Of a stretch of DNA of 64,000 bases, positions 1 to 64,000 are shown piece after piece. Under the pieces are notes generated by a model, which was given only the letters and a program-made list of their open reading frames with translations, had not been told where the DNA came from and ran no database searches. The stretch spans positions 352 through 64,351 of the forward strand of contig CAZYTP010000001.1 of assembly GCA_964650385.1 (NCBI GenBank). The letters run 5' to 3'. Each line of letters begins with the position of its first letter. The first letter of the stretch is position 1. The position numbers and the translations under genes were made by a program. Source of the DNA: an uncultured Syntrophales bacterium. GTDB taxonomy: Bacteria; Desulfobacterota; Syntrophia; Syntrophales; JADFWA01.

Positions 1-415
1 AATCGATGTTCTTTTCTACGTAAAGCGATGAGTGACGTTTTTGGAGAGCAGCTGTCGCTTTGCTACGGTCGTACTCAATCGTGGAATCAGCGATGCTGGC
101 AGGGTTCAATACGAACCGCCTCCAGTTATACGCAGATTTCAGTTTGTGATCCCTGAAGGCCGCCTCGAACTCCTCCGACGAAACCATTTGGTTCAAGAAG
201 TCGGCCACGAGTTGGGACTTGCCGGTTTCTTCCCAGCCAGTATGAGCAAGGGTAAACGCTCTTGAATGGTGGCCGTTCTTGAAGAGCAAATCCGCTTCTG
301 ACAAGAGGGCTTCCGCGTTTTTCAAACATGCGTCATGGAGACTAAGGAGTCTCATGACGATTCGCATGTCGCCCTTTATGTCGAGAACATCCTTCTTTCC
401 CTTTTCAGTCTTCAT
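1..415 (-). CDS. AbiV-like (HEPN-type) abortive-infection protein, first 138 codons; gene runs off the left edge
   Basis: My own minus-strand translation from the ATG at 415-413. It is absent from the ORF track because there is no stop inside the window: MKTEKGKKDVLDIKGDMRIVMRLLSLHDACLKNAEALLSEADLLFKNGHHSRAFTLAHTGWEETGKSQLVADF...FRDHKLKSAYNW...RHSSLYVEKNID. I associate the helix pair ending in EE-x-GK followed by DH-x-x-K with AbiV-family proteins. Confidence 0.45.
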   Translation of the reverse strand, partial: MKTEKGKKDVLDIKGDMRIVMRLLSLHDACLKNAEALLSEADLLFKNGHHSRAFTLAHTGWEETGKSQLVADFLNQMVSSEEFEAAFRDHKLKSAYNWRRFVLNPASIADSTIEYDRSKATAALQKRHSSLYVEKNID

Positions 416-559
416 TCTTTATGTGCCTAACCAATTAGTATATAGTTTCAGTATAACTTTCTGAAAATAAAAAACTTGACAAAGAATATCTTGATTTATT
501 GTAGTTATCTAACTGTATAACTTCAAATATGCATGTTATCCGGCAAGGTGGATAATTTC

Positions 560-652
560 ATGAAACAGATCCCTTCTGAAATCAAAATCCCCTATGACGC
601 TCTTCTGCTCAAAAGAGGTGTGCCGCCGACAGTTCACTTCTATTATGAATAA
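560..652 (+). pseudogene. 30-codon remnant resembling the N-terminus of an integron-type tyrosine recombinase
   Basis: The small ORF MKQIPSEIKIPYDALLLKRGVPPTVHFYYE* resembles the start of the N-terminal SAM-like domain of integron-type integrases (F-x-x-x-L ... vp ... H-x-YY, normally followed by KWLRYYLDF) and then stops. It is divergent from the AbiV-like gene. Confidence 0.25.
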
Positions 653-687
653 TGAGAATAATTATTCCAGATGCTTTTGACATAAAC

Positions 688-726
688 AACAAAAAAACCC
701 CGTCTCTGTTTGAGAGAAACGGGGTC
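688..726 (-). terminator. Rho-independent terminator (minus strand)
   Basis: The minus strand reads GACCCCGTTTCTCTCAAACAGAGACGGGGTTTTTTTGTT. This gives a 10-bp stem CCCCGTTTCT/AGAGACGGGG (one G-U pair), a 7-nt loop and a T7 run. It lies about 340 nt downstream of the gltA stop. Confidence 0.65.
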
Positions 727-905
727 TTGTTGCGATTAGCTACCATTTTTAGGACCTTCTTTTATTTAAGGAGAAAAGATCATTTGTTGTTTGTTAATAT
801 ATGGCACCTTCTATTCTTTTATTAAGACTTTTGTATGGTTAACAAAAAACCTTAGAATGTCAAGGGATTTCATCAACTCTTGTTAGGAGTTGAGGATTTT
901 ATTTG

Positions 906-973
906 CACGGCACGGACAAACAAGTTTGTCCATGGCACCCATTTTGTTATTGTTTGTCCATGGCACCCATTTA
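906..973. repeat. Palindrome plus tandem direct repeat block
   Basis: GGACAAAC-AA-GTTTGTCC is a perfect palindrome at 914-931. The 21-mer GTTTGTCCATGGCACCCATTT occurs twice, at 924-944 and 953-973 (29-bp period). Confidence 0.85.
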
Positions 974-1067
974 AAGATGACGGCATTACAGATTTCCAAG
1001 CGAGCCAGGAATGATTTTGTTGGCAAACAATATCACAACAACCATGTGACAAATGGAGGGTATATCT

Positions 1068-2348
1068 TTAGCTTCTTTCGTTTAATGGCACATAATTTCT
1101 CTCTTTAGGCCCCACATATACCTGACGGGGACGATGAAGCCTCTTTACCGGATCCTCACGACCTTCCTTCCACTGACTGATCCAACCGGGAAGGCGTCCT
1201 ATCGCAAACATTACCGCAAACATATTGATTGGTATTTCCAGAGCGCTTAAGACAATTCCGCTATAGAAATCCACGTTGGGGTAGAGCCTGTTATCAATCA
1301 AGTACGGATCTTTCAATGCAGCCTCTTCCAGTCTCTTCGCTACATCAAGGAGTGGATCATGCCGTTCAATCTTATCGAGAACTTTGTCTGCCATCTCTTT
1401 CATGATTCGACCCCGTGGGTCATAATTTTTATAAACCCTGTGGCCAAATCCCATTAAAAGAAACGGGTCGTTTTTATCTTTTGCTCTGGCTATGAACGGC
1501 GCAGGGTCTCCACCGGCGTCATGAATTTCTTGAAGCATTTCTATAACAGCCTGATTAGCTCCCCCGTGGAGTGGTCCCCACAAAGCGCTGATCCCCGTGG
1601 AAATAGCCGCGTACAAATTGACACGAGCACTCCCTACCATCCGCACGGCGGATGTGGAGCAGTTCTGTTCATGGTCGGCATGGAGAATCCAGAACACATT
1701 GAGGGCATGTACCATATCATCATCGATGTTATAAGGACGGACGGATGAATCAAACATCATATTTAAAAAATTTGCACAATAACTGAGGTAGCACGATGGA
1801 TACACTACCGGAAGACCCATGGAAATTCTGTAGGACATAGCTGCCATAGTCCTCAGCTTGGATAAGAGACGGGCAAATATTTTTTCGATTTCATCCTCTT
1901 CCGATGTCTCAGGATAAAACGCACGTAAGGCATTCACCATCGACGCGAGGATCCCCATGGGATGTGCCCCCTTAGGATAACGCTCGAAGAAATGTCTCAT
2001 ATCCTCATGAACAAGTGAATGATCATTCAGCATAATTGAAAAGCTGTTAAACTCATCATTCATCGGTAGATCACCATGGATTAAAAGATACGCTGTTTCG
2101 ACGAAGCTGGAGTGTTCTGCCAGTTGCTCTATGGGGATGCCCCGGTACCTTAAAATCCCCTCTTCTCCATCCAGGTAAGTGATACTGCTACTACAACTGC
2201 CCGTGTTTCCATAACCCGGGTCAAGAGTTATCAAACCCGTCGTTTTAGAAAGGCTGGAAATATCGATCGCATTATTCCCCTCAGTAGATTCAACTATAGG
2301 CAACTCATATGTTTTTCCATCAACAATCAATTTTGCGGTTTTTTCCAT
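1068..2348 (-). CDS. gltA: citrate synthase
   Basis: 426 aa with the GFGHRVYKNYDPR citrate synthase signature and typical length. Confidence 0.95.
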   Translation of the reverse strand: MEKTAKLIVDGKTYELPIVESTEGNNAIDISSLSKTTGLITLDPGYGNTGSCSSSITYLDGEEGILRYRGIPIEQLAEHSSFVETAYLLIHGDLPMNDEFNSFSIMLNDHSLVHEDMRHFFERYPKGAHPMGILASMVNALRAFYPETSEEDEIEKIFARLLSKLRTMAAMSYRISMGLPVVYPSCYLSYCANFLNMMFDSSVRPYNIDDDMVHALNVFWILHADHEQNCSTSAVRMVGSARVNLYAAISTGISALWGPLHGGANQAVIEMLQEIHDAGGDPAPFIARAKDKNDPFLLMGFGHRVYKNYDPRGRIMKEMADKVLDKIERHDPLLDVAKRLEEAALKDPYLIDNRLYPNVDFYSGIVLSALEIPINMFAVMFAIGRLPGWISQWKEGREDPVKRLHRPRQVYVGPKERNYVPLNERS

Positions 2349-2421
2349 AAATTCAATCCTTTATTGAAATTTACCTCCTCTCTTCCACTTCAAAAAGGAA
2401 AAGGCATTAAAAAGTGACACC

Positions 2422-5007
2422 TCAATAAAAACACATAACCTTTTGAGATACCACATCGGCGACTATGTGTATGTTTTCTCCTTCTGCATCGTATACCTTT
2501 ACAACATCACGATAAGCAAGGGAATCAGGAAGAATTTTTTCTAACTGGTTGGGTAATCCTTTTATATATGTTTCATTAAATGTCACATTATCATCGCCCG
2601 GGAACAGAGCAACATAAAAGATTTTGGTTTCCACGAGATCCTGGAAGAAATGCGTCCCATACGAAAGTTCGGGCATCAGATTGGCATCCACGTATGCGAT
2701 TTCCCCCAGCACATTCACATTGTTTATTTCGGAAAAACTGACAGGAACCCCCAGAGAGGGTGTAGATGATCCCCATCTACCGGGTCCAAGCAGCATGGTA
2801 GGCATCTTCTCTCGACTCGCAATTTTCCTGTTTAATCTTCCTACCAAACGAGCGATATCATATTTGCCGCTCAATGCGATCTCATTGTATCGTCTGGGAT
2901 CAATGTAAATGATTCTTCGAATCTTCTGAAAAATGGACCCCCCCATAAACTTCCCTTCCGAACGAAAGATTATATTGTCTTCATCTACGTCGTCGGGAAA
3001 CTCTATCCTCGTTTCCACTCCCATGGTCTGTAATGGTCTGCACTGTACCACATTAATCTGAAACATCCCATTCTTCCTGAAATTTACAGTAAATTCAATA
3101 TCCACCGGATACTGATAGATCGTTTCCAGCCTATGGAGCATATTCTGCATTACTTTAGTAAAGGACGTCTTCGATAAAAGCTCGTCAAAGGTGATAATCC
3201 ATGCTTCCTGATCCTTAATTCCCATTTCTTTTAATTTTTTAGCCGTTTCATGATCTCTGACCGCTATCTTCTCCATGTTTAAATCAGGTTTCTGTCCCAT
3301 GAGATTTAAAAGAGAAATCGTCTGCAATTCGTTGTCATTCAGATTCAATACATCAACATCATGCTGTGAAAATTTTCTTGTATCTTCCATTCCCCCATGG
3401 GCCTTCACCAGGGGGGCATCCAATGCAACAATTCGAGGGTAATCACCTTCGACGCGATTTACTGCTCGCGTTCCCAAGCCAAAGACCATGCGAAGCATCC
3501 CGGCCCTCGGGTCCATACCGGACTTCCAGACAAAGGTATTATAAGAAATGCCGACTCCTCCCACATCGGGAAACGCGTATTGTTTTCGGTATGATCCAGA
3601 TACTCGCTGAACCAATAATGCCATCTGCTCATCTTCATCTTCAAGCCCTCTCTGTACCCGATACATAAGGGCATCTTCGTTCAAGGTACTCGCATAGATT
3701 TGTCGAACAGCATCTTCAAACTGTTTGTAACGTTCCTCAGGGCTCCCTTGATTGACGCAAAAAACGCTTTCATATTTACCGGCGAATGCATTACCGAACG
3801 CATCCTCAAGCAAACTGCTGGAACGGACAATATATGGTGATTGACCGAAATATTCCACAATCTCAAGAAATTGTTCCTTAATTTCTTCAAGGAAAGATCC
3901 ATTGATCATATTCTCACGGAGGGTTTTCGCTGCTTCAAAGTACCCATCCTTTGTTTTTTGCTTCATGCGTAATTTCCACCAGCCGTTCTGAACGATATAG
4001 GTGTAAAAGACATCAGAACCAATATAAAAAGAGTCATGGGGTTCTAAAACCTCGTTCCAGTTGAAAGACGTGTCTTCCGACAGGATTTTTCTCGCAAGAA
4101 GCATCCCCACCGCTTTCCCTCCGATAAAGCCTGTACCGATCAGTCTCTCTCTTATCCTCAACAGATCTTCGAGAGAAAATTTATCTTCGACAAGTATCGA
4201 CATCCGCGGTTCTCTGGTAATCATTATCCGGCATATTTTGTCTATCATGTCCTGTTTCTCTTCGGATTCCCAGGGCTGATCCAGAAGTTCCTGAGCCCGC
4301 AGGAATAAGCGATCCCAGTTGTCAAGTTTCCGTTTGGCCCGTTCCAGTGTTTGTCGTGATATGTGAGAAAACAGCCGCGCTGCGTCAACACTGTTTACGA
4401 TAGGAATAAACTGGTCCCCTTCCTGCAGGTGGGGCAGGAACATAGTTGGAGAATATCGCTGCCAAACCTTTAAAGGATGAACATGAAAAAAACCATCATC
4501 TCTATACGCATCAATGAGAAGTTGTGTAGTTTCTCGAATACGGGCAATAGTTTGGTAAGAATGTCTGTCTCTGATAATTGCAAAGTAAGCTACCGTATCC
4601 AGCTCGAAAAGATAAGGACAGGTAATTATAAAGAAGTTTCCGATCATGAGATCGGTTGACCATATTGATAAGAGATCTGAGAGACAATCAAAAACATAGA
4701 AAACCCCCTTGCCCTCTTTTGTCACGATATTATGGACTTCTGTCGAAAAGGACTCGAACCCCCCTTCTGCATCCAGATTATAAATCATAACACTGGGATG
4801 TGGTTTAACCAGCGGTTTGTGGTCGGCGAATCGCATATAGACAACCCTTCGATTATCTTCGACGGCCTTGTTCACATAGCTCTCGACAAAATATGCATAT
4901 TCTTCAATATCGCCAACCCGCCAAACCACATTATCACCGATCCGTAAACTATCGATAATATTATCCAGTCCTTTAAAACCAGTACTAACCCGTTTCAATA
5001 ATTTCAT
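2422..5007 (-). CDS. PEP/pyruvate-binding (PPDK N-terminal type) domain protein with a degenerate RecA/KaiC-like N-domain
   Basis: 861 aa. The N-terminus VSTGFKGLDNIIDSLRIGDNVVWRVGDIEEY is KaiC/RecA-like but has no Walker A. The middle has GGKAVGMLLARKIL and YIVRSSSLLEDAFGNAFAGKYESVF, typical of the PEP-utilising ATP-grasp domain. Confidence 0.75.
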   Translation of the reverse strand: MKLLKRVSTGFKGLDNIIDSLRIGDNVVWRVGDIEEYAYFVESYVNKAVEDNRRVVYMRFADHKPLVKPHPSVMIYNLDAEGGFESFSTEVHNIVTKEGKGVFYVFDCLSDLLSIWSTDLMIGNFFIITCPYLFELDTVAYFAIIRDRHSYQTIARIRETTQLLIDAYRDDGFFHVHPLKVWQRYSPTMFLPHLQEGDQFIPIVNSVDAARLFSHISRQTLERAKRKLDNWDRLFLRAQELLDQPWESEEKQDMIDKICRIMITREPRMSILVEDKFSLEDLLRIRERLIGTGFIGGKAVGMLLARKILSEDTSFNWNEVLEPHDSFYIGSDVFYTYIVQNGWWKLRMKQKTKDGYFEAAKTLRENMINGSFLEEIKEQFLEIVEYFGQSPYIVRSSSLLEDAFGNAFAGKYESVFCVNQGSPEERYKQFEDAVRQIYASTLNEDALMYRVQRGLEDEDEQMALLVQRVSGSYRKQYAFPDVGGVGISYNTFVWKSGMDPRAGMLRMVFGLGTRAVNRVEGDYPRIVALDAPLVKAHGGMEDTRKFSQHDVDVLNLNDNELQTISLLNLMGQKPDLNMEKIAVRDHETAKKLKEMGIKDQEAWIITFDELLSKTSFTKVMQNMLHRLETIYQYPVDIEFTVNFRKNGMFQINVVQCRPLQTMGVETRIEFPDDVDEDNIIFRSEGKFMGGSIFQKIRRIIYIDPRRYNEIALSGKYDIARLVGRLNRKIASREKMPTMLLGPGRWGSSTPSLGVPVSFSEINNVNVLGEIAYVDANLMPELSYGTHFFQDLVETKIFYVALFPGDDNVTFNETYIKGLPNQLEKILPDSLAYRDVVKVYDAEGENIHIVADVVSQKVMCFY

Positions 5008-5024
5008 CTAAAACTGTCCTCCTG

Positions 5025-8000
5025 CTAAGAAGCATAAAATTCCTGAAGAGACCGTATATTACAGCTTCCTTCCCTCAAGGATGTGATTGCGTTTACCATG
5101 GCTGTAGCTCCCGCAATTGTCGTCACCAGCGGTATACCGTAAGCTACCGCTATGCTCCGAATTGTTACTTCATCGCGACGAGGGAGATGGCCGCTCGGTG
5201 TGTTAATCAGAAGATTAACATCTCTGTTTTTTATGTAATCGAGAATATTCGGTCGACCCTCGGCAAGCTTCGGGAGGCAAGCCACGTTGATTCCCTGATC
5301 CATAAGGACCTGCGCTGTACCGGGGGTTGATAATATCTCAAAGCCCATTTCCTCAAATTTTCTACCCAGTGCGATGATTGACGGCTTATCAGAATCCCTG
5401 ACACTGAGGAACACTTTTCCTGTTTCGGGCACCATCTGACCTGCCGCAATCTGGCTCTTCGCAAAAGCCAGCCCTATGTTATGGTCAATTCCCATGACCT
5501 CGCCGGTGGATTTCATTTCCGGCCCCAGTAAGGTATCAACTCCGGTAAATCTCGCAAACGGAAGAACCGACTCTTTAACAGAGAAATATGTGGGCATCGG
5601 ATCGCTCGTGATGCCCTGTTCCTTCAGGGATATACCTGCCATGATTCGTGTCGCAATCTTTGCAAACTGCAAACCGGTCGCCTTCGAGACAAACGGTACA
5701 GTTCGTGAAGCCCTCGGGTTTACCTCCAGAACATAAACTTCATTTTCTCGAACGGCATATTGAATATTGATAAGCCCTCTGACTCCAAGCTCTCTTGCTA
5801 TCCGTCGCGTCTGTTCCTTCATCACGTTTACCGTTTCGGTGCTGAGTGAATAGGCAGGAAGAACCATGGCGCTGTCCCCCGAGTGGATTCCGGCCTGCTC
5901 TATATGTTCCATAACGCCACCGATAATGACATCATGTCCGTCCGACACGGCATCCACGTCAACTTCAATGGCATCTTCAAGAAATTCGTCGATAAGAACA
6001 GGATGATTGCCGGAGGCTTCAAAGGCTTCCTGCAGGAATCCTCTCAGATCAGCCGGGTTCCAGACTACTGCCATGGCGCGGCCACCAAGGACATATGAGG
6101 GTCTGATGAGTATGGGATATCCTATTCGCTCAACGATCCTTTCCGCCTCTTCAAAAGAAAGTGCCGTGTCGCTTTTCGGTTGTTTAATGCCAGTTGTGTC
6201 TGCCAGTTCCTTAAAGAGCTTTCTGTCTTCCGCACGGTCAATGGCCTCGGGTGACGTGCCGAGAATGTTCACGCCGTTTCGAGCAAGGGCAAGTGAGAGA
6301 TTTAATGGTGTCTGTCCTCCAAGCTGGACAATCACACCTTCCGGTTTTTCCACTTCGACGATATTGAGAACATCTTCCAGGGTCAAAGGTTCAAAGTAGA
6401 GCTTATCGGAGATATCATAGTCTGTGGAGACCGTTTCGGGGTTGGAATTAACCATAATCGTCTCATAACCCAGTTCTCTCAGGGCCATCGACGCGTGGAC
6501 GCAGCAATAATCGAACTCGATTCCCTGACCGATCCTGTTAGGCCCGCCGCCAATTATCATTATTTTTCTCTTATCTCCGGCCCTGCTTTCATCCTCTTCT
6601 TCATACGTGGAGTAATAGTAGGGTGTATATGCCTCGAATTCAGCAGCGCAGGTATCAACCAGTTTATAAACCGGTTTTATCCCCTTTTCTTTTCTAAGAG
6701 CCCGTACCTCGGATTCATTTGTACCGATGATGTTACTCAATTGAATATCGGAAAAACCGAACCGTTTGGCTGTATGGAGGGTCTCCCGGGGTATATCAGT
6801 GCTTCCTCTATAGACCTCGATCTTTTTTTCCATATTGACGATCTCTTCAATATTGTGCAGGAACCACGGATCGATATGGGTAAGCCTGGCAATATGTTCA
6901 ACAGAGAGACCAGCTTGCATGGCATATTTTACATAAAAAAATCGCTCCGGTGTCGGGCGTGTAAGCATTGCCTCAATCCTTTCAGGACGGAGCTTCTGCT
7001 TAAACATTGATTCAAATCCATGGATGCCAATTTCCAGACCCCTGAACCCCTTCTGAAGAGCCTCCTTGAACGTTCGTCCTATGGCCATTGTCTCCCCGAC
7101 GGATTTCATAGATATGGTAAGGGTATCGTCCACCCCCGGGAACTTTTCAAAGGCAAAGCGGGGAATTTTAACCACGCAATAGTCAATGGTCGGCTCGAAC
7201 GATGCGGGTGTCTTTAAGGTAATATCATTTTGTATCTCATCAAGAGTGTACCCAACCGCCAGTTTGGCCGCTATCTTGGCTATAGGAAAACCCGTTGCCT
7301 TTGAGGCAAGAGCGGATGACCGTGAAACACGGGGATTCATCTCTATGACCACCAGGCGTCCTGAATCGGGATGAACCGCAAATTGAATATTAGAGCCTCC
7401 GGTTTCAACACCGATCTTTCGTATCACGGCAATAGAGGCATTGCGGAGTTTCTGATATTCCTTGTCCGTAAGGGTCTGGGCGGGCGCGACGGTAACAGAA
7501 TCACCGGTATGAACTCCCATGGGATCGACATTTTCGATGGAACAGATAATAACAACATTGTCCCTGTTATCCCTCATGACCTCGAGCTCAAACTCTTTCC
7601 ATCCGAGGACTGACTCTTCGATGAGTATCTCGCTTATCATACTTTTTTCAAGTCCGAGGGACGCTGATTCTTCAAATTCTTCAACGTTGTAGACAAGCGA
7701 ACCCCCGGTACCACCGAGTGTGAAACTCGGTCGGATAACCACGGGGAAACCAATGTCTACGACAATATTTCGAGCTTCCTCCATCGTGTATGCTATTCCG
7801 CTTCTCGGTACTTCCAGGCCGATTTCGGCCATTGCCGTTTTAAACTCATCCCGGTCCTCCGCCCTCTTGATGGCGTCCAGATCCGCGCCGATCATCTCAA
7901 TACCAAACCGTTCAAATACTCCCCTCTCGGCAACCTCTACCGCTATATTTAAGGCGGTCTGACCGCCGAGGGTGGCCAGAACTGCATCGGGGTGTTCCTT

Positions 8001-8237
8001 CTCGACTATCTTTTCAACAACATCAGCCGTTATCGGTTCAATATAGGTACGATCCGCCATTTCAGGATCGGTCATAATAGTGGCAGGATTGGAATTCAGA
8101 AGGACAACCTCGTAGCCTTCTTCCCGCAGGGCCTTGCAGGCCTGGGTACCGGAATAATCGAATTCGCATGCCTGTCCTATAACGATCGGACCTGATCCGA
8201 TAATGAGTATTTTCTTGAGATCTGTACGCTTGGGCAT
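5025..8237 (-). CDS. carB: carbamoyl-phosphate synthase large subunit
   Basis: 1070 aa with duplicated ATP-grasp halves, starting [33 protein letters not shown]. Confidence 0.97.
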
Positions 8238-8247
8238 ATATCTAATT

Positions 8248-9786
8248 TTATTCCCATTCTATCGTGCTTGGCGGTTTAGAGCTGATATCATATACCACTC
8301 GATTCACACCTTTTACTTCATTAATAATCCGCGAAGACATCCGTGACAGGACATCATTGGGGAGCCTTACCCAATCCGCCGTCATACCATCAAGACTTGA
8401 TACTATCCTGAGGGCGATCACATTTGCATACGTTCGTTCGTCTCCCATGACTCCAACAGTCTTGACCGGCAACAGTACGGCAAAAGCCTGCCAAATATCT
8501 TCGAAACCTTCGTAATTGAGTATTTCTTCCTTGACGATGCTGTCGGCATGACGGAGCACCGCCAGGCTGGCCTCAGTAACCTCACCGATAATCCGTACAG
8601 CCAGGCCCGGACCGGGGAACGGTTTTCGTTTCAAAAGCTTGTCCGGAAGTCCTAACTCTTTGCCGAGAATCCTCACTTCATCTTTAAAGAGCTCTTTCAG
8701 CGGCTCGATCAATTCAAATCCGAGTTCTTCAGGAAGCCCGCCCACATTATGATGACTCTTGATCGTTGCCGATGGTCCTCCGTGGGCGGAGCGGCTTTCG
8801 ATAACGTCCGGGTAAAGCGTGCCCTGTGCCAGAAAGTCGGCATCTTTGATACCCTTTGTCTCTGCCTGGAAAATTCCGATAAACGTTTCCCCGATTATTT
8901 TTCTCTTCTCTTCCGGATCAGTTATCCCTTCCAGGGCATCCAGAAATTCCTTTTTCGCATCGACAATGGTAATATTCAGGGGATAATCATTGGTAAACAT
9001 GGAATCAATTTCATCGACCTCACGTGCCCTGAGCAATCCGTTATTCACAAAAACCGCTTTCATCCGGTTGCCAATGGCGCGTTCGATAAGTGCCGCAACA
9101 ACCGAGGAGTCAACCCCGCCGGAGAGGGCACAAATAACGCTTGAATCGGCAACCTGCGATCGTATTCTTTCCACGGATTCTTCAATAAATTTGCTCATTG
9201 TCCAGCCACCCCGGCAGCCTGCGACATAGTAAAGAAAATTCCGAAGCATATCCATTCCCTGAAGCGTATGAACTACTTCGGGATGAAACTGGACTCCGTA
9301 TATCTTTTTGGCATCGTTACCCATCGAAGCAATAGAACAGGTAGATGTTTGTGCCAGAATTTTATAGCCATCGGGTACGACCGTCACATGATCACCATGA
9401 CTCATCCAGACGTCGAGCCGATGATCCAATCCGTTGAAGATTGATGTAGCATCGGCAACATCGAGTTGCGCCGGTCCGTATTCGCCGCCACTCCTCTTCT
9501 CCACCGTACCACCCAATGCCTGTGCCAACAGTTGTAATCCATAGCATATGCCGAATATTGGAATATTGAGTTCCAGGATACCTTTATCCATGGAAGGATG
9601 TTCAGAATCGAGGACGGAAGCCGGCCCGCCGGACAGTACCAATGCTTTTGGATTCAGTGTTATCAGATCATCCTTTGTAATTGTATGATGAACGATTTCG
9701 GAATATACTCCGAGTTCCCGTATCCTTCGCGCGATAAGTTGAGCGTACTGTGAGCCAAAATCAAAAACGGCGACCAATTCTTTCAT
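8248..9786 (-). CDS. guaA: GMP synthase (glutamine-hydrolysing)
   Basis: 512 aa with a GATase domain plus the [12 protein letters not shown]-loop and a C-terminal ...KPPSTIEWE. Confidence 0.97.
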
Positions 9787-9789
9787 TCG

Positions 9790-10893
9790 TCAACCCCTGT
9801 TCATTTCTTTTTTCATCAGTTCTACAAAACGGCTGAAAAGATGTCGGGCATCATGGGGGCCCGGCCCCGCTTCGGGATGGAATTGGACTGAGAATAAGGG
9901 TAATTCCCTGTGTCTGATCCCCTCCAATGTACTGTCGTTGAGATTCATATGGGTAATCTCTATGGTATTCTTATCCAGTGAGTCTATATCAACACAGAAA
10001 CCGTGGTTCTGCACGGTAACTTCAATCTTTCCCGTTGCCAGGTCTTTTACCGGGTGATTTTCCCCGTGGTGACCGAATTTGAGTTTGTACGTGTTGCCAC
10101 CCAGTGCAAGGCCGAGGAGCTGTTGCCCCAGACAGATACCGAATATGGGCAGTGTTCCAATGTTGACCAAATCACGGATTGTATCAATCGCATATGTTAC
10201 GGCGGCGGGATCACCGGGTCCATTTGACAGAAGGACACCGTCAGGACGTAACTTCATTATTTCACCGGCGGTTGTATCCGCTGGCACAACGGTGATGCGG
10301 CATCCTACATCGACAAGTTGCTCAAGTATGCTGTATTTCAAACCATAGTCTAACACAATTACATGAAGGCCCTCATTTTCAGCCATGACAACATATGGTT
10401 GCTCGCAGGTCACCTCCCTGACCAGGTCCCTGCCGACCAGATCGGGAGAAGCTTTGACTTTTTCAATGAGAGATTGCGTGTCCTGGTCAACCGTCGAGAT
10501 GACGGCCCTCATGGCACCTGCTTCCCGTATATGTTTGGTAAGGGCCCGGGTATCGATCCCCTCGATTCCCATGATGTTGTGTTCTTTTAAAAAAGAATCG
10601 AGATTTTTTTCCGATCTCCAGTTGCTCGGCTTTCGGCACAACTCATTAACCACAAAACCCTCAAGCCAGATGGAACGTGACTCCGAATCTTCATCATTAA
10701 CGCCGTAATTGCCGATCAGAGGATATGTCATAACGACGATCTGGCCTTTATACGACGGATCGGTCAGAACTTCCTGATAGCCGGTCATTCCGGTATTGAA
10801 TACTACTTCGCCGTAATGTTCTCCCGGCACACCGAAGGACGTGCCTTCAAATATTCTTCCGTCTTCCAATACAAGTATTGCTTTTTGTCCCAT
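9790..10893 (-). CDS. carA: carbamoyl-phosphate synthase small subunit
   Basis: 367 aa with the GICLGQQLL amidotransferase motif and a CarA N-domain. Confidence 0.97.
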   Translation of the reverse strand: MGQKAILVLEDGRIFEGTSFGVPGEHYGEVVFNTGMTGYQEVLTDPSYKGQIVVMTYPLIGNYGVNDEDSESRSIWLEGFVVNELCRKPSNWRSEKNLDSFLKEHNIMGIEGIDTRALTKHIREAGAMRAVISTVDQDTQSLIEKVKASPDLVGRDLVREVTCEQPYVVMAENEGLHVIVLDYGLKYSILEQLVDVGCRITVVPADTTAGEIMKLRPDGVLLSNGPGDPAAVTYAIDTIRDLVNIGTLPIFGICLGQQLLGLALGGNTYKLKFGHHGENHPVKDLATGKIEVTVQNHGFCVDIDSLDKNTIEITHMNLNDSTLEGIRHRELPLFSVQFHPEAGPGPHDARHLFSRFVELMKKEMNRG

Positions 10894-10921
10894 ATCTTAC
10901 CTGTTTATCCTACCGGAGCGG

Positions 10922-12763
10922 TTACACAACCTTCTTGCCCTGAACCCATTTTCCCCCTCCCGGATCCATCAAACCAAGCTCCGCAAGCTGCCTGTAAACA
11001 ACAGGGGACGGTGCATTCGTTAATGGGCAGCAAGCATTCCGATTCTTGGGAAACGCAATCACCTCTCGTATCGATGATGTATCAAGGATCATGGAAACGA
11101 GCCGGTCCATACCAATCGCTATTCCACCATGCGGCGGTGTCCCATACTCAAGGGCATCCAAGAAAAAACCGAATTTTTCTTCAACGTCTTCTTTCGACAG
11201 GCCAAGTGCCCGGAAGATTTTTTCCTGTGTATGTCGTTCATTAATGCGGATACTTCCTCCACCCAGTTCCTCTCCGTTTATCACCAGGTCATACGCCCGT
11301 GAACGGAGTTGAAGGAGTTTTTCCCGGTCATCGGGATTGAATTCGCTTTGCTGTGGTGCCGTAAACGGGTGATGGTTCGACGTTATACCGGTTTTAGTCG
11401 ATTCGAAAAGCGGGAAATCGGTAATCCACAGCGGCGCGTATGTTTTACTCGGTATAAGGTTGAACCGATCTGCAATGTTAAGCCGGAGCAGACCTAAAAC
11501 ATTATTTACATTCTTAGATGATTGATCGGCAATCATAATTATAACGTCACCGTCTTCGGCCTGAAAGCGTTTTAGTATTTCGTTTTGTTCGCCTTCACTG
11601 AAAAATTGCACGATATTTGATTCCAAAACCCCATCAACAACCCGCATCCATGTCATGCCCCTGGCGCCAAAGGATGGCACAATCTGTTTTGCGTATTCAT
11701 TCTGTAGAACATTTTTGCTCAGTTTTTTCGACTGGCCATTTATATTGATTCCTTTGATGCTGCCATTTTTTTCAACAATATTTTTGAATATTCCGTAGTT
11801 AGTATCTCCAAATATATCGGTGGCTTCAACAAACCGTAAGTCGAAACGGATATCAGGGCGATCCGTGCCCATTGTGTCCATAGACTCCTGCCATGTCATC
11901 CGGGGAAACGGCTTCTGCAGGACAATGTTTTTTATGGCGAACACCTTGACAATGAGTTCCTCCATGATTTCATATATGAATTCCTCATCGACGAATGACG
12001 CCTCAATGTCAAGCTGGGTAAACTCGGGCTGCCGGTTGGGACGGAGGTCTTCGTCACGAAAACACCGGGCAATCTGGAAGTATCTCTCCAGCCCTCCAAT
12101 CATAAGAAGCTGTTTGAAAAGCTGTGGTGACTGGGGCAGAGCATAAAAGTGCTGTCGATGAACACGGCTCGGCACCAGATAATCCCGGGCACCTTCCGGC
12201 GTACTTTTTGTGAGTATGGGTGTTTCAACCTCAATAAAACCATTCATGCGAAGGTAGTCACGGACACACCCCGTGATTTGATCCCTTTTTATGAGATGCT
12301 CCTGTATCGTGGGACGCCGAAGATCCAGATATCGATATTTCAGCCTGATATCCTCTCCGACCGAGCCTGCACTCGAAACAGTGGCTCCCGTAACCATGGC
12401 CTTTTCTGATATGGGAAAAGGAATCGTTAGGGACTCGTTGAGAATGATAAGATCCGATGCTGCCACCTCGATCTTGCCGGTCTCGATATTCCGGTTTTCA
12501 GTATCCTCACTACGTTTCACCACGCGACCGGTAACAACAACACAATATTCATTCCTCAGTGAGACCGCTCGCTCATATACATCAGAAGAGATAAAACCGG
12601 GATTAAAAACAACCTGGACAATTCCGCTTCTGTCCCTCAAATGTATAAACAGCACATCTCCATGGTCTCTAAGAGCATCAACCCATCCCATTAGCCGTAC
12701 ATTGTTGCTATCCACATCGGACAAACTCAGGTATCCGCAATGTGACCGGTCCTTATATGTCAT
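10922..12763 (-). CDS. aspS: aspartate--tRNA ligase
   Basis: 613 aa with class II aaRS motifs (FRDEDLRPNRQPEFTQLD, GGGSIRI). Confidence 0.97.
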   Translation of the reverse strand: MTYKDRSHCGYLSLSDVDSNNVRLMGWVDALRDHGDVLFIHLRDRSGIVQVVFNPGFISSDVYERAVSLRNEYCVVVTGRVVKRSEDTENRNIETGKIEVAASDLIILNESLTIPFPISEKAMVTGATVSSAGSVGEDIRLKYRYLDLRRPTIQEHLIKRDQITGCVRDYLRMNGFIEVETPILTKSTPEGARDYLVPSRVHRQHFYALPQSPQLFKQLLMIGGLERYFQIARCFRDEDLRPNRQPEFTQLDIEASFVDEEFIYEIMEELIVKVFAIKNIVLQKPFPRMTWQESMDTMGTDRPDIRFDLRFVEATDIFGDTNYGIFKNIVEKNGSIKGININGQSKKLSKNVLQNEYAKQIVPSFGARGMTWMRVVDGVLESNIVQFFSEGEQNEILKRFQAEDGDVIIMIADQSSKNVNNVLGLLRLNIADRFNLIPSKTYAPLWITDFPLFESTKTGITSNHHPFTAPQQSEFNPDDREKLLQLRSRAYDLVINGEELGGGSIRINERHTQEKIFRALGLSKEDVEEKFGFFLDALEYGTPPHGGIAIGMDRLVSMILDTSSIREVIAFPKNRNACCPLTNAPSPVVYRQLAELGLMDPGGGKWVQGKKVV

Positions 12764-14244
12764 GAACTTTTCACCTGTCCTGAAAATTGTTCTTTTTGAA
12801 AGTTAACGGGGATTGCTGTTGGATAATTTCCTGTAAAACACGCCGTGCAGTGAAGATTGCCTTCCTGGACAGCAGCGAGCATCCCTTCCACCGACAAATA
12901 AGCCAGAGAATCCGCTCCTATGTGCTTTCGGATCTCTTCGACACTCTCGGATGCCGCAATAAGTTCTCCCTGGTTCGATATATCGATCCCATAAAAACAC
13001 GGAGAAACAACGGGAGGAGAACTCACTCTGACATGAACCTCGGCGGCACCGGCATGTCGTATGAGACGAACCAGTTTCTTTAACGTTGTACCGCGAACGA
13101 TTGAATCTTCTACGACAACAACCCGCTTTCCTCTCAATACCCCGGTGACGGGGTTGAACTTTACCTTTACATCAAGATCTCTTTCTTGCTGGTCCGGGGC
13201 AATAAAACTGCGCCCTACGTAATGATTCCGAATGAGGCCTATCTCGAAGCGCAATCCGGCGACCTGTGCGTACCCGAGAGCAGCAGTATTTGCCGAATCG
13301 GGAATAGCTATAACAATGTCTGCATCAGCAGGAGCTTCCTCAGCAAGTTTTTTACCCAGTTGCCTTCTTACCTTATCAACTTTTTCACCGAATATGATGC
13401 TGTCCGGTCGTGAAAAATATATATATTCAAATATACAGAAGGCTCTGTTTAATGCAGGTGGTAATTTCCTGGACACCATACCTTCTCTATCAATAATGAT
13501 GACTTCTCCCGGTTCGATGCTCCTGATATAATCCGCCCCGATAATGTCTAAGGCACACGATTCAGATGCTACAACGACCGCATCACCGGCTTTCCCAAGA
13601 CAGAGCGGCCTGAAACCACGGGGGTCCCGAGCAGCAATCAATTTCGAAGGAGTGAGAAAAACAAAGCAGTATGATCCGTCAAGCTGTATTAATGAATCAA
13701 TTATCTTTTCCTCGATTGAATCTTTTTGTGATCGTGCAATGAGATGAAGTACGATCTCACTGTCCGATGTTGTCTGAAATATTGACCCCTTCTCCTCCAT
13801 ACATTTTCGAAGATCAATCGCATTGACTATATTTCCGTTATGTGCCGCTGCAATCTGTCCACCTTTAAATTGCATTAGTAACGGTTGGGCATTTATAATG
13901 CCCGATGAACCTGTTGTCGAATACCTGTTATGACCGATGGCGGATGCTCCGACCAATTTTAGCATGACATCAGGATCGGAAAACACTGACCATACCAGTC
14001 CCATATCTTTATGAAGCACAATCTGCTGTCCATTTGAAGCAGCAATACCGGCACTTTCCTGACCCCTGTGCTGAAGCGCATAGAGCCCCAGATATGTTTT
14101 ATCAGCAGCCTTCGGATCACCGAAAATCCCGAAGACTCCGCAAAATTCTCGTGGACGATCATGAACGTTTCCGGAAGTGTTTTTTCCTTGTAACAATTTT
14201 TTCAGATTCACTAATTTCAATCCATTCTTGTGATTTTTAGACAT
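12760..14244 (-). CDS. purF: amidophosphoribosyltransferase
   Basis: 494 aa with a CGVFGI N-terminal nucleophile and a PRTase motif VVVVEDSIVRGTT. There is a 4-nt overlap with aspS. Confidence 0.97.
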   Translation of the reverse strand: MSKNHKNGLKLVNLKKLLQGKNTSGNVHDRPREFCGVFGIFGDPKAADKTYLGLYALQHRGQESAGIAASNGQQIVLHKDMGLVWSVFSDPDVMLKLVGASAIGHNRYSTTGSSGIINAQPLLMQFKGGQIAAAHNGNIVNAIDLRKCMEEKGSIFQTTSDSEIVLHLIARSQKDSIEEKIIDSLIQLDGSYCFVFLTPSKLIAARDPRGFRPLCLGKAGDAVVVASESCALDIIGADYIRSIEPGEVIIIDREGMVSRKLPPALNRAFCIFEYIYFSRPDSIIFGEKVDKVRRQLGKKLAEEAPADADIVIAIPDSANTAALGYAQVAGLRFEIGLIRNHYVGRSFIAPDQQERDLDVKVKFNPVTGVLRGKRVVVVEDSIVRGTTLKKLVRLIRHAGAAEVHVRVSSPPVVSPCFYGIDISNQGELIAASESVEEIRKHIGADSLAYLSVEGMLAAVQEGNLHCTACFTGNYPTAIPVNFQKEQFSGQVKSS

Positions 14245-14849
14245 TTAAGTGCCGACTCAAGGCGATCACTACTGTCCGTTTTCCCTAAAAGTTACCGATA
14301 GGGAGGACTGTAATATCATAATATGACATCTTTGCAACCCCAATACTACCGTTTTCTTTCTCGTAAATACTTGTAACTTTATCCTCCAAAACAGATCCTC
14401 GAAATTATATATTTAGTTGTCGCTGTATGCCACGCAGAGCAACCCCCGCAATAGTACGCAATTATGATGCCATCACGTTAAAAAAAATTAAAAGCAGCAT
14501 ATCGTGATGATATTATTAGGTATACTTGGACACAGAACGACAGGACCGCAACGTACTCCTATCGAATAAACTACATATTTGTGGAATTAACAATGAAGAC
14601 CTACCGATATGTGCAAGAAAAAATACCTTTTTGGGGCCTTGAATTGATGATCTGAGGAGACAATAGCGTAGCGGCTTAAATAAGAAGATTTACCTGAACG
14701 TAAAGCGCCTGAAAGAGGCCCCACAAAAAACCACACAACCGTATGCTGTTCCCACCTTTTCTACAAAAATGTCATTCATATCGTTGAGCTGTTTCAGTTC
14801 CCCTTTAGTTATATATCGAAAATTCAAATAGTTATATAAAAGTGAATTC

Positions 14850-14865
14850 TGGCACGTAATTTGAA
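14850..14865 (+). promoter_or_regulatory. Candidate sigma-54 promoter upstream of amt-glnK (weak -12)
   Basis: TGGCAC-GTAAT-TTGAA has a perfect -24 element, but the -12 is TTGA instead of TTGC. It lies 205 nt upstream of the amt ATG. Confidence 0.4.
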
Positions 14866-14916
14866 GTACCAGGACTTAACTACATTTTGGAAGGTCAAGC
14901 TACGACAATTGAAGCT

Positions 14917-15005
14917 CCCCGCAACAAGTTGCGGGGAATCTCCGACTGTTAAGGAGGATTGTTATTTTTATTCGCTCGCTAACCCCGCTGCAAGCAGCGG
15001 GGAAT
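14917..15005 (+). promoter_or_regulatory. Twin near-identical hairpins in the amt leader
   Basis: CCCCGC-AACAAGTT-GCGGGGAAT (14917-14939) and CCCCGC-TGCAAGCA-GCGGGGAAT (14983-15005) are 66 nt apart, between the candidate promoter and the amt RBS. Confidence 0.6.
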
Positions 15006-15069
15006 GCGCTTGCTGTTCAGTTCCAATATCCGCTCTCCACTCAGGATTACGGATGAAAGGAGAAAAAAG

Positions 15070-16434
15070 ATGATTAAATGTTTAAGATGGTTATGTCCGT
15101 TAATTCTAGCAGTTTTAGGTTTTTCAACACTGGCTTTTGCCCAGGACCCGACAGGGGCTGAGACCTTGAAGGCAAACCCTCAGGCCCCTCTTAATTATGT
15201 GTGGATTCTTGTTTGCGCTTTTCTTGTTATGTTTATGCAGGCAGGTTTCGCGATGCTGGAGGCCGGATTTTGCAGGGTTAAGAATGTCACCAACCTTATG
15301 GCCAAGAACCTGATGGATTATTGTATAGGCTCCCTATGCTTTTTCCTAGTTGGTTATGCCCTAATGATGGGGGGAGACTGGCACGGACTCTGGGGTACAG
15401 AAGGCTGGTTGATGACAGGTAAGTACTATGATGTAGGCAAGTATCTCAACATGTTCTGGATGCTGGTTTTCTGTGCCACAGCAGCGACTATAGTTTCAGG
15501 TGCGGTAGCAGAACGTCTGAAGTTCAAGGCTTACTTCATTTACAGTATTGCGGTGAGCGTTATCATTTATCCTATTTATGGACACTGGGTCTGGGGCGGT
15601 GGATGGCTTTCCAGCCTTCCCTTTGGATTGGGTGCCATCGATTTTGCCGGCAGTGGCGTGGTTCACGCTATAGGCGGTTTCGTCGGCCTGGCTGGAGCAA
15701 TGGTCGTAGGTCCCAGGTATGGCAAATACATTAAGGGAGTACCACAGGCCATTCCCGGACATAGTCTGGCCATGGCCGCTCTTGGAGTCTTTATTTTATG
15801 GTTTGGCTGGTTTGGTTTTAATCCGGGAAGCACCTGTGACGCACACCACTTAAGGATTTCCATTATCGCGGTAAATACCAACCTGGCCGCCGCGGCCGGC
15901 GCTTGCGTAGCGTTACTCGCAGCGTACCTGAAAACGGGTAAATGGGATGTGGGTATGGCATTGAACGGCGCTGTTGCCGGTCTGGTGGCGATAACCGCGC
16001 CCTGTGCCTGGGTAGAAGGCTGGGCAGCGATTGTAATCGGGCTCATTGCCGGCGTGTTGATGTATGCCAGTGTTCGATTCTTTGATAACAGAGGGATAGA
16101 CGACCCTGTTGGAGCTATAAGTGTGCACGGCACCTGCGGACTGTGGGGGCTGCTCGCTGTTGGACTCTTTGCCGACGGAACCTACGGCAATTACGCTATT
16201 GAGGCGCCATTTGCCACAGGTCTCTTTTATGGCGGTGGGTTTAATCAGCTTATTGCCCAGGTTATCAGTATTGTGGTGATTTTTGTCTGGGCCTTCGGCA
16301 TGGGATATATAGTATTCAAGTTGATGGATGTGACTTTTGGTATCCGTATTTCTCCTGAAGAAGAGTTGCTGGGATTGGATATCACAGAACATGGGACACC
16401 TGCATATCCGGATTTTGTGCAGCTAAACAGGTAA
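15070..16434 (+). CDS. amt: ammonium transporter
   Basis: Amt/MEP family motifs (DFAGSGVVH) are present. I moved the start to the ATG at 15070, which has an AAAGGAG RBS and begins a signal-like MIKCLRWLCPLILAVLGFSTLAFA. The track start at 15004 would read through the hairpins. Confidence 0.95.
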   Translation: MIKCLRWLCPLILAVLGFSTLAFAQDPTGAETLKANPQAPLNYVWILVCAFLVMFMQAGFAMLEAGFCRVKNVTNLMAKNLMDYCIGSLCFFLVGYALMMGGDWHGLWGTEGWLMTGKYYDVGKYLNMFWMLVFCATAATIVSGAVAERLKFKAYFIYSIAVSVIIYPIYGHWVWGGGWLSSLPFGLGAIDFAGSGVVHAIGGFVGLAGAMVVGPRYGKYIKGVPQAIPGHSLAMAALGVFILWFGWFGFNPGSTCDAHHLRISIIAVNTNLAAAAGACVALLAAYLKTGKWDVGMALNGAVAGLVAITAPCAWVEGWAAIVIGLIAGVLMYASVRFFDNRGIDDPVGAISVHGTCGLWGLLAVGLFADGTYGNYAIEAPFATGLFYGGGFNQLIAQVISIVVIFVWAFGMGYIVFKLMDVTFGIRISPEEELLGLDITEHGTPAYPDFVQLNR

Positions 16435-16451
16435 AAAGAGGGAGAAGTTAA

Positions 16452-16808
16452 ATGAAAAAAATAGAAGCGATAATCAGACCGGAGAAGTTGGATGAAGTGA
16501 GAAAGGCATTAAAGGATATAGGTTATCCGGGGATGACCACCGTCCATATCGAGGGGCATGGCCAGCAGAAGGGCACGGTCGAGCAATTTCGTGGCAGGGA
16601 ATTTAAAGTTGAGTTCCTGCCAAAGGTCAAGATTGAAATCGTTACCGAAGACGGGGATGTGGACCGTATTGCCAAGACTATAATCAAAGCGGCCAGGACC
16701 GGTAAAATAGGCGACGGCAAAATATTCATTGTCGAAGTGGTTAATACAATAAGGATACGTACCGGAGAGGAGGGTGATAAAGCGATAGGCATTACTTCAG
16801 ATAAATGA
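16452..16808 (+). CDS. glnK: P-II nitrogen regulatory protein
   Basis: 118 aa starting MKKIEAIIRPEKLDEV, with T-loop and GDGKIF motifs. It sits immediately downstream of amt. Confidence 0.95.
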   Translation: MKKIEAIIRPEKLDEVRKALKDIGYPGMTTVHIEGHGQQKGTVEQFRGREFKVEFLPKVKIEIVTEDGDVDRIAKTIIKAARTGKIGDGKIFIVEVVNTIRIRTGEEGDKAIGITSDK

Positions 16809-16957
16809 CGATGTAGTTAAGGAAAACTATCATCAGGGAACAATGTGCCCGCAATATAATCTGACGTGGCGACATTTTTCCCTGATCGAGGGAGATGAAG
16901 TTACAAAATGTCCCTTTTAAAAATTACAAATTAAAATACGGAAAAAGGAGAAAAGTA

Positions 16958-17776
16958 ATGAGGAAAGAACGTAAACACACAAGGCAATTTATGGCAGTTT
17001 TGATAGCTTTAATTTTAATCTTTTTCAGCATTACCCCCGCCGTGGCGGAAGATGATGAAAAGCCCACTGCCGACCTGTCGGTTTCAGTCTTGAGCGCCTA
17101 CATCTGGCGCGGGCAGGAATTAAGCAAGGACAGCGCCGTTGTACAACCTTCCATGACGGTGGGTTACAAGGGCTTTTCAGCCAATATGTGGGGAAACCTG
17201 GATACAGATCCCTATTCGACCACAGCCGGAGTAGACAATCCTTCCAAGTGGAACGAGACAGATTTAACGCTTTCATATTCCAGAAGTTGCGGCATTTTCA
17301 ATGTGGGGGGAGGCTATATTTACTATGGCCTGGACGGTGCTAAAGACTCTCAGGAAGTCTTTTTGAACCTGGGTCTTGATACCTTGCTGTCGCCCTCACT
17401 GACAGCTTACCGGGACGTTGGCAGTTACCCGCACTGGTATTTCCTCCTGGGCATCTCCCATTCTTTCAAAGTTACGGAGAAAGTCTCCCTGGAACTTGCA
17501 GCCTCGGCGAGCTATCTAAAGAGCGAGGATTCGGATGATTACCCGGAAATCAACGACAGCGGGGCAAGTACAGGCAATAAATTTGAGAACTTCCACGATG
17601 GCGTGATCTCTGCGAGTTTGCCCATATCCGTGGCAAAATACATCTCTGTAACTCCTGTAGTATCGTGTGCCTTTCCTCTTTCAGGTGATGCAGGTGATGA
17701 AATGAAATACCACAGCAAGAAGGGTGATGACAATGTGTTTGTTTTTGGCGGCTTGACCTTGAGCATGGCCTTTTAA
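16958..17776 (+). CDS. TorF/TIGR02001-like outer-membrane beta-barrel (putative porin)
   Basis: Signal peptide ending AVA, then LSVSVLSAYIWRGQELSKDSAVVQPSMTV, which resembles the Gcw_chp/TorF porin family. The start was moved to the ATG at 16958, which has an AAAGGAG RBS. Confidence 0.65.
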   Translation: MRKERKHTRQFMAVLIALILIFFSITPAVAEDDEKPTADLSVSVLSAYIWRGQELSKDSAVVQPSMTVGYKGFSANMWGNLDTDPYSTTAGVDNPSKWNETDLTLSYSRSCGIFNVGGGYIYYGLDGAKDSQEVFLNLGLDTLLSPSLTAYRDVGSYPHWYFLLGISHSFKVTEKVSLELAASASYLKSEDSDDYPEINDSGASTGNKFENFHDGVISASLPISVAKYISVTPVVSCAFPLSGDAGDEMKYHSKKGDDNVFVFGGLTLSMAF

Positions 17777-17786
17777 TAAACTATGT

Positions 17787-17813
17787 GAAGCCCCTCCCAC
17801 AGGGCGGGGCTTC
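17787..17813 (+). terminator. Stem-loop after the porin gene (no T-run)
   Basis: GAAGCCCCTCCC-ACA-GGGCGGGGCTTC is a 12-bp stem with one mismatch, but it is not followed by a U-tract. Confidence 0.3.
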
Positions 17814-18390
17814 CCGGTAAGGAAATCGAAGATTCATGAGCCGAAGGCGAATCAATTGAAGATTCATGAGCAAAGCGAATAATATATTTTTTATATTGCG
17901 CCCCCTTGGGGGATGCGCTCCCGGTCAAAACAATTCCTTCCCTATCTTGGATTTTGTCTGGGGCATCAGCTTTTAGCTGATGCCCGGGGTACCAGGCTAG
18001 AAATGAATATCCTGCTGTAATACTGTTGTTCAATACTGAGCAAAAGCGCAAACAAATTGATATTTAAAGGAGGTTTCTAAATATTCCTTAATTTCAAAGG
18101 GCAGCAAATGTTGATTTTCTGGGTTAACATTGCTTTTTTGCGCTTACGCGACTATCCATAATGATTAACAATCTTATGTATTGAACAGGCTCAATTAACA
18201 GATCGACAAAAGCCAATCAATTTGTTACAAAACTATATATTTACATTTTATTTCTGCTTTTCCCGCATAAGTTATGTTTCCCTTAATAGCGACTGTAAAT
18301 TATCATTGACAATCTCGTTGATTTTCAATGATAATCAACTGGGTTCTGCCAACGCAACCTTAAAGTAAAAATCAAAAGAAAAGGTGAAAA

Positions 18391-21366
18391 ATGAACAAGT
18401 TTAAATACTGTCCCGAACCAACACTCAAAACCGGTGAAAAGCTACATGGCTTCAACGTACTGAGGATTGAACAGATACCCGATATAAGGGTTACGGCATA
18501 CGAGATAGAACATGTTAAGACCGGAGCCAAGGTCCTCCACCTCCATAGCGACGATAAAGAGAACCTCTATTCCATTGGGTTCCGTACTCCACCTGAGAAT
18601 TCCACAGGTATTGCGCATATTCTGGAACACAGTGTCCTCGCCGGTTCTGAAAAGTTCCCATTGAAAGATGTATTCAACGAACTGGCAAGGGGGACGCTCC
18701 AGACTTTTATCAATGCCTTCACCTATCCGGACAAGACGATTTATCCTGTTGCAAGTCAGGTCCAGGCCGATTTCTTTAATCTGGCACGAGTTTACACCGA
18801 CCTCGTATTGAAACCGCTTCTTTTAAAAGAAACCTTCAATCAGGAGGGCCACCATCTTGAATTTGAAGATCCCGAAAAGATTGAGAGTAACCTCAAAATC
18901 TCAGGAATTGTATACAATGAGATGAAGGGGTCGTATTCTTCTCCTGATGCCCTTATGTACAAGGCAATCCAGGAAAACCTTTATCCGGATATCACGTATG
19001 CCTTTGATTCAGGAGGAGACCCTGATGTAATTCCATCTCTTACCTATGAACAGTTAAAAAAATTTCACCACACCTACTATTCACCAACAAATGCCCGTTT
19101 TTTCCTTTACGGCGATATTTCCACAGAGGATCACCTGGTTTTTTTAAAAGAGGTGCTCTCCGGATTCGATTATGTATCGGTCGATTCCGACATTGAAACT
19201 CAAAGACGGTGGGAAAAACCATACAGAAAGCATGGCCTATATCCCATCGGGAAGGGAGAGAGTCTTAAAGGAAAGACCATAGTAAATATGGCGTGGATGA
19301 TGGCAGAAAATACCGATCACGAAACCGTGCTTCTTCTTAAGATTGTGTCCGGAGCACTGATCGGCAGTGCGGCGGGGCCGCTTCGCAAGGCCCTGATTGA
19401 TTCAAATCTTGGCGAAGACCTCTCTCCCGTGACCAGCCTTGAGCAGGATCTAAAACAGGTTGCATTCGCTGTGGGGATTCGGGGAACTGATCCCGACAAG
19501 TCAGAACATATTGAAAAACTGATTCTAAAGACCTTGCGGAAAGTGGCAGAAGCAGGTTTTGAACGGGAGGTGATTGAAGGTGTGCTTCACCGGGTGGAAT
19601 TTGGCGGCAAAGAGATCGTTCGCAGCCGGATGCCGTACGGCATTACACTTATGGGAAGGGCTTACCATACCTGGCTTTACGACGGTGACCCGATGGTCGG
19701 CCTGAAATTCCCCCAGACAATAGAGAAAATCAGAGAACAATGGAAAAAAGAACCCAGGCTTTTTCAGAAAGTTGTTCAGAAATGGTTTATCGACAACCCT
19801 CATCGACTTCTCTCAGTCATGGAACCGAGCCAGACCTATACCGGGGAAAGAGAAGCCGCATTCGGGAAAAGGATGTCTCGATTCAAGGCTTCACTTTCGC
19901 CAAAGGAACTGGAAGATATTAGAAGCAAGTCTCTTTCGCTCAGAAAGATGCAGATGGCACCGGACACACCCGAGGCACTGGCTGCATTGCCAAGACTGAA
20001 TTTAGAAGATATACCTCGCTCCATTGAAAAGATCCCAACTGAAGAAACTACAATTGCAGGCATTACCGCACTACAACATGAAATCTTTGCAAATGGTATC
20101 GCTTATCTTGATTGTGCCTTTGATATCTCCGATATTCCTGAAGATCTGCACCCATATCTCCCCCTTTTGGGAAAGATTACCGCCGGCATGGGCGCGGCGG
20201 GTCTTGACTATGAGGAAATGGCACGCCGGATTACCTTGAACACAGGGGGGCTCTGGCACAATCTCACAGCAGGCATGACCACGGATGGAAAAAACAACTG
20301 GCAGAAGTTAATTTTCAAGACAAAGGCGCTCCACCGAAACGTGCCCGATACCGTAAGTATCGTTTCAGACATATTGACGGAAGGAGACCTCTCAGATGAG
20401 GAACGCATGCGGAACCTGATCCTCGAGGCAAAAAACAATTTACATTCCGCCGTGATCCCCTCCGGTCATCTCTTCGCACAGATGACCGCTGCTGCTGCAC
20501 TTTCCACACCGGCATATCGCGATGAACAGTGGAACGGGAGGACACAGCTTAAATTCCTGAAAATGATTTCCGACGGGTTCGAAAACCGGAAAGAAGATCT
20601 TTTTGACAGACTCTCCCGCCTGCAAAAGATGATCTTCCGGAAGGAACGGCTCACACTGAACCTGACGGGAGATTCCGAAGGAATTGACCTCGTCACTGAG
20701 AGTATAAAAGGTCTGGCAGGGCGACTGGCCGGTGGCGGAAGTCGAAGGGTTCCATCCATTCCCAAATTGCACTCGAAACGCCGCGGTGTCGCCATACCCG
20801 CACAGGTCTGTTATGTGGCAAAGGTCTTTCCGGCACCGACATATTCAGATCCACTCTCGCCAACCCTCATGGTACTGGCACGGCAACTCTCAAGCAGTTA
20901 TCTCTATAAGCATATCAGAGTCCAGGGTGGGGCATACGGCGGGATGTCACTGTACGATCCGATGTGCGGCAACTTTTCATTCCTTTCATACAGAGATCCC
21001 CACTTAGTTGAAACACTGAAGGTCTATGACGGCGCCGCCGCCTTTATATCAGGAAACATAATTAAAGAAGAAGAACTTGAAAAAGCAATTATCGGCACCA
21101 TAGGAATGCTCGACAGGCCGATGGACCCATCGGGCAGGGGATACATAGCTATGATCCGCAACTTTACAGGCCTTACTGACCAAGATCGTCAGAATTTCCG
21201 CAATCGTGTCTTTGAAACATCAACAAAATCTCTCATGGAAGCGGCTGATTGTGTTTTAGCGCCAGCAGAGGAATCGTCGTCGGTTGCAGTGTATGCGGCG
21301 GCCGAACGCCTGAGCAAGGCGAATAAAACTCTATCTCCGGAGCTTGAAATCGAGTCATTAGTGTAA
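18391..21366 (+). CDS. M16 family (PreP/M16C-like) zinc metallopeptidase
   Basis: 991 aa with the inverted zinc motif HILEHSVLAGSEKFP; length and architecture are typical of presequence-protease-like enzymes. Confidence 0.9.
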   Translation: MNKFKYCPEPTLKTGEKLHGFNVLRIEQIPDIRVTAYEIEHVKTGAKVLHLHSDDKENLYSIGFRTPPENSTGIAHILEHSVLAGSEKFPLKDVFNELARGTLQTFINAFTYPDKTIYPVASQVQADFFNLARVYTDLVLKPLLLKETFNQEGHHLEFEDPEKIESNLKISGIVYNEMKGSYSSPDALMYKAIQENLYPDITYAFDSGGDPDVIPSLTYEQLKKFHHTYYSPTNARFFLYGDISTEDHLVFLKEVLSGFDYVSVDSDIETQRRWEKPYRKHGLYPIGKGESLKGKTIVNMAWMMAENTDHETVLLLKIVSGALIGSAAGPLRKALIDSNLGEDLSPVTSLEQDLKQVAFAVGIRGTDPDKSEHIEKLILKTLRKVAEAGFEREVIEGVLHRVEFGGKEIVRSRMPYGITLMGRAYHTWLYDGDPMVGLKFPQTIEKIREQWKKEPRLFQKVVQKWFIDNPHRLLSVMEPSQTYTGEREAAFGKRMSRFKASLSPKELEDIRSKSLSLRKMQMAPDTPEALAALPRLNLEDIPRSIEKIPTEETTIAGITALQHEIFANGIAYLDCAFDISDIPEDLHPYLPLLGKITAGMGAAGLDYEEMARRITLNTGGLWHNLTAGMTTDGKNNWQKLIFKTKALHRNVPDTVSIVSDILTEGDLSDEERMRNLILEAKNNLHSAVIPSGHLFAQMTAAAALSTPAYRDEQWNGRTQLKFLKMISDGFENRKEDLFDRLSRLQKMIFRKERLTLNLTGDSEGIDLVTESIKGLAGRLAGGGSRRVPSIPKLHSKRRGVAIPAQVCYVAKVFPAPTYSDPLSPTLMVLARQLSSSYLYKHIRVQGGAYGGMSLYDPMCGNFSFLSYRDPHLVETLKVYDGAAAFISGNIIKEEELEKAIIGTIGMLDRPMDPSGRGYIAMIRNFTGLTDQDRQNFRNRVFETSTKSLMEAADCVLAPAEESSSVAVYAAAERLSKANKTLSPELEIESLV

Positions 21367-21392
21367 TATAATACGGGCTGAGAGGTATCATC

Positions 21393-22268
21393 ATGAAACG
21401 AAACACGACTATAATCCTGGTCATTGTATATATTATTCTGGCGGCAGTAACATTGGCAATTAACTGGGAAAAGCTCTTTCCGCAGGATAAGGAAAAACCT
21501 GCTAAACCCGCCTACAGAGCTGAAAATCCCCCCCCGGCCATAAAGAAACCGGAAATTAAAGAAGCATATAAAATTAAGAAAGGGATAGAAACTAAAGCCG
21601 AGATTTCCGAAGCACCTGCAACTGCACTCAAAGTAATCAAGCATGAAAAAGGCTATGGAGAAATACATCAGGAAGTTATAAATTTTTTCCATTATCTCGA
21701 TCAGAAAGATTACATCAAAGCTTACAGTCTGAAGGAAGGAACGTACAAACATTTCCTTAAACTCATTGAAAAATTGTCCGCCAATCCACCGACCATATCC
21801 GGAGAAACACGGGACATCTACATCCTGACACACAACATAGCTCATTTCTACAGGGTAATCGGGGGAAAAGATATCTCGCTGATAAAGGATATCCTTTCGA
21901 ATGAAAAGGAAATAACCGAACAAACTATGGCACTGCTTTACGAGTGGATTACAAAAGAGATAGGAAACGAGAAAAAAGAAATCAAAACCACAACTAAGGA
22001 TCTTTATGAATATGCTGCTTTTTTCCTAAACACCATGGGAGGAAAGGCATACTTATCAAGAAGGGATTCCAGAACAAGAATATTTGTAACCTACTATTCC
22101 GTTCTTATACTCAATAAAGCAAACGAAGAAACTTTGAACCGTCACGGGGTAGATATCCGCCCCCATTTAAACCTTCTCCTAGAGGATATACGCTATCAGA
22201 AAAACTTGAACCGTAGAACCGAGTATCTTAAAAAGCTAAACACCATCAAAGAGAACTTAATGCCTTGA
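21393..22268 (+). CDS. hypothetical membrane-anchored protein
   Basis: 291 aa with a single N-terminal hydrophobic helix (TIILVIVYIILAAVTLAI) and no family I recognise. Confidence 0.55.
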   Translation: MKRNTTIILVIVYIILAAVTLAINWEKLFPQDKEKPAKPAYRAENPPPAIKKPEIKEAYKIKKGIETKAEISEAPATALKVIKHEKGYGEIHQEVINFFHYLDQKDYIKAYSLKEGTYKHFLKLIEKLSANPPTISGETRDIYILTHNIAHFYRVIGGKDISLIKDILSNEKEITEQTMALLYEWITKEIGNEKKEIKTTTKDLYEYAAFFLNTMGGKAYLSRRDSRTRIFVTYYSVLILNKANEETLNRHGVDIRPHLNLLLEDIRYQKNLNRRTEYLKKLNTIKENLMP

Positions 22269-23441
22269 CAAAAACCCTTCATTCCTCCTGTACCACAGGT
22301 TAGGAAATAATTTATAGATAACCCTTGATGTCAATCCGATATATTCCTTATCTCTCCTGTCAAACTGACAGGCCTGTATTATTTTCTCTTTAATCCCCTC
22401 CCTTGTGCCGCCTTCATTGAATATTTTATAGGCACAATTAAACAAAGGGCTATACATGTTTTTCTTTTCAAGATATCTATATACATTTCTAATTGTGTTG
22501 GGACCTTCAGGAGTTCCATCAATTTTTCCCATCACATTAATATCTGTCTCTATAGGATTTTTGTTGAATAATTCGTAGAAAAGTTTGCCATATCTGTAAT
22601 TCTTGCTTGCCTCTGAAGAAACGGTAACATACAGATCCCCTACCCCTGCCTGGCTGTGAAACGCCTGGAAACTTCCACCCAGCAGTTTCGACAGCGATCG
22701 TATCTCAACACCGGACCTGGCAAATATCGTTCCTGGAATAGAATCTCCAAGATTTAAGCAATCAGCAAGACCCTTTATATTTGCCACAATATTTTTGAGC
22801 GCTCCACATGCTTCGACCCCAATAACATCAAAATTATAATATGAGGATAATTCACTCCTGTCGCACCTTATTATTTCAGACCTGACAACTTTTGACATTT
22901 TTTTGCTTCCGGCAATAGTTAAACATACAGGTCTTCCAAGGGCTATATCAACATCAAAAAAGGGGCCTCCGATACACACAATTTTATACTTATGACTTAA
23001 CCCAAACAGACTGCTGTTTATCATCCGTGACGGCGTTATCAGTTCCTTTGTTTTTTCATATGAAGCCAGACCTTTGATGGGAGATATGAAGCAGGTATTT
23101 CCTTTTTTCTTTCCGATGATCGGCTTCAAGTAATTCAATATTTCTGAAAGTTTGTTCATCGTAACTGCAAGAAAGATGAATTCATTATCTTCAACAATTC
23201 TCTCCAGATCGTTTGTTGCAGAAACATTAGAGGGTAATCTCGGAACATTTTGTTTGCCACCTAATAATTTTCCAAGATCATCCGTCAGGTGTTTTGGATT
23301 AAGGTGTTCTCTATTTATTGTATGACACAATTCAGCATCATGATAATAGATTGTAACCCTCTTATCGTCCCTTCCAAACTTGTAGGCCAGAGCAGTCCCA
23401 AGCCTTCCAGGCCCAATTATCGCTATTTTACTGAAATCCAA
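22257..23441 (-). CDS. NAD(P)-dependent glycerol-3-phosphate dehydrogenase-like protein
   Basis: 394 aa with the Rossmann start IAIIGPGRLGTALAYKF and a GpsA-like core carrying a C-terminal extension. Confidence 0.65.
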   Translation of the reverse strand: MDFSKIAIIGPGRLGTALAYKFGRDDKRVTIYYHDAELCHTINREHLNPKHLTDDLGKLLGGKQNVPRLPSNVSATNDLERIVEDNEFIFLAVTMNKLSEILNYLKPIIGKKKGNTCFISPIKGLASYEKTKELITPSRMINSSLFGLSHKYKIVCIGGPFFDVDIALGRPVCLTIAGSKKMSKVVRSEIIRCDRSELSSYYNFDVIGVEACGALKNIVANIKGLADCLNLGDSIPGTIFARSGVEIRSLSKLLGGSFQAFHSQAGVGDLYVTVSSEASKNYRYGKLFYELFNKNPIETDINVMGKIDGTPEGPNTIRNVYRYLEKKNMYSPLFNCAYKIFNEGGTREGIKEKIIQACQFDRRDKEYIGLTSRVIYKLFPNLWYRRNEGFLSRH

Positions 23442-23717
23442 ATTATCTCCTCACGTACTAAATTGAAACGCACCCGTGCTATATAGGTAAAAAAAGGTCT
23501 GTATGTCAAGTGAATTTGGGGGTTGCATGTTCTGGTTATAACCCGAGAAACTGTACAGCCATTCCGCAGAGGCATATTGATCCACCGGCCAGTGCATGGG
23601 TATATTTTAATGATCTGGCCCGAAAAAGGTATAAAAAAACCCATGGAAACGGCTGTCTCTGTAATGGTCAAATTTGTTGATTTCTGTGATCAATAACCTT
23701 CTTTCAATCTAAAACTT

Positions 23718-23960
23718 TTAAAGCCTGTTCTTGCCGACCGTCTTGACAGACGGAAATCGGCTTAAATCGGTGTGGGGCAGAAATAGCGCCCCTGTATATT
23801 GATCCATATAACCGGGATCAGTGCTGAGTTCGATGTATGTCATTCGCCGTGCATGCTCGAGCTGCCTCTGACGGTGCTTTTGTGAAACCAGCACCATATA
23901 TCCCCCCTTCAGGGAAGAATTCCCGACATACGAGAATTTTTCCCGCGGCAGATCAGGCAT
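23718..23960 (-). pseudogene. 3' fragment (last ~80 codons) of a RACo/ASKHA (DUF4445) corrinoid-protein reductive activator gene
   Basis: (M)PDLPREKFSYVGNSSLKGGYMVL...ELSTDPGYMDQYTGALFLPHTDLSRFPS matches the conserved C-terminal end of RACo-type proteins, which are normally about 600 aa or longer. There is no upstream coding sequence for the rest of the gene. Confidence 0.6.
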
Positions 23961-25468
23961 GAATAAAAGGTATCAATCGATTCGTCTGTCATCGCTTCCA
24001 GACGGCGATTACGTTCATCATATACCTTTCGGGCAAATGCCAATCGGTTTTCAACTTCCCCGATATCAGTAATTATTGTAACCTTGACTTTGTCAACAAT
24101 TGCCGGGTAGTCGGAGATGAACTTGGCATGAATTATTTCGCCGTAATCTCTCAGGCGAAGCCCCTTGTCGAAACTGCTTCTGGATACACGTGTCCATACG
24201 ATATCGCGCTGTCCCATATGCCATATACCTTCCGCGCCATTGACGAGGTGATGAATCTGCCGCTCCAGAATCGGCTCGAAATCGGTCTGCATCTTTCTTC
24301 CGGCCACTTCGACCCAGATGGCAAGAGGCAGAGCGCTTCCCGGTTCCACCGTATCGATATCCGGTCCGACAACCTCGATGTCGCCATCGGTGATTTGGTC
24401 CAGATCTACTGTGGTAACGAATTCAAAGGCTGTTGTTTTGTTTCCGCCAAATTCGACATGCGAATCGGCCGCTCGAATACGTTCTCCCTCGAAGGCCGGG
24501 CCGTAGGGAACCGGTATGGAAACTTCGGTGACCATGATCTTGCAGCCGCGGACTTCCAGCGCTTTCTCAACCATCGATTCGTAAGGTACTTGAGAAACGA
24601 CATGTTCATAGGTACAGATTCCGGTAGGCAGGATCTGGGGAATATCGGTATCCGCAATAACGGGGAACCCGTAGTTGATAGCCCCCGCCGCTGCGGCGTA
24701 TTTATCCGGCGTGACCTCTCCGAAAGCCAGCACAAAAGCGAAGATACGATTTTTGTTATATTTTAGATCGTTTTCAAAATCGCCGGGTTCTACTCCGCCG
24801 AATGAAAGGGCAGCGCGGTTGGCAAATCCAAGGGCATAGATCAATGCCGACACATCCCTGCCAAAGGGTACGAGACGTGTCTCCCATCCGAGCTGCACAC
24901 CTTCTTCGGCCAACTGCTCGGCAAACTGTCTGCCGTCCGTACAGCCGGCCATGAATACATAAAGGTTCTTTTCCTGAAGCTGCCGGGCTATTTTAACCGC
25001 TATTTCATTGGAGGGCGCCGCGCCGGTAATAGCAGCAAAACCTGGGGCCGTACCGTCGACAAACTCTATCCCCCGCTCCCGCATTATTACGTCATCGGCT
25101 GCACCGAGCCAGATTCCCTCTACCGGATTGGGGCCAACGGCATATTTGCAGGCTTCGATTACTTCACATGCAAAGAGAGCGGCAACACCGGCATCGAGGG
25201 CATTGCCCAGATAGGGCAGCCAGACTTTATCTGCGGGGCGTTCGGGAAGCAGTTCTCTTGCCAGCCTTAAGACATGAAGCAGGTCATCGAGGGTCTGAAC
25301 TTTTTCGCCGGTAAATGAATAAATTACCGGCAGGTAATAAGCGGTATTGGGAAAGCAGGCCGGGGTCGTTTCACCCTTTACTCGAATCGCTTTATCAAGA
25401 ATACCTTCAGCACGTGAAACCCACTCAATGGCTCCATCAATAGCACTACCGCAGATTATCTTAGACAC
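23909..25468 (-). pseudogene. acsB: acetyl-CoA synthase (AcsB / CODH-ACS alpha) truncated before the A-cluster domain
   Basis: 519 aa, colinear with AcsB domains 1-2 up to ...MTDESIDTFYSCLIC. It then has 13 unrelated codons and a stop, whereas full-length AcsB is about 730 aa. There is an 8-nt overlap with the cooS stop. Confidence 0.8.
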
Positions 25469-27410
25469 CGAGCTCTCTCCTGTCTCTCATATCGTACAAC
25501 TTCCTTTCGGCCTTTTTGTCGATTCCCAGCTTTCTTCGGGACTCATCAAGGAGCTCCATGACCACTTCGACAGCCTTCAGTGGATCCTCGCATACATGGA
25601 AAGATCCGCCGAATATTTCTTTCGTCTCTTCTTCAAGGAAATGGGTAACATTTTCCGATCCTGCGATACGGAAAGGATGACCAAGTATTACATCGATTCC
25701 CGATGCAACAAAATAACAGCTGATCGCCACTGCCTTTTCACTCATCCATTCCGGGGCAACACCTACCGCGGGAATCTGCGACAGATCGTCACCGAGTCCG
25801 CCCTCAAGGACGACCTCAGTTCCCGCTTCAAGTATACGGGAATTATCGATACAGCTCCCCATATGTAAAACCGGCGGCATACCGACGGCCTCGCACACCT
25901 CACGCAGTCCATCTCCCGCGTGTTCAAGTGCCGCTTCGGGCATCATCATTCCTTCCTTCGCCGAGGCAATAGCAGCGCAACCGGTCTTAAGAACAAGAAC
26001 ATTTTGTTTGATCAACTCACGGGTAAGAATATTGATATAGGCGTCAACTTTCTGGTGGGGATTGTTGCAGCCGACGATTCCCACGAGGCCCTTGATGCGA
26101 CCATCCATAATGGCATCATTCAGCGGGCGGAATGACGCCCTGTATGTCCCCCCGAGCATGTATTTGATCGCGTCGACACTGAACCCGGCAACAAGCGGTT
26201 TTTTTATATCGGGGATATTTACCTTTTCCGGGTCACGATTTCTAAAGTTGTCGGCGGCCCTTTTTATCAGGTCTTTGGCTGATTGGAGAGGATCTTCCCT
26301 GTCAAAGGGCAGATGCGTAGCCCCGATGGTTTTCGCAATATCCGAGGTGGAAATAATTTCTGTATGGTAAGACTTTGCCACATCGGGAAGGCTCGGCAGG
26401 CAGCACTGGACATCGATCAGCATCATTTCGACCGCACCGGTCACTATAGCAAGTTCCTGCTGGAGGAAGTTTCCCGCCACAGGGATTCCGTGCCTCATAA
26501 GGATTTCATTTGCAGTACAGCAGATTCCGGCCAGGGTAACACCATCGGAACCGACCTTCCTTGCATACGCCACGATTTCCGGATCTGAAACGGCCACTGC
26601 CAGCATTTCCGAAAGTGCAGGTTCATGCCCGTGGACAATGATGTTGACCGTCTTTTCACCCAGAACACCGAGATTCGCATTGCTGCGTACCGGTGATGGC
26701 GTTCCAAAAAGAATATCCGACACGATGGTTGCTATCCTGGAACCACCCCAGCCATCGGCAAGGGAAGTACAAAATGCGTGCAGAAGAAGATTACGATAAT
26801 CATGATCCACACCTATATGGGTACGGTGCAGAGATTCGACAATAACTCGATCTATGCCTTTTGGCATAATACGATGATTTTTCCAGATATTTTGCTGTTT
26901 GACCGGTGACAGCGTTACGGTTTCAAGCGTCTCCTCCTGAAGCATGAACTCATTCAAAAAAAGATTCGCCAGGTCAAGGGTCACCTCTTCCTTGCTCCGC
27001 CCGGCCTCATCAACATTGTAAAGCCGTGCGGCATAGCGCAACGCATTTTCATCCTTGATTGTGTACTCGCCGCTATTTCCTTCACCGACCTTTTTCAGCA
27101 ATAGTGTCAGGTGACGGCCGTGATCGGAATGAGCCGCTGCCCCGCCGGCAACTTCACGAAGAAAATTACGCGCCACAATGGTATCGGCATCGGCACCGCA
27201 TACTCCGCGAGGAGCCTTGCCGGTTATACGGCACGGCCCCATATAACAGATACGGCAGCAACTCCCGTCCGTGCCGAAGGTACACCGTTTCCGCTGAGCG
27301 TCAACACGTGTGAAACAGGTTTGCACACAATCACTTTCCGCCTTAATCAAGGTTTCAATAGACGCAAAATCACTTACACGGTCTTCAATTTTTTTCGTTT
27401 CTTTTGCCAT
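25461..27410 (-). CDS. cooS: anaerobic carbon-monoxide dehydrogenase catalytic subunit
   Basis: 649 aa with N-terminal Cys clusters (CTFGTDGSCCRICYMGPCRI) and a typical CooS/AcsA core. Confidence 0.93.
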   Translation of the reverse strand: MAKETKKIEDRVSDFASIETLIKAESDCVQTCFTRVDAQRKRCTFGTDGSCCRICYMGPCRITGKAPRGVCGADADTIVARNFLREVAGGAAAHSDHGRHLTLLLKKVGEGNSGEYTIKDENALRYAARLYNVDEAGRSKEEVTLDLANLFLNEFMLQEETLETVTLSPVKQQNIWKNHRIMPKGIDRVIVESLHRTHIGVDHDYRNLLLHAFCTSLADGWGGSRIATIVSDILFGTPSPVRSNANLGVLGEKTVNIIVHGHEPALSEMLAVAVSDPEIVAYARKVGSDGVTLAGICCTANEILMRHGIPVAGNFLQQELAIVTGAVEMMLIDVQCCLPSLPDVAKSYHTEIISTSDIAKTIGATHLPFDREDPLQSAKDLIKRAADNFRNRDPEKVNIPDIKKPLVAGFSVDAIKYMLGGTYRASFRPLNDAIMDGRIKGLVGIVGCNNPHQKVDAYINILTRELIKQNVLVLKTGCAAIASAKEGMMMPEAALEHAGDGLREVCEAVGMPPVLHMGSCIDNSRILEAGTEVVLEGGLGDDLSQIPAVGVAPEWMSEKAVAISCYFVASGIDVILGHPFRIAGSENVTHFLEEETKEIFGGSFHVCEDPLKAVEVVMELLDESRRKLGIDKKAERKLYDMRDRRELGV

Positions 27411-28212
27411 AATGAATACGTTTCAAAAATATCCTGTTTTATTCCCATAAGAAGTGTCCCACGTCAAACTTATTCTGTTCCCCAAACAAACAAATAAGGG
27501 CCCAAAAAAAATCTAATCCAGTCACTACCCATTCCGTGTGGATCGAATAGTGACGTAACAGCTTAATTTCACTCGTTTCATCCCGCAATTTACGGTTTAT
27601 TGACGTTGATACCCGCTCCTGTCCCCTGTCAGAATATCTGCGTTTTGTTGATAATAGGTACGGAGTAAATTTACAGGAAAATTCGTCCAATATCAACTTA
27701 TCAGGACAAACCGACCCGATAATCATCGGCGTACAATATGTCAATATTTTGACAATTATTTTCGTAAAGTGTCCGTATACAACTCGTTGGCATACAAAGC
27801 CGTTTCTAATCGCCTCCAAAAAATATTTTTGGGGTTCACCCCCTCGAATATCTCATAAAACTCTGAGCAGGGAATAAGTGTGATTGTATGAATCTCCCAA
27901 TGAGTTTCGCAGCAATTGACAGGGAGCGAACCCCGCAAGCCCCGCCCCGTGGGCGGAGAGTTTAACTTGCCTCATCGTTTTTTGAAATGTTTTGTACACA
28001 ATCAGCATCCATTTATATGTCTTCCAAAAGCGATTATTTTTGCATAATTAAATATTAGGAAGCCATAAATTGTCGTGGTGGTATGGGTTTTGCTGTTTTG
28101 TCTTAATGCACAAATTTAGTCAGGTGATTTTGCACCCGTCAAATTTTTCCAGCGGTGCCGAATGTAACGATTATACCCTTTGTGTGTATAATCTTCAGGG
28201 TTATCTTTCAAT

Positions 28213-28989
28213 ATGGGACATATTATCTGCATTACAAGCCAGAAAGGAGGCGTCGGCAAAACAACAACCGCCATCAACCTTTCGGCAGCCCTTGCCTTAG
28301 CTGAAAAAAAATCATTACTTGTAGATTGTGATCCTCAGGGCAATGCAACTTCGAGTATGGGAATAGATAAAAGCAAATTAAGAGTAACTTTGTATGATGC
28401 CATGATCGGGAATGAAATGCTAAGCAACGTGATCATTGATAGCAAAATCAGTTTTTTGAAAATGCTTCCGGCTCGTATCGATCTTGCCAGAACAGAAGCG
28501 GAACTTTTTTCGAAGCCTGGTAAAGAAAAAATACTGAGAAATTTACTCCATGATTTCAAAGATGTATATGACTATATTATCATCGACTCACCGCCTTCTC
28601 TAAGCATCCTTACGGTAAATGCGATAATCGCGGCGGATTCCTTACTGATTCCTCTTCAGTGTGAATTCTATGCATTAGAAAGTATGAGACAACTTTTAAA
28701 GACCATCCGAATCCTTAAGAAAAAATTTAACCCTGATCTTCGTATTAACGGCATACTTTTAACGATGTTTAAAAAAAATGAGGAAATATCCAGCCAGATT
28801 GCTGAAGAAGTCCGAAATCATTTCAAATACATGGTATTCAAGACAGTGGTCCCCAGAAACGTACAATTGCGGGAATCTGCTGTTCATGGAAAACCTCTGC
28901 TGCTGCAGGACATTTTATCCCAGGGGGCACGCAGCTATATGGAACTGGCAAGTGAAATCATGGCCATGAGAGCAGAGGCTGAATATTGA
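28213..28989 (+). CDS. parA: ParA/Soj-type partition ATPase
   Basis: 258 aa with the deviant Walker A SQKGGVGKTTTAINLS and VVPRNVQLRESAVHGKPL, as in chromosomal Soj. Confidence 0.9.
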   Translation: MGHIICITSQKGGVGKTTTAINLSAALALAEKKSLLVDCDPQGNATSSMGIDKSKLRVTLYDAMIGNEMLSNVIIDSKISFLKMLPARIDLARTEAELFSKPGKEKILRNLLHDFKDVYDYIIIDSPPSLSILTVNAIIAADSLLIPLQCEFYALESMRQLLKTIRILKKKFNPDLRINGILLTMFKKNEEISSQIAEEVRNHFKYMVFKTVVPRNVQLRESAVHGKPLLLQDILSQGARSYMELASEIMAMRAEAEY

Positions 28990-29021
28990 ACAAATATCCT
29001 ATTGAAGAAAGGAGTCGTTGC

Positions 29022-29522
29022 GTGAAAATAACAAACCCTGAAGTTATCAAGAACGGTGAAAGCGAACTGATTGACGCCATAACCGCCGATATGGATTGGG
29101 TGGCTATTGAAGAAGTTTTTTTGAAAAAACATAAATTGAATATCGATGATGACGTAGAGTACAAGAAAGGTGATATTGTTGTTTATAATAATCAGATTGC
29201 ATATAAATTAGAATTTGACGTCAAAGTTAATCTTTCTATTTTACTGGATAGAGATGGAAATCATATATCCGTCTCAACTTCTCTTGATCGGGATAATGCC
29301 GCGGAAGAGGATGAAAAAAGCTTGTCAGGTGAGCCAGGTCAGGCCGATGACGAGAAAGAAAGCAGCTTTGAAGAGGCATTATCCGAACTTGACCAGCATG
29401 AACCCCCTGAAAATACTGAAATGGGTTCAACGACAGATGATGATAAGAGCTCACAGGAAAAGATTTCTGAGTTGGCAGCCACTGCCGGGGAAATAATGGA
29501 GCAAATAGAGGATGAAAAATAG
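29022..29522 (+). CDS. hypothetical protein with a highly acidic C-terminal half
   Basis: I prefer the GTG at 29022, which is preceded by GAAAGGAG, over the track ATG at 28986. The C-terminal ~70 aa are D/E/S-rich. No family recognised. Confidence 0.5.
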   Translation: MKITNPEVIKNGESELIDAITADMDWVAIEEVFLKKHKLNIDDDVEYKKGDIVVYNNQIAYKLEFDVKVNLSILLDRDGNHISVSTSLDRDNAAEEDEKSLSGEPGQADDEKESSFEEALSELDQHEPPENTEMGSTTDDDKSSQEKISELAATAGEIMEQIEDEK

Positions 29523-29599
29523 GCCGCTACCGATATTTTGCTCTGGTATCGATAACGGCGTTTAAATACCACTATTTTATCTAAAGACGAAAAGGTCTA

Positions 29600-31066
29600 A
29601 TGGAAAATAAAGCTCAAGAGAAAAAACCTGTGGAAAATAAGGCAGGAAGCCTGTTTGATAAAATACTTGGCCGTAATTTGGAAAGGCTGCTTGGAACAAA
29701 GTATGGTATCGGGGGGTTACCGGTAAATATACCCGCCATATCATGCATTATTATCCTTGCGGAACAGGCAAAAAACGAGATGGGGGGCGGGGTTGCCCGA
29801 CCAGAACATTATACCCGGGAAATGTTATTTGATGAATTGACCGAAATGGGTTTGGATGCTGATGAAGTCATGAACACGACTATATCGGATATGATTCGTA
29901 GGGGCTACATGGAAATTGATGCTGATTACAGAATCTTCATCAAGGAACATACAATTAACATGGCCCAGTTGCTGGACCGCATCTTTCCAAAAATGCCAGG
30001 AATAAATCTCGTTGCCTTCCTCACTCAGACCATAGATGAAGTACAATCCGGACGTAAAAATCTTGAAGATGCCAAAAGTTACTTGGACCAGGCATTAAAA
30101 ATGCACGGTGTTGCTCTTAAAAAAAGGCAGCCCCAGAAAGAACAGAAAGGGGCATCAGCTCCGGCTGACAGGCTGAGAGCATTAAAACATGAGACGCTGG
30201 CAACCATTACAAGAAGCCGGCAATTTACCAGTAGTAAAGTTATAAGAGGCTCAGACGTAAATGTTGTTCATCAAAAACCGGCAAACAAGAAAAAAACAAC
30301 ATACGTACCTTCTTCCGATATTGCAACGTTGCCTTCTGAAGGAATAACAGAGTCTCACAAAAACATTGCCGAATCCGTGGGTCAAACCATGGACATACCT
30401 GATATAACTTCAGCAACCCTCCCTGAAGAAAGCTACTTGACCGAGAAACTGGATTCTATCGAAAAAACCCTGCAAGATCTCCCCTTAAGCCATAAAGGAT
30501 CATCTTCCCCATCAGAGTTGGAAGAAAAAGAAAACCTGTCCTCTCTGGACGTTGTCCCGGAAAGCAAAGAGGATGAAACAATTCAGATAACAGATCCGGT
30601 GCTTGATGAAAAAACGGGGGAAGAATTAGATCTTGTTCCCGGTGAAGAGATAATTGAGGGGAAAGATGATGCCATTGAAAAGAAAATTGCCGCCTTTGAA
30701 GAAGACCTCGCGATGCAATGCCCGATATGTAGAATCGCCGGTATCAAAACACAAGAAACCAGTACGGGTAAATTTTATTATGTATGTTCCGATAAAAACT
30801 GCACCTTTATAAGCTGGGGCAAACCACACCATTTTGTCTGTCCGGAATGCAGTAATCCCTTTTTGGTGGAATCTTTGCACAGAGATGGAAAAACGGTTTT
30901 AAAATGTCCGAGGGCGACATGCCTCCATTGGCAAAAACACCCTTCTGAAATATCAGAAGAAGATAACGCCTTGTCATCATCTCGGGTATCCCGGGAAACA
31001 ACAACTACTGCACCTCCCCGCCGCAAAAGAGTCGTCAAAAAAAAGTTTGTCCGCAAAAAGCGATAG
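29600..31066 (+). CDS. protein with an unknown N-domain, a long disordered linker, two topoisomerase-type C4 zinc ribbons and a basic tail
   Basis: CPICRIAGIKTQETSTGKFYYVCSDKNCTFISWGKP and CPECSNPFLVESLHRDGKTVLKCPRATC match the zf-C4_Topoisom pattern. The protein ends PPRRKRVVKKKFVRKKR. Confidence 0.7.
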   Translation: MENKAQEKKPVENKAGSLFDKILGRNLERLLGTKYGIGGLPVNIPAISCIIILAEQAKNEMGGGVARPEHYTREMLFDELTEMGLDADEVMNTTISDMIRRGYMEIDADYRIFIKEHTINMAQLLDRIFPKMPGINLVAFLTQTIDEVQSGRKNLEDAKSYLDQALKMHGVALKKRQPQKEQKGASAPADRLRALKHETLATITRSRQFTSSKVIRGSDVNVVHQKPANKKKTTYVPSSDIATLPSEGITESHKNIAESVGQTMDIPDITSATLPEESYLTEKLDSIEKTLQDLPLSHKGSSSPSELEEKENLSSLDVVPESKEDETIQITDPVLDEKTGEELDLVPGEEIIEGKDDAIEKKIAAFEEDLAMQCPICRIAGIKTQETSTGKFYYVCSDKNCTFISWGKPHHFVCPECSNPFLVESLHRDGKTVLKCPRATCLHWQKHPSEISEEDNALSSSRVSRETTTTAPPRRKRVVKKKFVRKKR

Positions 31067-31411
31067 AAGCACGCCAGTTGTTTTATAGAAGTAGTATGGA
31101 GAAAGTGGATTATTTATTGGAATTGTATTTATGAAACACGCTACCAAGGATTAATGATCGCACTCTTTTTGATATGATTATGCCCGGAATGAGTGAAACC
31201 GAAACATTATGTGTAAAAGCAATTATTGTGACGGATGGAAATGTTTGCATGACTATGTTCCCAGTCATTACGAGGAGTGTAGTAACTCGGCAAGCTTTTA
31301 CAATTACAGTAAGTTAGAGATAGAGTGGGTAGCTTCACAATATGGGTGTTATGCAGACGTTCCGGATGGCCGATAATAATACAGTGATATGAGTTTAGCC
31401 CGAGTCCGAAT

Positions 31412-31822
31412 TTACGCTTTGTCTTTTTTCATACCGCCGTACTGGTTCATCCAACGGTCCAGTTTTTCAAAAGCGTCTTCGACTACCCTGTAAAGAGTGT
31501 CAAGTTTGATTGGTTTAGTAAAGTAATCGTCAAATCCGGCTTCCCTGCATTCTTCAATATCGAAAAGACCTGACCATCCCGTTATGGCATAGATAATAGA
31601 AATCGGGTTAGATTTGCGAATTTGCTGGCACAACTCTATACCGTTCATACCGAACAGTTTAAGATCGAGGAATATAACATCGATATTGTCCCTTGTAAGG
31701 ATATCAAGTGCCTGGTCAGCACTTTCAGCCGATCGAATCTCATAATACAAATCATCAAAGGCTTCCTCAAAAAAACCTCTTACAGCTTTGTCATCATCTA
31801 CAATTAATATCTTTCTTTTCAT
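31412..31822 (-). CDS. single-domain response regulator
   Basis: Starts MKRKILIVDDDKAVR, with DVIFLDLKLFGMNG and FTKP receiver motifs. The start is trimmed to the M at 31822. Confidence 0.85.
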   Translation of the reverse strand: MKRKILIVDDDKAVRGFFEEAFDDLYYEIRSAESADQALDILTRDNIDVIFLDLKLFGMNGIELCQQIRKSNPISIIYAITGWSGLFDIEECREAGFDDYFTKPIKLDTLYRVVEDAFEKLDRWMNQYGGMKKDKA

Positions 31823-32004
31823 AATCAAGGTGCCCCCGGCCAATAAACTTATAAAAAGATTTCGATCCTACAATAGAGGGTAATCATATCTTTTGAGGAA
31901 CCATTATCATTTTGAAAAAAGATTTTCCAGCTATTTTATGGTCAATAACTCAAGGTGACCTTGATGTTGTCACATCCCCCATCTGTGCCAATATAGGTGA
32001 GACG

Positions 32005-33017
32005 TTAGTCATCTTCTTTATCCAGCACCTTCCTGGCTTTCTTCAATATCTCAACTAATCTGTATGGCTTGCCGATAAAAAACACAGCGGCGCCTGCATA
32101 CAGCGTCTCTTTTGTCCCTCCATTGGCTAAATAACCACTGGATATAATAACCCTGGTCACCGGGTCAATCTCAAGAAGTTTTCGTAAACATTTATGACCA
32201 CCCATGCCCGGGATCCCTACGTCCAGAATCACCAGACCGATCCGACCCTTCTCCTTCTTATAAATCTCAATGGCATCCTCGCCACTTATGGCATCTATAG
32301 TAGTATAGCCATACTGGCCCAGCATGTTTGAACTGATGTCGAGAATGGTCTCTTCATCATCCACAAGAAGAATCGTCTCATTACCACCTCCTACATCCTC
32401 CTCCTTATCCTCAGTATCTAATACGCTCTATACTTTCTGCTTCTAAAACAGGAAAATATATCCTGAAAGTTGTACCCATACCGGGTTCGCTGTAACACGT
32501 TATATAACCACCATGATTCTTTACGATACCATAAACAATGGCAAAACCAAGACCGGTTCCAGGCAACTACCTTACCTTTAAGATCAACAGCAAAGGTGGC
32601 ATCAGGTAAAAAGTTAATAATATCAGCATATTGTTGTCTTGATTCTCTGAGAATCTCTTCGGCCCTTTTTTGCGTGGTGATGTCTTGCAAACTTTCTATC
32701 GCTCCGGTGATTTTCCCCTCAGCATCTCTCAATGGCGCTGCGGTGAAGAAAACCCATTTACCTCTCTTACTTTTTTCAGTCAGTATTCCAACTAACTGAT
32801 ATGGGCTTTGTCTTTTCTTGCAGTTGATGTGATAAGAACACCATCGATGCTGTCGTATTTTTTCGGAAATTGACAGGAAATTCTTTACCGCATTTATTCC
32901 CGCCATAATGGCGGGGTATTCTGCGGGATTTTCATAAAACACTAAAGAATTTTCTTCTTTGCCCGATAAGGTACAATAGTTGCAAAAGATGGATTTGTTG
33001 CAAATGATACATTTCAT
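32005..33017 (-). pseudogene. decayed hybrid sensor histidine kinase (Cys-rich N-domain, PAS, then a deletion into the end of HATPase_c, then a frameshift into a receiver domain)
   Basis: Three frames each carry a piece. The PAS piece ends ...[16 protein letters not shown]. After a shift comes [41 protein letters not shown] (the HATPase_c C-terminus). After a second shift comes EDKEEDVGGGNETILLVDDEETILD... (a receiver, the 32005-32364 ORF). Confidence 0.7.
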
Positions 33018-33044
33018 GAATGAAACAGCGAGAAAGATATAAAA

Positions 33045-33674
33045 GTGTCGAAACCATTCTATTCTACTACCGAAGTGGCAAATTTGTTCAACGTAAACAG
33101 GGTTACTGTTTACAGGTGGGCAAAAGAAGGGAAGATTAAAGCCTATGAGGTTGGCAAGCACCTTAAGATTCCTGTTTCAGAGGTAGGCAAATTGATAAAA
33201 GACGCCGGTTTTTCAGGATCCGACATACTGGAAATTTGTGACAGTTTAAATAACAGTCAGTTGAGTGAATTCGTCAAAAGTTTGACCTTGGACAAAAGTG
33301 AAAAGAAATTGGTCGTTGCCGTTGGCGATGATAATAACGTTCTGGGGTTTATTCAAAAGACGTTTGAAGAAACGGACCTGAGAGACACCTGTAAGCTGCT
33401 AACTTTTTCGAGCGGTTTGGAGGCGGCGATACATGTAGGGGAAGAAGAACCGAATCTGGTATTAATTGATGAAAAGGTGTCGGGTCTGGATGGGGCAAAA
33501 CTCGCAGAGGAAATAATAAATATTTATGATGATGTAAAGATAGTATTTATGTACGGGAATTTAGATGTAGGAAACATAGGCAGGATAAAAAAACTGAAGG
33601 GGTTCGATTACATAGTAAAGCCAATAGATCGCGATACATTATATAGGGTTGTGTTCGGTGGACTGGGGCTATAA
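33045..33674 (+). CDS. excisionase/MerR-type HTH fused to a C-terminal receiver-like domain
   Basis: GTG start. FYSTTEVANLFNVNRVTVYRWAKEGKIKAYEVGKHLKIP is an excisionase-family HTH. The C-terminus has LVLIDEKVSGLDG and IVKP, which are receiver-like. Confidence 0.7.
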   Translation: MSKPFYSTTEVANLFNVNRVTVYRWAKEGKIKAYEVGKHLKIPVSEVGKLIKDAGFSGSDILEICDSLNNSQLSEFVKSLTLDKSEKKLVVAVGDDNNVLGFIQKTFEETDLRDTCKLLTFSSGLEAAIHVGEEEPNLVLIDEKVSGLDGAKLAEEIINIYDDVKIVFMYGNLDVGNIGRIKKLKGFDYIVKPIDRDTLYRVVFGGLGL

Positions 33675-33704
33675 ATTTAGAAGTGCGATTTGTGAAAGGT
33701 AACT

Positions 33705-34532
33705 ATGACAGATTATGAATTAAGAGATATTGATTTTTCAAAAATCAGTCAGCTTGTCTATGAACAATGTGGAATTCATCTCCACGAAGGTAAAAAACAG
33801 CTGGTTAAGACTCGCCTGGGAAAGCGTTTAAGAGGTGGAAACTTCAAGTCGTTTGCCGATTATTATAAGTTTGTTACAACAGAAAAGGGCACCGATGAGC
33901 TTATTGGAATGATTGACTCCATTTCCACGAACCTGACAAGATTCTTCAGAGAGGAAGACCATTTCACACTGCTCAATAAGATATTGCCTGAAATAATAGC
34001 GGATCAAAGTACTAATGCTGGTGTGTCGAAGCTGAGGATATGGTGTGCTGGCTGTTCAACGGGTGAAGAGCCTTACTCAATAGCTATAACGTTAAAAGAA
34101 GTACTCAAAAACGATAACGTCAATCTGAAGATACTGGCAACCGATATCTCCACAAAGGTACTTAAAACTGCTATGGCCGGTGTTTATCCGTACGACCGGG
34201 TGAAAAACATCTCCCCTCCCCTGGTTCGTAAATATTTCCAGATCGGCGAGGGGAGATGGAAAGGATATTATCGGGTCAAAAAAACTCAAAAGGACCTTGT
34301 GGAGTTTGCAAGATTTAACCTCATGGATAGACCGTCTTTTGGCGATACATTTGACATCATATTCTGCAGGAACGTTATGATATATTTTGACAAGAAAACA
34401 CAACATGGCTTGATTAACAGATTCTACGATTGCATTAAAGATGGAGGCTACCTGTTCATCGGACATTCTGAGAGCCTGACCGGGATAACACATCTATTTA
34501 ATTATGTAAAACCAAGCGTTTATCGGAAATAA
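33705..34532 (+). CDS. cheR: chemotaxis protein methyltransferase
   Basis: 275 aa with the FFRE motif and the SAM-binding RIWCAGCSTGEEPYSIA. Confidence 0.93.
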   Translation: MTDYELRDIDFSKISQLVYEQCGIHLHEGKKQLVKTRLGKRLRGGNFKSFADYYKFVTTEKGTDELIGMIDSISTNLTRFFREEDHFTLLNKILPEIIADQSTNAGVSKLRIWCAGCSTGEEPYSIAITLKEVLKNDNVNLKILATDISTKVLKTAMAGVYPYDRVKNISPPLVRKYFQIGEGRWKGYYRVKKTQKDLVEFARFNLMDRPSFGDTFDIIFCRNVMIYFDKKTQHGLINRFYDCIKDGGYLFIGHSESLTGITHLFNYVKPSVYRK

Positions 34533-34535
34533 TTC

Positions 34536-35012
34536 ATGAAGCGTATAGTTGGAATTGCGGAGTTTAAGGTGACCCATGATCAAGAGGATGTGTTGGTTAC
34601 TTATGCCTTGGGATCATGCATTGCTGTTATTGTCTATGAGCCAAAGGTAAAGGTAGGGGGAATGTTACACTTCATGCTTCCCGATTCATCGATTGATTCG
34701 GAAAAGGCTGCCGCCAAACCGGCGATGTTTGCGGATACAGGGATACCTCTACTGTTTAAATCCTGTTATGGTCTTGGCGCGGAAAAAAAACGGATGGTGG
34801 TAAAGATTGTCGGAGGGGGCAATATTTTAGATAATAATTTTTTCAAGATTGGCGAAAGAAATATAACCGCTGCAAGAAAGCTATTTTGGAAGAACAAGGT
34901 ATTGATAGAGAATGAAGAAGTTGGAGAAAATTACAACCGGACAGTCGAACTTCATATGTCAACGGGCAAAGTTATTGTCAAGAATAGCAAAGGGTTTATG
35001 CTGGAGCTGTAG
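34536..35012 (+). CDS. cheD: chemoreceptor glutamine deamidase
   Basis: 158 aa with TYALGSCIAV (catalytic Cys) and a typical CheD length. Confidence 0.9.
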   Translation: MKRIVGIAEFKVTHDQEDVLVTYALGSCIAVIVYEPKVKVGGMLHFMLPDSSIDSEKAAAKPAMFADTGIPLLFKSCYGLGAEKKRMVVKIVGGGNILDNNFFKIGERNITAARKLFWKNKVLIENEEVGENYNRTVELHMSTGKVIVKNSKGFMLEL

Positions 35013-35071
35013 GTAAATGATATCACTTTAGCTTCAATTTACATAAATTAACCTAAGCTTAAGGAGTAGTT

Positions 35072-35503
35072 ATGTCTTTCAATGTATTGGTTGTGGATGA
35101 TTCGAATGCAATGCGTAGTGTTGTAAAGAAAGTTATTTCCATGTCGGGTTTTAAAATGGATCACTGCCTTGAGGCTGAAAATGGCAAAGAAGCATTGCGA
35201 ATTTTAGAGGAAAACTGGGTGGATGTAATCCTTTCGGATATAAACATGCCGGAGATGAACGGTCTTGAATTCCTGGAAGAGTTGCAAAAGGAAGAACTTT
35301 TTAAAAGAATCCCGGTTATTATCATTAGCACAGAAAGCAGGGAAGACCGTGTGAGCGAGGCAATTAGCCTGGGAGCAAAGGCGTTTATAAAAAAACCTTT
35401 CCTGCCTGCGGAGGTCAAGAAAGTTCTTTATGAGGTTATAGGGGTAGGCCATGAAGAAGAATACAGAGAAGATAATGGAGATGATGGAGATCTCGATTTT
35501 TGA
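35072..35503 (+). CDS. cheY: CheY-like response regulator with an acidic tail
   Basis: 143 aa with VLVVDDSNAMR, ILSDINMPEMNG and FIKKPF. Confidence 0.9.
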   Translation: MSFNVLVVDDSNAMRSVVKKVISMSGFKMDHCLEAENGKEALRILEENWVDVILSDINMPEMNGLEFLEELQKEELFKRIPVIIISTESREDRVSEAISLGAKAFIKKPFLPAEVKKVLYEVIGVGHEEEYREDNGDDGDLDF

Positions 35504-35897
35504 GGTCTTTGACAAGATGTTTTTCATATTTCTTGAACCATCGGATAATGAATATGTTGAAGCTGACATGGAAGCTGCCGTAAGTTTTGATGGCACCATA
35601 AGCGGTAAGGTTAGGATTTTGTTATCCAGAGAAGTGGTAGGAGCTATGGTTAGAAACATGCTTGGTCTCGGAGAAGAAGAATTCTCTATGCAGGACATGG
35701 AGGATTGCTCGAAAGAGGCAGTTAACATGGTTTGCGGAAATCTCCTCAGCAAGTTTGACAGTTCGGAAAGGTTTAAAATGTCCGTTCCGGTATTTAGAGA
35801 AGTACCTGGGAAAGTTGAGTCGTCGGAAAATGTTTTGTTGAAGGGGTTTGACTCGGATGATGGAAGAGTCGGTGTAGTAGTAACCTTGTCGGAGTAA
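35451..35897 (+). CDS. CheX-family protein (putative CheY-P phosphatase)
   Basis: 148 aa with CheX-like topology and an E-x-x-N-x-x-x-G motif (KEAVNMVCGNL). The start is uncertain: internal Met codons at 35475-35484 would shorten the overlap with cheY. Confidence 0.6.
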   Translation: MKKNTEKIMEMMEISIFEVFDKMFFIFLEPSDNEYVEADMEAAVSFDGTISGKVRILLSREVVGAMVRNMLGLGEEEFSMQDMEDCSKEAVNMVCGNLLSKFDSSERFKMSVPVFREVPGKVESSENVLLKGFDSDDGRVGVVVTLSE

Positions 35898-35927
35898 AGC
35901 AAGAATGAAGCACGTTTTTTGTCTTGA

Positions 35928-36980
<1,053 letters not shown>

Positions 36981-36983
36981 GCT

Positions 36984-39197
36984 GTGAAATATGAAAACTT
37001 GTCAAAATTGATTAATGATATCGTTTCCGATTTCCTTCTTCTCGATGAAGGAGTGATCGATGTTCCCACGGCCGGGAAGTTTCTGAATCAGTTGGAAAGT
37101 ATCGGTAAAGAAGCTGAACTTCAGCAGGTAGGGCTTTTGAAGCAGGTGGTCGGGGGGGTAACAGTTCTTCTTGAAAAGATTATACTTAATAGTATTGACC
37201 ATGAAGGGGGTTACAGTTCCTTTACGAAGGGGATAAATACTATACGGGAAATCAGTAACAGTTTCGAGAAGATTGGTGATTTTGCGGGAGATGTGGAAGA
37301 TTTCATGGATTCAATTGGTGCTGTGGTGGATGCCGACAAGGGGAAAAAAGAAGCCGCAGGAGAAGTATCGGCAACTGATGCAGACATCAATACCAAAAAA
37401 GATGAGATGGAGAAGGAATTTGAGATTCAGGATGAGTCTTTGTTAAGGGACTTTATTAACGAGAGTTTCGAATATATAGGCGAGATAGATGTGAATATTC
37501 TAAACCTTGAACAAAATCCTGAGGATGCAGATTACATTAATGCTATTTTCAGGCCTTTTCATTCGATAAAAGGTGTAGCGAGCTTTCTTAATCTGGATGA
37601 AATCCGCGATCTTGCCCATAGTCTGGAGAATCTGCTTGACCGTGCAAGGAGCAGAGAATTAGCGGTTACCCCTGCACTTATCGATATTGTTCTTGATGGA
37701 TCAGATACCCTGAAGACGATGATAGCCGACTTGCAGGAAGTTCTGAATGGAGATAAAGCCCGGCCCACGAAGCTGGATATATCTGAATTGCAAGATCGGA
37801 TAGCAAATATTGATCAACAGGTTGATTCAGAAGTTGTTTCAGGTGACAAGGTCAAGAAGATAGGAGACATACTGGTTGAAGATGGAGTTATAACGGAAGA
37901 TGTTTTGGAAGAGACGCTGGACATTGCTCAAGAGCCTCCCCAGATGAAGATAGGAGAAGCCTTGATTGAAGGAGGGAAGGCGACCACGAAGCAGGTATCC
38001 CAAGCTTTAAGGAAGCAGTCGCGTCAAGTTACGGAAACCACTTCGATCAGGGTGGATGTACAGAAATTGGATGATCTGATAGATATGATCGGTGAACTGG
38101 TCATCACTCAGGCGATGATCAAGCAGAACCCAGCCATCAGTGAAAATAGAGATAGGAAGCTCTTTACAGACGTTGCACAGCTGTCCAGTATTACGTCGGA
38201 GATTCAAAGAACATCCACAAGCTTAAGGATGACAACGATTAAACAATCATTTCAACGGATGGCTCGACTGGTAAGGGATTTGTCCAAAAATGCCGGAAAG
38301 AAGATTGTCGTTGATATGGTGGGAGAAGAAACAGAGATCGACAGAAATATGGTGGATGAGATATACAATCCCCTTGTACATATGGTGCGAAATTCTGTAG
38401 ATCACGGGATAGAGGCTCCTTCGGAACGTATAAAGCTCGGCAAGCCGGAGCAAGGTCTGATACAACTTAAGGCCTATCATAAGGGTGGTAATGTTATTAT
38501 CGAGATATCAGATGATGGCAGAGGTTTGAAAAAAGAAAAGATTGTGAATAAAGCCATGGATAACGGGCTTATTGAAAATTCGGATGATATGACAGAGCAG
38601 GAAATTTACAAGTTACTGTTCCTCCCTGGCTTTTCAACTGCCGAGAAGATTACGGATGTTTCAGGTCGCGGAGTCGGCATGGACGTTGTAAAGCAGGCCG
38701 TAGAAAAATTGCGCGGGAGAATAGACGTCTACAGTAAAGAGGGGGAAGGGTCTACATTCAGGACATTCTTTCCTCTCACTATGGCTATTATCGACGGAAT
38801 GATTGTCAGGGTAGGCAAGGAGAGGTGTATTATTCCGACCACTGCAATAAGGCAATTGTTGCGTCCCGTGGTTGAGTCATATAATAAAGTGGTGGGCAGG
38901 GGGGAGATGTTGAATGTAAGAGGAGAACTATTGCCCCTTATAAGATTGTATGATCTTTTTTCAATAGAACCAAAGTATACAAATCCGTGGGAATCATTGG
39001 TAGTTGTTATTGAGTCTGAAAACAAGGCCAAGTGTCTCATGGTGGATGAAGTTATAGGTAAGGAAGAGGTAGTTGTAAAAGGCCTTAGTGACCGTTTTAG
39101 AGATGTCAAGGGAATTGCCGGAGGAGCAATACTGGCCGATGGCAATGTGGGACTCATTCTTGATACCGAAGGCCTGTTTTATATAAGCGAAAATTAA
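36984..39197 (+). CDS. cheA: chemotaxis histidine kinase
   Basis: 737 aa with HPt (RPFHSIKGVASFL), dimerisation, HATPase (DDGRGL, GRGVGMD) and a C-terminal CheW-like P5 domain. GTG start. Confidence 0.95.
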   Translation: MKYENLSKLINDIVSDFLLLDEGVIDVPTAGKFLNQLESIGKEAELQQVGLLKQVVGGVTVLLEKIILNSIDHEGGYSSFTKGINTIREISNSFEKIGDFAGDVEDFMDSIGAVVDADKGKKEAAGEVSATDADINTKKDEMEKEFEIQDESLLRDFINESFEYIGEIDVNILNLEQNPEDADYINAIFRPFHSIKGVASFLNLDEIRDLAHSLENLLDRARSRELAVTPALIDIVLDGSDTLKTMIADLQEVLNGDKARPTKLDISELQDRIANIDQQVDSEVVSGDKVKKIGDILVEDGVITEDVLEETLDIAQEPPQMKIGEALIEGGKATTKQVSQALRKQSRQVTETTSIRVDVQKLDDLIDMIGELVITQAMIKQNPAISENRDRKLFTDVAQLSSITSEIQRTSTSLRMTTIKQSFQRMARLVRDLSKNAGKKIVVDMVGEETEIDRNMVDEIYNPLVHMVRNSVDHGIEAPSERIKLGKPEQGLIQLKAYHKGGNVIIEISDDGRGLKKEKIVNKAMDNGLIENSDDMTEQEIYKLLFLPGFSTAEKITDVSGRGVGMDVVKQAVEKLRGRIDVYSKEGEGSTFRTFFPLTMAIIDGMIVRVGKERCIIPTTAIRQLLRPVVESYNKVVGRGEMLNVRGELLPLIRLYDLFSIEPKYTNPWESLVVVIESENKAKCLMVDEVIGKEEVVVKGLSDRFRDVKGIAGGAILADGNVGLILDTEGLFYISEN

Positions 39198-39348
39198 TCG
39201 GTAAAGAAGTGATTGGGAAGATTAAAGGTTATAGTGGGTTAAGTTAAGCAATCTTGTAAACGTAACAGATTGTATTTATAGATTGCTTTAATACAGGCTC
39301 CCGTAATGGTTCTTGACAAACTACCAAAAACATTATCAGGAGATAGCT

Positions 39349-39738
39349 ATGAGTAAGGACATGAAAATACTGATTGTCGATGATTTTGCAACCATGAGAA
39401 AGGTCATACGAAACCTTTTAAAACAAGGGGGATATGAAAACATTGAAGAAGCAGAAGACGGGCAGATGGCACTTAATGAACTTAAAACAAAGGAAATAGA
39501 TTTTGTTATTTCCGATTGGAATATGCCGAAAATGACAGGTCTCGAGTTGCTCAAAGCAGTAAGAGGAGATGCTAAGCTGTCTAAAACCCCCTTTCTTATG
39601 GTCACGGCAGAAGCCCTTCAGGACAATGTTCTAGAAGCGGTAAAGGCGGGTGTTGACAATTATATTGTGAAGCCTTTTACCTCCGAGGTACTGAGCGAGA
39701 AGATAGAGGAAATAGTTAAAAAATATACGGGCTCTTAA
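39349..39738 (+). CDS. cheY: chemotaxis response regulator
   Basis: Start at the ATG at 39349 after AGGAG. MSKDMKILIVDDFATMRKV..., VISDWNMPKMTG and IVKPF. Confidence 0.93.
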   Translation: MSKDMKILIVDDFATMRKVIRNLLKQGGYENIEEAEDGQMALNELKTKEIDFVISDWNMPKMTGLELLKAVRGDAKLSKTPFLMVTAEALQDNVLEAVKAGVDNYIVKPFTSEVLSEKIEEIVKKYTGS

Positions 39739-39764
39739 AACATTATTAAGATAGGTGTTGTAAA

Positions 39765-40232
39765 ATGGACGTAAAATATATCAATCCTTTTTTGGAGGGT
39801 ACTGTCAATGTGCTGCGTACGATGGCCTTTATTGAACCGAAACCTGGCAAACCGTTCATCAAACGTGATGACTATGCTAAAGGAGATATTTCAGGCATTA
39901 TAGGTCTTACCGGCGGCGCCATTACAGGTTCTATGGCTCTGAGCTTTGATGAATCATGTATCTTAAAAATCGTATCAAATATGCTCGGAGAAAAGATTCA
40001 AAACATGAATGGCGATATAAAAGATGCCGTGGGTGAAATTACCAATATGGTATCAGGTTCAGCCAGACAGCGTTTGGAAAAGGAAGGCATTATTCTTAAA
40101 TCGGCACTCCCGACCGTCGTTACTGGCAAAAACCACTCTATTACACATGTCATGGGGGGGCCGAGTATAATCATTCCGTTTCAGACGGCCGATGGGAATT
40201 TTGTTGTCGATATTTGTATTGGCAATCTTTAA
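39765..40232 (+). CDS. cheX: CheY-P phosphatase CheX
   Basis: 155 aa starting MDVKYINPFLEGTVNVL, with GIIGLTGG and GEITNMVSGSA, colinear with characterised CheX proteins. Confidence 0.8.
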   Translation: MDVKYINPFLEGTVNVLRTMAFIEPKPGKPFIKRDDYAKGDISGIIGLTGGAITGSMALSFDESCILKIVSNMLGEKIQNMNGDIKDAVGEITNMVSGSARQRLEKEGIILKSALPTVVTGKNHSITHVMGGPSIIIPFQTADGNFVVDICIGNL

Positions 40233-40361
40233 TACATCAGCACTGGTGAGTGAAGAACCCTTCGGAGATAAACAGTAATTACAAAAAGAGAAATGACCGC
40301 GTTGAAAATAAAACATGGAGATCGATTCTATTAAAAATTGAGCTCCTACAGCCTTCTGCAG

Positions 40362-42380
40362 TCAATAGGTGACGCACCTGAATCCGAGGATGTTTGAGTG
40401 ATATTCAGGTTGAAGTATTGTACGGCTGGACAGGCATATTCCGTTTCCCGATATAAAACTGCCACCCTTGGCAACACATAATGTGGATCCACTTTTTTCT
40501 TCATCGGCTTCTTCAGAAGATGTCAATGTCCATTCCAAAACATTTCCCAGAACGTCCGTGATTCCATAATCGTTTTCAAAATCACTGTATTTATCTACGG
40601 GTGTGGTGTCACCAATAAGGCTTTCCTCAATATTACAGGCACCCTTTACCCAATCATCTCCCCAGGGAAAGGTGTGGCCTGATGACGTCCTGGAGGCAGC
40701 TTCCCACTCTTCTTCAGTAGGCAATCTCTTTCCTGTCCAGGCTGCAAAGGCCATGGCATCTTCCAGGCTAACCTGGACAACGGGGTGGTTCCTCTTTCCA
40801 TAAAGCATACTACCGGGTCCGAAAGGCTGGTACCAACATGCTCCTTTTTCTACCTTCATGTTTAGGGTGGATTTGCCGGAAAATGTCATAACATTAGCTT
40901 TTTCATTGGTCTTCCTCCGAAAGTGTCGCCCCCGGAAAACGGTTCCATAGCCGAGTATTTCGGCTGTCGTCCTGTATCCGGTTTCCTCGATAAAGATCTC
41001 AAAAAGGGCGTTTGTGACAGGGAATTTGCCTATATAAAATGAGGGCAAACTAACCACCCGTTCAGGATTTTTGTTCTTTTCTGAAATGCCTGTACCGATA
41101 GTATAGTTACCTTCGGGAACAATGAAGTATTTATTATAAAATCTGTCCCTGGCAGCTAAGGACTCGTTAAATTTCTCGGCCAAAAGTTGCGCCCGTTCCT
41201 CTTCATCGACCTTGCCATCTGATTCATCGGGATGTATATCTTGCAATAAACTTTCGATCGATCTTGTTTCACCCTCGGTCTCAACCTCCCCGACCTCTTC
41301 TAATAGCTCTTCGACCTCATCCTCTTCAACCTCTTCCTCCAGCTCTATTTCTTCGATCTCACCTTCTTCCTGCTCCTGTAAGTCACCAAATCCCGGACCT
41401 CCTGCTCCTATCCCCGGTTCCACCACATCAAGATCATCTTCGCCCTCTATCTCTCCGCTTTCCCCGGCTTCAATCTCTTCCTCCTCCGGCACGTCTTCAG
41501 CTTCAACCTCCTCAATCTCTTCTAATAGCTCTTCGACCTCATCATCATCAACCCCTTCCAGTTCTTCCTCGGGTTCTATTTCTTCGATCTCACCTTCTTC
41601 CTGCTCCTGTAAGTCGCCGAATCCCGGACCTCCTGCTCCTGTCCCCGGTTCTCCCACATCAAGATCGTCTTCGCCCTCTATCTCTCCGCTTTCCCCGGCT
41701 TCAATCTCTTCCTCCTCCGGCACGTCTTCAGCTTCAACCTCCTCAATCTCTTCTAATAGCTCTTCGACCTCATCCTCTTCATCCGCTTCTATCTGAGATA
41801 TACCAGCATCTGCACCAAGAATTCCTGTCCCATTCAGCCCGGCCTTATCAGTAAGATTACGTATAAGGTCTCGTATCTCTTTTAATCTCTCAGGATCATT
41901 TTCCCCTTCTGAATCATCAAAGTATGACGAGTTTGAAAGAGTTTCACTCACAATTTTCAAGACGTCCTTTATCTGTTCTAAAAGAGCATCTCCACTCACC
42001 TCCTTCGCCTGCTTTATAAAGGCTTCGAGGGCATTGTCCCTGGCTTCATCAGACATAATAAAAACATTAGCAGGTCCTATTATGATGCCTTCCGGATTTT
42101 TCCCTTCCTCATATAGTTTCTTTAATTCGTTGTTGATTGAGGATTTGGCACTTTTAAGGTTTTTCCGTCTGTTTTTGATGGCTATGTGGTCATCACCTGT
42201 ATTCCATAGAACCTTGATCAGTTCGTCTGTATCAATACCCTCTATGGTTTCAATGACCGTATCATTTTCGTAATACTCTCTGATAACACTAATAAACCTG
42301 TGTTTTAGTACCGTTTTGTTTTTATAATTAAAATGAGATAATGCCTCATCAATACCTTTAATAGTTATTGCAAGGGCCAC
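40362..42380 (-). CDS. FGE/SUMF1 (formylglycine-generating enzyme family) domain protein with an unknown N-domain and an acidic tandem-repeat linker
   Basis: 672 aa, GTG start. The C-terminal ~260 aa carry FGE-sulfatase motifs (FPVTNALFEIF, HPVVQVSLEDAMAFAAWTGKRLPTEEEWE, NVLEWT, GFRCV). Confidence 0.8.
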   Translation of the reverse strand: MALAITIKGIDEALSHFNYKNKTVLKHRFISVIREYYENDTVIETIEGIDTDELIKVLWNTGDDHIAIKNRRKNLKSAKSSINNELKKLYEEGKNPEGIIIGPANVFIMSDEARDNALEAFIKQAKEVSGDALLEQIKDVLKIVSETLSNSSYFDDSEGENDPERLKEIRDLIRNLTDKAGLNGTGILGADAGISQIEADEEDEVEELLEEIEEVEAEDVPEEEEIEAGESGEIEGEDDLDVGEPGTGAGGPGFGDLQEQEEGEIEEIEPEEELEGVDDDEVEELLEEIEEVEAEDVPEEEEIEAGESGEIEGEDDLDVVEPGIGAGGPGFGDLQEQEEGEIEEIELEEEVEEDEVEELLEEVGEVETEGETRSIESLLQDIHPDESDGKVDEEERAQLLAEKFNESLAARDRFYNKYFIVPEGNYTIGTGISEKNKNPERVVSLPSFYIGKFPVTNALFEIFIEETGYRTTAEILGYGTVFRGRHFRRKTNEKANVMTFSGKSTLNMKVEKGACWYQPFGPGSMLYGKRNHPVVQVSLEDAMAFAAWTGKRLPTEEEWEAASRTSSGHTFPWGDDWVKGACNIEESLIGDTTPVDKYSDFENDYGITDVLGNVLEWTLTSSEEADEEKSGSTLCVAKGGSFISGNGICLSSRTILQPEYHSNILGFRCVTY
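41285..41775. repeat. Near-identical 231/222-bp tandem repeat (2.3 copies) inside the FGE-domain gene
   Basis: TAATAGCTCTTCGACCTCAT recurs at 41301, 41523 and 41754. It encodes DEVEELLEEIEEVEAEDVPEEEEIEAGESGEIEGEDDLDV.EPG.GAGGPGFGDLQEQEEGEIEEIE twice, plus a partial third unit. Confidence 0.9.
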
Positions 42381-42488
42381 TACGCTATCCTTTCAACTTC
42401 TATAGCAACAGCAAGATTCTTTGATTATGCTCTCTATTTAACGAAACATCGCAAATAAAAAGTGGTATAATTTTCTTATATTCCTTTT

Positions 42489-43310
42489 TTATAAATGAGA
42501 TTCTTGATGCTTATTTAAAAACATCAATTTTTTCTTGACCTGACCTACATGCCTCTTTTCAATTGCATGGACAGCAGTAGGCCCAAAACCTTTTATTATA
42601 ATCCGTTCTAAATTTTTGAACCATTTTTTTGATATTTCTGAGTAAAATTCAGGGTTTCCCATGGCCTTACTTAAACGTTTGGAAATTTCTTCACTAAAAA
42701 AAAGGTTGTAATCTGAAAAAGTAGTTGATAATGCCTGAGATCTTGAAGATTGGTTAATGGTGTTTCCCAAAAAGATTTTTTGATCTCCCAGGTTTCGATA
42801 AAAGATCATGCCGCAATGGGCACCGATAGAGAAGCCAATATGTTGTTTCCATCTTTTACCTGATTCATCCGTAAATATGGATTTAATATATCGTAAGTGC
42901 TTATTGCCTCTTACAATTTTGTCATTATTCTTCAACAAATCTATTATCTTAAAATTCAATTCTGGTACTAACCTGTCCAACAACATGTAAATATCGAGTA
43001 AGAGAAGGAAGCTGTCCAGAGTATTTGGGGTTTTATAACGATGATGCTTTGTAAGTAACAAGAACCCGTCGCCTGTATGCTTGTAATCAAATAAAACATC
43101 ATTACTGTTGCTGTCGATTACGGCTTCCAATGTTTCTGACAAAAAATCAAATATTATAGAATAGATCTGTTGTTTCAATCGGTTGCTAAAAGGTTTTCTC
43201 TCCTGAATAAGGAGCCTCCGCCCAATTTCAGAGAAGTTCCTCAGATCAACAATGACAGCAAAACCAAACAAAGCCTTAAACGAATTACTTTTCATATGGT
43301 ATTCTTCCAA
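42489..43310 (-). CDS. stand-alone class III nucleotidyl-cyclase-like protein
   Basis: 273 aa. FAVIVDLRNFSEI (beta1 with metal Asp), KHTGDGFLLL (second Asp) and IGFSIGAHCGMIFYRNLGDQKIFLGNTINQSSRSQAL follow the cyclase-homology-domain pattern. No sensor or transmembrane domain. Confidence 0.55.
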   Translation of the reverse strand: MEEYHMKSNSFKALFGFAVIVDLRNFSEIGRRLLIQERKPFSNRLKQQIYSIIFDFLSETLEAVIDSNSNDVLFDYKHTGDGFLLLTKHHRYKTPNTLDSFLLLLDIYMLLDRLVPELNFKIIDLLKNNDKIVRGNKHLRYIKSIFTDESGKRWKQHIGFSIGAHCGMIFYRNLGDQKIFLGNTINQSSRSQALSTTFSDYNLFFSEEISKRLSKAMGNPEFYSEISKKWFKNLERIIIKGFGPTAVHAIEKRHVGQVKKKLMFLNKHQESHL

Positions 43311-43437
43311 TCTTATAAAAATGTAAAAAACACAGTAGTTTCTTTATTTTTTAGGTCATCTACTGGAATTTCAAAATGTAGACTATCCCAATATTTATGG
43401 CAAGAAGCATGCCGAATTGAGATTATACGGAAAGTAG

Positions 43438-43644
43438 TACAAGACAGTTTTCAAGGAAGATTTCACTGATATTTTGAATCGGTTTAAGGCCATTTGCGGT
43501 TCGTTGGAAGGGATAACACTTGTATTTGATCAGGGTAATAACTCCCCAAAATGCTGAAGGAAGTAACCGGTCAGATACACTTTGTCGGGGCATTGTCTTC
43601 TTATCATCATAAAGGACTTAATAAAAGAAGCCAACAATTTTAAC
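43438..43644 (+). mobile_element. internal fragment of a DDE transposase (IS4/IS1634-like)
   Basis: 68 codons between stops, with no start: YKTVFKEDFTDILNRFKAICGSLEGITLVFDQGNNSPKMLKEVTGQIHFVGALSSYHHK. The LVFDxGNNS / HFVG pattern recalls IS1634-family transposases (from memory). Confidence 0.4.
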
Positions 43645-43880
43645 TGCATGGAAGTCTTTTCCTCCTCATGATGATAAGGAAAAGACGAAAATATATGAAC
43701 ATGATCTGCTGCAACCTCCAAAGTGCCTATCTCAAACTCATAATTTGCAGCAATTTCCTGAAAAACACTCTTTACTCGCTCTTGTATATCTCCATGCAAT
43801 ATCCATTTTCGATACTTAAGAGCCCCTACCAAATGATATTTGGTGTCATATACAGCATGACTGGTTCTTCTCAATCCCAT
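43530..43880 (-). mobile_element. tnpA: IS200/IS605 TnpA (Y1 HUH transposase), truncated after about 68 codons
   Basis: MGLRRTSHAVYDTKYHLVGALKYRKWILHGDIQERV...EVAADHVHIFSSFP is a TnpA_Y1 N-terminus with the HUH motif. The remainder (43530-43676) is unrelated sequence. A CCTGCC-TCC-GGCAGG hairpin at 43904-43918 sits where an IS200 left-end hairpin would be. Confidence 0.7.
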
Positions 43881-44030
43881 GCCGTATCTATAGTATATTC
43901 AGTCCTGCCTCCGGCAGGAAAACTTTTCACAAACTTGAAGGATATTTCATCCTCAACAATTCCTTCTCTGCCAACTGTGAAGCATTTTTTTTGCTTCTGC
44001 AATTGATCCGGATATCTCCTTTCCCGGGTG

Positions 44031-45527
44031 TCAGAAACTGCCAAATCTCTGTTTATAAATCGTTTGCTTTGCATTCTGGTTGATACTATAGTTACTTCTG
44101 CCGTTAAAAAAGAGCCTGTCTTTCCCCTGTTCCTTGGCTTTGTACATATTTTCATCTGCCCTTTTTATGAAATCCGTTAAATCTTCCTGATTAATATACT
44201 GTGCAATACCAATACTTATTGTTAAGTGAACAATCATTTCTGCTGCAGGGTGAAATGATTCGTCTTTAAAATCCGACCTTATTCTTTCCGCAACAAGCAT
44301 CCCTTTGCTTCCTTCAGTCTCGGGCAAAATAACCATAAACTCTTCACCACCGTATCGGTATGCAGAATCTGAACTCCGCATAGATTTTCGAATTAATTTG
44401 CCTAACTGAGCCAACACCTTATTTCCTTCCAAATGTCCGAATGAATCATTATATTTCTTGAAATTATCAACATCCAGCATCAAAAGGGTCAAAGGATGAT
44501 TATAGCGATTTACCCGTTTGATTTCTGATTTCAACTGGTTATAAAAATGCCTTGAATTATAAAGTTTCGTAAGATCATCTATAAGACTAAGTTTTTGATA
44601 TTTTTCTTTGCTTTTCTGTAGAGCTTTCTCTGTCTTTTTGTTGTCGTTAATGTCGCGTACGGATTCGATTGCGCCAATTATATTTCCATCGGAATCATAC
44701 ACGGGACTCGCCTTCCCCCACATAAACATTTCTTTTCCACCAACGATTATGGGATCATCAAGTTCGATGATCAGACAATCCCCTTTCCTGGAAACAAAAG
44801 AGATTTCTTTTCCTATTTCTTCTTCAGGCTTTAGTGCCAAATCAATCAATATGGGTCTCCTAACACCATAGAACGGTAAAGCGTATTCATATTCCCCTTT
44901 CCCCAACATATATTCCGCTCTAATACCTGTCATTTCTTCAATCGCCCGGTTCCACGCAATAACCTTTCCTTCAGAATCAATGGCGAATGTGGCATCTGGT
45001 AAAAAGTCAATAATATCACCTAATCGACGTTCCGACTCTTGCAGGGCGCCCTCTATCCGCTTTCGTTCGGTAATATCCTCTATTGCACCGTCTATCAATT
45101 GAATTTCACCATGTTCATCATACTGGATTGTTGCCGTTACTGAACACCAGACAATTGAGCCATCTTTCTGTCGGAGTTTCATTTCTTCATTTCTGACAAA
45201 ACCGTCCTTCTTAATCTTTTGAGAAAAAAGATCTCGGTCTTCCGTATTACGGTAGAGTTCGGAAGTAGAAACCTCTATAAGATCATCCAGAGAATCGTAA
45301 CCAAATATTTTGACAGCAGCAGGATTTGCCTGAAGAAATTGTCCGTGGGGTCCAGTTCTATATACACCGATATCCACATTTTCCAGCAAGGTTCGGTTTC
45401 TTTCTTCACTTTTCCGAAGTGCTTGCTCCACTTGCTTGTACTTGTCAACTTCTTTTTCTAAGCGCTTGATTTTTCGCTTCAATTGATCATATGTTGATTT
45501 TGGTGTCATTAAAAAGTCTCCGGGCAT
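44031..45527 (-). CDS. PAS-PAS-GGDEF diguanylate cyclase
   Basis: 498 aa with a coiled coil, PAS repeats, and a GGDEF domain with an intact RYGGEEF active site. Confidence 0.9.
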   Translation of the reverse strand: MPGDFLMTPKSTYDQLKRKIKRLEKEVDKYKQVEQALRKSEERNRTLLENVDIGVYRTGPHGQFLQANPAAVKIFGYDSLDDLIEVSTSELYRNTEDRDLFSQKIKKDGFVRNEEMKLRQKDGSIVWCSVTATIQYDEHGEIQLIDGAIEDITERKRIEGALQESERRLGDIIDFLPDATFAIDSEGKVIAWNRAIEEMTGIRAEYMLGKGEYEYALPFYGVRRPILIDLALKPEEEIGKEISFVSRKGDCLIIELDDPIIVGGKEMFMWGKASPVYDSDGNIIGAIESVRDINDNKKTEKALQKSKEKYQKLSLIDDLTKLYNSRHFYNQLKSEIKRVNRYNHPLTLLMLDVDNFKKYNDSFGHLEGNKVLAQLGKLIRKSMRSSDSAYRYGGEEFMVILPETEGSKGMLVAERIRSDFKDESFHPAAEMIVHLTISIGIAQYINQEDLTDFIKRADENMYKAKEQGKDRLFFNGRSNYSINQNAKQTIYKQRFGSF

Positions 45528-46245
45528 TCATGAAAACAAAAAACTCCTACACTATTTCATGAAATCACATCAGAATGCCTCGTTTTTAAATTTAAACGGG
45601 GATGAAAGACATTCTTATAATTCCCTTTCCCCCGGGTGGGAGAGGGGTGATTCATGTATTTTTCTTTCTTATCAGGAATTTTGAAAAAGCATAGACTATG
45701 CCATAATGCGATAATTGCACAATCTTCTGTAATGTCTGATAGTTAGAACTCATGGCTCAATCACCAAACAAGGAAATATCTACAAAATCACTTGCTATGT
45801 GGTTGATATGTCAAACCACTGACGTTGGGGGTATTGTTTTGAACATGGTTGGATGTGCTACCTATCTAACTGGTTTCTGACAGCTATCCCTATCTGTTCT
45901 AATACAAAAGGTTTCTTTATATAAACACCAGCGCCAAGTCCTTGGGTTTTCCTTTAAATAGTGAAAGCCGACCCCGGAGGGGCCGGCTTTGATTTAACCC
46001 TCGAAGGGGGATGATTTGCCTTGCCCCCTGAGGAAGCAAGAATGAGTTGCCCTTCACTGCGATTAAAATAATTTACGTTGTTGCTCTTCTCCCTTGTGTT
46101 CTTTGACCGGGAGCTCAGCCGCTTTGGTCAAAGATAACACTTTTTGTAAGGTTCTCGAAACGAGAGCGGTTATATAAAAATCTCAGTTAATTTGGACGGC
46201 AATCATAAAATATCATCAATGTAAATATACGCATTACATTTATTA

Positions 46246-46261
46246 TGGCACAATGCGTGCA
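46246..46261 (+). promoter_or_regulatory. Candidate sigma-54 promoter
   Basis: TGGCAC-AATGC-GTGCA has the GG and GC dinucleotides correctly spaced. It lies 218 nt upstream of the 46479 ORF. Confidence 0.55.
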
Positions 46262-46478
46262 AATATATAAATGCAAATATCTCGACGGCCACAGCCCAAT
46301 AACCCTCTAAGTAAGGGTTTATATGCGGCCGCAAAGGCTTTCCGGGCTTCTTTTTGTTCGGTTTGAATAGAACAGGTTGATTATCTGAGGGAAGTAATTT
46401 TTGCCTGTAAAGGCAAAAATTTCCTATCAGGGATCAAATACACCAAATATGCGAGGTCGCAAGAAAGGATAATGCAAT

Positions 46479-46934
46479 ATGAAAATATCAATTTATGACA
46501 TTGCGGGCAGTATCGACAACAAAAAAACAAAAAATGTCGAGAAACAATCAGGGCATAATTTTGACAAAATACTTCAAAATGAAATCAAGGGATCATCCAT
46601 ACCTGCGAATCATCAAAGATCCCTTCCTCCGATTGATAATATATCGCCAACACAATTTGAAATCGCATCCCTGGTTGATGATAAGAGACAAAACATTGAA
46701 CATGTTGAAAGTTTCATGAATGTTCTTGAAGATTATCAGAAGCAATTAGAAAACCCTGCAGTTAATCTCAAAGAGCTGGCTCCATTTGTTAATCGCCTGG
46801 AAAAGGAAGTAGAGAAAATTATGCCTTTTATGAACTCACTCCCCGACAATGATGAACTGAAGAACGTTCTCAATAAGGCCGTTATTGCATCGACCGTAGA
46901 AGTAATAAAATTCAATCGAGGTGACTACATATAA
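46479..46934 (+). CDS. hypothetical protein (151 aa)
   Basis: Good RBS context (AAGAAAGGA). No motif I can name with confidence. It vaguely resembles the small helical proteins found in flagellar operons (DUF327/YaaR-like), unverified. Confidence 0.55.
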   Translation: MKISIYDIAGSIDNKKTKNVEKQSGHNFDKILQNEIKGSSIPANHQRSLPPIDNISPTQFEIASLVDDKRQNIEHVESFMNVLEDYQKQLENPAVNLKELAPFVNRLEKEVEKIMPFMNSLPDNDELKNVLNKAVIASTVEVIKFNRGDYI

Positions 46935-47393
46935 CATCTCCACGTCTACATTTTTTTGTAAAATTCTTGCTTCAGGAATCCTTGGAAACGTATTGGCTTT
47001 TAAAAGGTTTTCATATTCTTTTTAGTCAAAAGCTTGTTTCTATGCGTACCCTCTCCTCTCTGGCATAGTCTGCCACACAATTACAAAGAGATTGAACAGC
47101 ACCTGTTCGATCTGACCTTGATCCGCTTGGCCGATACAATTCCTGCATCTGTAACAAATATTTGCCGTTAGTGTTTATTTCACTGTCACGACAAAAAGCG
47201 ATTCTTCCGAAAAACAAACTGCAATATATCGCAGGTACAATTATTGTGATACTGGGATTGTGGGCCCTGGGGAAAACGTATCTTTTGTAATGTATTTATC
47301 AAACAAGAAGTGGCCACAAAAGCCATTCAGAGGTGTTAAAATGAAGATAGTAACAGCTCAAGATACCCCTTCCTGTAAATTACTTTGCAAATT

Positions 47394-49112
47394 TCACGAA
47401 AGTTCAATACTGGAACAAGATTCCAGCATATACTTGACCCGCATGGAGATCGTGTGATTTTTCATCACGGCTTCCCTGCCCCGCTCTGCAATTTCGAGTG
47501 CTTCGTCTCCGTGTTCCAGATAATATGCTGCCTTAGAAAAAAGCTCTTCCAATGTACGGTAGGTTTCAACCTCTCTTCCCAGATCAAAAATCTCACCGAT
47601 TTCATCGCTATATTCAGCCAGAACGAAACCTCCGCAAGCCATAATATCAAAGATCCTCATCGGAACGATATCCATCTGGTAAAGCCTGTTTATATCGACA
47701 TTAATCGAGGATGCACAATAAATTTTGTTTATCTCATAAGAGTGGCCGGCACTCCCCATATATTTGACTCCGTATTGCTCTGCCATCCGCCATCCCTCAT
47801 CCCCCCATACTTTTACATCAAAATCGTTTAATCCGGCGAGATAGTTGATTCGCTTTTCCGCTGCCGCAATCTCACCTACGAGCATAAACGGATCGTGGGT
47901 CCCATTAAGACCTGAGAAGTAATTGAGGAAATCAGGGAAATGTTCACGGAGAAGATCCGGAATCACATAATTCGAAAGATCCTTTCGTTGTTCCGACAGA
48001 ACTTCTTCCAAAAGACGCACCCCTTTTCTCACCGCTTCATTGTCATCACCCAGGTACGCCTTGTAGTTTGAAAGAAAAATATCCTTACAAGCATTTGCAT
48101 TGTCAATCATACTCGATCCGACAAAGGACAGGGAAGCGCCATATTTATTTTGCTCCTCCGGTGAAAGATGCGGCGCTGATCTTTTTTCAATATCAGAAGC
48201 AAGAAAAAGATGCTCAACATTCTTAAATCCGGCTTCTACAAATTCGGATACATTGGTTTTACGATAAGTAAAGATGTAAGTCCGATCGGCCGGTGCCTTA
48301 CACGGTTTCAATCGGTCTGTTGCCGGATCTACCTCCCAGCAGACCAGATCGACGTTGTTGCTGTGGCAAAACTCAGCAAGGCCATTCATATAATTGACTG
48401 CAAAGACCACCTGTGGATTAAAACACCTGACCGTCATCTTCATTTCTTCAAGAGACAGCTTTCGTATATCAAGAGTATAAATAGAAAAACCAAGTTCCTC
48501 GAACGCTTTGCACACATCATCCGCGAAAAGATCTTCGGAACATATAATCGCCCGTTTTTCTCCCACTCCGCGCTCTATCAACTTCTGTTCATTCTTGTAA
48601 ACCTGACTCAGAAGGGGATGGTATATAACCGTGCCATACCTCGCCATACCGAGTATGTCTAAAATATCAATACCCATACGAACTTTCAGACGGCCGGATT
48701 TAAGATGTTCACTGTAGTCTTTTTGCATCAGGACAAGTCGGACAAGCCACGGATCCCGATCCCAGACAGTAATCCTGACCTTGCTGAATTGCTGCAATAT
48801 ATAATCAAGCTGCTCTCCCAATCCGATACCGAAAAGGAGTATGTTCTTTGCATCGCTAACATCACCCAGTGTGCTTTCTATCTCTTCATTATCAATAACG
48901 AAAGGTAATTGAGTCCGATGCCTCTCGTAACGAATTCCTCCGCCATCCAGAAAATGAATATGAGACCCGTCGACAGGCATGCATATCCGCTGAAATAAAT
49001 TCTCATCAATGGCGGCTAAAAATGCCAAATTCCTCTCTAATGTTGTCTCGGAAAACTGTTCCGGGAGTTTCTGATTCTTTATTGTCACTGATTCACCCTT
49101 CCTCAAAAGCAC
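47394..49112 (-). CDS. CgeB-family (DUF3880 + Glyco_trans_1_2) glycosyltransferase-like protein
   Basis: 572 aa. The C-terminus INVDINRLYQMDIVPMRIFDIMACGGFVLAEYSDEIGEIFDLGREVETYRTLEEL is typical of CgeB-like enzymes. Confidence 0.75.
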   Translation of the reverse strand: MLLRKGESVTIKNQKLPEQFSETTLERNLAFLAAIDENLFQRICMPVDGSHIHFLDGGGIRYERHRTQLPFVIDNEEIESTLGDVSDAKNILLFGIGLGEQLDYILQQFSKVRITVWDRDPWLVRLVLMQKDYSEHLKSGRLKVRMGIDILDILGMARYGTVIYHPLLSQVYKNEQKLIERGVGEKRAIICSEDLFADDVCKAFEELGFSIYTLDIRKLSLEEMKMTVRCFNPQVVFAVNYMNGLAEFCHSNNVDLVCWEVDPATDRLKPCKAPADRTYIFTYRKTNVSEFVEAGFKNVEHLFLASDIEKRSAPHLSPEEQNKYGASLSFVGSSMIDNANACKDIFLSNYKAYLGDDNEAVRKGVRLLEEVLSEQRKDLSNYVIPDLLREHFPDFLNYFSGLNGTHDPFMLVGEIAAAEKRINYLAGLNDFDVKVWGDEGWRMAEQYGVKYMGSAGHSYEINKIYCASSINVDINRLYQMDIVPMRIFDIMACGGFVLAEYSDEIGEIFDLGREVETYRTLEELFSKAAYYLEHGDEALEIAERGREAVMKNHTISMRVKYMLESCSSIELS

Positions 49113-49228
49113 TCCATTAATAATCTCTTGAGACCTATGTTATCTATTTTATTAACGTACTGTGTAACAAAGCCAGTAAACTGGCCTTTGATTAATTCAT
49201 GTGAGGTTATACAGTTTGCCATATATCC

Positions 49229-49244
49229 AGCAAGTTATGTGCCA
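49229..49244 (-). promoter_or_regulatory. Sigma-54 promoter (consensus-perfect) for the 47394-49112 gene
   Basis: The minus strand reads TGGCAC-ATAAC-TTGCT, 117 nt upstream of the ATG at 49112. Confidence 0.75.
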
Positions 49245-49527
49245 TATCATTATATGAAGCTTAGATCTTAAGCCGGTTATGTTTGTCAGGTGCGTGCAAG
49301 TATTTTCGTGTCGTTTTGTGAGACCTGAACGTTGTCAGTATTTTGACACACAGGAGCCCTACGGCTCTGTGAAACTAAACTGCAAATTCTGCCGTTTCAC
49401 GAACCAGTGAATAGAGTTTTTTCTTACTTTGCACCAGTTCGACACGATCAAAACTTGTCCAATAGGACAGGACATATAATTTCATGTTAACCTTGTTAAA
49501 AACATTGATCGAACTGTCTCCAACAAA

Positions 49528-49543
49528 TGGCACAACCTTTGCT
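49528..49543 (+). promoter_or_regulatory. Sigma-54 promoter (consensus-perfect) for the 49672-53430 genes
   Basis: TGGCAC-AACCT-TTGCT, 129 nt upstream of the ATG at 49672. Confidence 0.75.
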
Positions 49544-49671
49544 TTATGTTTAAGCCATTGCTGTATCAGTCAGCCGAAGATTTCAAATCGGCAAATGGCT
49601 GTTTTGCTTAATGGTTTGTGTTTTTATAATGTTACAACGTTTTTAAATTATAACGTTTAGACAATAGTGAT

Positions 49672-51825
49672 ATGGACAATTTATTGATTTCTTATATTGA
49701 ACCGCCACCAAATATGCATTCAGTCAGAATGCAGGATGATTACATTTCAAAACCCGGCAATATACACTTTATCCATTTGTCAAACCTACATCAATGTGCA
49801 CGTGATGTGATAAAGAAGACTGATGTTCTCGTCATTAAAGACATCTGCGATCCAGACCTCATACCTTTAATACAAGAACGTAAAAAAGTGAACAAACTGA
49901 CTGTTTATGAGTTAACTGACCTTATGATTTTCCAGCAATCAGTGCATGCCTTGAATGATCGGTACGAAATTATAAAGAATGATCATCTTCTCAAGTTACT
50001 ACTTTATCACTGCGATGTCATACAATTTAGCACACTCGATTTACAAGAAATCTATGGATATTTAAACTCTCATTTAACCGCAATCGGGGATCAAGGAAGA
50101 TATGAAACCATTGCCGAATCTTACCGTTCACTTTCAAAGTTCCGTGACGTACCCATCACCGAAAATGATAAAGGCACAAACATCTTTCAAGAATTATCAT
50201 CAATAGAAGGCGCTCAGGTATTAGAACATCACCTTTTTCTAAGGCCTGCCCGTTTTGAAGAATTACTGCACAATGGCTTAATCCTTAAAAAAGATACGAA
50301 AAAAAAGAAAGCCGCATTAGAGAGTTTCGAGGAAGCTATAAAACTATTCCCACAAAACTCCCTTCCATTCCTTCTATGTGCTTCAATAATGCCTGATCCG
50401 ATTGAGGCTCTTAGCACGGCACTAAAATTGAACCCGCAATCTATCAGTGCCTGGATTTTGCTTGCTGAAGAGTACATTAAATTACAAAACTGGAACGCTT
50501 CTTTACAGGCATTAGAATTTGCAGCAAACATGGTGCCCCACTGCGACATTCCTTATCTAAAAGCTGCTCAAATCATGAAAATCCTTAATCGAAAGGATGA
50601 GTGGTTAACGCTAATAGATAAAGCTCAATCTTCAGTATCTGCTCTTTCAATAACTTCACAGAAACTGGATGATCACACATCCTCTCGGAAAACTTCATCC
50701 TATCCCAAACGAGCTTTTTTACTTGCCTCAAAAAAAAGCATCCTTCACGATGATTGCGTGGGTGGATTAAAGGAATTGGGATGGGAAGTAAAAAGTGAAT
50801 TGTTTAGCAGCAACAGCCACAATGAACCTGATGCTCATGAAAAATTAACTCTTAAGATCCGCAATTATAATCCACACCTTGTTTTTTCTATCAATCAGGC
50901 CGGATGTGACGCGGAAGGGTATGTTTTCTCAGCCCTCTTTCAGGCTGGCATTCCAGCTGTCATCTGGTATGTGGATAATCCTTTTGCTCTTTTGCCGGAG
51001 GGCAGTGACAGGATGGTTCAACATGCCTCCGTTCTGGCGTGTTTTGATTCATCATATGTGACGGATTTACAAAATAAAACAAACATCACATCTATTAGTT
51101 TACCACTTGGGACAAATCCTAAAAGGTTTAATACTCACATATCAAATGACTTAGAATCATGGAATATTTCTTTTGTAGGCAATCTCGACCTTGATATGGT
51201 ATCACGCCAGCGGACAGCGCTCGAAACGGACCATGCTCATCTTGTTGACTTGGTGGATGAAATAGTAAAAAAATTGATGTCCGGTAAATCATCAAGAGCA
51301 TCCAGCGCGCTGTTAAAAGACATTGCTTCATTATTTTCAATCGACTGGCATGCCCTGCCCCACACTCTTAAAGAAAGAATTTGCATCGTTGCAGAAACGG
51401 ATGCTTCGGCAAAAAAGCGCGCCGAGATTATTTCAATGCTGAGCGATGAAGAAATTAAGGTCATTGGTGGCCCCGAGTGGCAACCCTTTTTGCGCCCGGA
51501 ACAACTTTTCCCCCCGGTTAATTATTTAAGTGAATTATGTCCGGTATACCAAAAAAGCCGCATCAATCTAAACATTTCGAAATTCCAGCTACGATCCGGG
51601 GTAAACCAGCGTATATTTGATGTCCCAGCAGCAGGCAGTTTTGTGTTAACCGATCAAACATCTGATCTGGAACAATATTTTCGACCAGATGAAGAGGTTG
51701 CTATTTATAGAGATGCTGAGGAAATGAAGAGCAAAGTGAAATTTTATCTAAATCATGAGCATGAAAGGCTGTCAATTATTAATAAAGCTCGTAGAAGAGT
51801 TCTGAATGAACATACATACATATAA
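49672..51825 (+). CDS. chimeric protein: GT N-half remnant + TPR module + CgeB-like glycosyltransferase domain
   Basis: 717 aa. Residues 1-145 and about 165-330 are paralogous to the N- and C-terminal parts of the next gene. The C-terminus (INLNISKFQLRSGVNQRIFDVPAAGSFVLTD) is CgeB-like. Confidence 0.75.
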   Translation: MDNLLISYIEPPPNMHSVRMQDDYISKPGNIHFIHLSNLHQCARDVIKKTDVLVIKDICDPDLIPLIQERKKVNKLTVYELTDLMIFQQSVHALNDRYEIIKNDHLLKLLLYHCDVIQFSTLDLQEIYGYLNSHLTAIGDQGRYETIAESYRSLSKFRDVPITENDKGTNIFQELSSIEGAQVLEHHLFLRPARFEELLHNGLILKKDTKKKKAALESFEEAIKLFPQNSLPFLLCASIMPDPIEALSTALKLNPQSISAWILLAEEYIKLQNWNASLQALEFAANMVPHCDIPYLKAAQIMKILNRKDEWLTLIDKAQSSVSALSITSQKLDDHTSSRKTSSYPKRAFLLASKKSILHDDCVGGLKELGWEVKSELFSSNSHNEPDAHEKLTLKIRNYNPHLVFSINQAGCDAEGYVFSALFQAGIPAVIWYVDNPFALLPEGSDRMVQHASVLACFDSSYVTDLQNKTNITSISLPLGTNPKRFNTHISNDLESWNISFVGNLDLDMVSRQRTALETDHAHLVDLVDEIVKKLMSGKSSRASSALLKDIASLFSIDWHALPHTLKERICIVAETDASAKKRAEIISMLSDEEIKVIGGPEWQPFLRPEQLFPPVNYLSELCPVYQKSRINLNISKFQLRSGVNQRIFDVPAAGSFVLTDQTSDLEQYFRPDEEVAIYRDAEEMKSKVKFYLNHEHERLSIINKARRRVLNEHTYI

Positions 51826-51882
51826 ACACCGAATGAAACAGTTAATAAACTTTTTGGGATTAATGTAATACAAAACCGAACC

Positions 51883-53430
51883 ATGATTCATAAAACTACC
51901 CCATATGATATCGTCATCGCCCAGGTCGAACCACCACAGCAGGAAGAAGGCGGTGACTATTACTACAGGACTTACGCGCCAGGCATTGCAATGGCCGAAG
52001 AAGAAGGCATATATGTTATAAATCTGACTAACGTACATCGTAAAAAGGATGCAATTGTAAGACATGCCGATGTTCTCATTTTGAAAAACGTATGCGATCC
52101 CGATATGCTCCCCTTTATCAAAGAAAGGCGGCAAGAAAAGAAACTGACTGTTTATGAGTTGGCGGACGATATTTGTGCAATTCCGCCATGGAACCCGGTA
52201 CATTTTTTTTACAAAGATCCGGAAAATCTTCTCCTTTTCAAAAGATCTGCTAACTATTGCGACTCAATGCAATTCAGCGTACCTGAGCTGAAAAAAATCT
52301 ATGGTTATCTGAACGAAGCTTCAGTTGTATTCCCAAATCAAATATCAACAGTGCCACCGGAAAAGAAATACGAAAACAAATCGGATGTCATCATCGGATG
52401 GGGCGGTTCTCACGGCCATTTAGAAGATATGGTCGATATAGCAGAAACTCTTATTGACTGGATCATGTCAAAAAACAATGTCCATCTTTTTCTTATGTGT
52501 TCAGAACCAATCTGGTCACTATTTAATCGATTGTCTGCTACACGCAAAAAGTGGTTTAAGCCTGGCTCTCTTAATGACTATTATGCATTCCTTGAAAGAA
52601 TCGATATCGGCCTTGCACCATTGAAAGATACGGCATTCAATAGATCAAGGTCGGACGTAAAGTTTTTGGAATATGCCACTCACGGTATAGTTCCTGTTGT
52701 ACAAGCAACGGTGCCATATAATTCTACCGTAAAACAAGGAATAACAGGCTTTTTGTTTAAAGATGCGACCGATATGATAGATACCCTCGGAATACTTACG
52801 GACGATATACGTCGTATCCCCGAAGTAGGAAAAGCTGCGCGCGACTACGTTACCGAAAAACGCCTCCAGCATCACCACGGAAAAGACAGAACGGAGTTTT
52901 ATAAGGCAAAACTGGCAGAGATTCGCAACGGTCAATCCGTGAAAAATGATACCAACAAAATATTTGAATCTCTTAATAATATTGAAGGCGCAATATGCAA
53001 TGGCCAGCATTTAAGATTGCTGCCCACCCGCTTTGAAAGTCTATTGCACGATGGGTTAATCTCTGGTCAAGTAGAAAATAATGCGGCATTGGCCCGGGCA
53101 CTTTTCCTGGAAGCATCTCAATTGGAACCCGAAAATTATCTCCCTTACCTGTTCGGGGCAAGTTACTCGGAAGATCCTGTTTCTTCATTACAACAGGCCA
53201 TCGAAAAAAAACCGAATTCAATAAAATCATGGATTATGCTGGGTGAAGAATATGCCAGGCAAGGGGATATTGCCAGATCAGTCCAATGTTTTGAGTCAGC
53301 TTCTGAAATTTTCCCTGAATATGAGATCCCATATATGAGGGCTGCTTCACTTATGGAAAAGGTAGGTCTTGATAGAGAAGTGAAAATTCTGACAGAAAAA
53401 TCTGAAAAACTGATCAGCCCGCTGAAATAA
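51883..53430 (+). CDS. GT-B-type glycosyltransferase with a C-terminal TPR module
   Basis: 515 aa. The central segment IIGWGGSHGHLEDM...DIGLAPLKDTAFNRSRSDVKFLEYATHGIVPV is GT-B-like. The C-terminal ~140 aa are TPR-like helices. Confidence 0.7.
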   Translation: MIHKTTPYDIVIAQVEPPQQEEGGDYYYRTYAPGIAMAEEEGIYVINLTNVHRKKDAIVRHADVLILKNVCDPDMLPFIKERRQEKKLTVYELADDICAIPPWNPVHFFYKDPENLLLFKRSANYCDSMQFSVPELKKIYGYLNEASVVFPNQISTVPPEKKYENKSDVIIGWGGSHGHLEDMVDIAETLIDWIMSKNNVHLFLMCSEPIWSLFNRLSATRKKWFKPGSLNDYYAFLERIDIGLAPLKDTAFNRSRSDVKFLEYATHGIVPVVQATVPYNSTVKQGITGFLFKDATDMIDTLGILTDDIRRIPEVGKAARDYVTEKRLQHHHGKDRTEFYKAKLAEIRNGQSVKNDTNKIFESLNNIEGAICNGQHLRLLPTRFESLLHDGLISGQVENNAALARALFLEASQLEPENYLPYLFGASYSEDPVSSLQQAIEKKPNSIKSWIMLGEEYARQGDIARSVQCFESASEIFPEYEIPYMRAASLMEKVGLDREVKILTEKSEKLISPLK

Positions 53431-53635
53431 ATTGCAGAAAACCGTGCATAACCAAATCCGGTAAGTACGGTAACAGTTTTTGTAACCGTTCACGGTTTAC
53501 AGTTGTCGGTTCACGGTTAAAAAAACAGAAGGTAGGGGAAAATTATGGGATTCTCTTTTGAAGATTTCTCGTTCCCATGTTCCCGCGTGTTAATGTGTAA
53601 CGGTAAACGGACAACCGTAAACAGTTAGCAGTTTT

Positions 53636-54844
53636 TTATATTTTCACTTTGTCCATTAACTGGCGGAATTTTTTAATTAATCTTTCCGGTTGAATGGATA
53701 ACAGGCAGGGGCTGAACTCTGTATCTTTTTCTTTGGCCTCCGGACATACACCTGTTCTCTTCCACCTGTCTTCCTCTTTAAGGTCATCTTTCCAAACCCT
53801 GTCTAAACCACAAGGAGATTTGCATGTAACACCGGAATAGTCGGCGTTTAAAGGTACGATGGTTGGATAATATCGGATCCGCAGATCAGCTCCTACAGGA
53901 CCGAACAAAACCAGTCCGGGTTTTTCTAAAGCAGCTGCAATGTGGTAGGTACAGGTATCGGCAGAAACAACCGCATCACAGTTCTTGATTGCAGTGACGT
54001 AGTCCTGAAGGCTTTTCATCTGATCGCTTAAGTTCAGAACTTCAAGCCCTAAACGACTAATCTGCTCATTGGTGCGCTGAGCATCCGTATGTTCATGAGC
54101 AGAAATGAAGAGAACATCGGGGAATTTTTCAGGCAATACGGAAAGAACATCCAGAGGAACATCCCTTGTCATAGTGCTTGTTAACCAGTGTAGGAGCACA
54201 ATTGGCCGGCCTTGATTTTTTTGCCTCATATTTAAAAAGATATTATCAATGTTTGGGGATTGCGCCAGTTGATCCGGAATGGAGGGGTACTTGTCTTTCA
54301 CCGTCGTGTAATCAATGTTGAAACAGTATAAACAATAATCTGTCAGGTTCAATTCTTTATAGAGGGACAACGACGTGCCTGGAAAATCAAGATAATAATC
54401 TGCCTCCATAAAATGACTCATCCTGACAGGCATAGGAAACAGGCGAGTAACGTCAGGATTTCCTTCATAAAGACAATGACTGACCTTTTCTGTAACCAGC
54501 CAGATCTGGGACCCCACTGGCATTTTTAGCTTAAGCTGTCTGATAGCAGAAGCCATCATTATGTGATCTCCGATACCTCCGCTCCTGATAATTATGAGTT
54601 TGCTGTTAGCTGGCAACTCTGAGGGAGAGTTCTTTAAAGGCTGAGGAAATCCCGGAATGAGGTGGGCATCGAATTTTGCCTGTAATAAAACTGGGCTATG
54701 TCTTGTCAAAAGTATGGACCCGATGGGATCATCGCACATCAGAATATTATTCAGGTCAACTCTTGGGTATGATACCGGTTCCAGATCATACACCTCTCCG
54801 AATATAGTCGCCTTTCGCTTTTGACTAACGGCCAAAAATATCAT
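53636..54844 (-). CDS. glycosyltransferase family 9 (heptosyltransferase-like)
   Basis: 402 aa with IIIRSGGIGDHIMMASAIRQLK and DAVVSADTCTYHIAAALEKPGLVLFGP. Confidence 0.8.
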   Translation of the reverse strand: MIFLAVSQKRKATIFGEVYDLEPVSYPRVDLNNILMCDDPIGSILLTRHSPVLLQAKFDAHLIPGFPQPLKNSPSELPANSKLIIIRSGGIGDHIMMASAIRQLKLKMPVGSQIWLVTEKVSHCLYEGNPDVTRLFPMPVRMSHFMEADYYLDFPGTSLSLYKELNLTDYCLYCFNIDYTTVKDKYPSIPDQLAQSPNIDNIFLNMRQKNQGRPIVLLHWLTSTMTRDVPLDVLSVLPEKFPDVLFISAHEHTDAQRTNEQISRLGLEVLNLSDQMKSLQDYVTAIKNCDAVVSADTCTYHIAAALEKPGLVLFGPVGADLRIRYYPTIVPLNADYSGVTCKSPCGLDRVWKDDLKEEDRWKRTGVCPEAKEKDTEFSPCLLSIQPERLIKKFRQLMDKVKI

Positions 54845-55331
54845 TCCCGCTCACCACTAATATTTTTATGCTCACGTATAAAAAGTTAAAAATGCCTATA
54901 TTGCTTACTGCAATAAAATATAAATATCTTCCTTAGATTAGCAATATGACTTCTTTTTATATTTCAGCATCAGATAATTGTCAAATCCAAACTGCCTTTC
55001 ATAAATATCCGATTATTTAACGGCAAATTCTTCCTATTTTATGTGCCATAAAATTGACATTATTCCCCGTAAAAACCATCCAGAAAATATAAAAGCTTGA
55101 TATTACGAGCATATTGTCCGTAAACGAACTGGCATATTTATTGCTCACATTAAATTGAAAGTTAAAGTTAAAGAAACTTTTTACGAAAATATCATTAAAT
55201 CTAAACCTCTGTTTTACAAGTACCATGAGGAAAACTTTAGTACATTTCGAAAATTGTCATGGAGGGCATCTTGTAATCCAAGGGGGCGGAGCCTACCCTG
55301 AAGTCGAGAAACATTTGCAGATTCAATCTTG

Positions 55332-56390
55332 TTAAGGAGTTTTATTTAGAATTTGCTCGACCTTATTCAGAATGGAAATTGCATCTTTTGGGCGCCCTGT
55401 TTTTATGTATATTTGGCTCATCAAAGCCGCCCCAACAGTCTTTAACATGTTGATATTTATTGGAAGGAGTAGATCAGGCATTTGACAATCCATAAGACTA
55501 TTCAGTGATTTCAGAGAGTTGCTCATGTCATTTTCTTCATAAGCAAGTCGTCCTCTGAGATACAAGCAGCGAGGATAGTTCTTTTCTATGTCTTCCGCCT
55601 TTTCCAGCCATGTCATAACCTCCGGCTGTAGTATCTGCTCTTTCTTTAAACCCAACTCTACCAATTCCAGGGCCGCGCCCAGGGCAAGGTGGCGTTTATC
55701 AGGAGCTGCAATGGATAATTCCCAGGCCTTCAGGAACGCTTCTTTCGCGCTGGCATATTTCTTCAAATCCAGCCAGGCCATCGCAGCCATATAGTGAAGG
55801 AACCCGTCATCCGGATAGTCCATAAGGTCTTCTTCCAAAAGCTTGATATTGCGCTTTTGTTTTGCAGTTACTGCACTTTGATCCGTATAACCCGTGTGGA
55901 TAATATTAATTTCCTTAAAAATAATGGGAATTCCTTTTTCCATCAGTGCCGGACGTATCTGCTCATGGACACGATATTTGAATTCGAGACCCAGGGCGTT
56001 GGGAAACATTCGAATCTGCGCTGAAGAGATTCCCGTGATTCCGTCTTGCGTGCTCTGTATAACGAATGCAAAGGCCTTTTCAGGAGGGTTTTTTTTTAAT
56101 TCTGCAATGCTGAACAACGAATTATCCGGAATGAGGTCGTCTGCATCGACATACAAAATCCACGGATTTCGCGCTTCTTTTAAGGATTTGTTTCTTGCGC
56201 AGGAAAATGAGTCGTTCCACGGAAAAAAGCTGACTTCAGCACCCATATCCTTTGCCACTTGTATGGTGTTATCTTCTGAGCCAGTGTCTACAACGACAAT
56301 TTGCTCACAAACAGGTGAAAGGCTTTTAAGCAATGATGTCAAACGATGGGCTTCATTCTTTACAATAATACAACAGGACAGAGAATACAT
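55332..56390 (-). CDS. glycosyltransferase family 2 fused to a C-terminal TPR region
   Basis: 352 aa. CCIIVKNEAHRL, VVVDTGSEDNT and YVDADD form the GT2 core, followed by a TPR-like helical region. Confidence 0.85.
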   Translation of the reverse strand: MYSLSCCIIVKNEAHRLTSLLKSLSPVCEQIVVVDTGSEDNTIQVAKDMGAEVSFFPWNDSFSCARNKSLKEARNPWILYVDADDLIPDNSLFSIAELKKNPPEKAFAFVIQSTQDGITGISSAQIRMFPNALGLEFKYRVHEQIRPALMEKGIPIIFKEINIIHTGYTDQSAVTAKQKRNIKLLEEDLMDYPDDGFLHYMAAMAWLDLKKYASAKEAFLKAWELSIAAPDKRHLALGAALELVELGLKKEQILQPEVMTWLEKAEDIEKNYPRCLYLRGRLAYEENDMSNSLKSLNSLMDCQMPDLLLPININMLKTVGAALMSQIYIKTGRPKDAISILNKVEQILNKTP

Positions 56391-56637
56391 AATATTTTAC
56401 GGGTATCAAGTTATCAAAAGGATTCAAAACATCTTCATTACAAATTTTAAACCCGGATTTTGCAACAATTATCTGCTGTATAATCTGGGTTTAACAATTT
56501 TTTCTAATGCTTGATAGTTATCACACGCATATTTTCACGTCAACTTCTGAAATTTATCATTCTGAAACTTTAAGATGAAATTTAATACGCGCAAAACGGA
56601 CCGTAATTTAACGCAACGAGAAAATAAAGGAGGTACA

Positions 56638-57183
56638 ATGAATTCACTCAATACAAAACCCTTTTTAGAAAAGAGGGAGGAACAGTTTCAGAAAAGTCAA
56701 TTGCCTTCCGAGGTTAACTCTGACATTGATAAAGTCAACGAGGAAATCCAGAAGTACCTGGAAAAAGGGGATGTTAGCGCAGCTATGCCTCTCTTTGAAA
56801 AGGCTATCCATGAAGGTAATACGAATGAAGAGTTGCTTAACAATCTCGGTTATGCCTGCTGGGAATTGGGGCATAAAGAAAAGGCGCTGGAGTGCTTCTA
56901 TAACGCTGCTATTTTAAAACCCGTAGATATGGACATCCTGGCAAATTTTGTTGACGCATCTTATGAACTCAGGCAATTCAGCCTGCTCGAAGAATACCTG
57001 CGGGTTATGGCAAACGCCAATCCAAAGGTAAATGAATATCTATATCTTCTCGCCGATTGTTTATTTAAACAAGATAGACATACAGAGGCAATAGATGCTC
57101 TGGAAGAGCTGCTATCGAAGGAACCTGATTACCCGGGAGCACAAGAGTTGATGGCTGAGTTAAAAAAAAGCAAGGTGGGGTAG
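56638..57183 (+). CDS. stand-alone TPR protein
   Basis: Start moved to the ATG at 56638 behind AAGGAGG. TPR repeats are present (LLNNLGYACWELGHKEKALECFYNAAILKP...). Confidence 0.7.
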   Translation: MNSLNTKPFLEKREEQFQKSQLPSEVNSDIDKVNEEIQKYLEKGDVSAAMPLFEKAIHEGNTNEELLNNLGYACWELGHKEKALECFYNAAILKPVDMDILANFVDASYELRQFSLLEEYLRVMANANPKVNEYLYLLADCLFKQDRHTEAIDALEELLSKEPDYPGAQELMAELKKSKVG

Positions 57184-57235
57184 CATGCGAAATGACCAAA
57201 CAGACAAAAACCAAGTTTCATTCACTTAAAAAAAC

Positions 57236-58321
57236 ATGATCAACGCCTACGCAAATTATTTCGGAAATCTTGGCTACAACATTCATGGCAGAAATTTTTT
57301 CAATGCCCTCGATGCCTTGGAAGATGTGTGCCTGGTAAGTTTCAATAATCCTGAAACCCGTGATGAATTCACGCCTCAGGCTGTTAAAATGTTAAAAAGA
57401 GGCTTCTACATCGATTTTAATAATGTTGCTGTATGTCTTGAATACGGAAACTCCATGCACAAATTCTGTGGCAGAAAAAGAATCGGTTATACCGTCTGGG
57501 AATCTACGCTTGTCCCAAAAGATTGGATTAATCAGCTCAGGCAGTTGGATCAGGTCTGGGTTCCTTCATCATGGGGTCGTGAAGTTTTTGTTGGAAATGG
57601 TATTCCTGAGGACTGTATACAGGTTGTTCCAGAAGGGGTCGACACATCCATCTTTAACCCTGACATTACGAAATTTGATGAACTCGACAATGGGAAATTT
57701 AAATTTCTGGTTGTTGGGAAATATGAAGAACGAAAGTGCACAAAAGAAATCATCCTTTCTTTTGCGGAAGAGTTCAACAGGGAAGAACCTGTTGAATTGG
57801 TTCTTCTCTGCCACAACTATTTTATTAAGGATTTTGACATAGTAAAGGAGATAGAGAAGCTTAACGTGGCACAGGCGAATATCAGAATTATCAAATATGT
57901 GCCCAGCCTGAATGATGTGGCACGGCTATATAAAAGCTGTGACGTCTTTTTGATGCCTTCCCGGGCGGAAGGATGGGGACTCCCTATTATGGAGGCCATG
58001 GCCTGTGGCCTCCCTGTCATTACTACCAATTACAGCGGTCAAACAGAATTTGTAAACGAAAAAAATGCTTATATAACTGAAATAAAAGGACTGGTTGACA
58101 TTAAAGACCCCGTTTTTTTTGATCCGAGGATATACCACGGCCAGTGGGCAGAACCGGATTTTGAACATTTTAAAAATCTTATGCGACACGTTTACGAACA
58201 TAGAGACGAAGCGAGAAAAAAGGGTGAGTTCGCGGCTAAAGATATGAGACAGAATTGGGAGTGGAGCAATAGCGCACGCATTGCCCACAAACATATATGT
58301 GCTTTACGAGAAGATAACTAG
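57236..58321 (+). CDS. glycosyltransferase family 1 (GT4-type)
   Basis: 361 aa with the E-x7-E region VFLMPSRAEGWGLPIMEAMACGLPVITTNYSGQTEFV. Confidence 0.85.
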   Translation: MINAYANYFGNLGYNIHGRNFFNALDALEDVCLVSFNNPETRDEFTPQAVKMLKRGFYIDFNNVAVCLEYGNSMHKFCGRKRIGYTVWESTLVPKDWINQLRQLDQVWVPSSWGREVFVGNGIPEDCIQVVPEGVDTSIFNPDITKFDELDNGKFKFLVVGKYEERKCTKEIILSFAEEFNREEPVELVLLCHNYFIKDFDIVKEIEKLNVAQANIRIIKYVPSLNDVARLYKSCDVFLMPSRAEGWGLPIMEAMACGLPVITTNYSGQTEFVNEKNAYITEIKGLVDIKDPVFFDPRIYHGQWAEPDFEHFKNLMRHVYEHRDEARKKGEFAAKDMRQNWEWSNSARIAHKHICALREDN

Positions 58322-58386
58322 AAAAATTCTTTTAAATACAAAAGAGGGCAAACAAACCAAAACTGGAGAGTTTAGAGTAAAATTCC

Positions 58387-59580
58387 ATGAACCTTACAAT
58401 ACCTGGATTATGTTTTCTCACCTCATCAAATCCACTGAAGTTTAACACAGATGGACATGATACGTTATTCAAACCCATGTCAGACGATCCTTGTGCTTCA
58501 GAAAACGTATTGGTTCTAACAAACATACATGTCCAAACGCTTCAGTTACAGTCTGTTAAGGGAATTTCGCTCTTTGATCATTTAGATTTGAATGACGACT
58601 TCGTGATACCGGAAATTTATGATGGCAGCCAGAATCTTGGAGGAAAAAGTATTCTGATTTTGATGTTGAACGGGTGGGGCGACATGATCCTTATCCAGCC
58701 TGCATTGCAGGCATTCTACAAAAAAGCCGCATCATCCGGCAAGTCACCCCACATTACCTTAGGTTGCAATTGGATACATAACTTTCCTTATCCAGATGTG
58801 CCGTTCATCCAAGACGTTCGGCCAAATATCTTGACTCTTAAGGAGTTGGGGGAATTTGATCTCCTGGTTAATCTTATCCCTGTTAATCATAAAAGATCTC
58901 TTGATAAGTCTATGAAAGATTTATGCTTTGAAATCCTAAAGTTGAATGGGGAAAAGCAAGACATTCCCGCCCCATTTATTGCCCCGGATTTGAATAGGGT
59001 TGCACATATTCAACCAGTGTTTGACCGGCTTCGTAAATCAACAGGCAAAAAATTATGTTATGTCAATTGGAAATCGAGATTTGTTCACAAGAATGCTCCA
59101 CCACAACTATTATTCAAGATTGTGGAGGCGCTCTCTGACCAGTACCAGGCCGTACTATTCAAGGATGCGCCGGTATCCAAAGTAATGCAGAAGGAAATTG
59201 ACGCATCTGATACTTCAATTATAAACCTGTCTCACCTCATTAATGACTATCATGACACGATTGCAGCCCTTACACTAATGGATGCATTTATATCGGTAGA
59301 TACCGGCATTGTCCACGCTGCCGGAGCAATGGGTATACCAGGGGTCGCCCTTTTCGGGCCTTTTCCTCCGGAGACACATGTTTCTGACTACCCCTCAATA
59401 ATTGGAATCAGGGCACAATACGAGGGGAAAATCTGTAAATGTCCCTGTCTTGAAACACATCGTGGTTGTGCGGAACTTAATTTTATTCCGGCAAGTGAGA
59501 GTCCCTGCTTTCAAGCAATAAAAGCCACCGAAGTTATTGAGGCATTTAAAAAAATAGTTAAAACATCTAAACATTTCTGA
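58387..59580 (+). CDS. glycosyltransferase family 9 (heptosyltransferase-like)
   Basis: 397 aa with ILILMLNGWGDMILIQPALQAF and DAFISVDTGIVHAAGAMGIPGVALFGP. Confidence 0.75.
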   Translation: MNLTIPGLCFLTSSNPLKFNTDGHDTLFKPMSDDPCASENVLVLTNIHVQTLQLQSVKGISLFDHLDLNDDFVIPEIYDGSQNLGGKSILILMLNGWGDMILIQPALQAFYKKAASSGKSPHITLGCNWIHNFPYPDVPFIQDVRPNILTLKELGEFDLLVNLIPVNHKRSLDKSMKDLCFEILKLNGEKQDIPAPFIAPDLNRVAHIQPVFDRLRKSTGKKLCYVNWKSRFVHKNAPPQLLFKIVEALSDQYQAVLFKDAPVSKVMQKEIDASDTSIINLSHLINDYHDTIAALTLMDAFISVDTGIVHAAGAMGIPGVALFGPFPPETHVSDYPSIIGIRAQYEGKICKCPCLETHRGCAELNFIPASESPCFQAIKATEVIEAFKKIVKTSKHF

Positions 59581-59583
59581 TTA

Positions 59584-61272
59584 ATGCGAACGGAATTTAC
59601 GATGGACATGAAAACAAAAATCCAGAAAGAAAAACCTTACAACAACGCCCCTTCTGCTGGGTCTCCGATGTTTGATAGTCAAACAGATAAAGCAGATGAG
59701 CAGATCATCATTTCTAGAAAGCTTGATAAAATAGAAACGCCAGATCTGCCCAGGAACGGAAAAATCAAAACGATACAAGATTTGGCAAAAATTGTTGCAG
59801 AACTCCGGACAAAAAATAAAAAAATAGTTCACTGTCACGGAGTTTTTGATCTGCTTCACATTGGCCACATCCGTTACTTCGAACAGGCACGGGAGATGGG
59901 GGACATTTTGGTAGTAACTGTCACTCCAGATCAATACGCTGGTGATGGACCAAACCATCCTGCCTTTACAGAAACACAGCGAGTCGAAACAATCGCTTCA
60001 TTAAGTTTTATCGATTATGTAGCTATCAATAACTGGCCTACTGTCGAGGAAACTTTGCGCCTTTTGAAACCTGATGTATATGTTAAAGGTCCGGAATACA
60101 AAAGCAAATTGCCGGAAACGACTGAAACACTTGCAAGTGAAGAGAAGGTTGTTAGTGAGATCGGTGCAAATATTGCCTTTACCGAAGACTTTCATTTCAG
60201 TTCCACTAACCTGATTAATCGCTACTTATTGGATCTGCCGGATGAAATTAATAAATATCTTCATCTGTTTCGCCAGCGCTGCACACTCGATAATGTTTTG
60301 GGAATCCTTGATAATATGGCTTCACTAAATGTATTGGTTATAGGCGATACGATTCTGGACGAATACCAGTATTGCAATGCAATAGGCAAATCTTCCAAAG
60401 ACCCTACCCTTGCTCTGAAGTATCAATCCCATGATTTATTCGCCGGCGGTATCCTTGCTGTTGCAAATCATGTGGCTAACTTTGCCAATAAGGTGCAACT
60501 TATAACCGTAATAGGGGAACATAACAGCCACGAAGAGTTTATCCGATCACAGCTCCATCCCAATATTTCACCATTTTTTTTCATTCAACCCGATGCACCG
60601 ACGTTGATAAAACGCCGTTTTATTGACAGCTATTCGACTAACAAACTTTTCGAGGTGTACGTCATGGATGACTCAGGCCTTCCCCCGGAAAAAAACAATG
60701 AAGTATGCCGCTGGCTCCAGGACGAACTCTCGGAATATGATCTCGTTATTGCAGCGGATTATGGCCATGGAGCCATAAGTAAAGAAATAGTCCGAACACT
60801 TTCAAGAAAATCAAGGTTCCTGGCGGTAAATACCCAGGCTAATGCGGGTAATCGCGGTTTGCATAGTGTGACCCGATATCCACGCGCTGACTATGCGTGC
60901 ATTGCGGAACACGAGTTACGCCTTGAAACCCGAACACAAAATGGCATGATCCGGCCATTAATGGATTTTCTTGCACAGAAGCTAGGCTGTTCTCAATTCG
61001 TAGTTACGCGCGGAAGAAAAGGTTGTGCTGTGTGTGACGAAAATGGGGGATTCGTTGATATACCATCATTTGCCCAAAACATTGTCGATAGAGTGGGCGC
61101 GGGTGATGCTTTCTTCTCAGTGACCAGTCTCGCTTCAGCTCTTGGAGCGCCCATCGAGGTTCTCGGATTTATAGGAAATGTGGTGGGCTCATTAGCTGTC
61201 GGGACTCTGGGTAATAAAAAATCTATAGATAAAACAAGTGTTCAGAACTACATTACTTCTCTTTTGAAATGA
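59584..61272 (+). CDS. bifunctional cytidylyltransferase-like nucleotidyltransferase (N-terminal) + PfkB sugar kinase (C-terminal); HldE-like with reversed domain order
   Basis: HCHGVFDLLHIGHIRYFEQAREMGDILVVTVTPD is a (H/T)xGH nucleotidyltransferase. The C-terminal half has NVLVIGDTILDEY and DRVGAGDAFFS (PfkB motifs). The start is uncertain (alternative Met codons at 59602 and 59608). Confidence 0.8.
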   Translation: MRTEFTMDMKTKIQKEKPYNNAPSAGSPMFDSQTDKADEQIIISRKLDKIETPDLPRNGKIKTIQDLAKIVAELRTKNKKIVHCHGVFDLLHIGHIRYFEQAREMGDILVVTVTPDQYAGDGPNHPAFTETQRVETIASLSFIDYVAINNWPTVEETLRLLKPDVYVKGPEYKSKLPETTETLASEEKVVSEIGANIAFTEDFHFSSTNLINRYLLDLPDEINKYLHLFRQRCTLDNVLGILDNMASLNVLVIGDTILDEYQYCNAIGKSSKDPTLALKYQSHDLFAGGILAVANHVANFANKVQLITVIGEHNSHEEFIRSQLHPNISPFFFIQPDAPTLIKRRFIDSYSTNKLFEVYVMDDSGLPPEKNNEVCRWLQDELSEYDLVIAADYGHGAISKEIVRTLSRKSRFLAVNTQANAGNRGLHSVTRYPRADYACIAEHELRLETRTQNGMIRPLMDFLAQKLGCSQFVVTRGRKGCAVCDENGGFVDIPSFAQNIVDRVGAGDAFFSVTSLASALGAPIEVLGFIGNVVGSLAVGTLGNKKSIDKTSVQNYITSLLK

Positions 61273-61853
61273 TACAACGAAAAGCGGTTTTTTTAGATCG
61301 TGACGGGGTGCTTATTGAGGATGTCAATCTTTTAACACGGCGCGATCAAGTTCTCATCTGCAATAAAACCCCTGTAGCGCTGAATGCATTGAATGCATCG
61401 GAATATGCGATTTTTGTCATCACGAACCAGCCTGTTGTTGCGCGTGGATTGGCTACGGAACAGGACGTAGAGGAACTTAACTCATTCATAGGAAAAAAGG
61501 TGTTTGAAAAATCCGGATGTAAAATAGAACGCTTTTACTATTGCCCACATCATCCGGAAGCTACACTGCCTGAGTATCGGATTAAATGCGATTGCCGAAA
61601 ACCTCGACCGGGCATGTTGTTACAGGCGGCAAGGGAATACAATTTGGATCTTAGCGCAAGTTTTATGATAGGTGATCGAATTTCAGACATCATAGCCGGG
61701 TACAGGGCAGGCTGTACAACCATTCTTGTCAAAACGGGCATGCATAAAGCAAAACCAATAGTATCCGATGCCATGGATTTAACCGTCAAACCGGATCATG
61801 TATGTAATGACCTGTACGAAGCATCAGGAATTATATTGAGAGAATATAAATGA
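61269..61853 (+). CDS. gmhB: D,D-heptose 1,7-bisphosphate phosphatase (HAD-IIIA)
   Basis: 194 aa with AVFLDRDGVL and the CDCRKPRPGM zinc/HAD motif. ATGA overlap with the upstream gene. Confidence 0.88.
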   Translation: MIQRKAVFLDRDGVLIEDVNLLTRRDQVLICNKTPVALNALNASEYAIFVITNQPVVARGLATEQDVEELNSFIGKKVFEKSGCKIERFYYCPHHPEATLPEYRIKCDCRKPRPGMLLQAAREYNLDLSASFMIGDRISDIIAGYRAGCTTILVKTGMHKAKPIVSDAMDLTVKPDHVCNDLYEASGIILREYK

Positions 61854-62587
61854 AAGCCGTTATCTTGTGTGCAGGAACAGGGAGTCGCCTTGGGAATTTA
61901 ACGAAAGCCGTTCCCAAACCAATGCTTCCACTGAATGGAAAGCCCCTTCTTGCATACACCCTCAATTATTTGACAAAGTTCGATATTCGCGAAATTGCCA
62001 TCAATGTGCATTTTTCCCCCGATCAAATTACAGATTACTTTAAGGATGGCCAATCCTATGGGGCCAGCCTCCACTACTCACACGAGGAAAAACTCTTAGG
62101 AACTGCGGGGGCTCTGGTCAAATTGGCCCCCTGGCTTGCAGATGAAAAGGAGTTTCTTGTGTTATACGGTGACATCCTAACCGATCAGAATATTTCTCTC
62201 CTGATCGACAAACACCATAAGGAGCGAAGTTTCGCGACACTCCTGCTCCATAAGCGAAAAAAATCAAACAGCATTGTAAAAATTGACGAAACGAATCGAA
62301 TAGCCTGCTTCGAAGAAAGACCATCAGAAGATAAAAAAAGGGGTCTGTTAAAAAACAATGACGATGTATGGGTGAATTCCGGTGTGCAAGTACTGAGCAA
62401 TGAAGCATTGGACTATATTGTCAATACCGGTGCATTTGACTTGCCACGGGATGTTTACTGTAACTCTGTTGAAAACAAGAGAATATTCGGAGTGCCTTTG
62501 ACCGGATTCAGAATCGCTATCGATTCACCAGACCGCTATCACGAAGCTGAACAGGCCATTAAGAGAGGAAATTACAAATTTTCTTAA
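61850..62587 (+). CDS. sugar-1-phosphate nucleotidyltransferase (HddC-like)
   Basis: 245 aa starting MKAVILCAGTGSRLGNLTKAVPKPMLPLNGKPLL (NTP_transferase signature). ATGA overlap with gmhB. Confidence 0.75.
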   Translation: MKAVILCAGTGSRLGNLTKAVPKPMLPLNGKPLLAYTLNYLTKFDIREIAINVHFSPDQITDYFKDGQSYGASLHYSHEEKLLGTAGALVKLAPWLADEKEFLVLYGDILTDQNISLLIDKHHKERSFATLLLHKRKKSNSIVKIDETNRIACFEERPSEDKKRGLLKNNDDVWVNSGVQVLSNEALDYIVNTGAFDLPRDVYCNSVENKRIFGVPLTGFRIAIDSPDRYHEAEQAIKRGNYKFS

Positions 62588-62629
62588 AATAGCCACAGAC
62601 CCACACAGGCATACACGGAAAATAAGAAA

Positions 62630-63196
62630 ATGAAACATTTTACAGATTACGCCACACGCCTGAACAACATTTTACAGAACCATAATTGGAAAGATGTTCA
62701 CAAATTGACCGAGGCCTTGCTTATCGTTTGGAAAGAAAAGAAGCAGGTGTTTCTTTGCGGTAATGGGGGAAGCGGTGCCAACGCAATTCATTTTGCCAAT
62801 GACTTAATTTACGGTGTTTCAAAAGGTAACCGCCCTGGTTTGAAAGTTCATGCACTACCTGCAAATCAATCTGTTATAACCAGCCTTGCAAACGACATTT
62901 CTTATGAAAATGTTTTTTCTTATCAACTGGCTGTGTTGGGAGAACCGGGAGATATTCTACTCGCATTTTCAGGAAGTGGAAATTCTTCCAATATTGTTAA
63001 AGCGATTCAAAAAGCAAAAGAACTGGAAATGAAAACCTTTGCTTTGCTTGGATTTTCAGGAGGTAAATCATTGGAGTTGGTAGATGTGGCAATTCATTTT
63101 CCTGTCGATGATATGCAAATAGCAGAAGATTGTCAGCAAATAGTCGGACACATGATAATGCGTTGGCTGGCGGATAATAGGCATTCTGTACGATGA
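62630..63196 (+). CDS. gmhA: phosphoheptose isomerase (SIS domain)
   Basis: 188 aa with VFLCGNGGSGANAIHFANDL and LLAFSGSGNS. Confidence 0.9.
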   Translation: MKHFTDYATRLNNILQNHNWKDVHKLTEALLIVWKEKKQVFLCGNGGSGANAIHFANDLIYGVSKGNRPGLKVHALPANQSVITSLANDISYENVFSYQLAVLGEPGDILLAFSGSGNSSNIVKAIQKAKELEMKTFALLGFSGGKSLELVDVAIHFPVDDMQIAEDCQQIVGHMIMRWLADNRHSVR

Positions 63197-64000
63197 AAAA
63201 AATAACTGAAAAGATACTGGTAATTGGCAGCAACTCCTTTTCAGGTGCCAGTTTTGTTGATTACGTCCTCAGGGAAGGTACGGAAGTGATCGGAGTAAGC
63301 CGTTCTCAAGAACCAAATCCGATTTCCCTTCCTTACAAAAGTCAGCAGAATGCTAATTTCCGATTCTACCAAATGGACTTAAATCATCATTTAGAACAGG
63401 TTATGGATCTCATCCGTGAGTTTCGACCGGGCTATATAATTAATTTTGCGGCACAAAGCATGGTAGCGGAAAGCTGGCAGAACCCCGAACATTGGTTTGT
63501 GACTAACGCGGTTTCCAATGTAAAGCTCCATGATCAGCTTCGCCGATGTGACTTTCTGGAGAAATATGTTCATATTTCTACCCCGGAAGTTTATGGCTCA
63601 TGTCGCGGATTAGTCAGGGAAAGTACTCCGTACAATCCGAGTACACCTTATGCGGTTTCACGTGCAGCGGCGGATATGAGTTTGATGACCTTTTATAAAG
63701 AATATGATTTCCCGGTTGTGTTTACACGTGCCGCAAATGTGTATGGTCCGGGACAGCAACTCTATCGGATTATTCCACGGACAATCCTCTTTTTTCTTAT
63801 AGGCAAAAAACTTCAGCTGCATGGAGGTGGTCATTCCGTTCGCTCTTTCATTCATATCCGTGATGTAGCAGATGGCACACTTCGTGTGGCTCGTCATGCA
63901 CCAGCCGGTGAAATTTATCATTTTTCCACTATCAGAAACGTCTCCATACGATCTCTGATCCAGATGATTGCCGAACAGATGAACATATCATTTGAAGACA
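63193..64000 (+). CDS. extended-SDR NAD-dependent sugar-nucleotide dehydratase/epimerase, 5' part (runs off the right edge)
   Basis: My own translation from the ATG at 63193 (ATGA overlap with gmhA): MKKITEKILVIGSNSFSGASFVDYVL...HISTPEVYGS...PYAVSRAAADMSL...TRAANVYGPGQ. It is RmlB/4,6-dehydratase-like. Confidence 0.8.
   Translation, partial: MKKITEKILVIGSNSFSGASFVDYVLREGTEVIGVSRSQEPNPISLPYKSQQNANFRFYQMDLNHHLEQVMDLIREFRPGYIINFAAQSMVAESWQNPEHWFVTNAVSNVKLHDQLRRCDFLEKYVHISTPEVYGSCRGLVRESTPYNPSTPYAVSRAAADMSLMTFYKEYDFPVVFTRAANVYGPGQQLYRIIPRTILFFLIGKKLQLHGGGHSVRSFIHIRDVADGTLRVARHAPAGEIYHFSTIRNVSIRSLIQMIAEQMNISFED

Follow-up and report, generated by a model that had tools for sequence, protein, structure and literature searches.

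A CODH/ACS operon of an uncultured anaerobe that appears to have lost its middle in one deletion between short repeats

How does a gene cluster for CO dehydrogenase/acetyl-CoA synthase (CODH/ACS) come to hold a gene for the CO dehydrogenase, an acsB of 519 codons and, in another reading frame, nothing more than the end of a gene for the activator RACo/AcsV? This arrangement is found in a 64-kb stretch of DNA from an uncultured anaerobe related to Syntrophales (the window in what follows). We have analyzed it with profile searches and by alignment to syntenic relatives. The reading that we favor, with a probability of roughly 0.9, is that a single deletion of ~5.1 kb took the middle out of a CODH/ACS operon at this locus.

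What remains of the operon

The features of the locus are collected in Table 1. The gene for the CO dehydrogenase shows no damage. CooS matches TIGR01702 (anaerobic CO dehydrogenase catalytic subunit) over positions 9-621 of 621 with 619.6 bits (cut-off 478) and reaches an E value of 1e-162 with PF03063 in the profile search, and its length is also that of the CooS proteins of three intact relatives, L004, L087 and L089, that are described below. At sites that are at least 97% conserved in 74 relatives the window protein differs twice (A144T and A288S), and two is also the median of the relatives. The pairwise dN/dS of cooS is ~0.12, and the number of amino acid changes unique to each branch, with L004 as outgroup, is 12 for the window, 15 for L087 and 13 for L089. 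The stop of cooS is overlapped by the start of the acsB remnant over 8 nt (25461-25468), an overlap that the relatives have as well. Given the undamaged gene, interconversion of CO and CO2 by this CooS is probably still feasible.

Table 1. Features of the locus; positions are those of the window
Feature	Position	Strand	Basis and remarks
gpsA-like gene, NAD(P)H glycerol-3-phosphate dehydrogenase, downstream flank	22257..23441	minus	PF01210 and PF07479
RACo/AcsV remnant, last 80 codons and native stop	23718..23960	minus, frame other than acsB'	PF14574, NF040756
acsB remnant (AcsB'), 519 codons, GTG start, TGA stop	23909..25468	minus	ORF and profile matches
Putative deletion junction, 13-nt microhomology TGCCTGATCTGCC	23947..23959	minus	aligns to both acsB and RACo sites of intact relatives
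cooS/acsA, Ni-Fe CO dehydrogenase catalytic subunit	25461..27410	minus	649 aa, intact; TIGR01702, PF03063
ParA/MinD-like ATPase, divergently transcribed upstream flank	28213..28989	plus	ParA/CbiA Pfam matches; syntenic with L004

The product of the acsB remnant, AcsB', is a composite. Residues 1-507 comprise the N-terminal (CODH-binding) domain, the middle domain and ~25 residues from the start of the A-cluster domain, while residues 508-519 are RACo DNA read in the wrong frame up to a TGA. PF18537 (residues 22-109, E 7e-29) and PF03598 (residues 318-471, E 1e-63) are complete. The A-cluster domain PF19436 is represented by positions 1-26 of 245 with 24.5 bits against a cut-off of 25, and the AcsB profile NF040764 is matched over positions 1-487 of 705 with 636 bits, under its cut-off of 800. 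AcsB' ends in ...FYSCLIC and 12 unrelated residues, so that the peptide across the junction is ...DTFYSCLICRGK, where the relatives read on with ...SCLLCQSFAPNHVC..GLCGA...SCGCFE. Only the first two cysteines (CxxC) of what we take to be the A-cluster ligands in the Moorella and Carboxydothermus structures (CxxC...C...C plus a downstream CGC Ni site) are present in AcsB', and the full ligand set is absent.

Of RACo the window retains a C-terminal piece. The 80-aa ORF matches the ends of two profiles, PF14574 (RACo_C_ter; positions 189-261 of 261, E 2.4e-20) and NF040756 (AcsV; positions 563-632 of 632, 90 bits, cut-off 800). The ferredoxin, linker, middle and complete ASKHA ATPase domains are absent, whereas RACo of L004 has all four of its domains (Fer2, linker, middle, C-terminal; 641 aa). 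Gene callers annotate just the last 59 codons of the remnant (23718-23897), and the same 59-aa call is made in four further contigs with this junction (L001-L003 and L086).

The original prediction, which had been made from the bare sequence, thus described the remaining genes well: it had called cooS intact with an 8-nt overlap to the acsB start, had noted a 519-aa acsB-like ORF without the A-cluster domain and had recognized the C-terminal end of a RACo-type activator in the 80-aa ORF. Two of its figures have to be changed. It counted 13 unrelated codons after the colinear part of acsB, and there are 12 (R508-P519). It also expected a full-length protein of ~730 aa, and the gene of this clade encodes an AcsB::AcsD fusion of ~1173 aa.

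The intact operon in relatives and the junction

For the comparison with relatives, one genome per GTDB species was scanned and the best 80 of 390 relatives were fetched. Among these 80, a long acsB(D) is present at every locus with enough contig, together with cooS, acsC and RACo. The closest of them is L004, an uncultured Syntrophales MAG (contig CAZZBF010000001.1), with flanks of 84-87% nucleotide identity to the window. Its operon consists of cooS (8059-10008, 649 aa), acsB::acsD (1173 aa), acsC (446 aa) and RACo, followed by gpsA. The 1173-aa gene carries PF18537, PF03598, PF19436 and PF03599, and the FeS and CdhD domains of the 446-aa gene identify it as AcsC. The pieces left in the window align to the two ends of this operon: AcsB' is 92% identical in amino acids to residues 1-508 of AcsB::AcsD, and the RACo remnant is 96% identical to RACo residues 561-640. 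The window and L004 also have the same neighbors, namely the ParA-like gene upstream (in L004 a 257-aa ORF at the equivalent place) and, downstream, the gpsA-like gene, a 291-aa ORF and an M16 peptidase. The window gpsA-like gene shares 93% amino acid identity with the gene after RACo in L004 and delimits the original operon at its far end.

Three JGI metagenome contigs, L087, L088 and L089, were reached via the CooS cluster at 90% identity. Over cooS and the 5' part of acsB they are 92.6-93.6% identical to the window in nucleotides, and all are intact. The complete cassette is present in L087 and L089; the L087 contig ends before gpsA, in L089 the same gpsA-like gene follows RACo, and L088 is intact up to the contig end inside acsC. 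The 1174-aa orthologue in L087 aligns with residues 9-725 to the ACS chains 9fr0, 1ru3 and 1oao of the PDB (E ~1e-220) and with residues 853-1168 to the small subunit of CFeSP (4djd_D), and this identifies the long gene as an AcsB::AcsD fusion. A fusion of AcsB to RACo as the source of homologues of 800-900 aa was ruled out, the extension being a low-complexity linker followed by AcsD. When L004 and L087-L089 were examined gene by gene, no acsE was called beside the cassette. Based on these syntenic relatives, the ancestral order at the window locus would have been cooS, acsB::acsD, acsC, RACo (acsV) and the gpsA-like gene.

Nucleotide alignment to the intact relatives L004, L087 and L089 fixes the junction. 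The minus strand of the window runs along L004 from 7723 to 11522 and then from 16628 to 16885, and the two alignments share 13 bases of the window. These 13 bases, TGCCTGATCTGCC, are found unchanged (13/13) at the RACo site of L004, L087 and L089. The acsB sites are similar to a varying degree: TGCCTGCTCTGCC in L087 matches at 12/13 positions, TGTCTGCTCTGCC in L004 at 11/13 and TGTTTGCTCTGCC in L089 at 10/13. Compared to the relatives the window is shorter by 5,118 bp (L004), 5,123 bp (L089) or 5,536 bp (L087). The missing segment sets in at about AcsB residue 508 and takes with it the remainder of the A-cluster domain, the linker, the AcsD domain, the entire acsC and RACo codons 1 to ~560. 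An intact allele would be expected to read on with ...TGCCTGCTCTGCCAGTC...; in the window acsB' and RACo are joined out of frame. In the alignment to the intact relatives the flanks abut directly without filler DNA, and for the same reason a mobile element or other inserted DNA at the junction is ruled out.

The lesion is, as far as sequence comparison tells, a microhomology-mediated deletion: the flanks are colinear, a repeat is present at both ends, one copy is kept and there is no filler. Such an event would have been an illegitimate recombination or a replication slippage between two near-identical 13-nt direct repeats, TGCCTG[C/A]TCTGCC. The first repeat lies in acsB codons 504-508, which encode SCLLC, the start of the A-cluster ligand motif, and the second in RACo around codons 559-563 (LPDLP), with one copy retained at the join. 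All AcsB homologues compared read SCLLC, and the window reads SCLIC; the Ile codon is therefore most likely derived from RACo. Since the window has the RACo-type A at the single mismatch, the crossover most likely took place within the first TGCCTG. Known deletions between short repeats in bacteria likewise keep one copy of the repeat and leave colinear flanks without an insert. Measured against these typical cases the window shows nothing out of the ordinary. In the nearest relatives the two copies of the repeat do not match fully (12/13), and the ancestral microhomology would have been 6-13 nt long.

The syntenic relatives show exactly the loss that had been proposed at the outset, in which one deletion took the 3' part of acsB, the bulk of the activator gene and whatever genes stood between the two. 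The same proposal had placed the junction at about 23940-23960, and the aligned position falls within this range; what has to be amended is the assignment of the SCLIC isoleucine, which probably came from RACo. It had further named cooC as an example of a lost gene. The genes lost are instead the acsD domain, fused to acsB, and acsC, and cooC is not part of the segment. With both removed by the deletion, it follows that no acsC or acsD stands downstream in the window.

Assembly, short homologues and the age of the deletion

A junction of this kind might also arise in the computer, if an assembler had made a false join between acsB and the RACo 3' end via the short repeat and the true genome had the full operon. 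The sequence common to both sites is a possible point of confusion, and several unrelated database contigs end within a few codons of the conserved acsB region, which seems to be hard for assemblers. However, the repeat is only 13 nt long and matches at 10-12 of 13 positions in the relatives, and no intact version above 93.6% nucleotide identity was seen among the relatives compared. The k-mers behind the k141-named ENA contigs and the Logan contigs (k=31) are far longer than this imperfect repeat, which makes an artefact of the assembler very unlikely. Moreover, the same junction has been assembled repeatedly. The exact 519-aa protein is encoded on at least 8 contigs, and in its protein cluster JGI accounts for 6 contigs and NCBI, Logan and ENA account for 4. 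With the junction included, the window is 100% identical to L001 (ENA ERZ27248897, 85.8 kb) over 21.6 kb, to L002 (Logan SRR8437278) over 14.1 kb and to L003 (ENA ERZ27248885) over 7.7 kb, and it differs from L086 (JGI 3300028167, 85.8 kb) by 1 base in 21,950. These contigs represent essentially one clone (at most 1 SNP), and their independence is that of samples and assemblers, not of lineages; the same population may still harbor an intact allele as a minority. A collapsed assembly, which the original prediction had named as a possible objection, does not agree with a junction that recurs with at most one mismatch in JGI, ENA (k141-named) and Logan contigs of several samples, and we consider an artefact scarcely credible. 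A strain-specific 29-mer left of the junction has 0 exact matches in metagenome_contigs, a collection without the deletion-bearing JGI contig.

The other objection named there was a family of naturally short AcsB proteins. No family ends at the position at which AcsB' of the window ends, and among ~85 relatives no family of proteins truncated in this manner was found. Entries of 500-507 aa that end near DTFY (P0045) were discarded, as they are contig ends. A further candidate, P0085, comes from a Bryobacteraceae MAG. Its gene is interrupted by a single in-frame TAG at a Tyr codon, and the remainder of acsB::acsD follows in the same frame. Members of 1210 aa and 1171 aa also occur in the clusters to which P0085 and P0030 belong.

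When did the deletion happen? In neither the acsB' nor the RACo remnant did we find stops, frameshifts or an excess of substitutions. The 5' part of acsB has a pairwise dN/dS of 0.09-0.15. At sites that are at least 97% conserved AcsB' has 3 odd residues, compared to a median of 1 in the relatives and 4 each in L004 and L089. In the RACo remnant, whose frame has stayed open, the changes that occur in the window alone number only 1 in amino acids and 4-5 in nucleotides. Since neither remnant shows decay, the deletion would be evolutionarily recent, which is the simplest reading of the two remnants. The counts of branch-unique amino acid changes in the acsB 5' part, again with L004 as outgroup, give at most hints of relaxed constraint: there are 17 for the window against 6 for L087, but 20 for the window against 19 when L089 is used.

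Consequences for function and known systems

Judged from its domain content, the gene set of the window should no longer allow synthesis or cleavage of acetyl-CoA, because the A-cluster domain is for the most part gone, as are the two subunits of CFeSP and the activator. AcsB' itself is probably still translated, in view of the 8-nt overlap between its start and the stop of cooS, which the relatives share. A cryo-EM study has described the ACS N-terminal domain (residues 2-315) as rigidly bound to the CODH core (PMC12289521). The CODH-binding domain is kept in AcsB', and for this reason the remnant may still sit on CooS.

It might be that the remnant is kept for a function, with AcsB' binding to CooS and capping or gating the gas tunnel, so that a stable stand-alone CO dehydrogenase has been made from the bifunctional enzyme. 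The maintained translational coupling to cooS, the presence of exactly that part which is rigidly bound to the CODH core, and 507 codons without stops or frameshifts, in which the three unusual substitutions at conserved sites stay within the range of intact relatives, are consistent with this idea. A recent deletion would, however, lead to the same absence of decay, and the non-coding RACo remnant is just as undecayed. One clone only carries the deletion, which gives long-term retention no support, and the lack of a family of truncated proteins among the ~85 relatives speaks against it as well. Retention for function is in our view quite improbable, and none of our observations calls for selection on AcsB'. 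If AcsB' were nevertheless retained and expressed, the locus would be a snapshot of a bifunctional CODH/ACS on its way to a stand-alone, tunnel-capped CO dehydrogenase.

A different possibility concerns the cell rather than the locus. The deletion may be real and yet have no physiological effect, if the acetyl-CoA synthase is supplied by an intact subpopulation or by another complete acs cluster at a different place in the genome. Direct support for this was not found. The cassette appears to move between phyla, and extra copies are therefore conceivable; furthermore, our view of the genome covers 64 kb (up to 87.7 kb of contig). Against this stands that the 64-kb window has no second copy of acsB, acsC or RACo, that none of the 80 GTDB loci (the best 80 of 390 relatives) comes from the same organism, and that the next-closest AcsB in the protein database is only 83% identical. 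We regard a substitute of this kind as unlikely, if somewhat less so than a retained function of AcsB'. The preferred reading thus remains an operon that recently lost its middle and, with it, the acetyl-CoA synthase encoded at this locus.

Compared with the CODH/ACS cluster that serves the Wood-Ljungdahl pathway in bacteria such as Moorella thermoacetica and Carboxydothermus hydrogenoformans, cooS and AcsB 1-507 of the window are clear orthologues, and the order of the genes and the overlap of cooS with acsB agree with the CODH/ACS clusters of the relatives. In contrast to the known clusters, the window lacks AcsD and AcsC as well as the greater part of the A-cluster domain and 7/8 of RACo, and in this clade acsB and acsD form one gene of ~1173 aa. 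A precedent for partial decay of such an operon exists in C. hydrogenoformans Z-2901, a natural or laboratory lineage with an intact ACS, in which a small deletion has shifted the frame of cooS-III (Wu et al. 2005, PMC1287953). In both cases a deletion has inactivated one of the CODH/ACS partners and left the other intact. However, the two are mirror images: there the CODH is broken by a frameshift, while in the window ACS, CFeSP and RACo were apparently removed by a 5-kb deletion and the CODH is intact. Besides this frameshift, nothing directly relevant was found in the literature on acsB pseudogenes and acsB::acsD fusions.

The genes and the type of lesion are both already well known, and what we describe is ordinary gene decay caught early; no concept is changed by it. 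The locus does offer a clean and datable case of operon decay via a short-repeat deletion in an uncultured anaerobe, and a natural truncation of ACS in which the CODH-binding domain is kept. In marker-gene surveys based on counts of cooS or of the acsB 5' part, such a locus would be misscored as positive for the acetyl-CoA pathway.

Regarding the surroundings of the operon, a scan for promoters and terminators from 23300 to 28300 gave counts not above those of shuffled controls, and an Rfam scan of the whole window gave no matches. The ParA-like gene upstream of cooS is no clear CooC; its NCBIfam matches, led by ParA_partition and MinD, all stay under the cut-off. The other genes of the window are housekeeping genes, among them gltA, carAB, guaA, aspS, purF and amtB-glnK, together with a chemotaxis cluster and glycosyltransferases.

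Fused acsB::acsD genes and the history of the cassette

Throughout the clade acsB and acsD form a single gene of ~1170 aa, in which AcsB is followed by a low-complexity linker and the CFeSP small subunit. We find this layout in L004, a syntenic Syntrophales MAG with an intact operon, in the closer JGI relative L087 and generally in the further relatives' loci L005-L083; a literature search yielded no description of such a fusion. The gene lies in a cassette with the order cooS, acsB::acsD, acsC, RACo, carried by MAGs labelled Syntrophales, Verrucomicrobiota, Lentisphaerae, KSB1, Planctomycetota, Bacteroidota, Bacillota, Spirochaetota and Acidobacteriota. AcsB identity is ~80% in these MAGs, and this distribution suggests wide horizontal transfer of the cassette, if the bin labels are right.

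Relatedness along the window operon (23718-27410) is a mosaic when compared with L004, L087 and a further JGI relative, L089. The window cooS and the 5' part of acsB are nearest to L087 and L089 (dS 0.18-0.26, versus 0.37-0.69 to L004), whereas the RACo 3' remnant is nearest to L004 (dS 0.27, versus 0.65-0.79 to the other two). The upstream neighbours are also those of L004, unlike in the JGI relatives L087-L089, where a pair of CbiA/CooC-like ATPase genes and one gene with a PCC domain precede the operon. Together, the mosaic and the differing neighbours suggest recombination or cassette replacement among relatives.

Shortened and interrupted acsB sequences

Several unrelated metagenome contigs, encoding the AcsB homologues P0045, P0083, P0030 and P0039, end near acsB codon ~502-507, within a few codons of the highly conserved SCLLCQSFAPNHVC-coding stretch. 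Assembly graphs are likely tangled here by near-identical sequence common to several species. The ~500-aa partial AcsB proteins in databases are mostly contig-end artefacts at this stretch.

In a Bryobacteraceae MAG (L084, JBDKRQ010000564.1) acsB::acsD has an in-frame TAG at 1616-1618 where DTF[Y]SCLLCQSF has its Tyr codon, two codons ahead of the position matching the window junction. The reading frame is otherwise open past the TAG. The stop, absent from a 1210-aa protein in the same 90% cluster, reflects either a nonsense mutation or an error in sequencing.

A shared 116-nt element and ORFs of conserved position

A 116-nt element 5' of the window amtB (15070-16434) recurs with 90.5% identity, in opposite orientation, directly 5' of cooS in L087-L089. 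It contains two GC hairpins, CCCCGC-NRCAAGYN-GCGGGGAAT, and at one stem position both strands differ yet still pair, the window having A-T where L087-L089 have G-C. The element has no Rfam entry; it could be a repeat of the REP or MITE type, or else a pair of terminators.

Coordinates of the features
Feature	Locus	Position	Strand	Remark
acsB::acsD fusion	L004	10001-13522		
acsB::acsD fusion	L087	8006-11530		
116-nt element	window	14908-15023	+	
116-nt element	L087	5918-6033		
116-nt element	L088	2459-2574		
116-nt element	L089	2652-2767		
GC hairpins of element	window	14917-14939 and 14983-15005		spaced 66 nt
488-aa ORF	window	29600-31066	+	conserved position, no Pfam match
178-aa ORF	window	28986-29522	+	conserved position, no Pfam match
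291-aa ORF	window	21393-22268	+	conserved position, no Pfam match
293-aa ORF	window	16895-17776	+	conserved position, no Pfam match

The 488-aa ORF, likewise without an NCBIfam match, is syntenic in the contigs of the same clone (L001-L003 and L086) and ends C-terminally in a Cys-rich, zinc-ribbon-like segment.

Follow-up and report, generated by a model that had tools for sequence, protein, structure and literature searches.

Outward-facing sigma-54 promoters and a candidate FlrA/FleQ-type enhancer at a putative flagellin-glycosylation locus of an uncultured Syntrophales bacterium

Results

Two exact sigma-54 consensus matches that face away from each other, with a perfect palindrome between them, occupy the spacer separating two divergent glycosyltransferase genes of an uncultured Syntrophales bacterium. 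We propose that these elements form a pair of outward-firing sigma-54 promoters with a FlrA/FleQ-type enhancer and that their targets are flagellin-glycosylation genes, a model to which, as a whole, we assign a probability of about 0.6. The analysis covered the entire 64-kb stretch of DNA that holds this spacer, hereafter the window, together with loci from other sources, which are designated by L numbers. The elements of the spacer and the genes on either side are as follows.

49229-49244, minus strand: minus-arm sigma-54 promoter TGGCACATAACTTGCT, exact consensus match
49528-49543, plus strand: plus-arm sigma-54 promoter TGGCACAACCTTTGCT, exact consensus match
49333-49348, unstranded: main candidate enhancer, palindrome TGTCA-GTATTT-TGACA (TGTCAGTATTTTGACA), a yGTCA-N6-TGACr box of putative FlrA/FleQ/DVU2894 type
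49381-49393, unstranded: candidate second enhancer element TGCAAATTCTGCC, GGMA-N5-TKCC-like, of FlbD/DVU1063 type, at -169/-167 from the starts
49285-49298, unstranded: weaker possible second box GTCAGGTGCGTGCA, two mismatches, center at -73.5 from the minus start; the main box is 49 nt away
47394-49112, minus strand: minus-arm gene, 572-aa CgeB-like glycosyltransferase (Glyco_trans_1_2 and DUF3880), GTG start
49672-51825, plus strand: plus-arm gene 1, 717-aa CgeB-like glycosyltransferase (Glyco_trans_1_2 and DUF3880), ATG start
51883-53430, plus strand: plus-arm gene 2, 515 aa, weak TPR and glycosyltransferase matches, all below Pfam curated cut-offs

The two promoters

Direct reading of 48900-49900 gave AGCAAGTTATGTGCCA for the top strand at 49229-49244, and re-reading of both sites bore out the earlier note, which had described exact sigma-54 matches on the minus strand at 49229-49244 and on the plus strand at 49528-49543, facing away from each other at 117 and 129 nt from the two genes, whose ORFs indeed begin with GTG at 49112 and with ATG at 49672. 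At both promoters, GG at -24 and GC at -12 are exactly 10 nt apart within TGGCAC-N5-TTGCW, and 11 of the 11 specified positions agree with the consensus. The predicted starts, at about 49218 and about 49554, would leave leaders of about 106 nt up to the GTG and about 118 nt up to the ATG; the latter start codon is supported by the N-terminus MDNLLISYIEPP, which agrees with that of the L002 homolog. The counts uphold the claim that such a pair is improbable by chance: exact TGGCACN5TTGCW occurs twice in the window, both times in this spacer, versus 0.07 expected, and none of 100 shuffles reached two. When one mismatch is allowed, the window contains seven matches versus 1.9 expected.

A scan of 49050-49720 for sigma-70-like promoters returned none, versus 1.9 expected, and a sigma-28 consensus scan of the spacer gave nothing convincing. 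No IHF consensus was found between the box and the promoters; the pattern WATCAANNNNTTR, at up to one mismatch, has its sole match at 49121-49133 (one mismatch), outside the inter-promoter segment.

The closest named relative, L010, is an uncultured Syntrophales MAG with a homologous protein that is 85% identical and an orthologous spacer that is 84% identical overall. The minus promoter is unchanged there (5432-5447) and lies with its flank in a substitution-free block, ACAGTTTGCCATATATC.AGCAAGTTATGTGCCAT; the plus promoter is likewise unchanged (5733-5748), its substitution-free block including flanks being CAAATGGCACAACCTTTGCTTTATGTTTAAGC, and the palindrome lies in a 20-nt block, TTGTCAGTATTTTGACACAC, that is 100% conserved. 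Other long conserved blocks occur in the same spacer, and L010, at 84% identity, is too close for strong footprinting. In L005, whose protein is 88% identical, the contig stops 32 nt upstream of the gene, so that the promoter region is absent from the comparison. The comparative set is small because the protein-alignment scans of genomes and of metagenomes gave three and two loci, respectively.

Because both matches are exact, face outward, are identical in L010, and have no competing sigma-70-like promoter, the reading of the two sites as genuine sigma-54 promoters firing outward holds on all sequence features, with rpoN dependence and start sites predicted from the sequence.

The minus- and plus-arm proteins are distant paralogs, with 26% identity; an origin of the arms by recent inverted duplication was rejected on this low identity and on the promoter flanks, which share nothing past the consensus. 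A 52-aa ORF called by JGI within the spacer (49375-49533, minus strand) was also rejected as coding sequence, its frame being broken by a 2-nt indel in L010.

The palindrome and its form

The palindrome TGTCA-GTATTT-TGACA, previously noted at 49333-49348, is present there with perfect 5-bp arms and a 6-nt spacer, and its center lies at -122.5 from the minus start and at -213.5 from the plus start. As a plain inverted repeat it is unremarkable, and the 559-bp spacer contains 17 inverted repeats with five-bp arms; its specific form, GTCA-N6-TGAC, is not due to chance. That form occurs seven times in the window versus about 0.7 expected, 6 nt being the only enriched spacing, and the longer TGTCA-N6-TGACA occurs twice versus 0.07 expected; several of the GTCA-N6-TGAC copies lie inside coding regions. 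The pattern TGT-N10-ACA, with 11 occurrences in the window versus about 19 expected, is not enriched. The previous description as an enhancer-type site thus survives in part: the element is conserved and recurs at -104 to -122 from promoters, whereas the TGT-N10-ACA label should be replaced by GTCA-N6-TGAC, which fits better.

The palindrome fits yGTCA-N6-TGACr at every specified position, and its spacer is A/T rich, like those of FleQ boxes. This motif was predicted, and only predicted, for DVU2894, an FlrA/FleQ-like enhancer-binding protein (EBP), and GTCA-N6-TGGC was noted in the FlrA-bound flrBC region of Vibrio cholerae (Kazakov et al. 2015, PMC4641369). The FleQ boxes proposed in Pseudomonas are GTCaNTAAAtTGAC and GTCAaAAAAtTGAC; in that genus the FleQ consensus is reported to be unreliable genome-wide, the Pseudomonas aeruginosa motif occurring hundreds of times outside ChIP peaks.

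The weaker box GTCAGGTGCGTGCA reads GTCAGGCATCTGCA in L010, with its arms kept and its spacer altered. Another palindrome of the spacer, TGTCC-AATA-GGACA (49456-49469), was discarded, as it is not conserved in L010.

Geometry of boxes and promoters in other lineages

For the fetched loci, we counted as sigma-54-like those promoters that have the mandatory GG and GC and agree with at least 10 of the 11 consensus positions, a simple consensus count rather than a trained matrix. The homologous operons of L009, L011, L013, and L016 have sigma-54 matches of their own. Across 22 sigma-54-like promoters from 11 non-redundant sources, GTCA-N6-TGAC boxes with up to one mismatch pile up at -125 to -100, a bin that holds seven boxes at six promoters versus 0.22 expected (Poisson, 4.5e-9; about 2e-7 when 40 bins are allowed for). 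The box centers at these promoters are as follows.

Window promoter 49229, minus strand: -122.5
Window promoter 55130, plus strand: -104.5
L009: -114.5
L011: -106.5
L013: -115.5 and -104.5
L016: -119.5

Several of these loci repeat the arrangement seen in the window. L009 has a back-to-back pair, TGGCATTTTTATTGCA (4109-4124, minus strand) and TGGCATTCTTCTTGCA (4498-4513, plus strand), the latter heading a glycan operon, with two exact boxes, GTCATATTTTTGAC and GTCAGAAGATTGAC, between the promoters. L012/L013 likewise have TGGCAAGCATCTTGCT directed toward fliD on the minus arm and TGGCACGATAAATGCT directed toward the homolog, with the one-mismatch boxes GaCATTGCTCTGAC and GaCATTTTATTGAC between them. 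In L011, TGTCATGATAGTGACA is centered at -106.5 from TGGCATATATTTTGCA, a promoter that heads a glycosyltransferase gene, and in L016, GTCAAAATCCTGgC stands at -119.5 from the exact match TGGCACACAAGTTGCT. At divergent pairs other than 49229/49528, the distal promoter has boxes at -194 to -258.

Since the box recurs at a fixed offset, which is the strongest evidence, and is conserved, the idea that the dyad at 49333-49348 behaves as an enhancer rather than as a chance palindrome is supported, and we regard it as a candidate site.

The window holds two further modules of this kind, with the following elements.

45688-45703, minus strand: promoter TGGCATAGTCTATGCT of a neighboring module, directed toward a PAS-GGDEF gene
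45810-45823, unstranded: box GTCAAACCACTGAC of the neighboring module, center at -139.5 from the start for the PAS-GGDEF gene
46246-46261, plus strand: promoter TGGCACAATGCGTGCA of the neighboring module, directed toward a 151-aa ORF
55045-55058: one-mismatch box GcCATAAAATTGAC of a third module, center at -104.5 from promoter TGGCATATTTATTGCT
55130-55145, plus strand: sigma-54 promoter TGGCATATTTATTGCT of the third module

All three elements of the neighboring module (45528-46478) persist in L010 even though the intergenic region there has indels exceeding 100 nt, and in the box GTCAAACCACTGAC the arms are retained while the spacer is changed. The 151-aa ORF, at 46479, gave no family match and has no similarity to the small ORFs in L009 or L015. 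A copy of the main palindrome that is identical at 15 of 16 positions, TGTCAATATTTTGACA, lies at 27739-27754; on one side of it is a CODH gene and on the other a ParA-like gene (28213), which heads the region that includes the che genes. At 28079 there is a weak sigma-54 match, TGGTATGGGTTTTGCT.

Genes and their flagellar link

An exact search for the 717-aa protein found no entry; a 713-aa call assigned the window to JGI metagenome 3300028193. The window is chromosomal and contains housekeeping genes (citrate synthase, carAB, guaA, aspS, purF, amtB, and CODH/ACS), a chemotaxis cluster at 33.7-40.2 kb (cheR, cheD, cheB, cheA, and cheX), and, from 47.4 kb on, a glycan island. The latter comprises the two CgeB-like transferases, the 515-aa protein, and GT9, GT2-TPR, and GT4 genes, as well as an HldE-like kinase/nucleotidyltransferase, a GmhB-like phosphatase, a nucleotidyltransferase, and a GmhA-like SIS protein. 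The TPR matches in the 717-aa protein are below Pfam curated cut-offs. The 515-aa gene is probably in one transcription unit with the 717-aa gene.

Homologs of the 717-aa protein are scarce, with nine proteins at E values of 1e-10 or less. In L002 and L006, the homolog cluster is followed by flagellin and then fliD; in L015, it lies beside flagellin, fliD, fliS, and flaG, in that order; in L012/L013 ("Ca. Desulfatibia vada"), the homolog is divergent from fliD; and in L009 the cluster is syntenic, the stretch fetched having no flagellar gene. Thus, five loci of other lineages (L002, L006, L009, L012, and L015) are syntenic, and four of these five adjoin flagellin or fliD. Because the homologs adjoin flagellin, fliD, fliS, and flaG, the genes of the two arms probably glycosylate flagellin, and the locus would belong to the flagellar sigma-54 regulon. 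This link rests on the che cluster (33.7-40.2 kb) and on homologs that are 42-57% identical; neither flagellin nor flagellar structural genes were found in the 64-kb window.

The earlier note had placed the bacterial EBP (bEBP) outside the window, and we reached the same result by two routes: a Pfam scan of all ORFs of at least 400 aa gave no match to sigma-54 activator families, and a six-frame translation of the window was free of GAFTGA-like motifs, EBP Walker A motifs, and RpoN boxes. The rpoN gene is absent from the window as well.

A conserved leader behind the third module

A leader driven by the predicted sigma-54 promoter of the third module (55130-55300) is present once in each of four independent lineages, namely, the window/L010, L009, L011, and L016. 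Its parts are ordered as box and sigma-54 promoter, AAAGTTAAAGTTAAA at about +2 to +16, 100 to 480 variable nucleotides, and a near-invariant core, TGTAAYCCARGGGGGCGGAGCY. The distance from this core to the first transferase gene is about 20 to 90 nt in L009, L011, and L016. In the window and L010, no plus-strand gene lies downstream, and a transcript of the leader would enter a convergent GT2-TPR gene from its 3' end; L010 has a terminator-like hairpin, specific to the plus strand, after the leader. Rfam gave no match on 44000-57000 at E values up to 1, and folding of the leader at 55156-55335 and of its L010 counterpart revealed no significant structure (z = 0.85 and -1.44, respectively). 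This leader is the least ordinary item of the locus, more unusual than the divergent promoter pair.

Discussion

In the mechanism that we propose, a closed sigma-54 holoenzyme would wait at each promoter, and an AAA+ EBP bound between the two would loop over and remodel it. The main enhancer would be the dyad TGTCA-N6-TGACA at 49333-49348, and the protein that binds it would most likely be a flagellar regulator of the FlrA/FleQ type (in Desulfovibrio, the DVU2894 type) whose gene lies elsewhere in the genome, an assignment that is somewhat favored and that rests on the match to a predicted motif. The simplest model has a single bound oligomer serving both promoters, with a position of -122 that would be canonical for the minus promoter and one of -213 that would be within looping range for the plus promoter. 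An enhancer common to both arms is plausible, as its geometry is possible and recurrent.

The plus arm is the part of this model that invites the main alternative, as it has no box at -100 to -125 and its dyad, at -213.5, is beyond the typical range of about 80 to 150 nt. It is conceivable, if fairly unlikely, that the palindrome acts on the minus promoter only and that another bEBP, of the FlbD/FlrC/DVU1063 type, drives the plus promoter through TGCAAATTCTGCC or another element. DVU1063, an FlbD-like regulator, has the motif GGCAxxxxTGCC, and a similar site is found for Caulobacter FlbD; our scan for GGMA-N5-TKCC considered at most one mismatch, two being too noisy. The TGCAAATTCTGCC site (49381-49393) is exactly midway between the two starts and has one mismatch to the motif. 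The distance of the box from the plus start, -213.5, differs from the -104 to -122 at which boxes of the positional bin stand from their nearest promoter; the 13-mer has close copies at 27676 (GGAAAATTCGTCC) and 55022 (GGCAAATTCTTCC), each within 65 nt of another box in the window; and the fliD promoters of L002 and L013 have paired sites of this type at about +31 and about +62, in agreement with the downstream position published for DVU1063 sites. However, besides its mismatch, the central site has a left half that L010 does not keep, although the right half, AATTCTGCCGTTTCA, is 100% conserved there. Matches with one or two mismatches are, moreover, common in coding sequence, L009 and L011 lack such a site near their glycosyltransferase promoters, and it is known that bEBPs can act over distances above 200 bp. 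We retain the single enhancer as the simpler reading while noting that the "one bEBP" of the earlier note may be too simple, because TGCAAATTCTGCC lies at the midpoint and the L013 fliD promoter has downstream sites of its own.

Two other readings concern the nature of the regulator and of the targets. The palindrome might be the operator of a CRP/FNR/CooA-family protein or of another dimeric regulator outside the AAA+ class, since TGTCA-N6-TGACA agrees in arm length and spacing with the sites of that family, in which CRP recognizes TGTGA-N6-TCACA and CooA recognizes TGTCA-N6-CGACA, TTGAT-N4-ATCAA being a further operator form of CRP/FNR proteins; the copy at 27739-27754 with 15 of 16 positions identical, which precedes the CO-dehydrogenase gene by about 330 nt, could itself be read as a CRP/CooA-type site. 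We find this very unlikely: each half-site of the dyad departs from that of CRP at one position, which sets it apart from CRP/FNR operators; the spacer offers no sigma-70-like promoter to act on; the offset of -104 to -122 in five lineages is the geometry of an enhancer and not the -41.5/-61.5 of CRP-type sites; and an independent prediction assigns this dyad to a flagellar EBP. As for the targets, the genes might instead build an exopolysaccharide, an S-layer glycan, or another envelope glycan and belong to a "cell exterior" sigma-54 regulon under a different activator. The window has no flagellar structural gene, its CgeB-like, GT2, GT4, and GT9 transferases are, like the heptose-nucleotide pathway, of a kind common to glycan synthesis in general, and flagella and cell exterior together, including exopolysaccharide/biofilm operons, form the largest group of Desulfovibrio sigma-54 operons (Kazakov et al. 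2015, PMC4641369). Still, this reading appears unlikely in view of the five syntenic homolog loci, four of which adjoin flagellin or fliD, and of the agreement of the box with a flagellar-regulator motif.

The control design that emerges is already known. The locus resembles the FlrA/FleQ/DVU2894 regulons in combining a sigma-54 promoter, a GTCA-N6-TGAC dyad upstream of it whose spacer is A/T rich, and targets that are probably motility linked. In Pseudomonas putida, FleQ-dependent sigma-54 promoters with FleQ-like boxes are found across the whole flagellar cluster. A FleQ-dependent promoter also precedes parC, in the chemotaxis portion of that cluster; its parallel here is the copy of the box that lies before the ParA-like gene (28213). 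Unlike in FlrA/FleQ systems, the targets here are glycosyltransferase genes and not basal-body or regulatory genes, and the host is a Syntrophales-like member of the Desulfobacterota; furthermore, the box is fixed at -104 to -122, whereas Pseudomonas FleQ sites lie upstream or downstream of the sigma-54 motif. The dyad also conforms formally to TGT-N10-ACA and precedes a sigma-54 promoter by about 100 nt, as does the NifA upstream activating sequence, from which it differs by its arms, GTCA/TGAC (4 to 5 bp), by the lack of a nif context, and by the count of TGT-N10-ACA (11 versus 19 expected).

Divergent sigma-54 pairs have precedents too. In Escherichia coli, the zraP/zraSR pair is coordinated by one EBP. 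In Desulfovibrio vulgaris, it is established that the divergent orp1 and orp2 operons are synchronized by one EBP, OrpR (DVU2106), acting on palindromes of the spacer, and the same arrangement is predicted for the type III secretion operons of pDV1 with DVUA0100. The locus described here shares with orp-type pairs the outward sigma-54 promoters and the EBP-type palindrome in a common spacer, but the orp and type III secretion loci include the EBP gene, whereas none lies within the 64 kb; IHF sites were mapped for orp, whereas no IHF consensus separates the box from the promoters here; and the enhancer is asymmetric (-122 and -213), unlike in orp-type pairs. A sigma-54 connection of flagellin glycosylation is likewise not without parallel, as a putative flagellin glycosyltransferase of Helicobacter pylori (flaB-jhp0106) is expressed with late flagellar genes from an RpoN-dependent promoter. 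That transferase is, however, cotranscribed from the flaB promoter, whereas the transferase genes of the window have predicted promoters and a candidate enhancer of their own.

The novelty, then, lies in the lineage, in the kind of target, and in the tight geometry of -104 to -122, and the general understanding of sigma-54 control is unaltered. One may speculate, tentatively and against somewhat unfavorable odds, that the flagellin-glycosylation islands of Syntrophales and Desulfobacterales form a class of their own in the flagellar hierarchy, with an FlrA-type enhancer at -104 to -122, promoters that are often back-to-back, and coupling to an undescribed sigma-54-driven leader or small RNA. 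For the uncultured Syntrophales-like organism, our results provide a cis-regulatory map with two predicted promoters, a main candidate enhancer, and a possible second site, and for such islands in metagenomes they supply an annotation rule, namely, a box centered 104 to 122 nt upstream of a sigma-54 start. They would carry the predicted DVU2894-like box beyond Desulfovibrio, to further Desulfobacterota and to flagellin-glycosylation genes, and, if the leader proved to be a functional RNA, would reveal a new regulatory RNA tied to flagellar glycosylation.

Conserved leader candidate downstream of a sigma-54 promoter

We identified a sigma-54-driven leader or small-RNA candidate that is conserved in the window, the Syntrophales MAG L010 and the glycosyltransferase clusters L009, L011 and L016 of other lineages:

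Window 55022-55300, plus strand, leader candidate
L010 11338-11680, counterpart
L009 4498-4885, counterpart
L011 414-603, counterpart
L016 222-740, counterpart

The layout comprises the GTCA-N6-TGAC box and the promoter, then the predicted transcript 5' end, AAAGTTAAAGTTAAA, and, further on, a near-invariant core, TGTAAYCCARGGGGGCGGAGCY. The leader precedes the first glycosyltransferase gene in three lineages; in the window and in L010, no plus-strand gene comes after it and the transcript would continue into a convergently oriented GT2-TPR gene, with a terminator-like hairpin following on the plus strand in L010. A comparison with Rfam yielded no match for the leader, and folding revealed no significant structure. 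Separately, a HldE-like bifunctional enzyme (window 59584-61272) has its domain order reversed relative to E. coli HldE, the nucleotidyltransferase (residues 70-213) preceding the PfkB-type kinase (residues 243-548).

Leaders of the divergent glycosyltransferase genes

The leader of the minus-arm gene contains an inverted repeat, GCCAGTAAACTGGC (window 49172-49185, about +33 to +46), whose counterpart in L010 is ACCAGTAAACTGGT. This double change preserves the pairing, which would be expected of a hairpin in the RNA or of a dyad bound by protein. The plus-arm leader of L010 is longer by an insertion of roughly 100 nt (5890-5990), directly upstream of the start codon, that is absent from the window (at 49660). 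Separately, a short reading frame, MDNLLIAHIKPPN... (L002 4519-4560), lies in the spacer upstream of a TPR gene in L002, another comparison cluster; it resembles the N terminus of the 717-aa protein family of the plus-arm gene and may be the remnant of a lost paralogue.

Candidate activator sites beyond the divergent promoters

Further activator-type sites and sigma-54 promoters lie elsewhere in the window and in the fliD regions of relatives:

Window 27676-27754, palindrome copy TGTCAATATTTTGACA with companion site GGAAAATTCGTCC
Window 28079-28094, weak sigma-54-like site TGGTATGGGTTTTGCT
Window 45688-46261, second pair of back-to-back sigma-54 promoters enclosing a GTCA-N6-TGAC box
L002 13827-13922, L006 15412-15466 and L013 (Ca. 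Desulfatibia vada) 7512-7606, fliD sigma-54 promoter regions

TGTCAATATTTTGACA is identical at 15/16 positions to the palindrome at 49333-49348, and some 65 nt further left is GGAAAATTCGTCC. The two sites share an interval bounded by a minus-strand CO-dehydrogenase gene and by a plus-strand ParA-like gene, which stands at the head of the che region. Near this copy of the palindrome, the only sigma-54-like site is TGGTATGGGTTTTGCT, a weak match 358 nt away; the copy may serve either the activator proposed for the 49333-49348 palindrome or a CooA/CRP-type factor. A sigma-54 promoter look-alike, TGGCACGTAATTTGAA (window 14850-14865), lies 139 nt upstream of an ammonium transporter gene and has GA at -12 instead of the usual GC.

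Four more exact GTCA-N6-TGAC copies fall within coding regions, at 10409, 29338, 33273 and 36192 (hosts: carA, a 178-aa ORF, an HTH-receiver gene and cheB), and intergenic sites alone do not account for all of the more than sevenfold excess of this dyad at spacer 6.

The fliD promoters of the three lineages (TGGCAGGTATCTTGCT, TGGCAGGATTCTTGCT and TGGCAAGCATCTTGCT) are accompanied by GGMA-N5-TKCC sites, paired at about +31 and +62 in L002 and L013 and single at about +22 in L006. Sites at such downstream positions are on record for FlbD/DVU1063-type activators.

At 45688-46261, the minus-strand promoter faces a PAS-GGDEF gene and the plus-strand promoter a 151-aa ORF that belongs to no known family, and both promoters and the box are kept in L010 despite large indels. 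Since FleQ binds c-di-GMP in Pseudomonas, it is suggestive that a FleQ-type box should stand upstream of a diguanylate cyclase gene.
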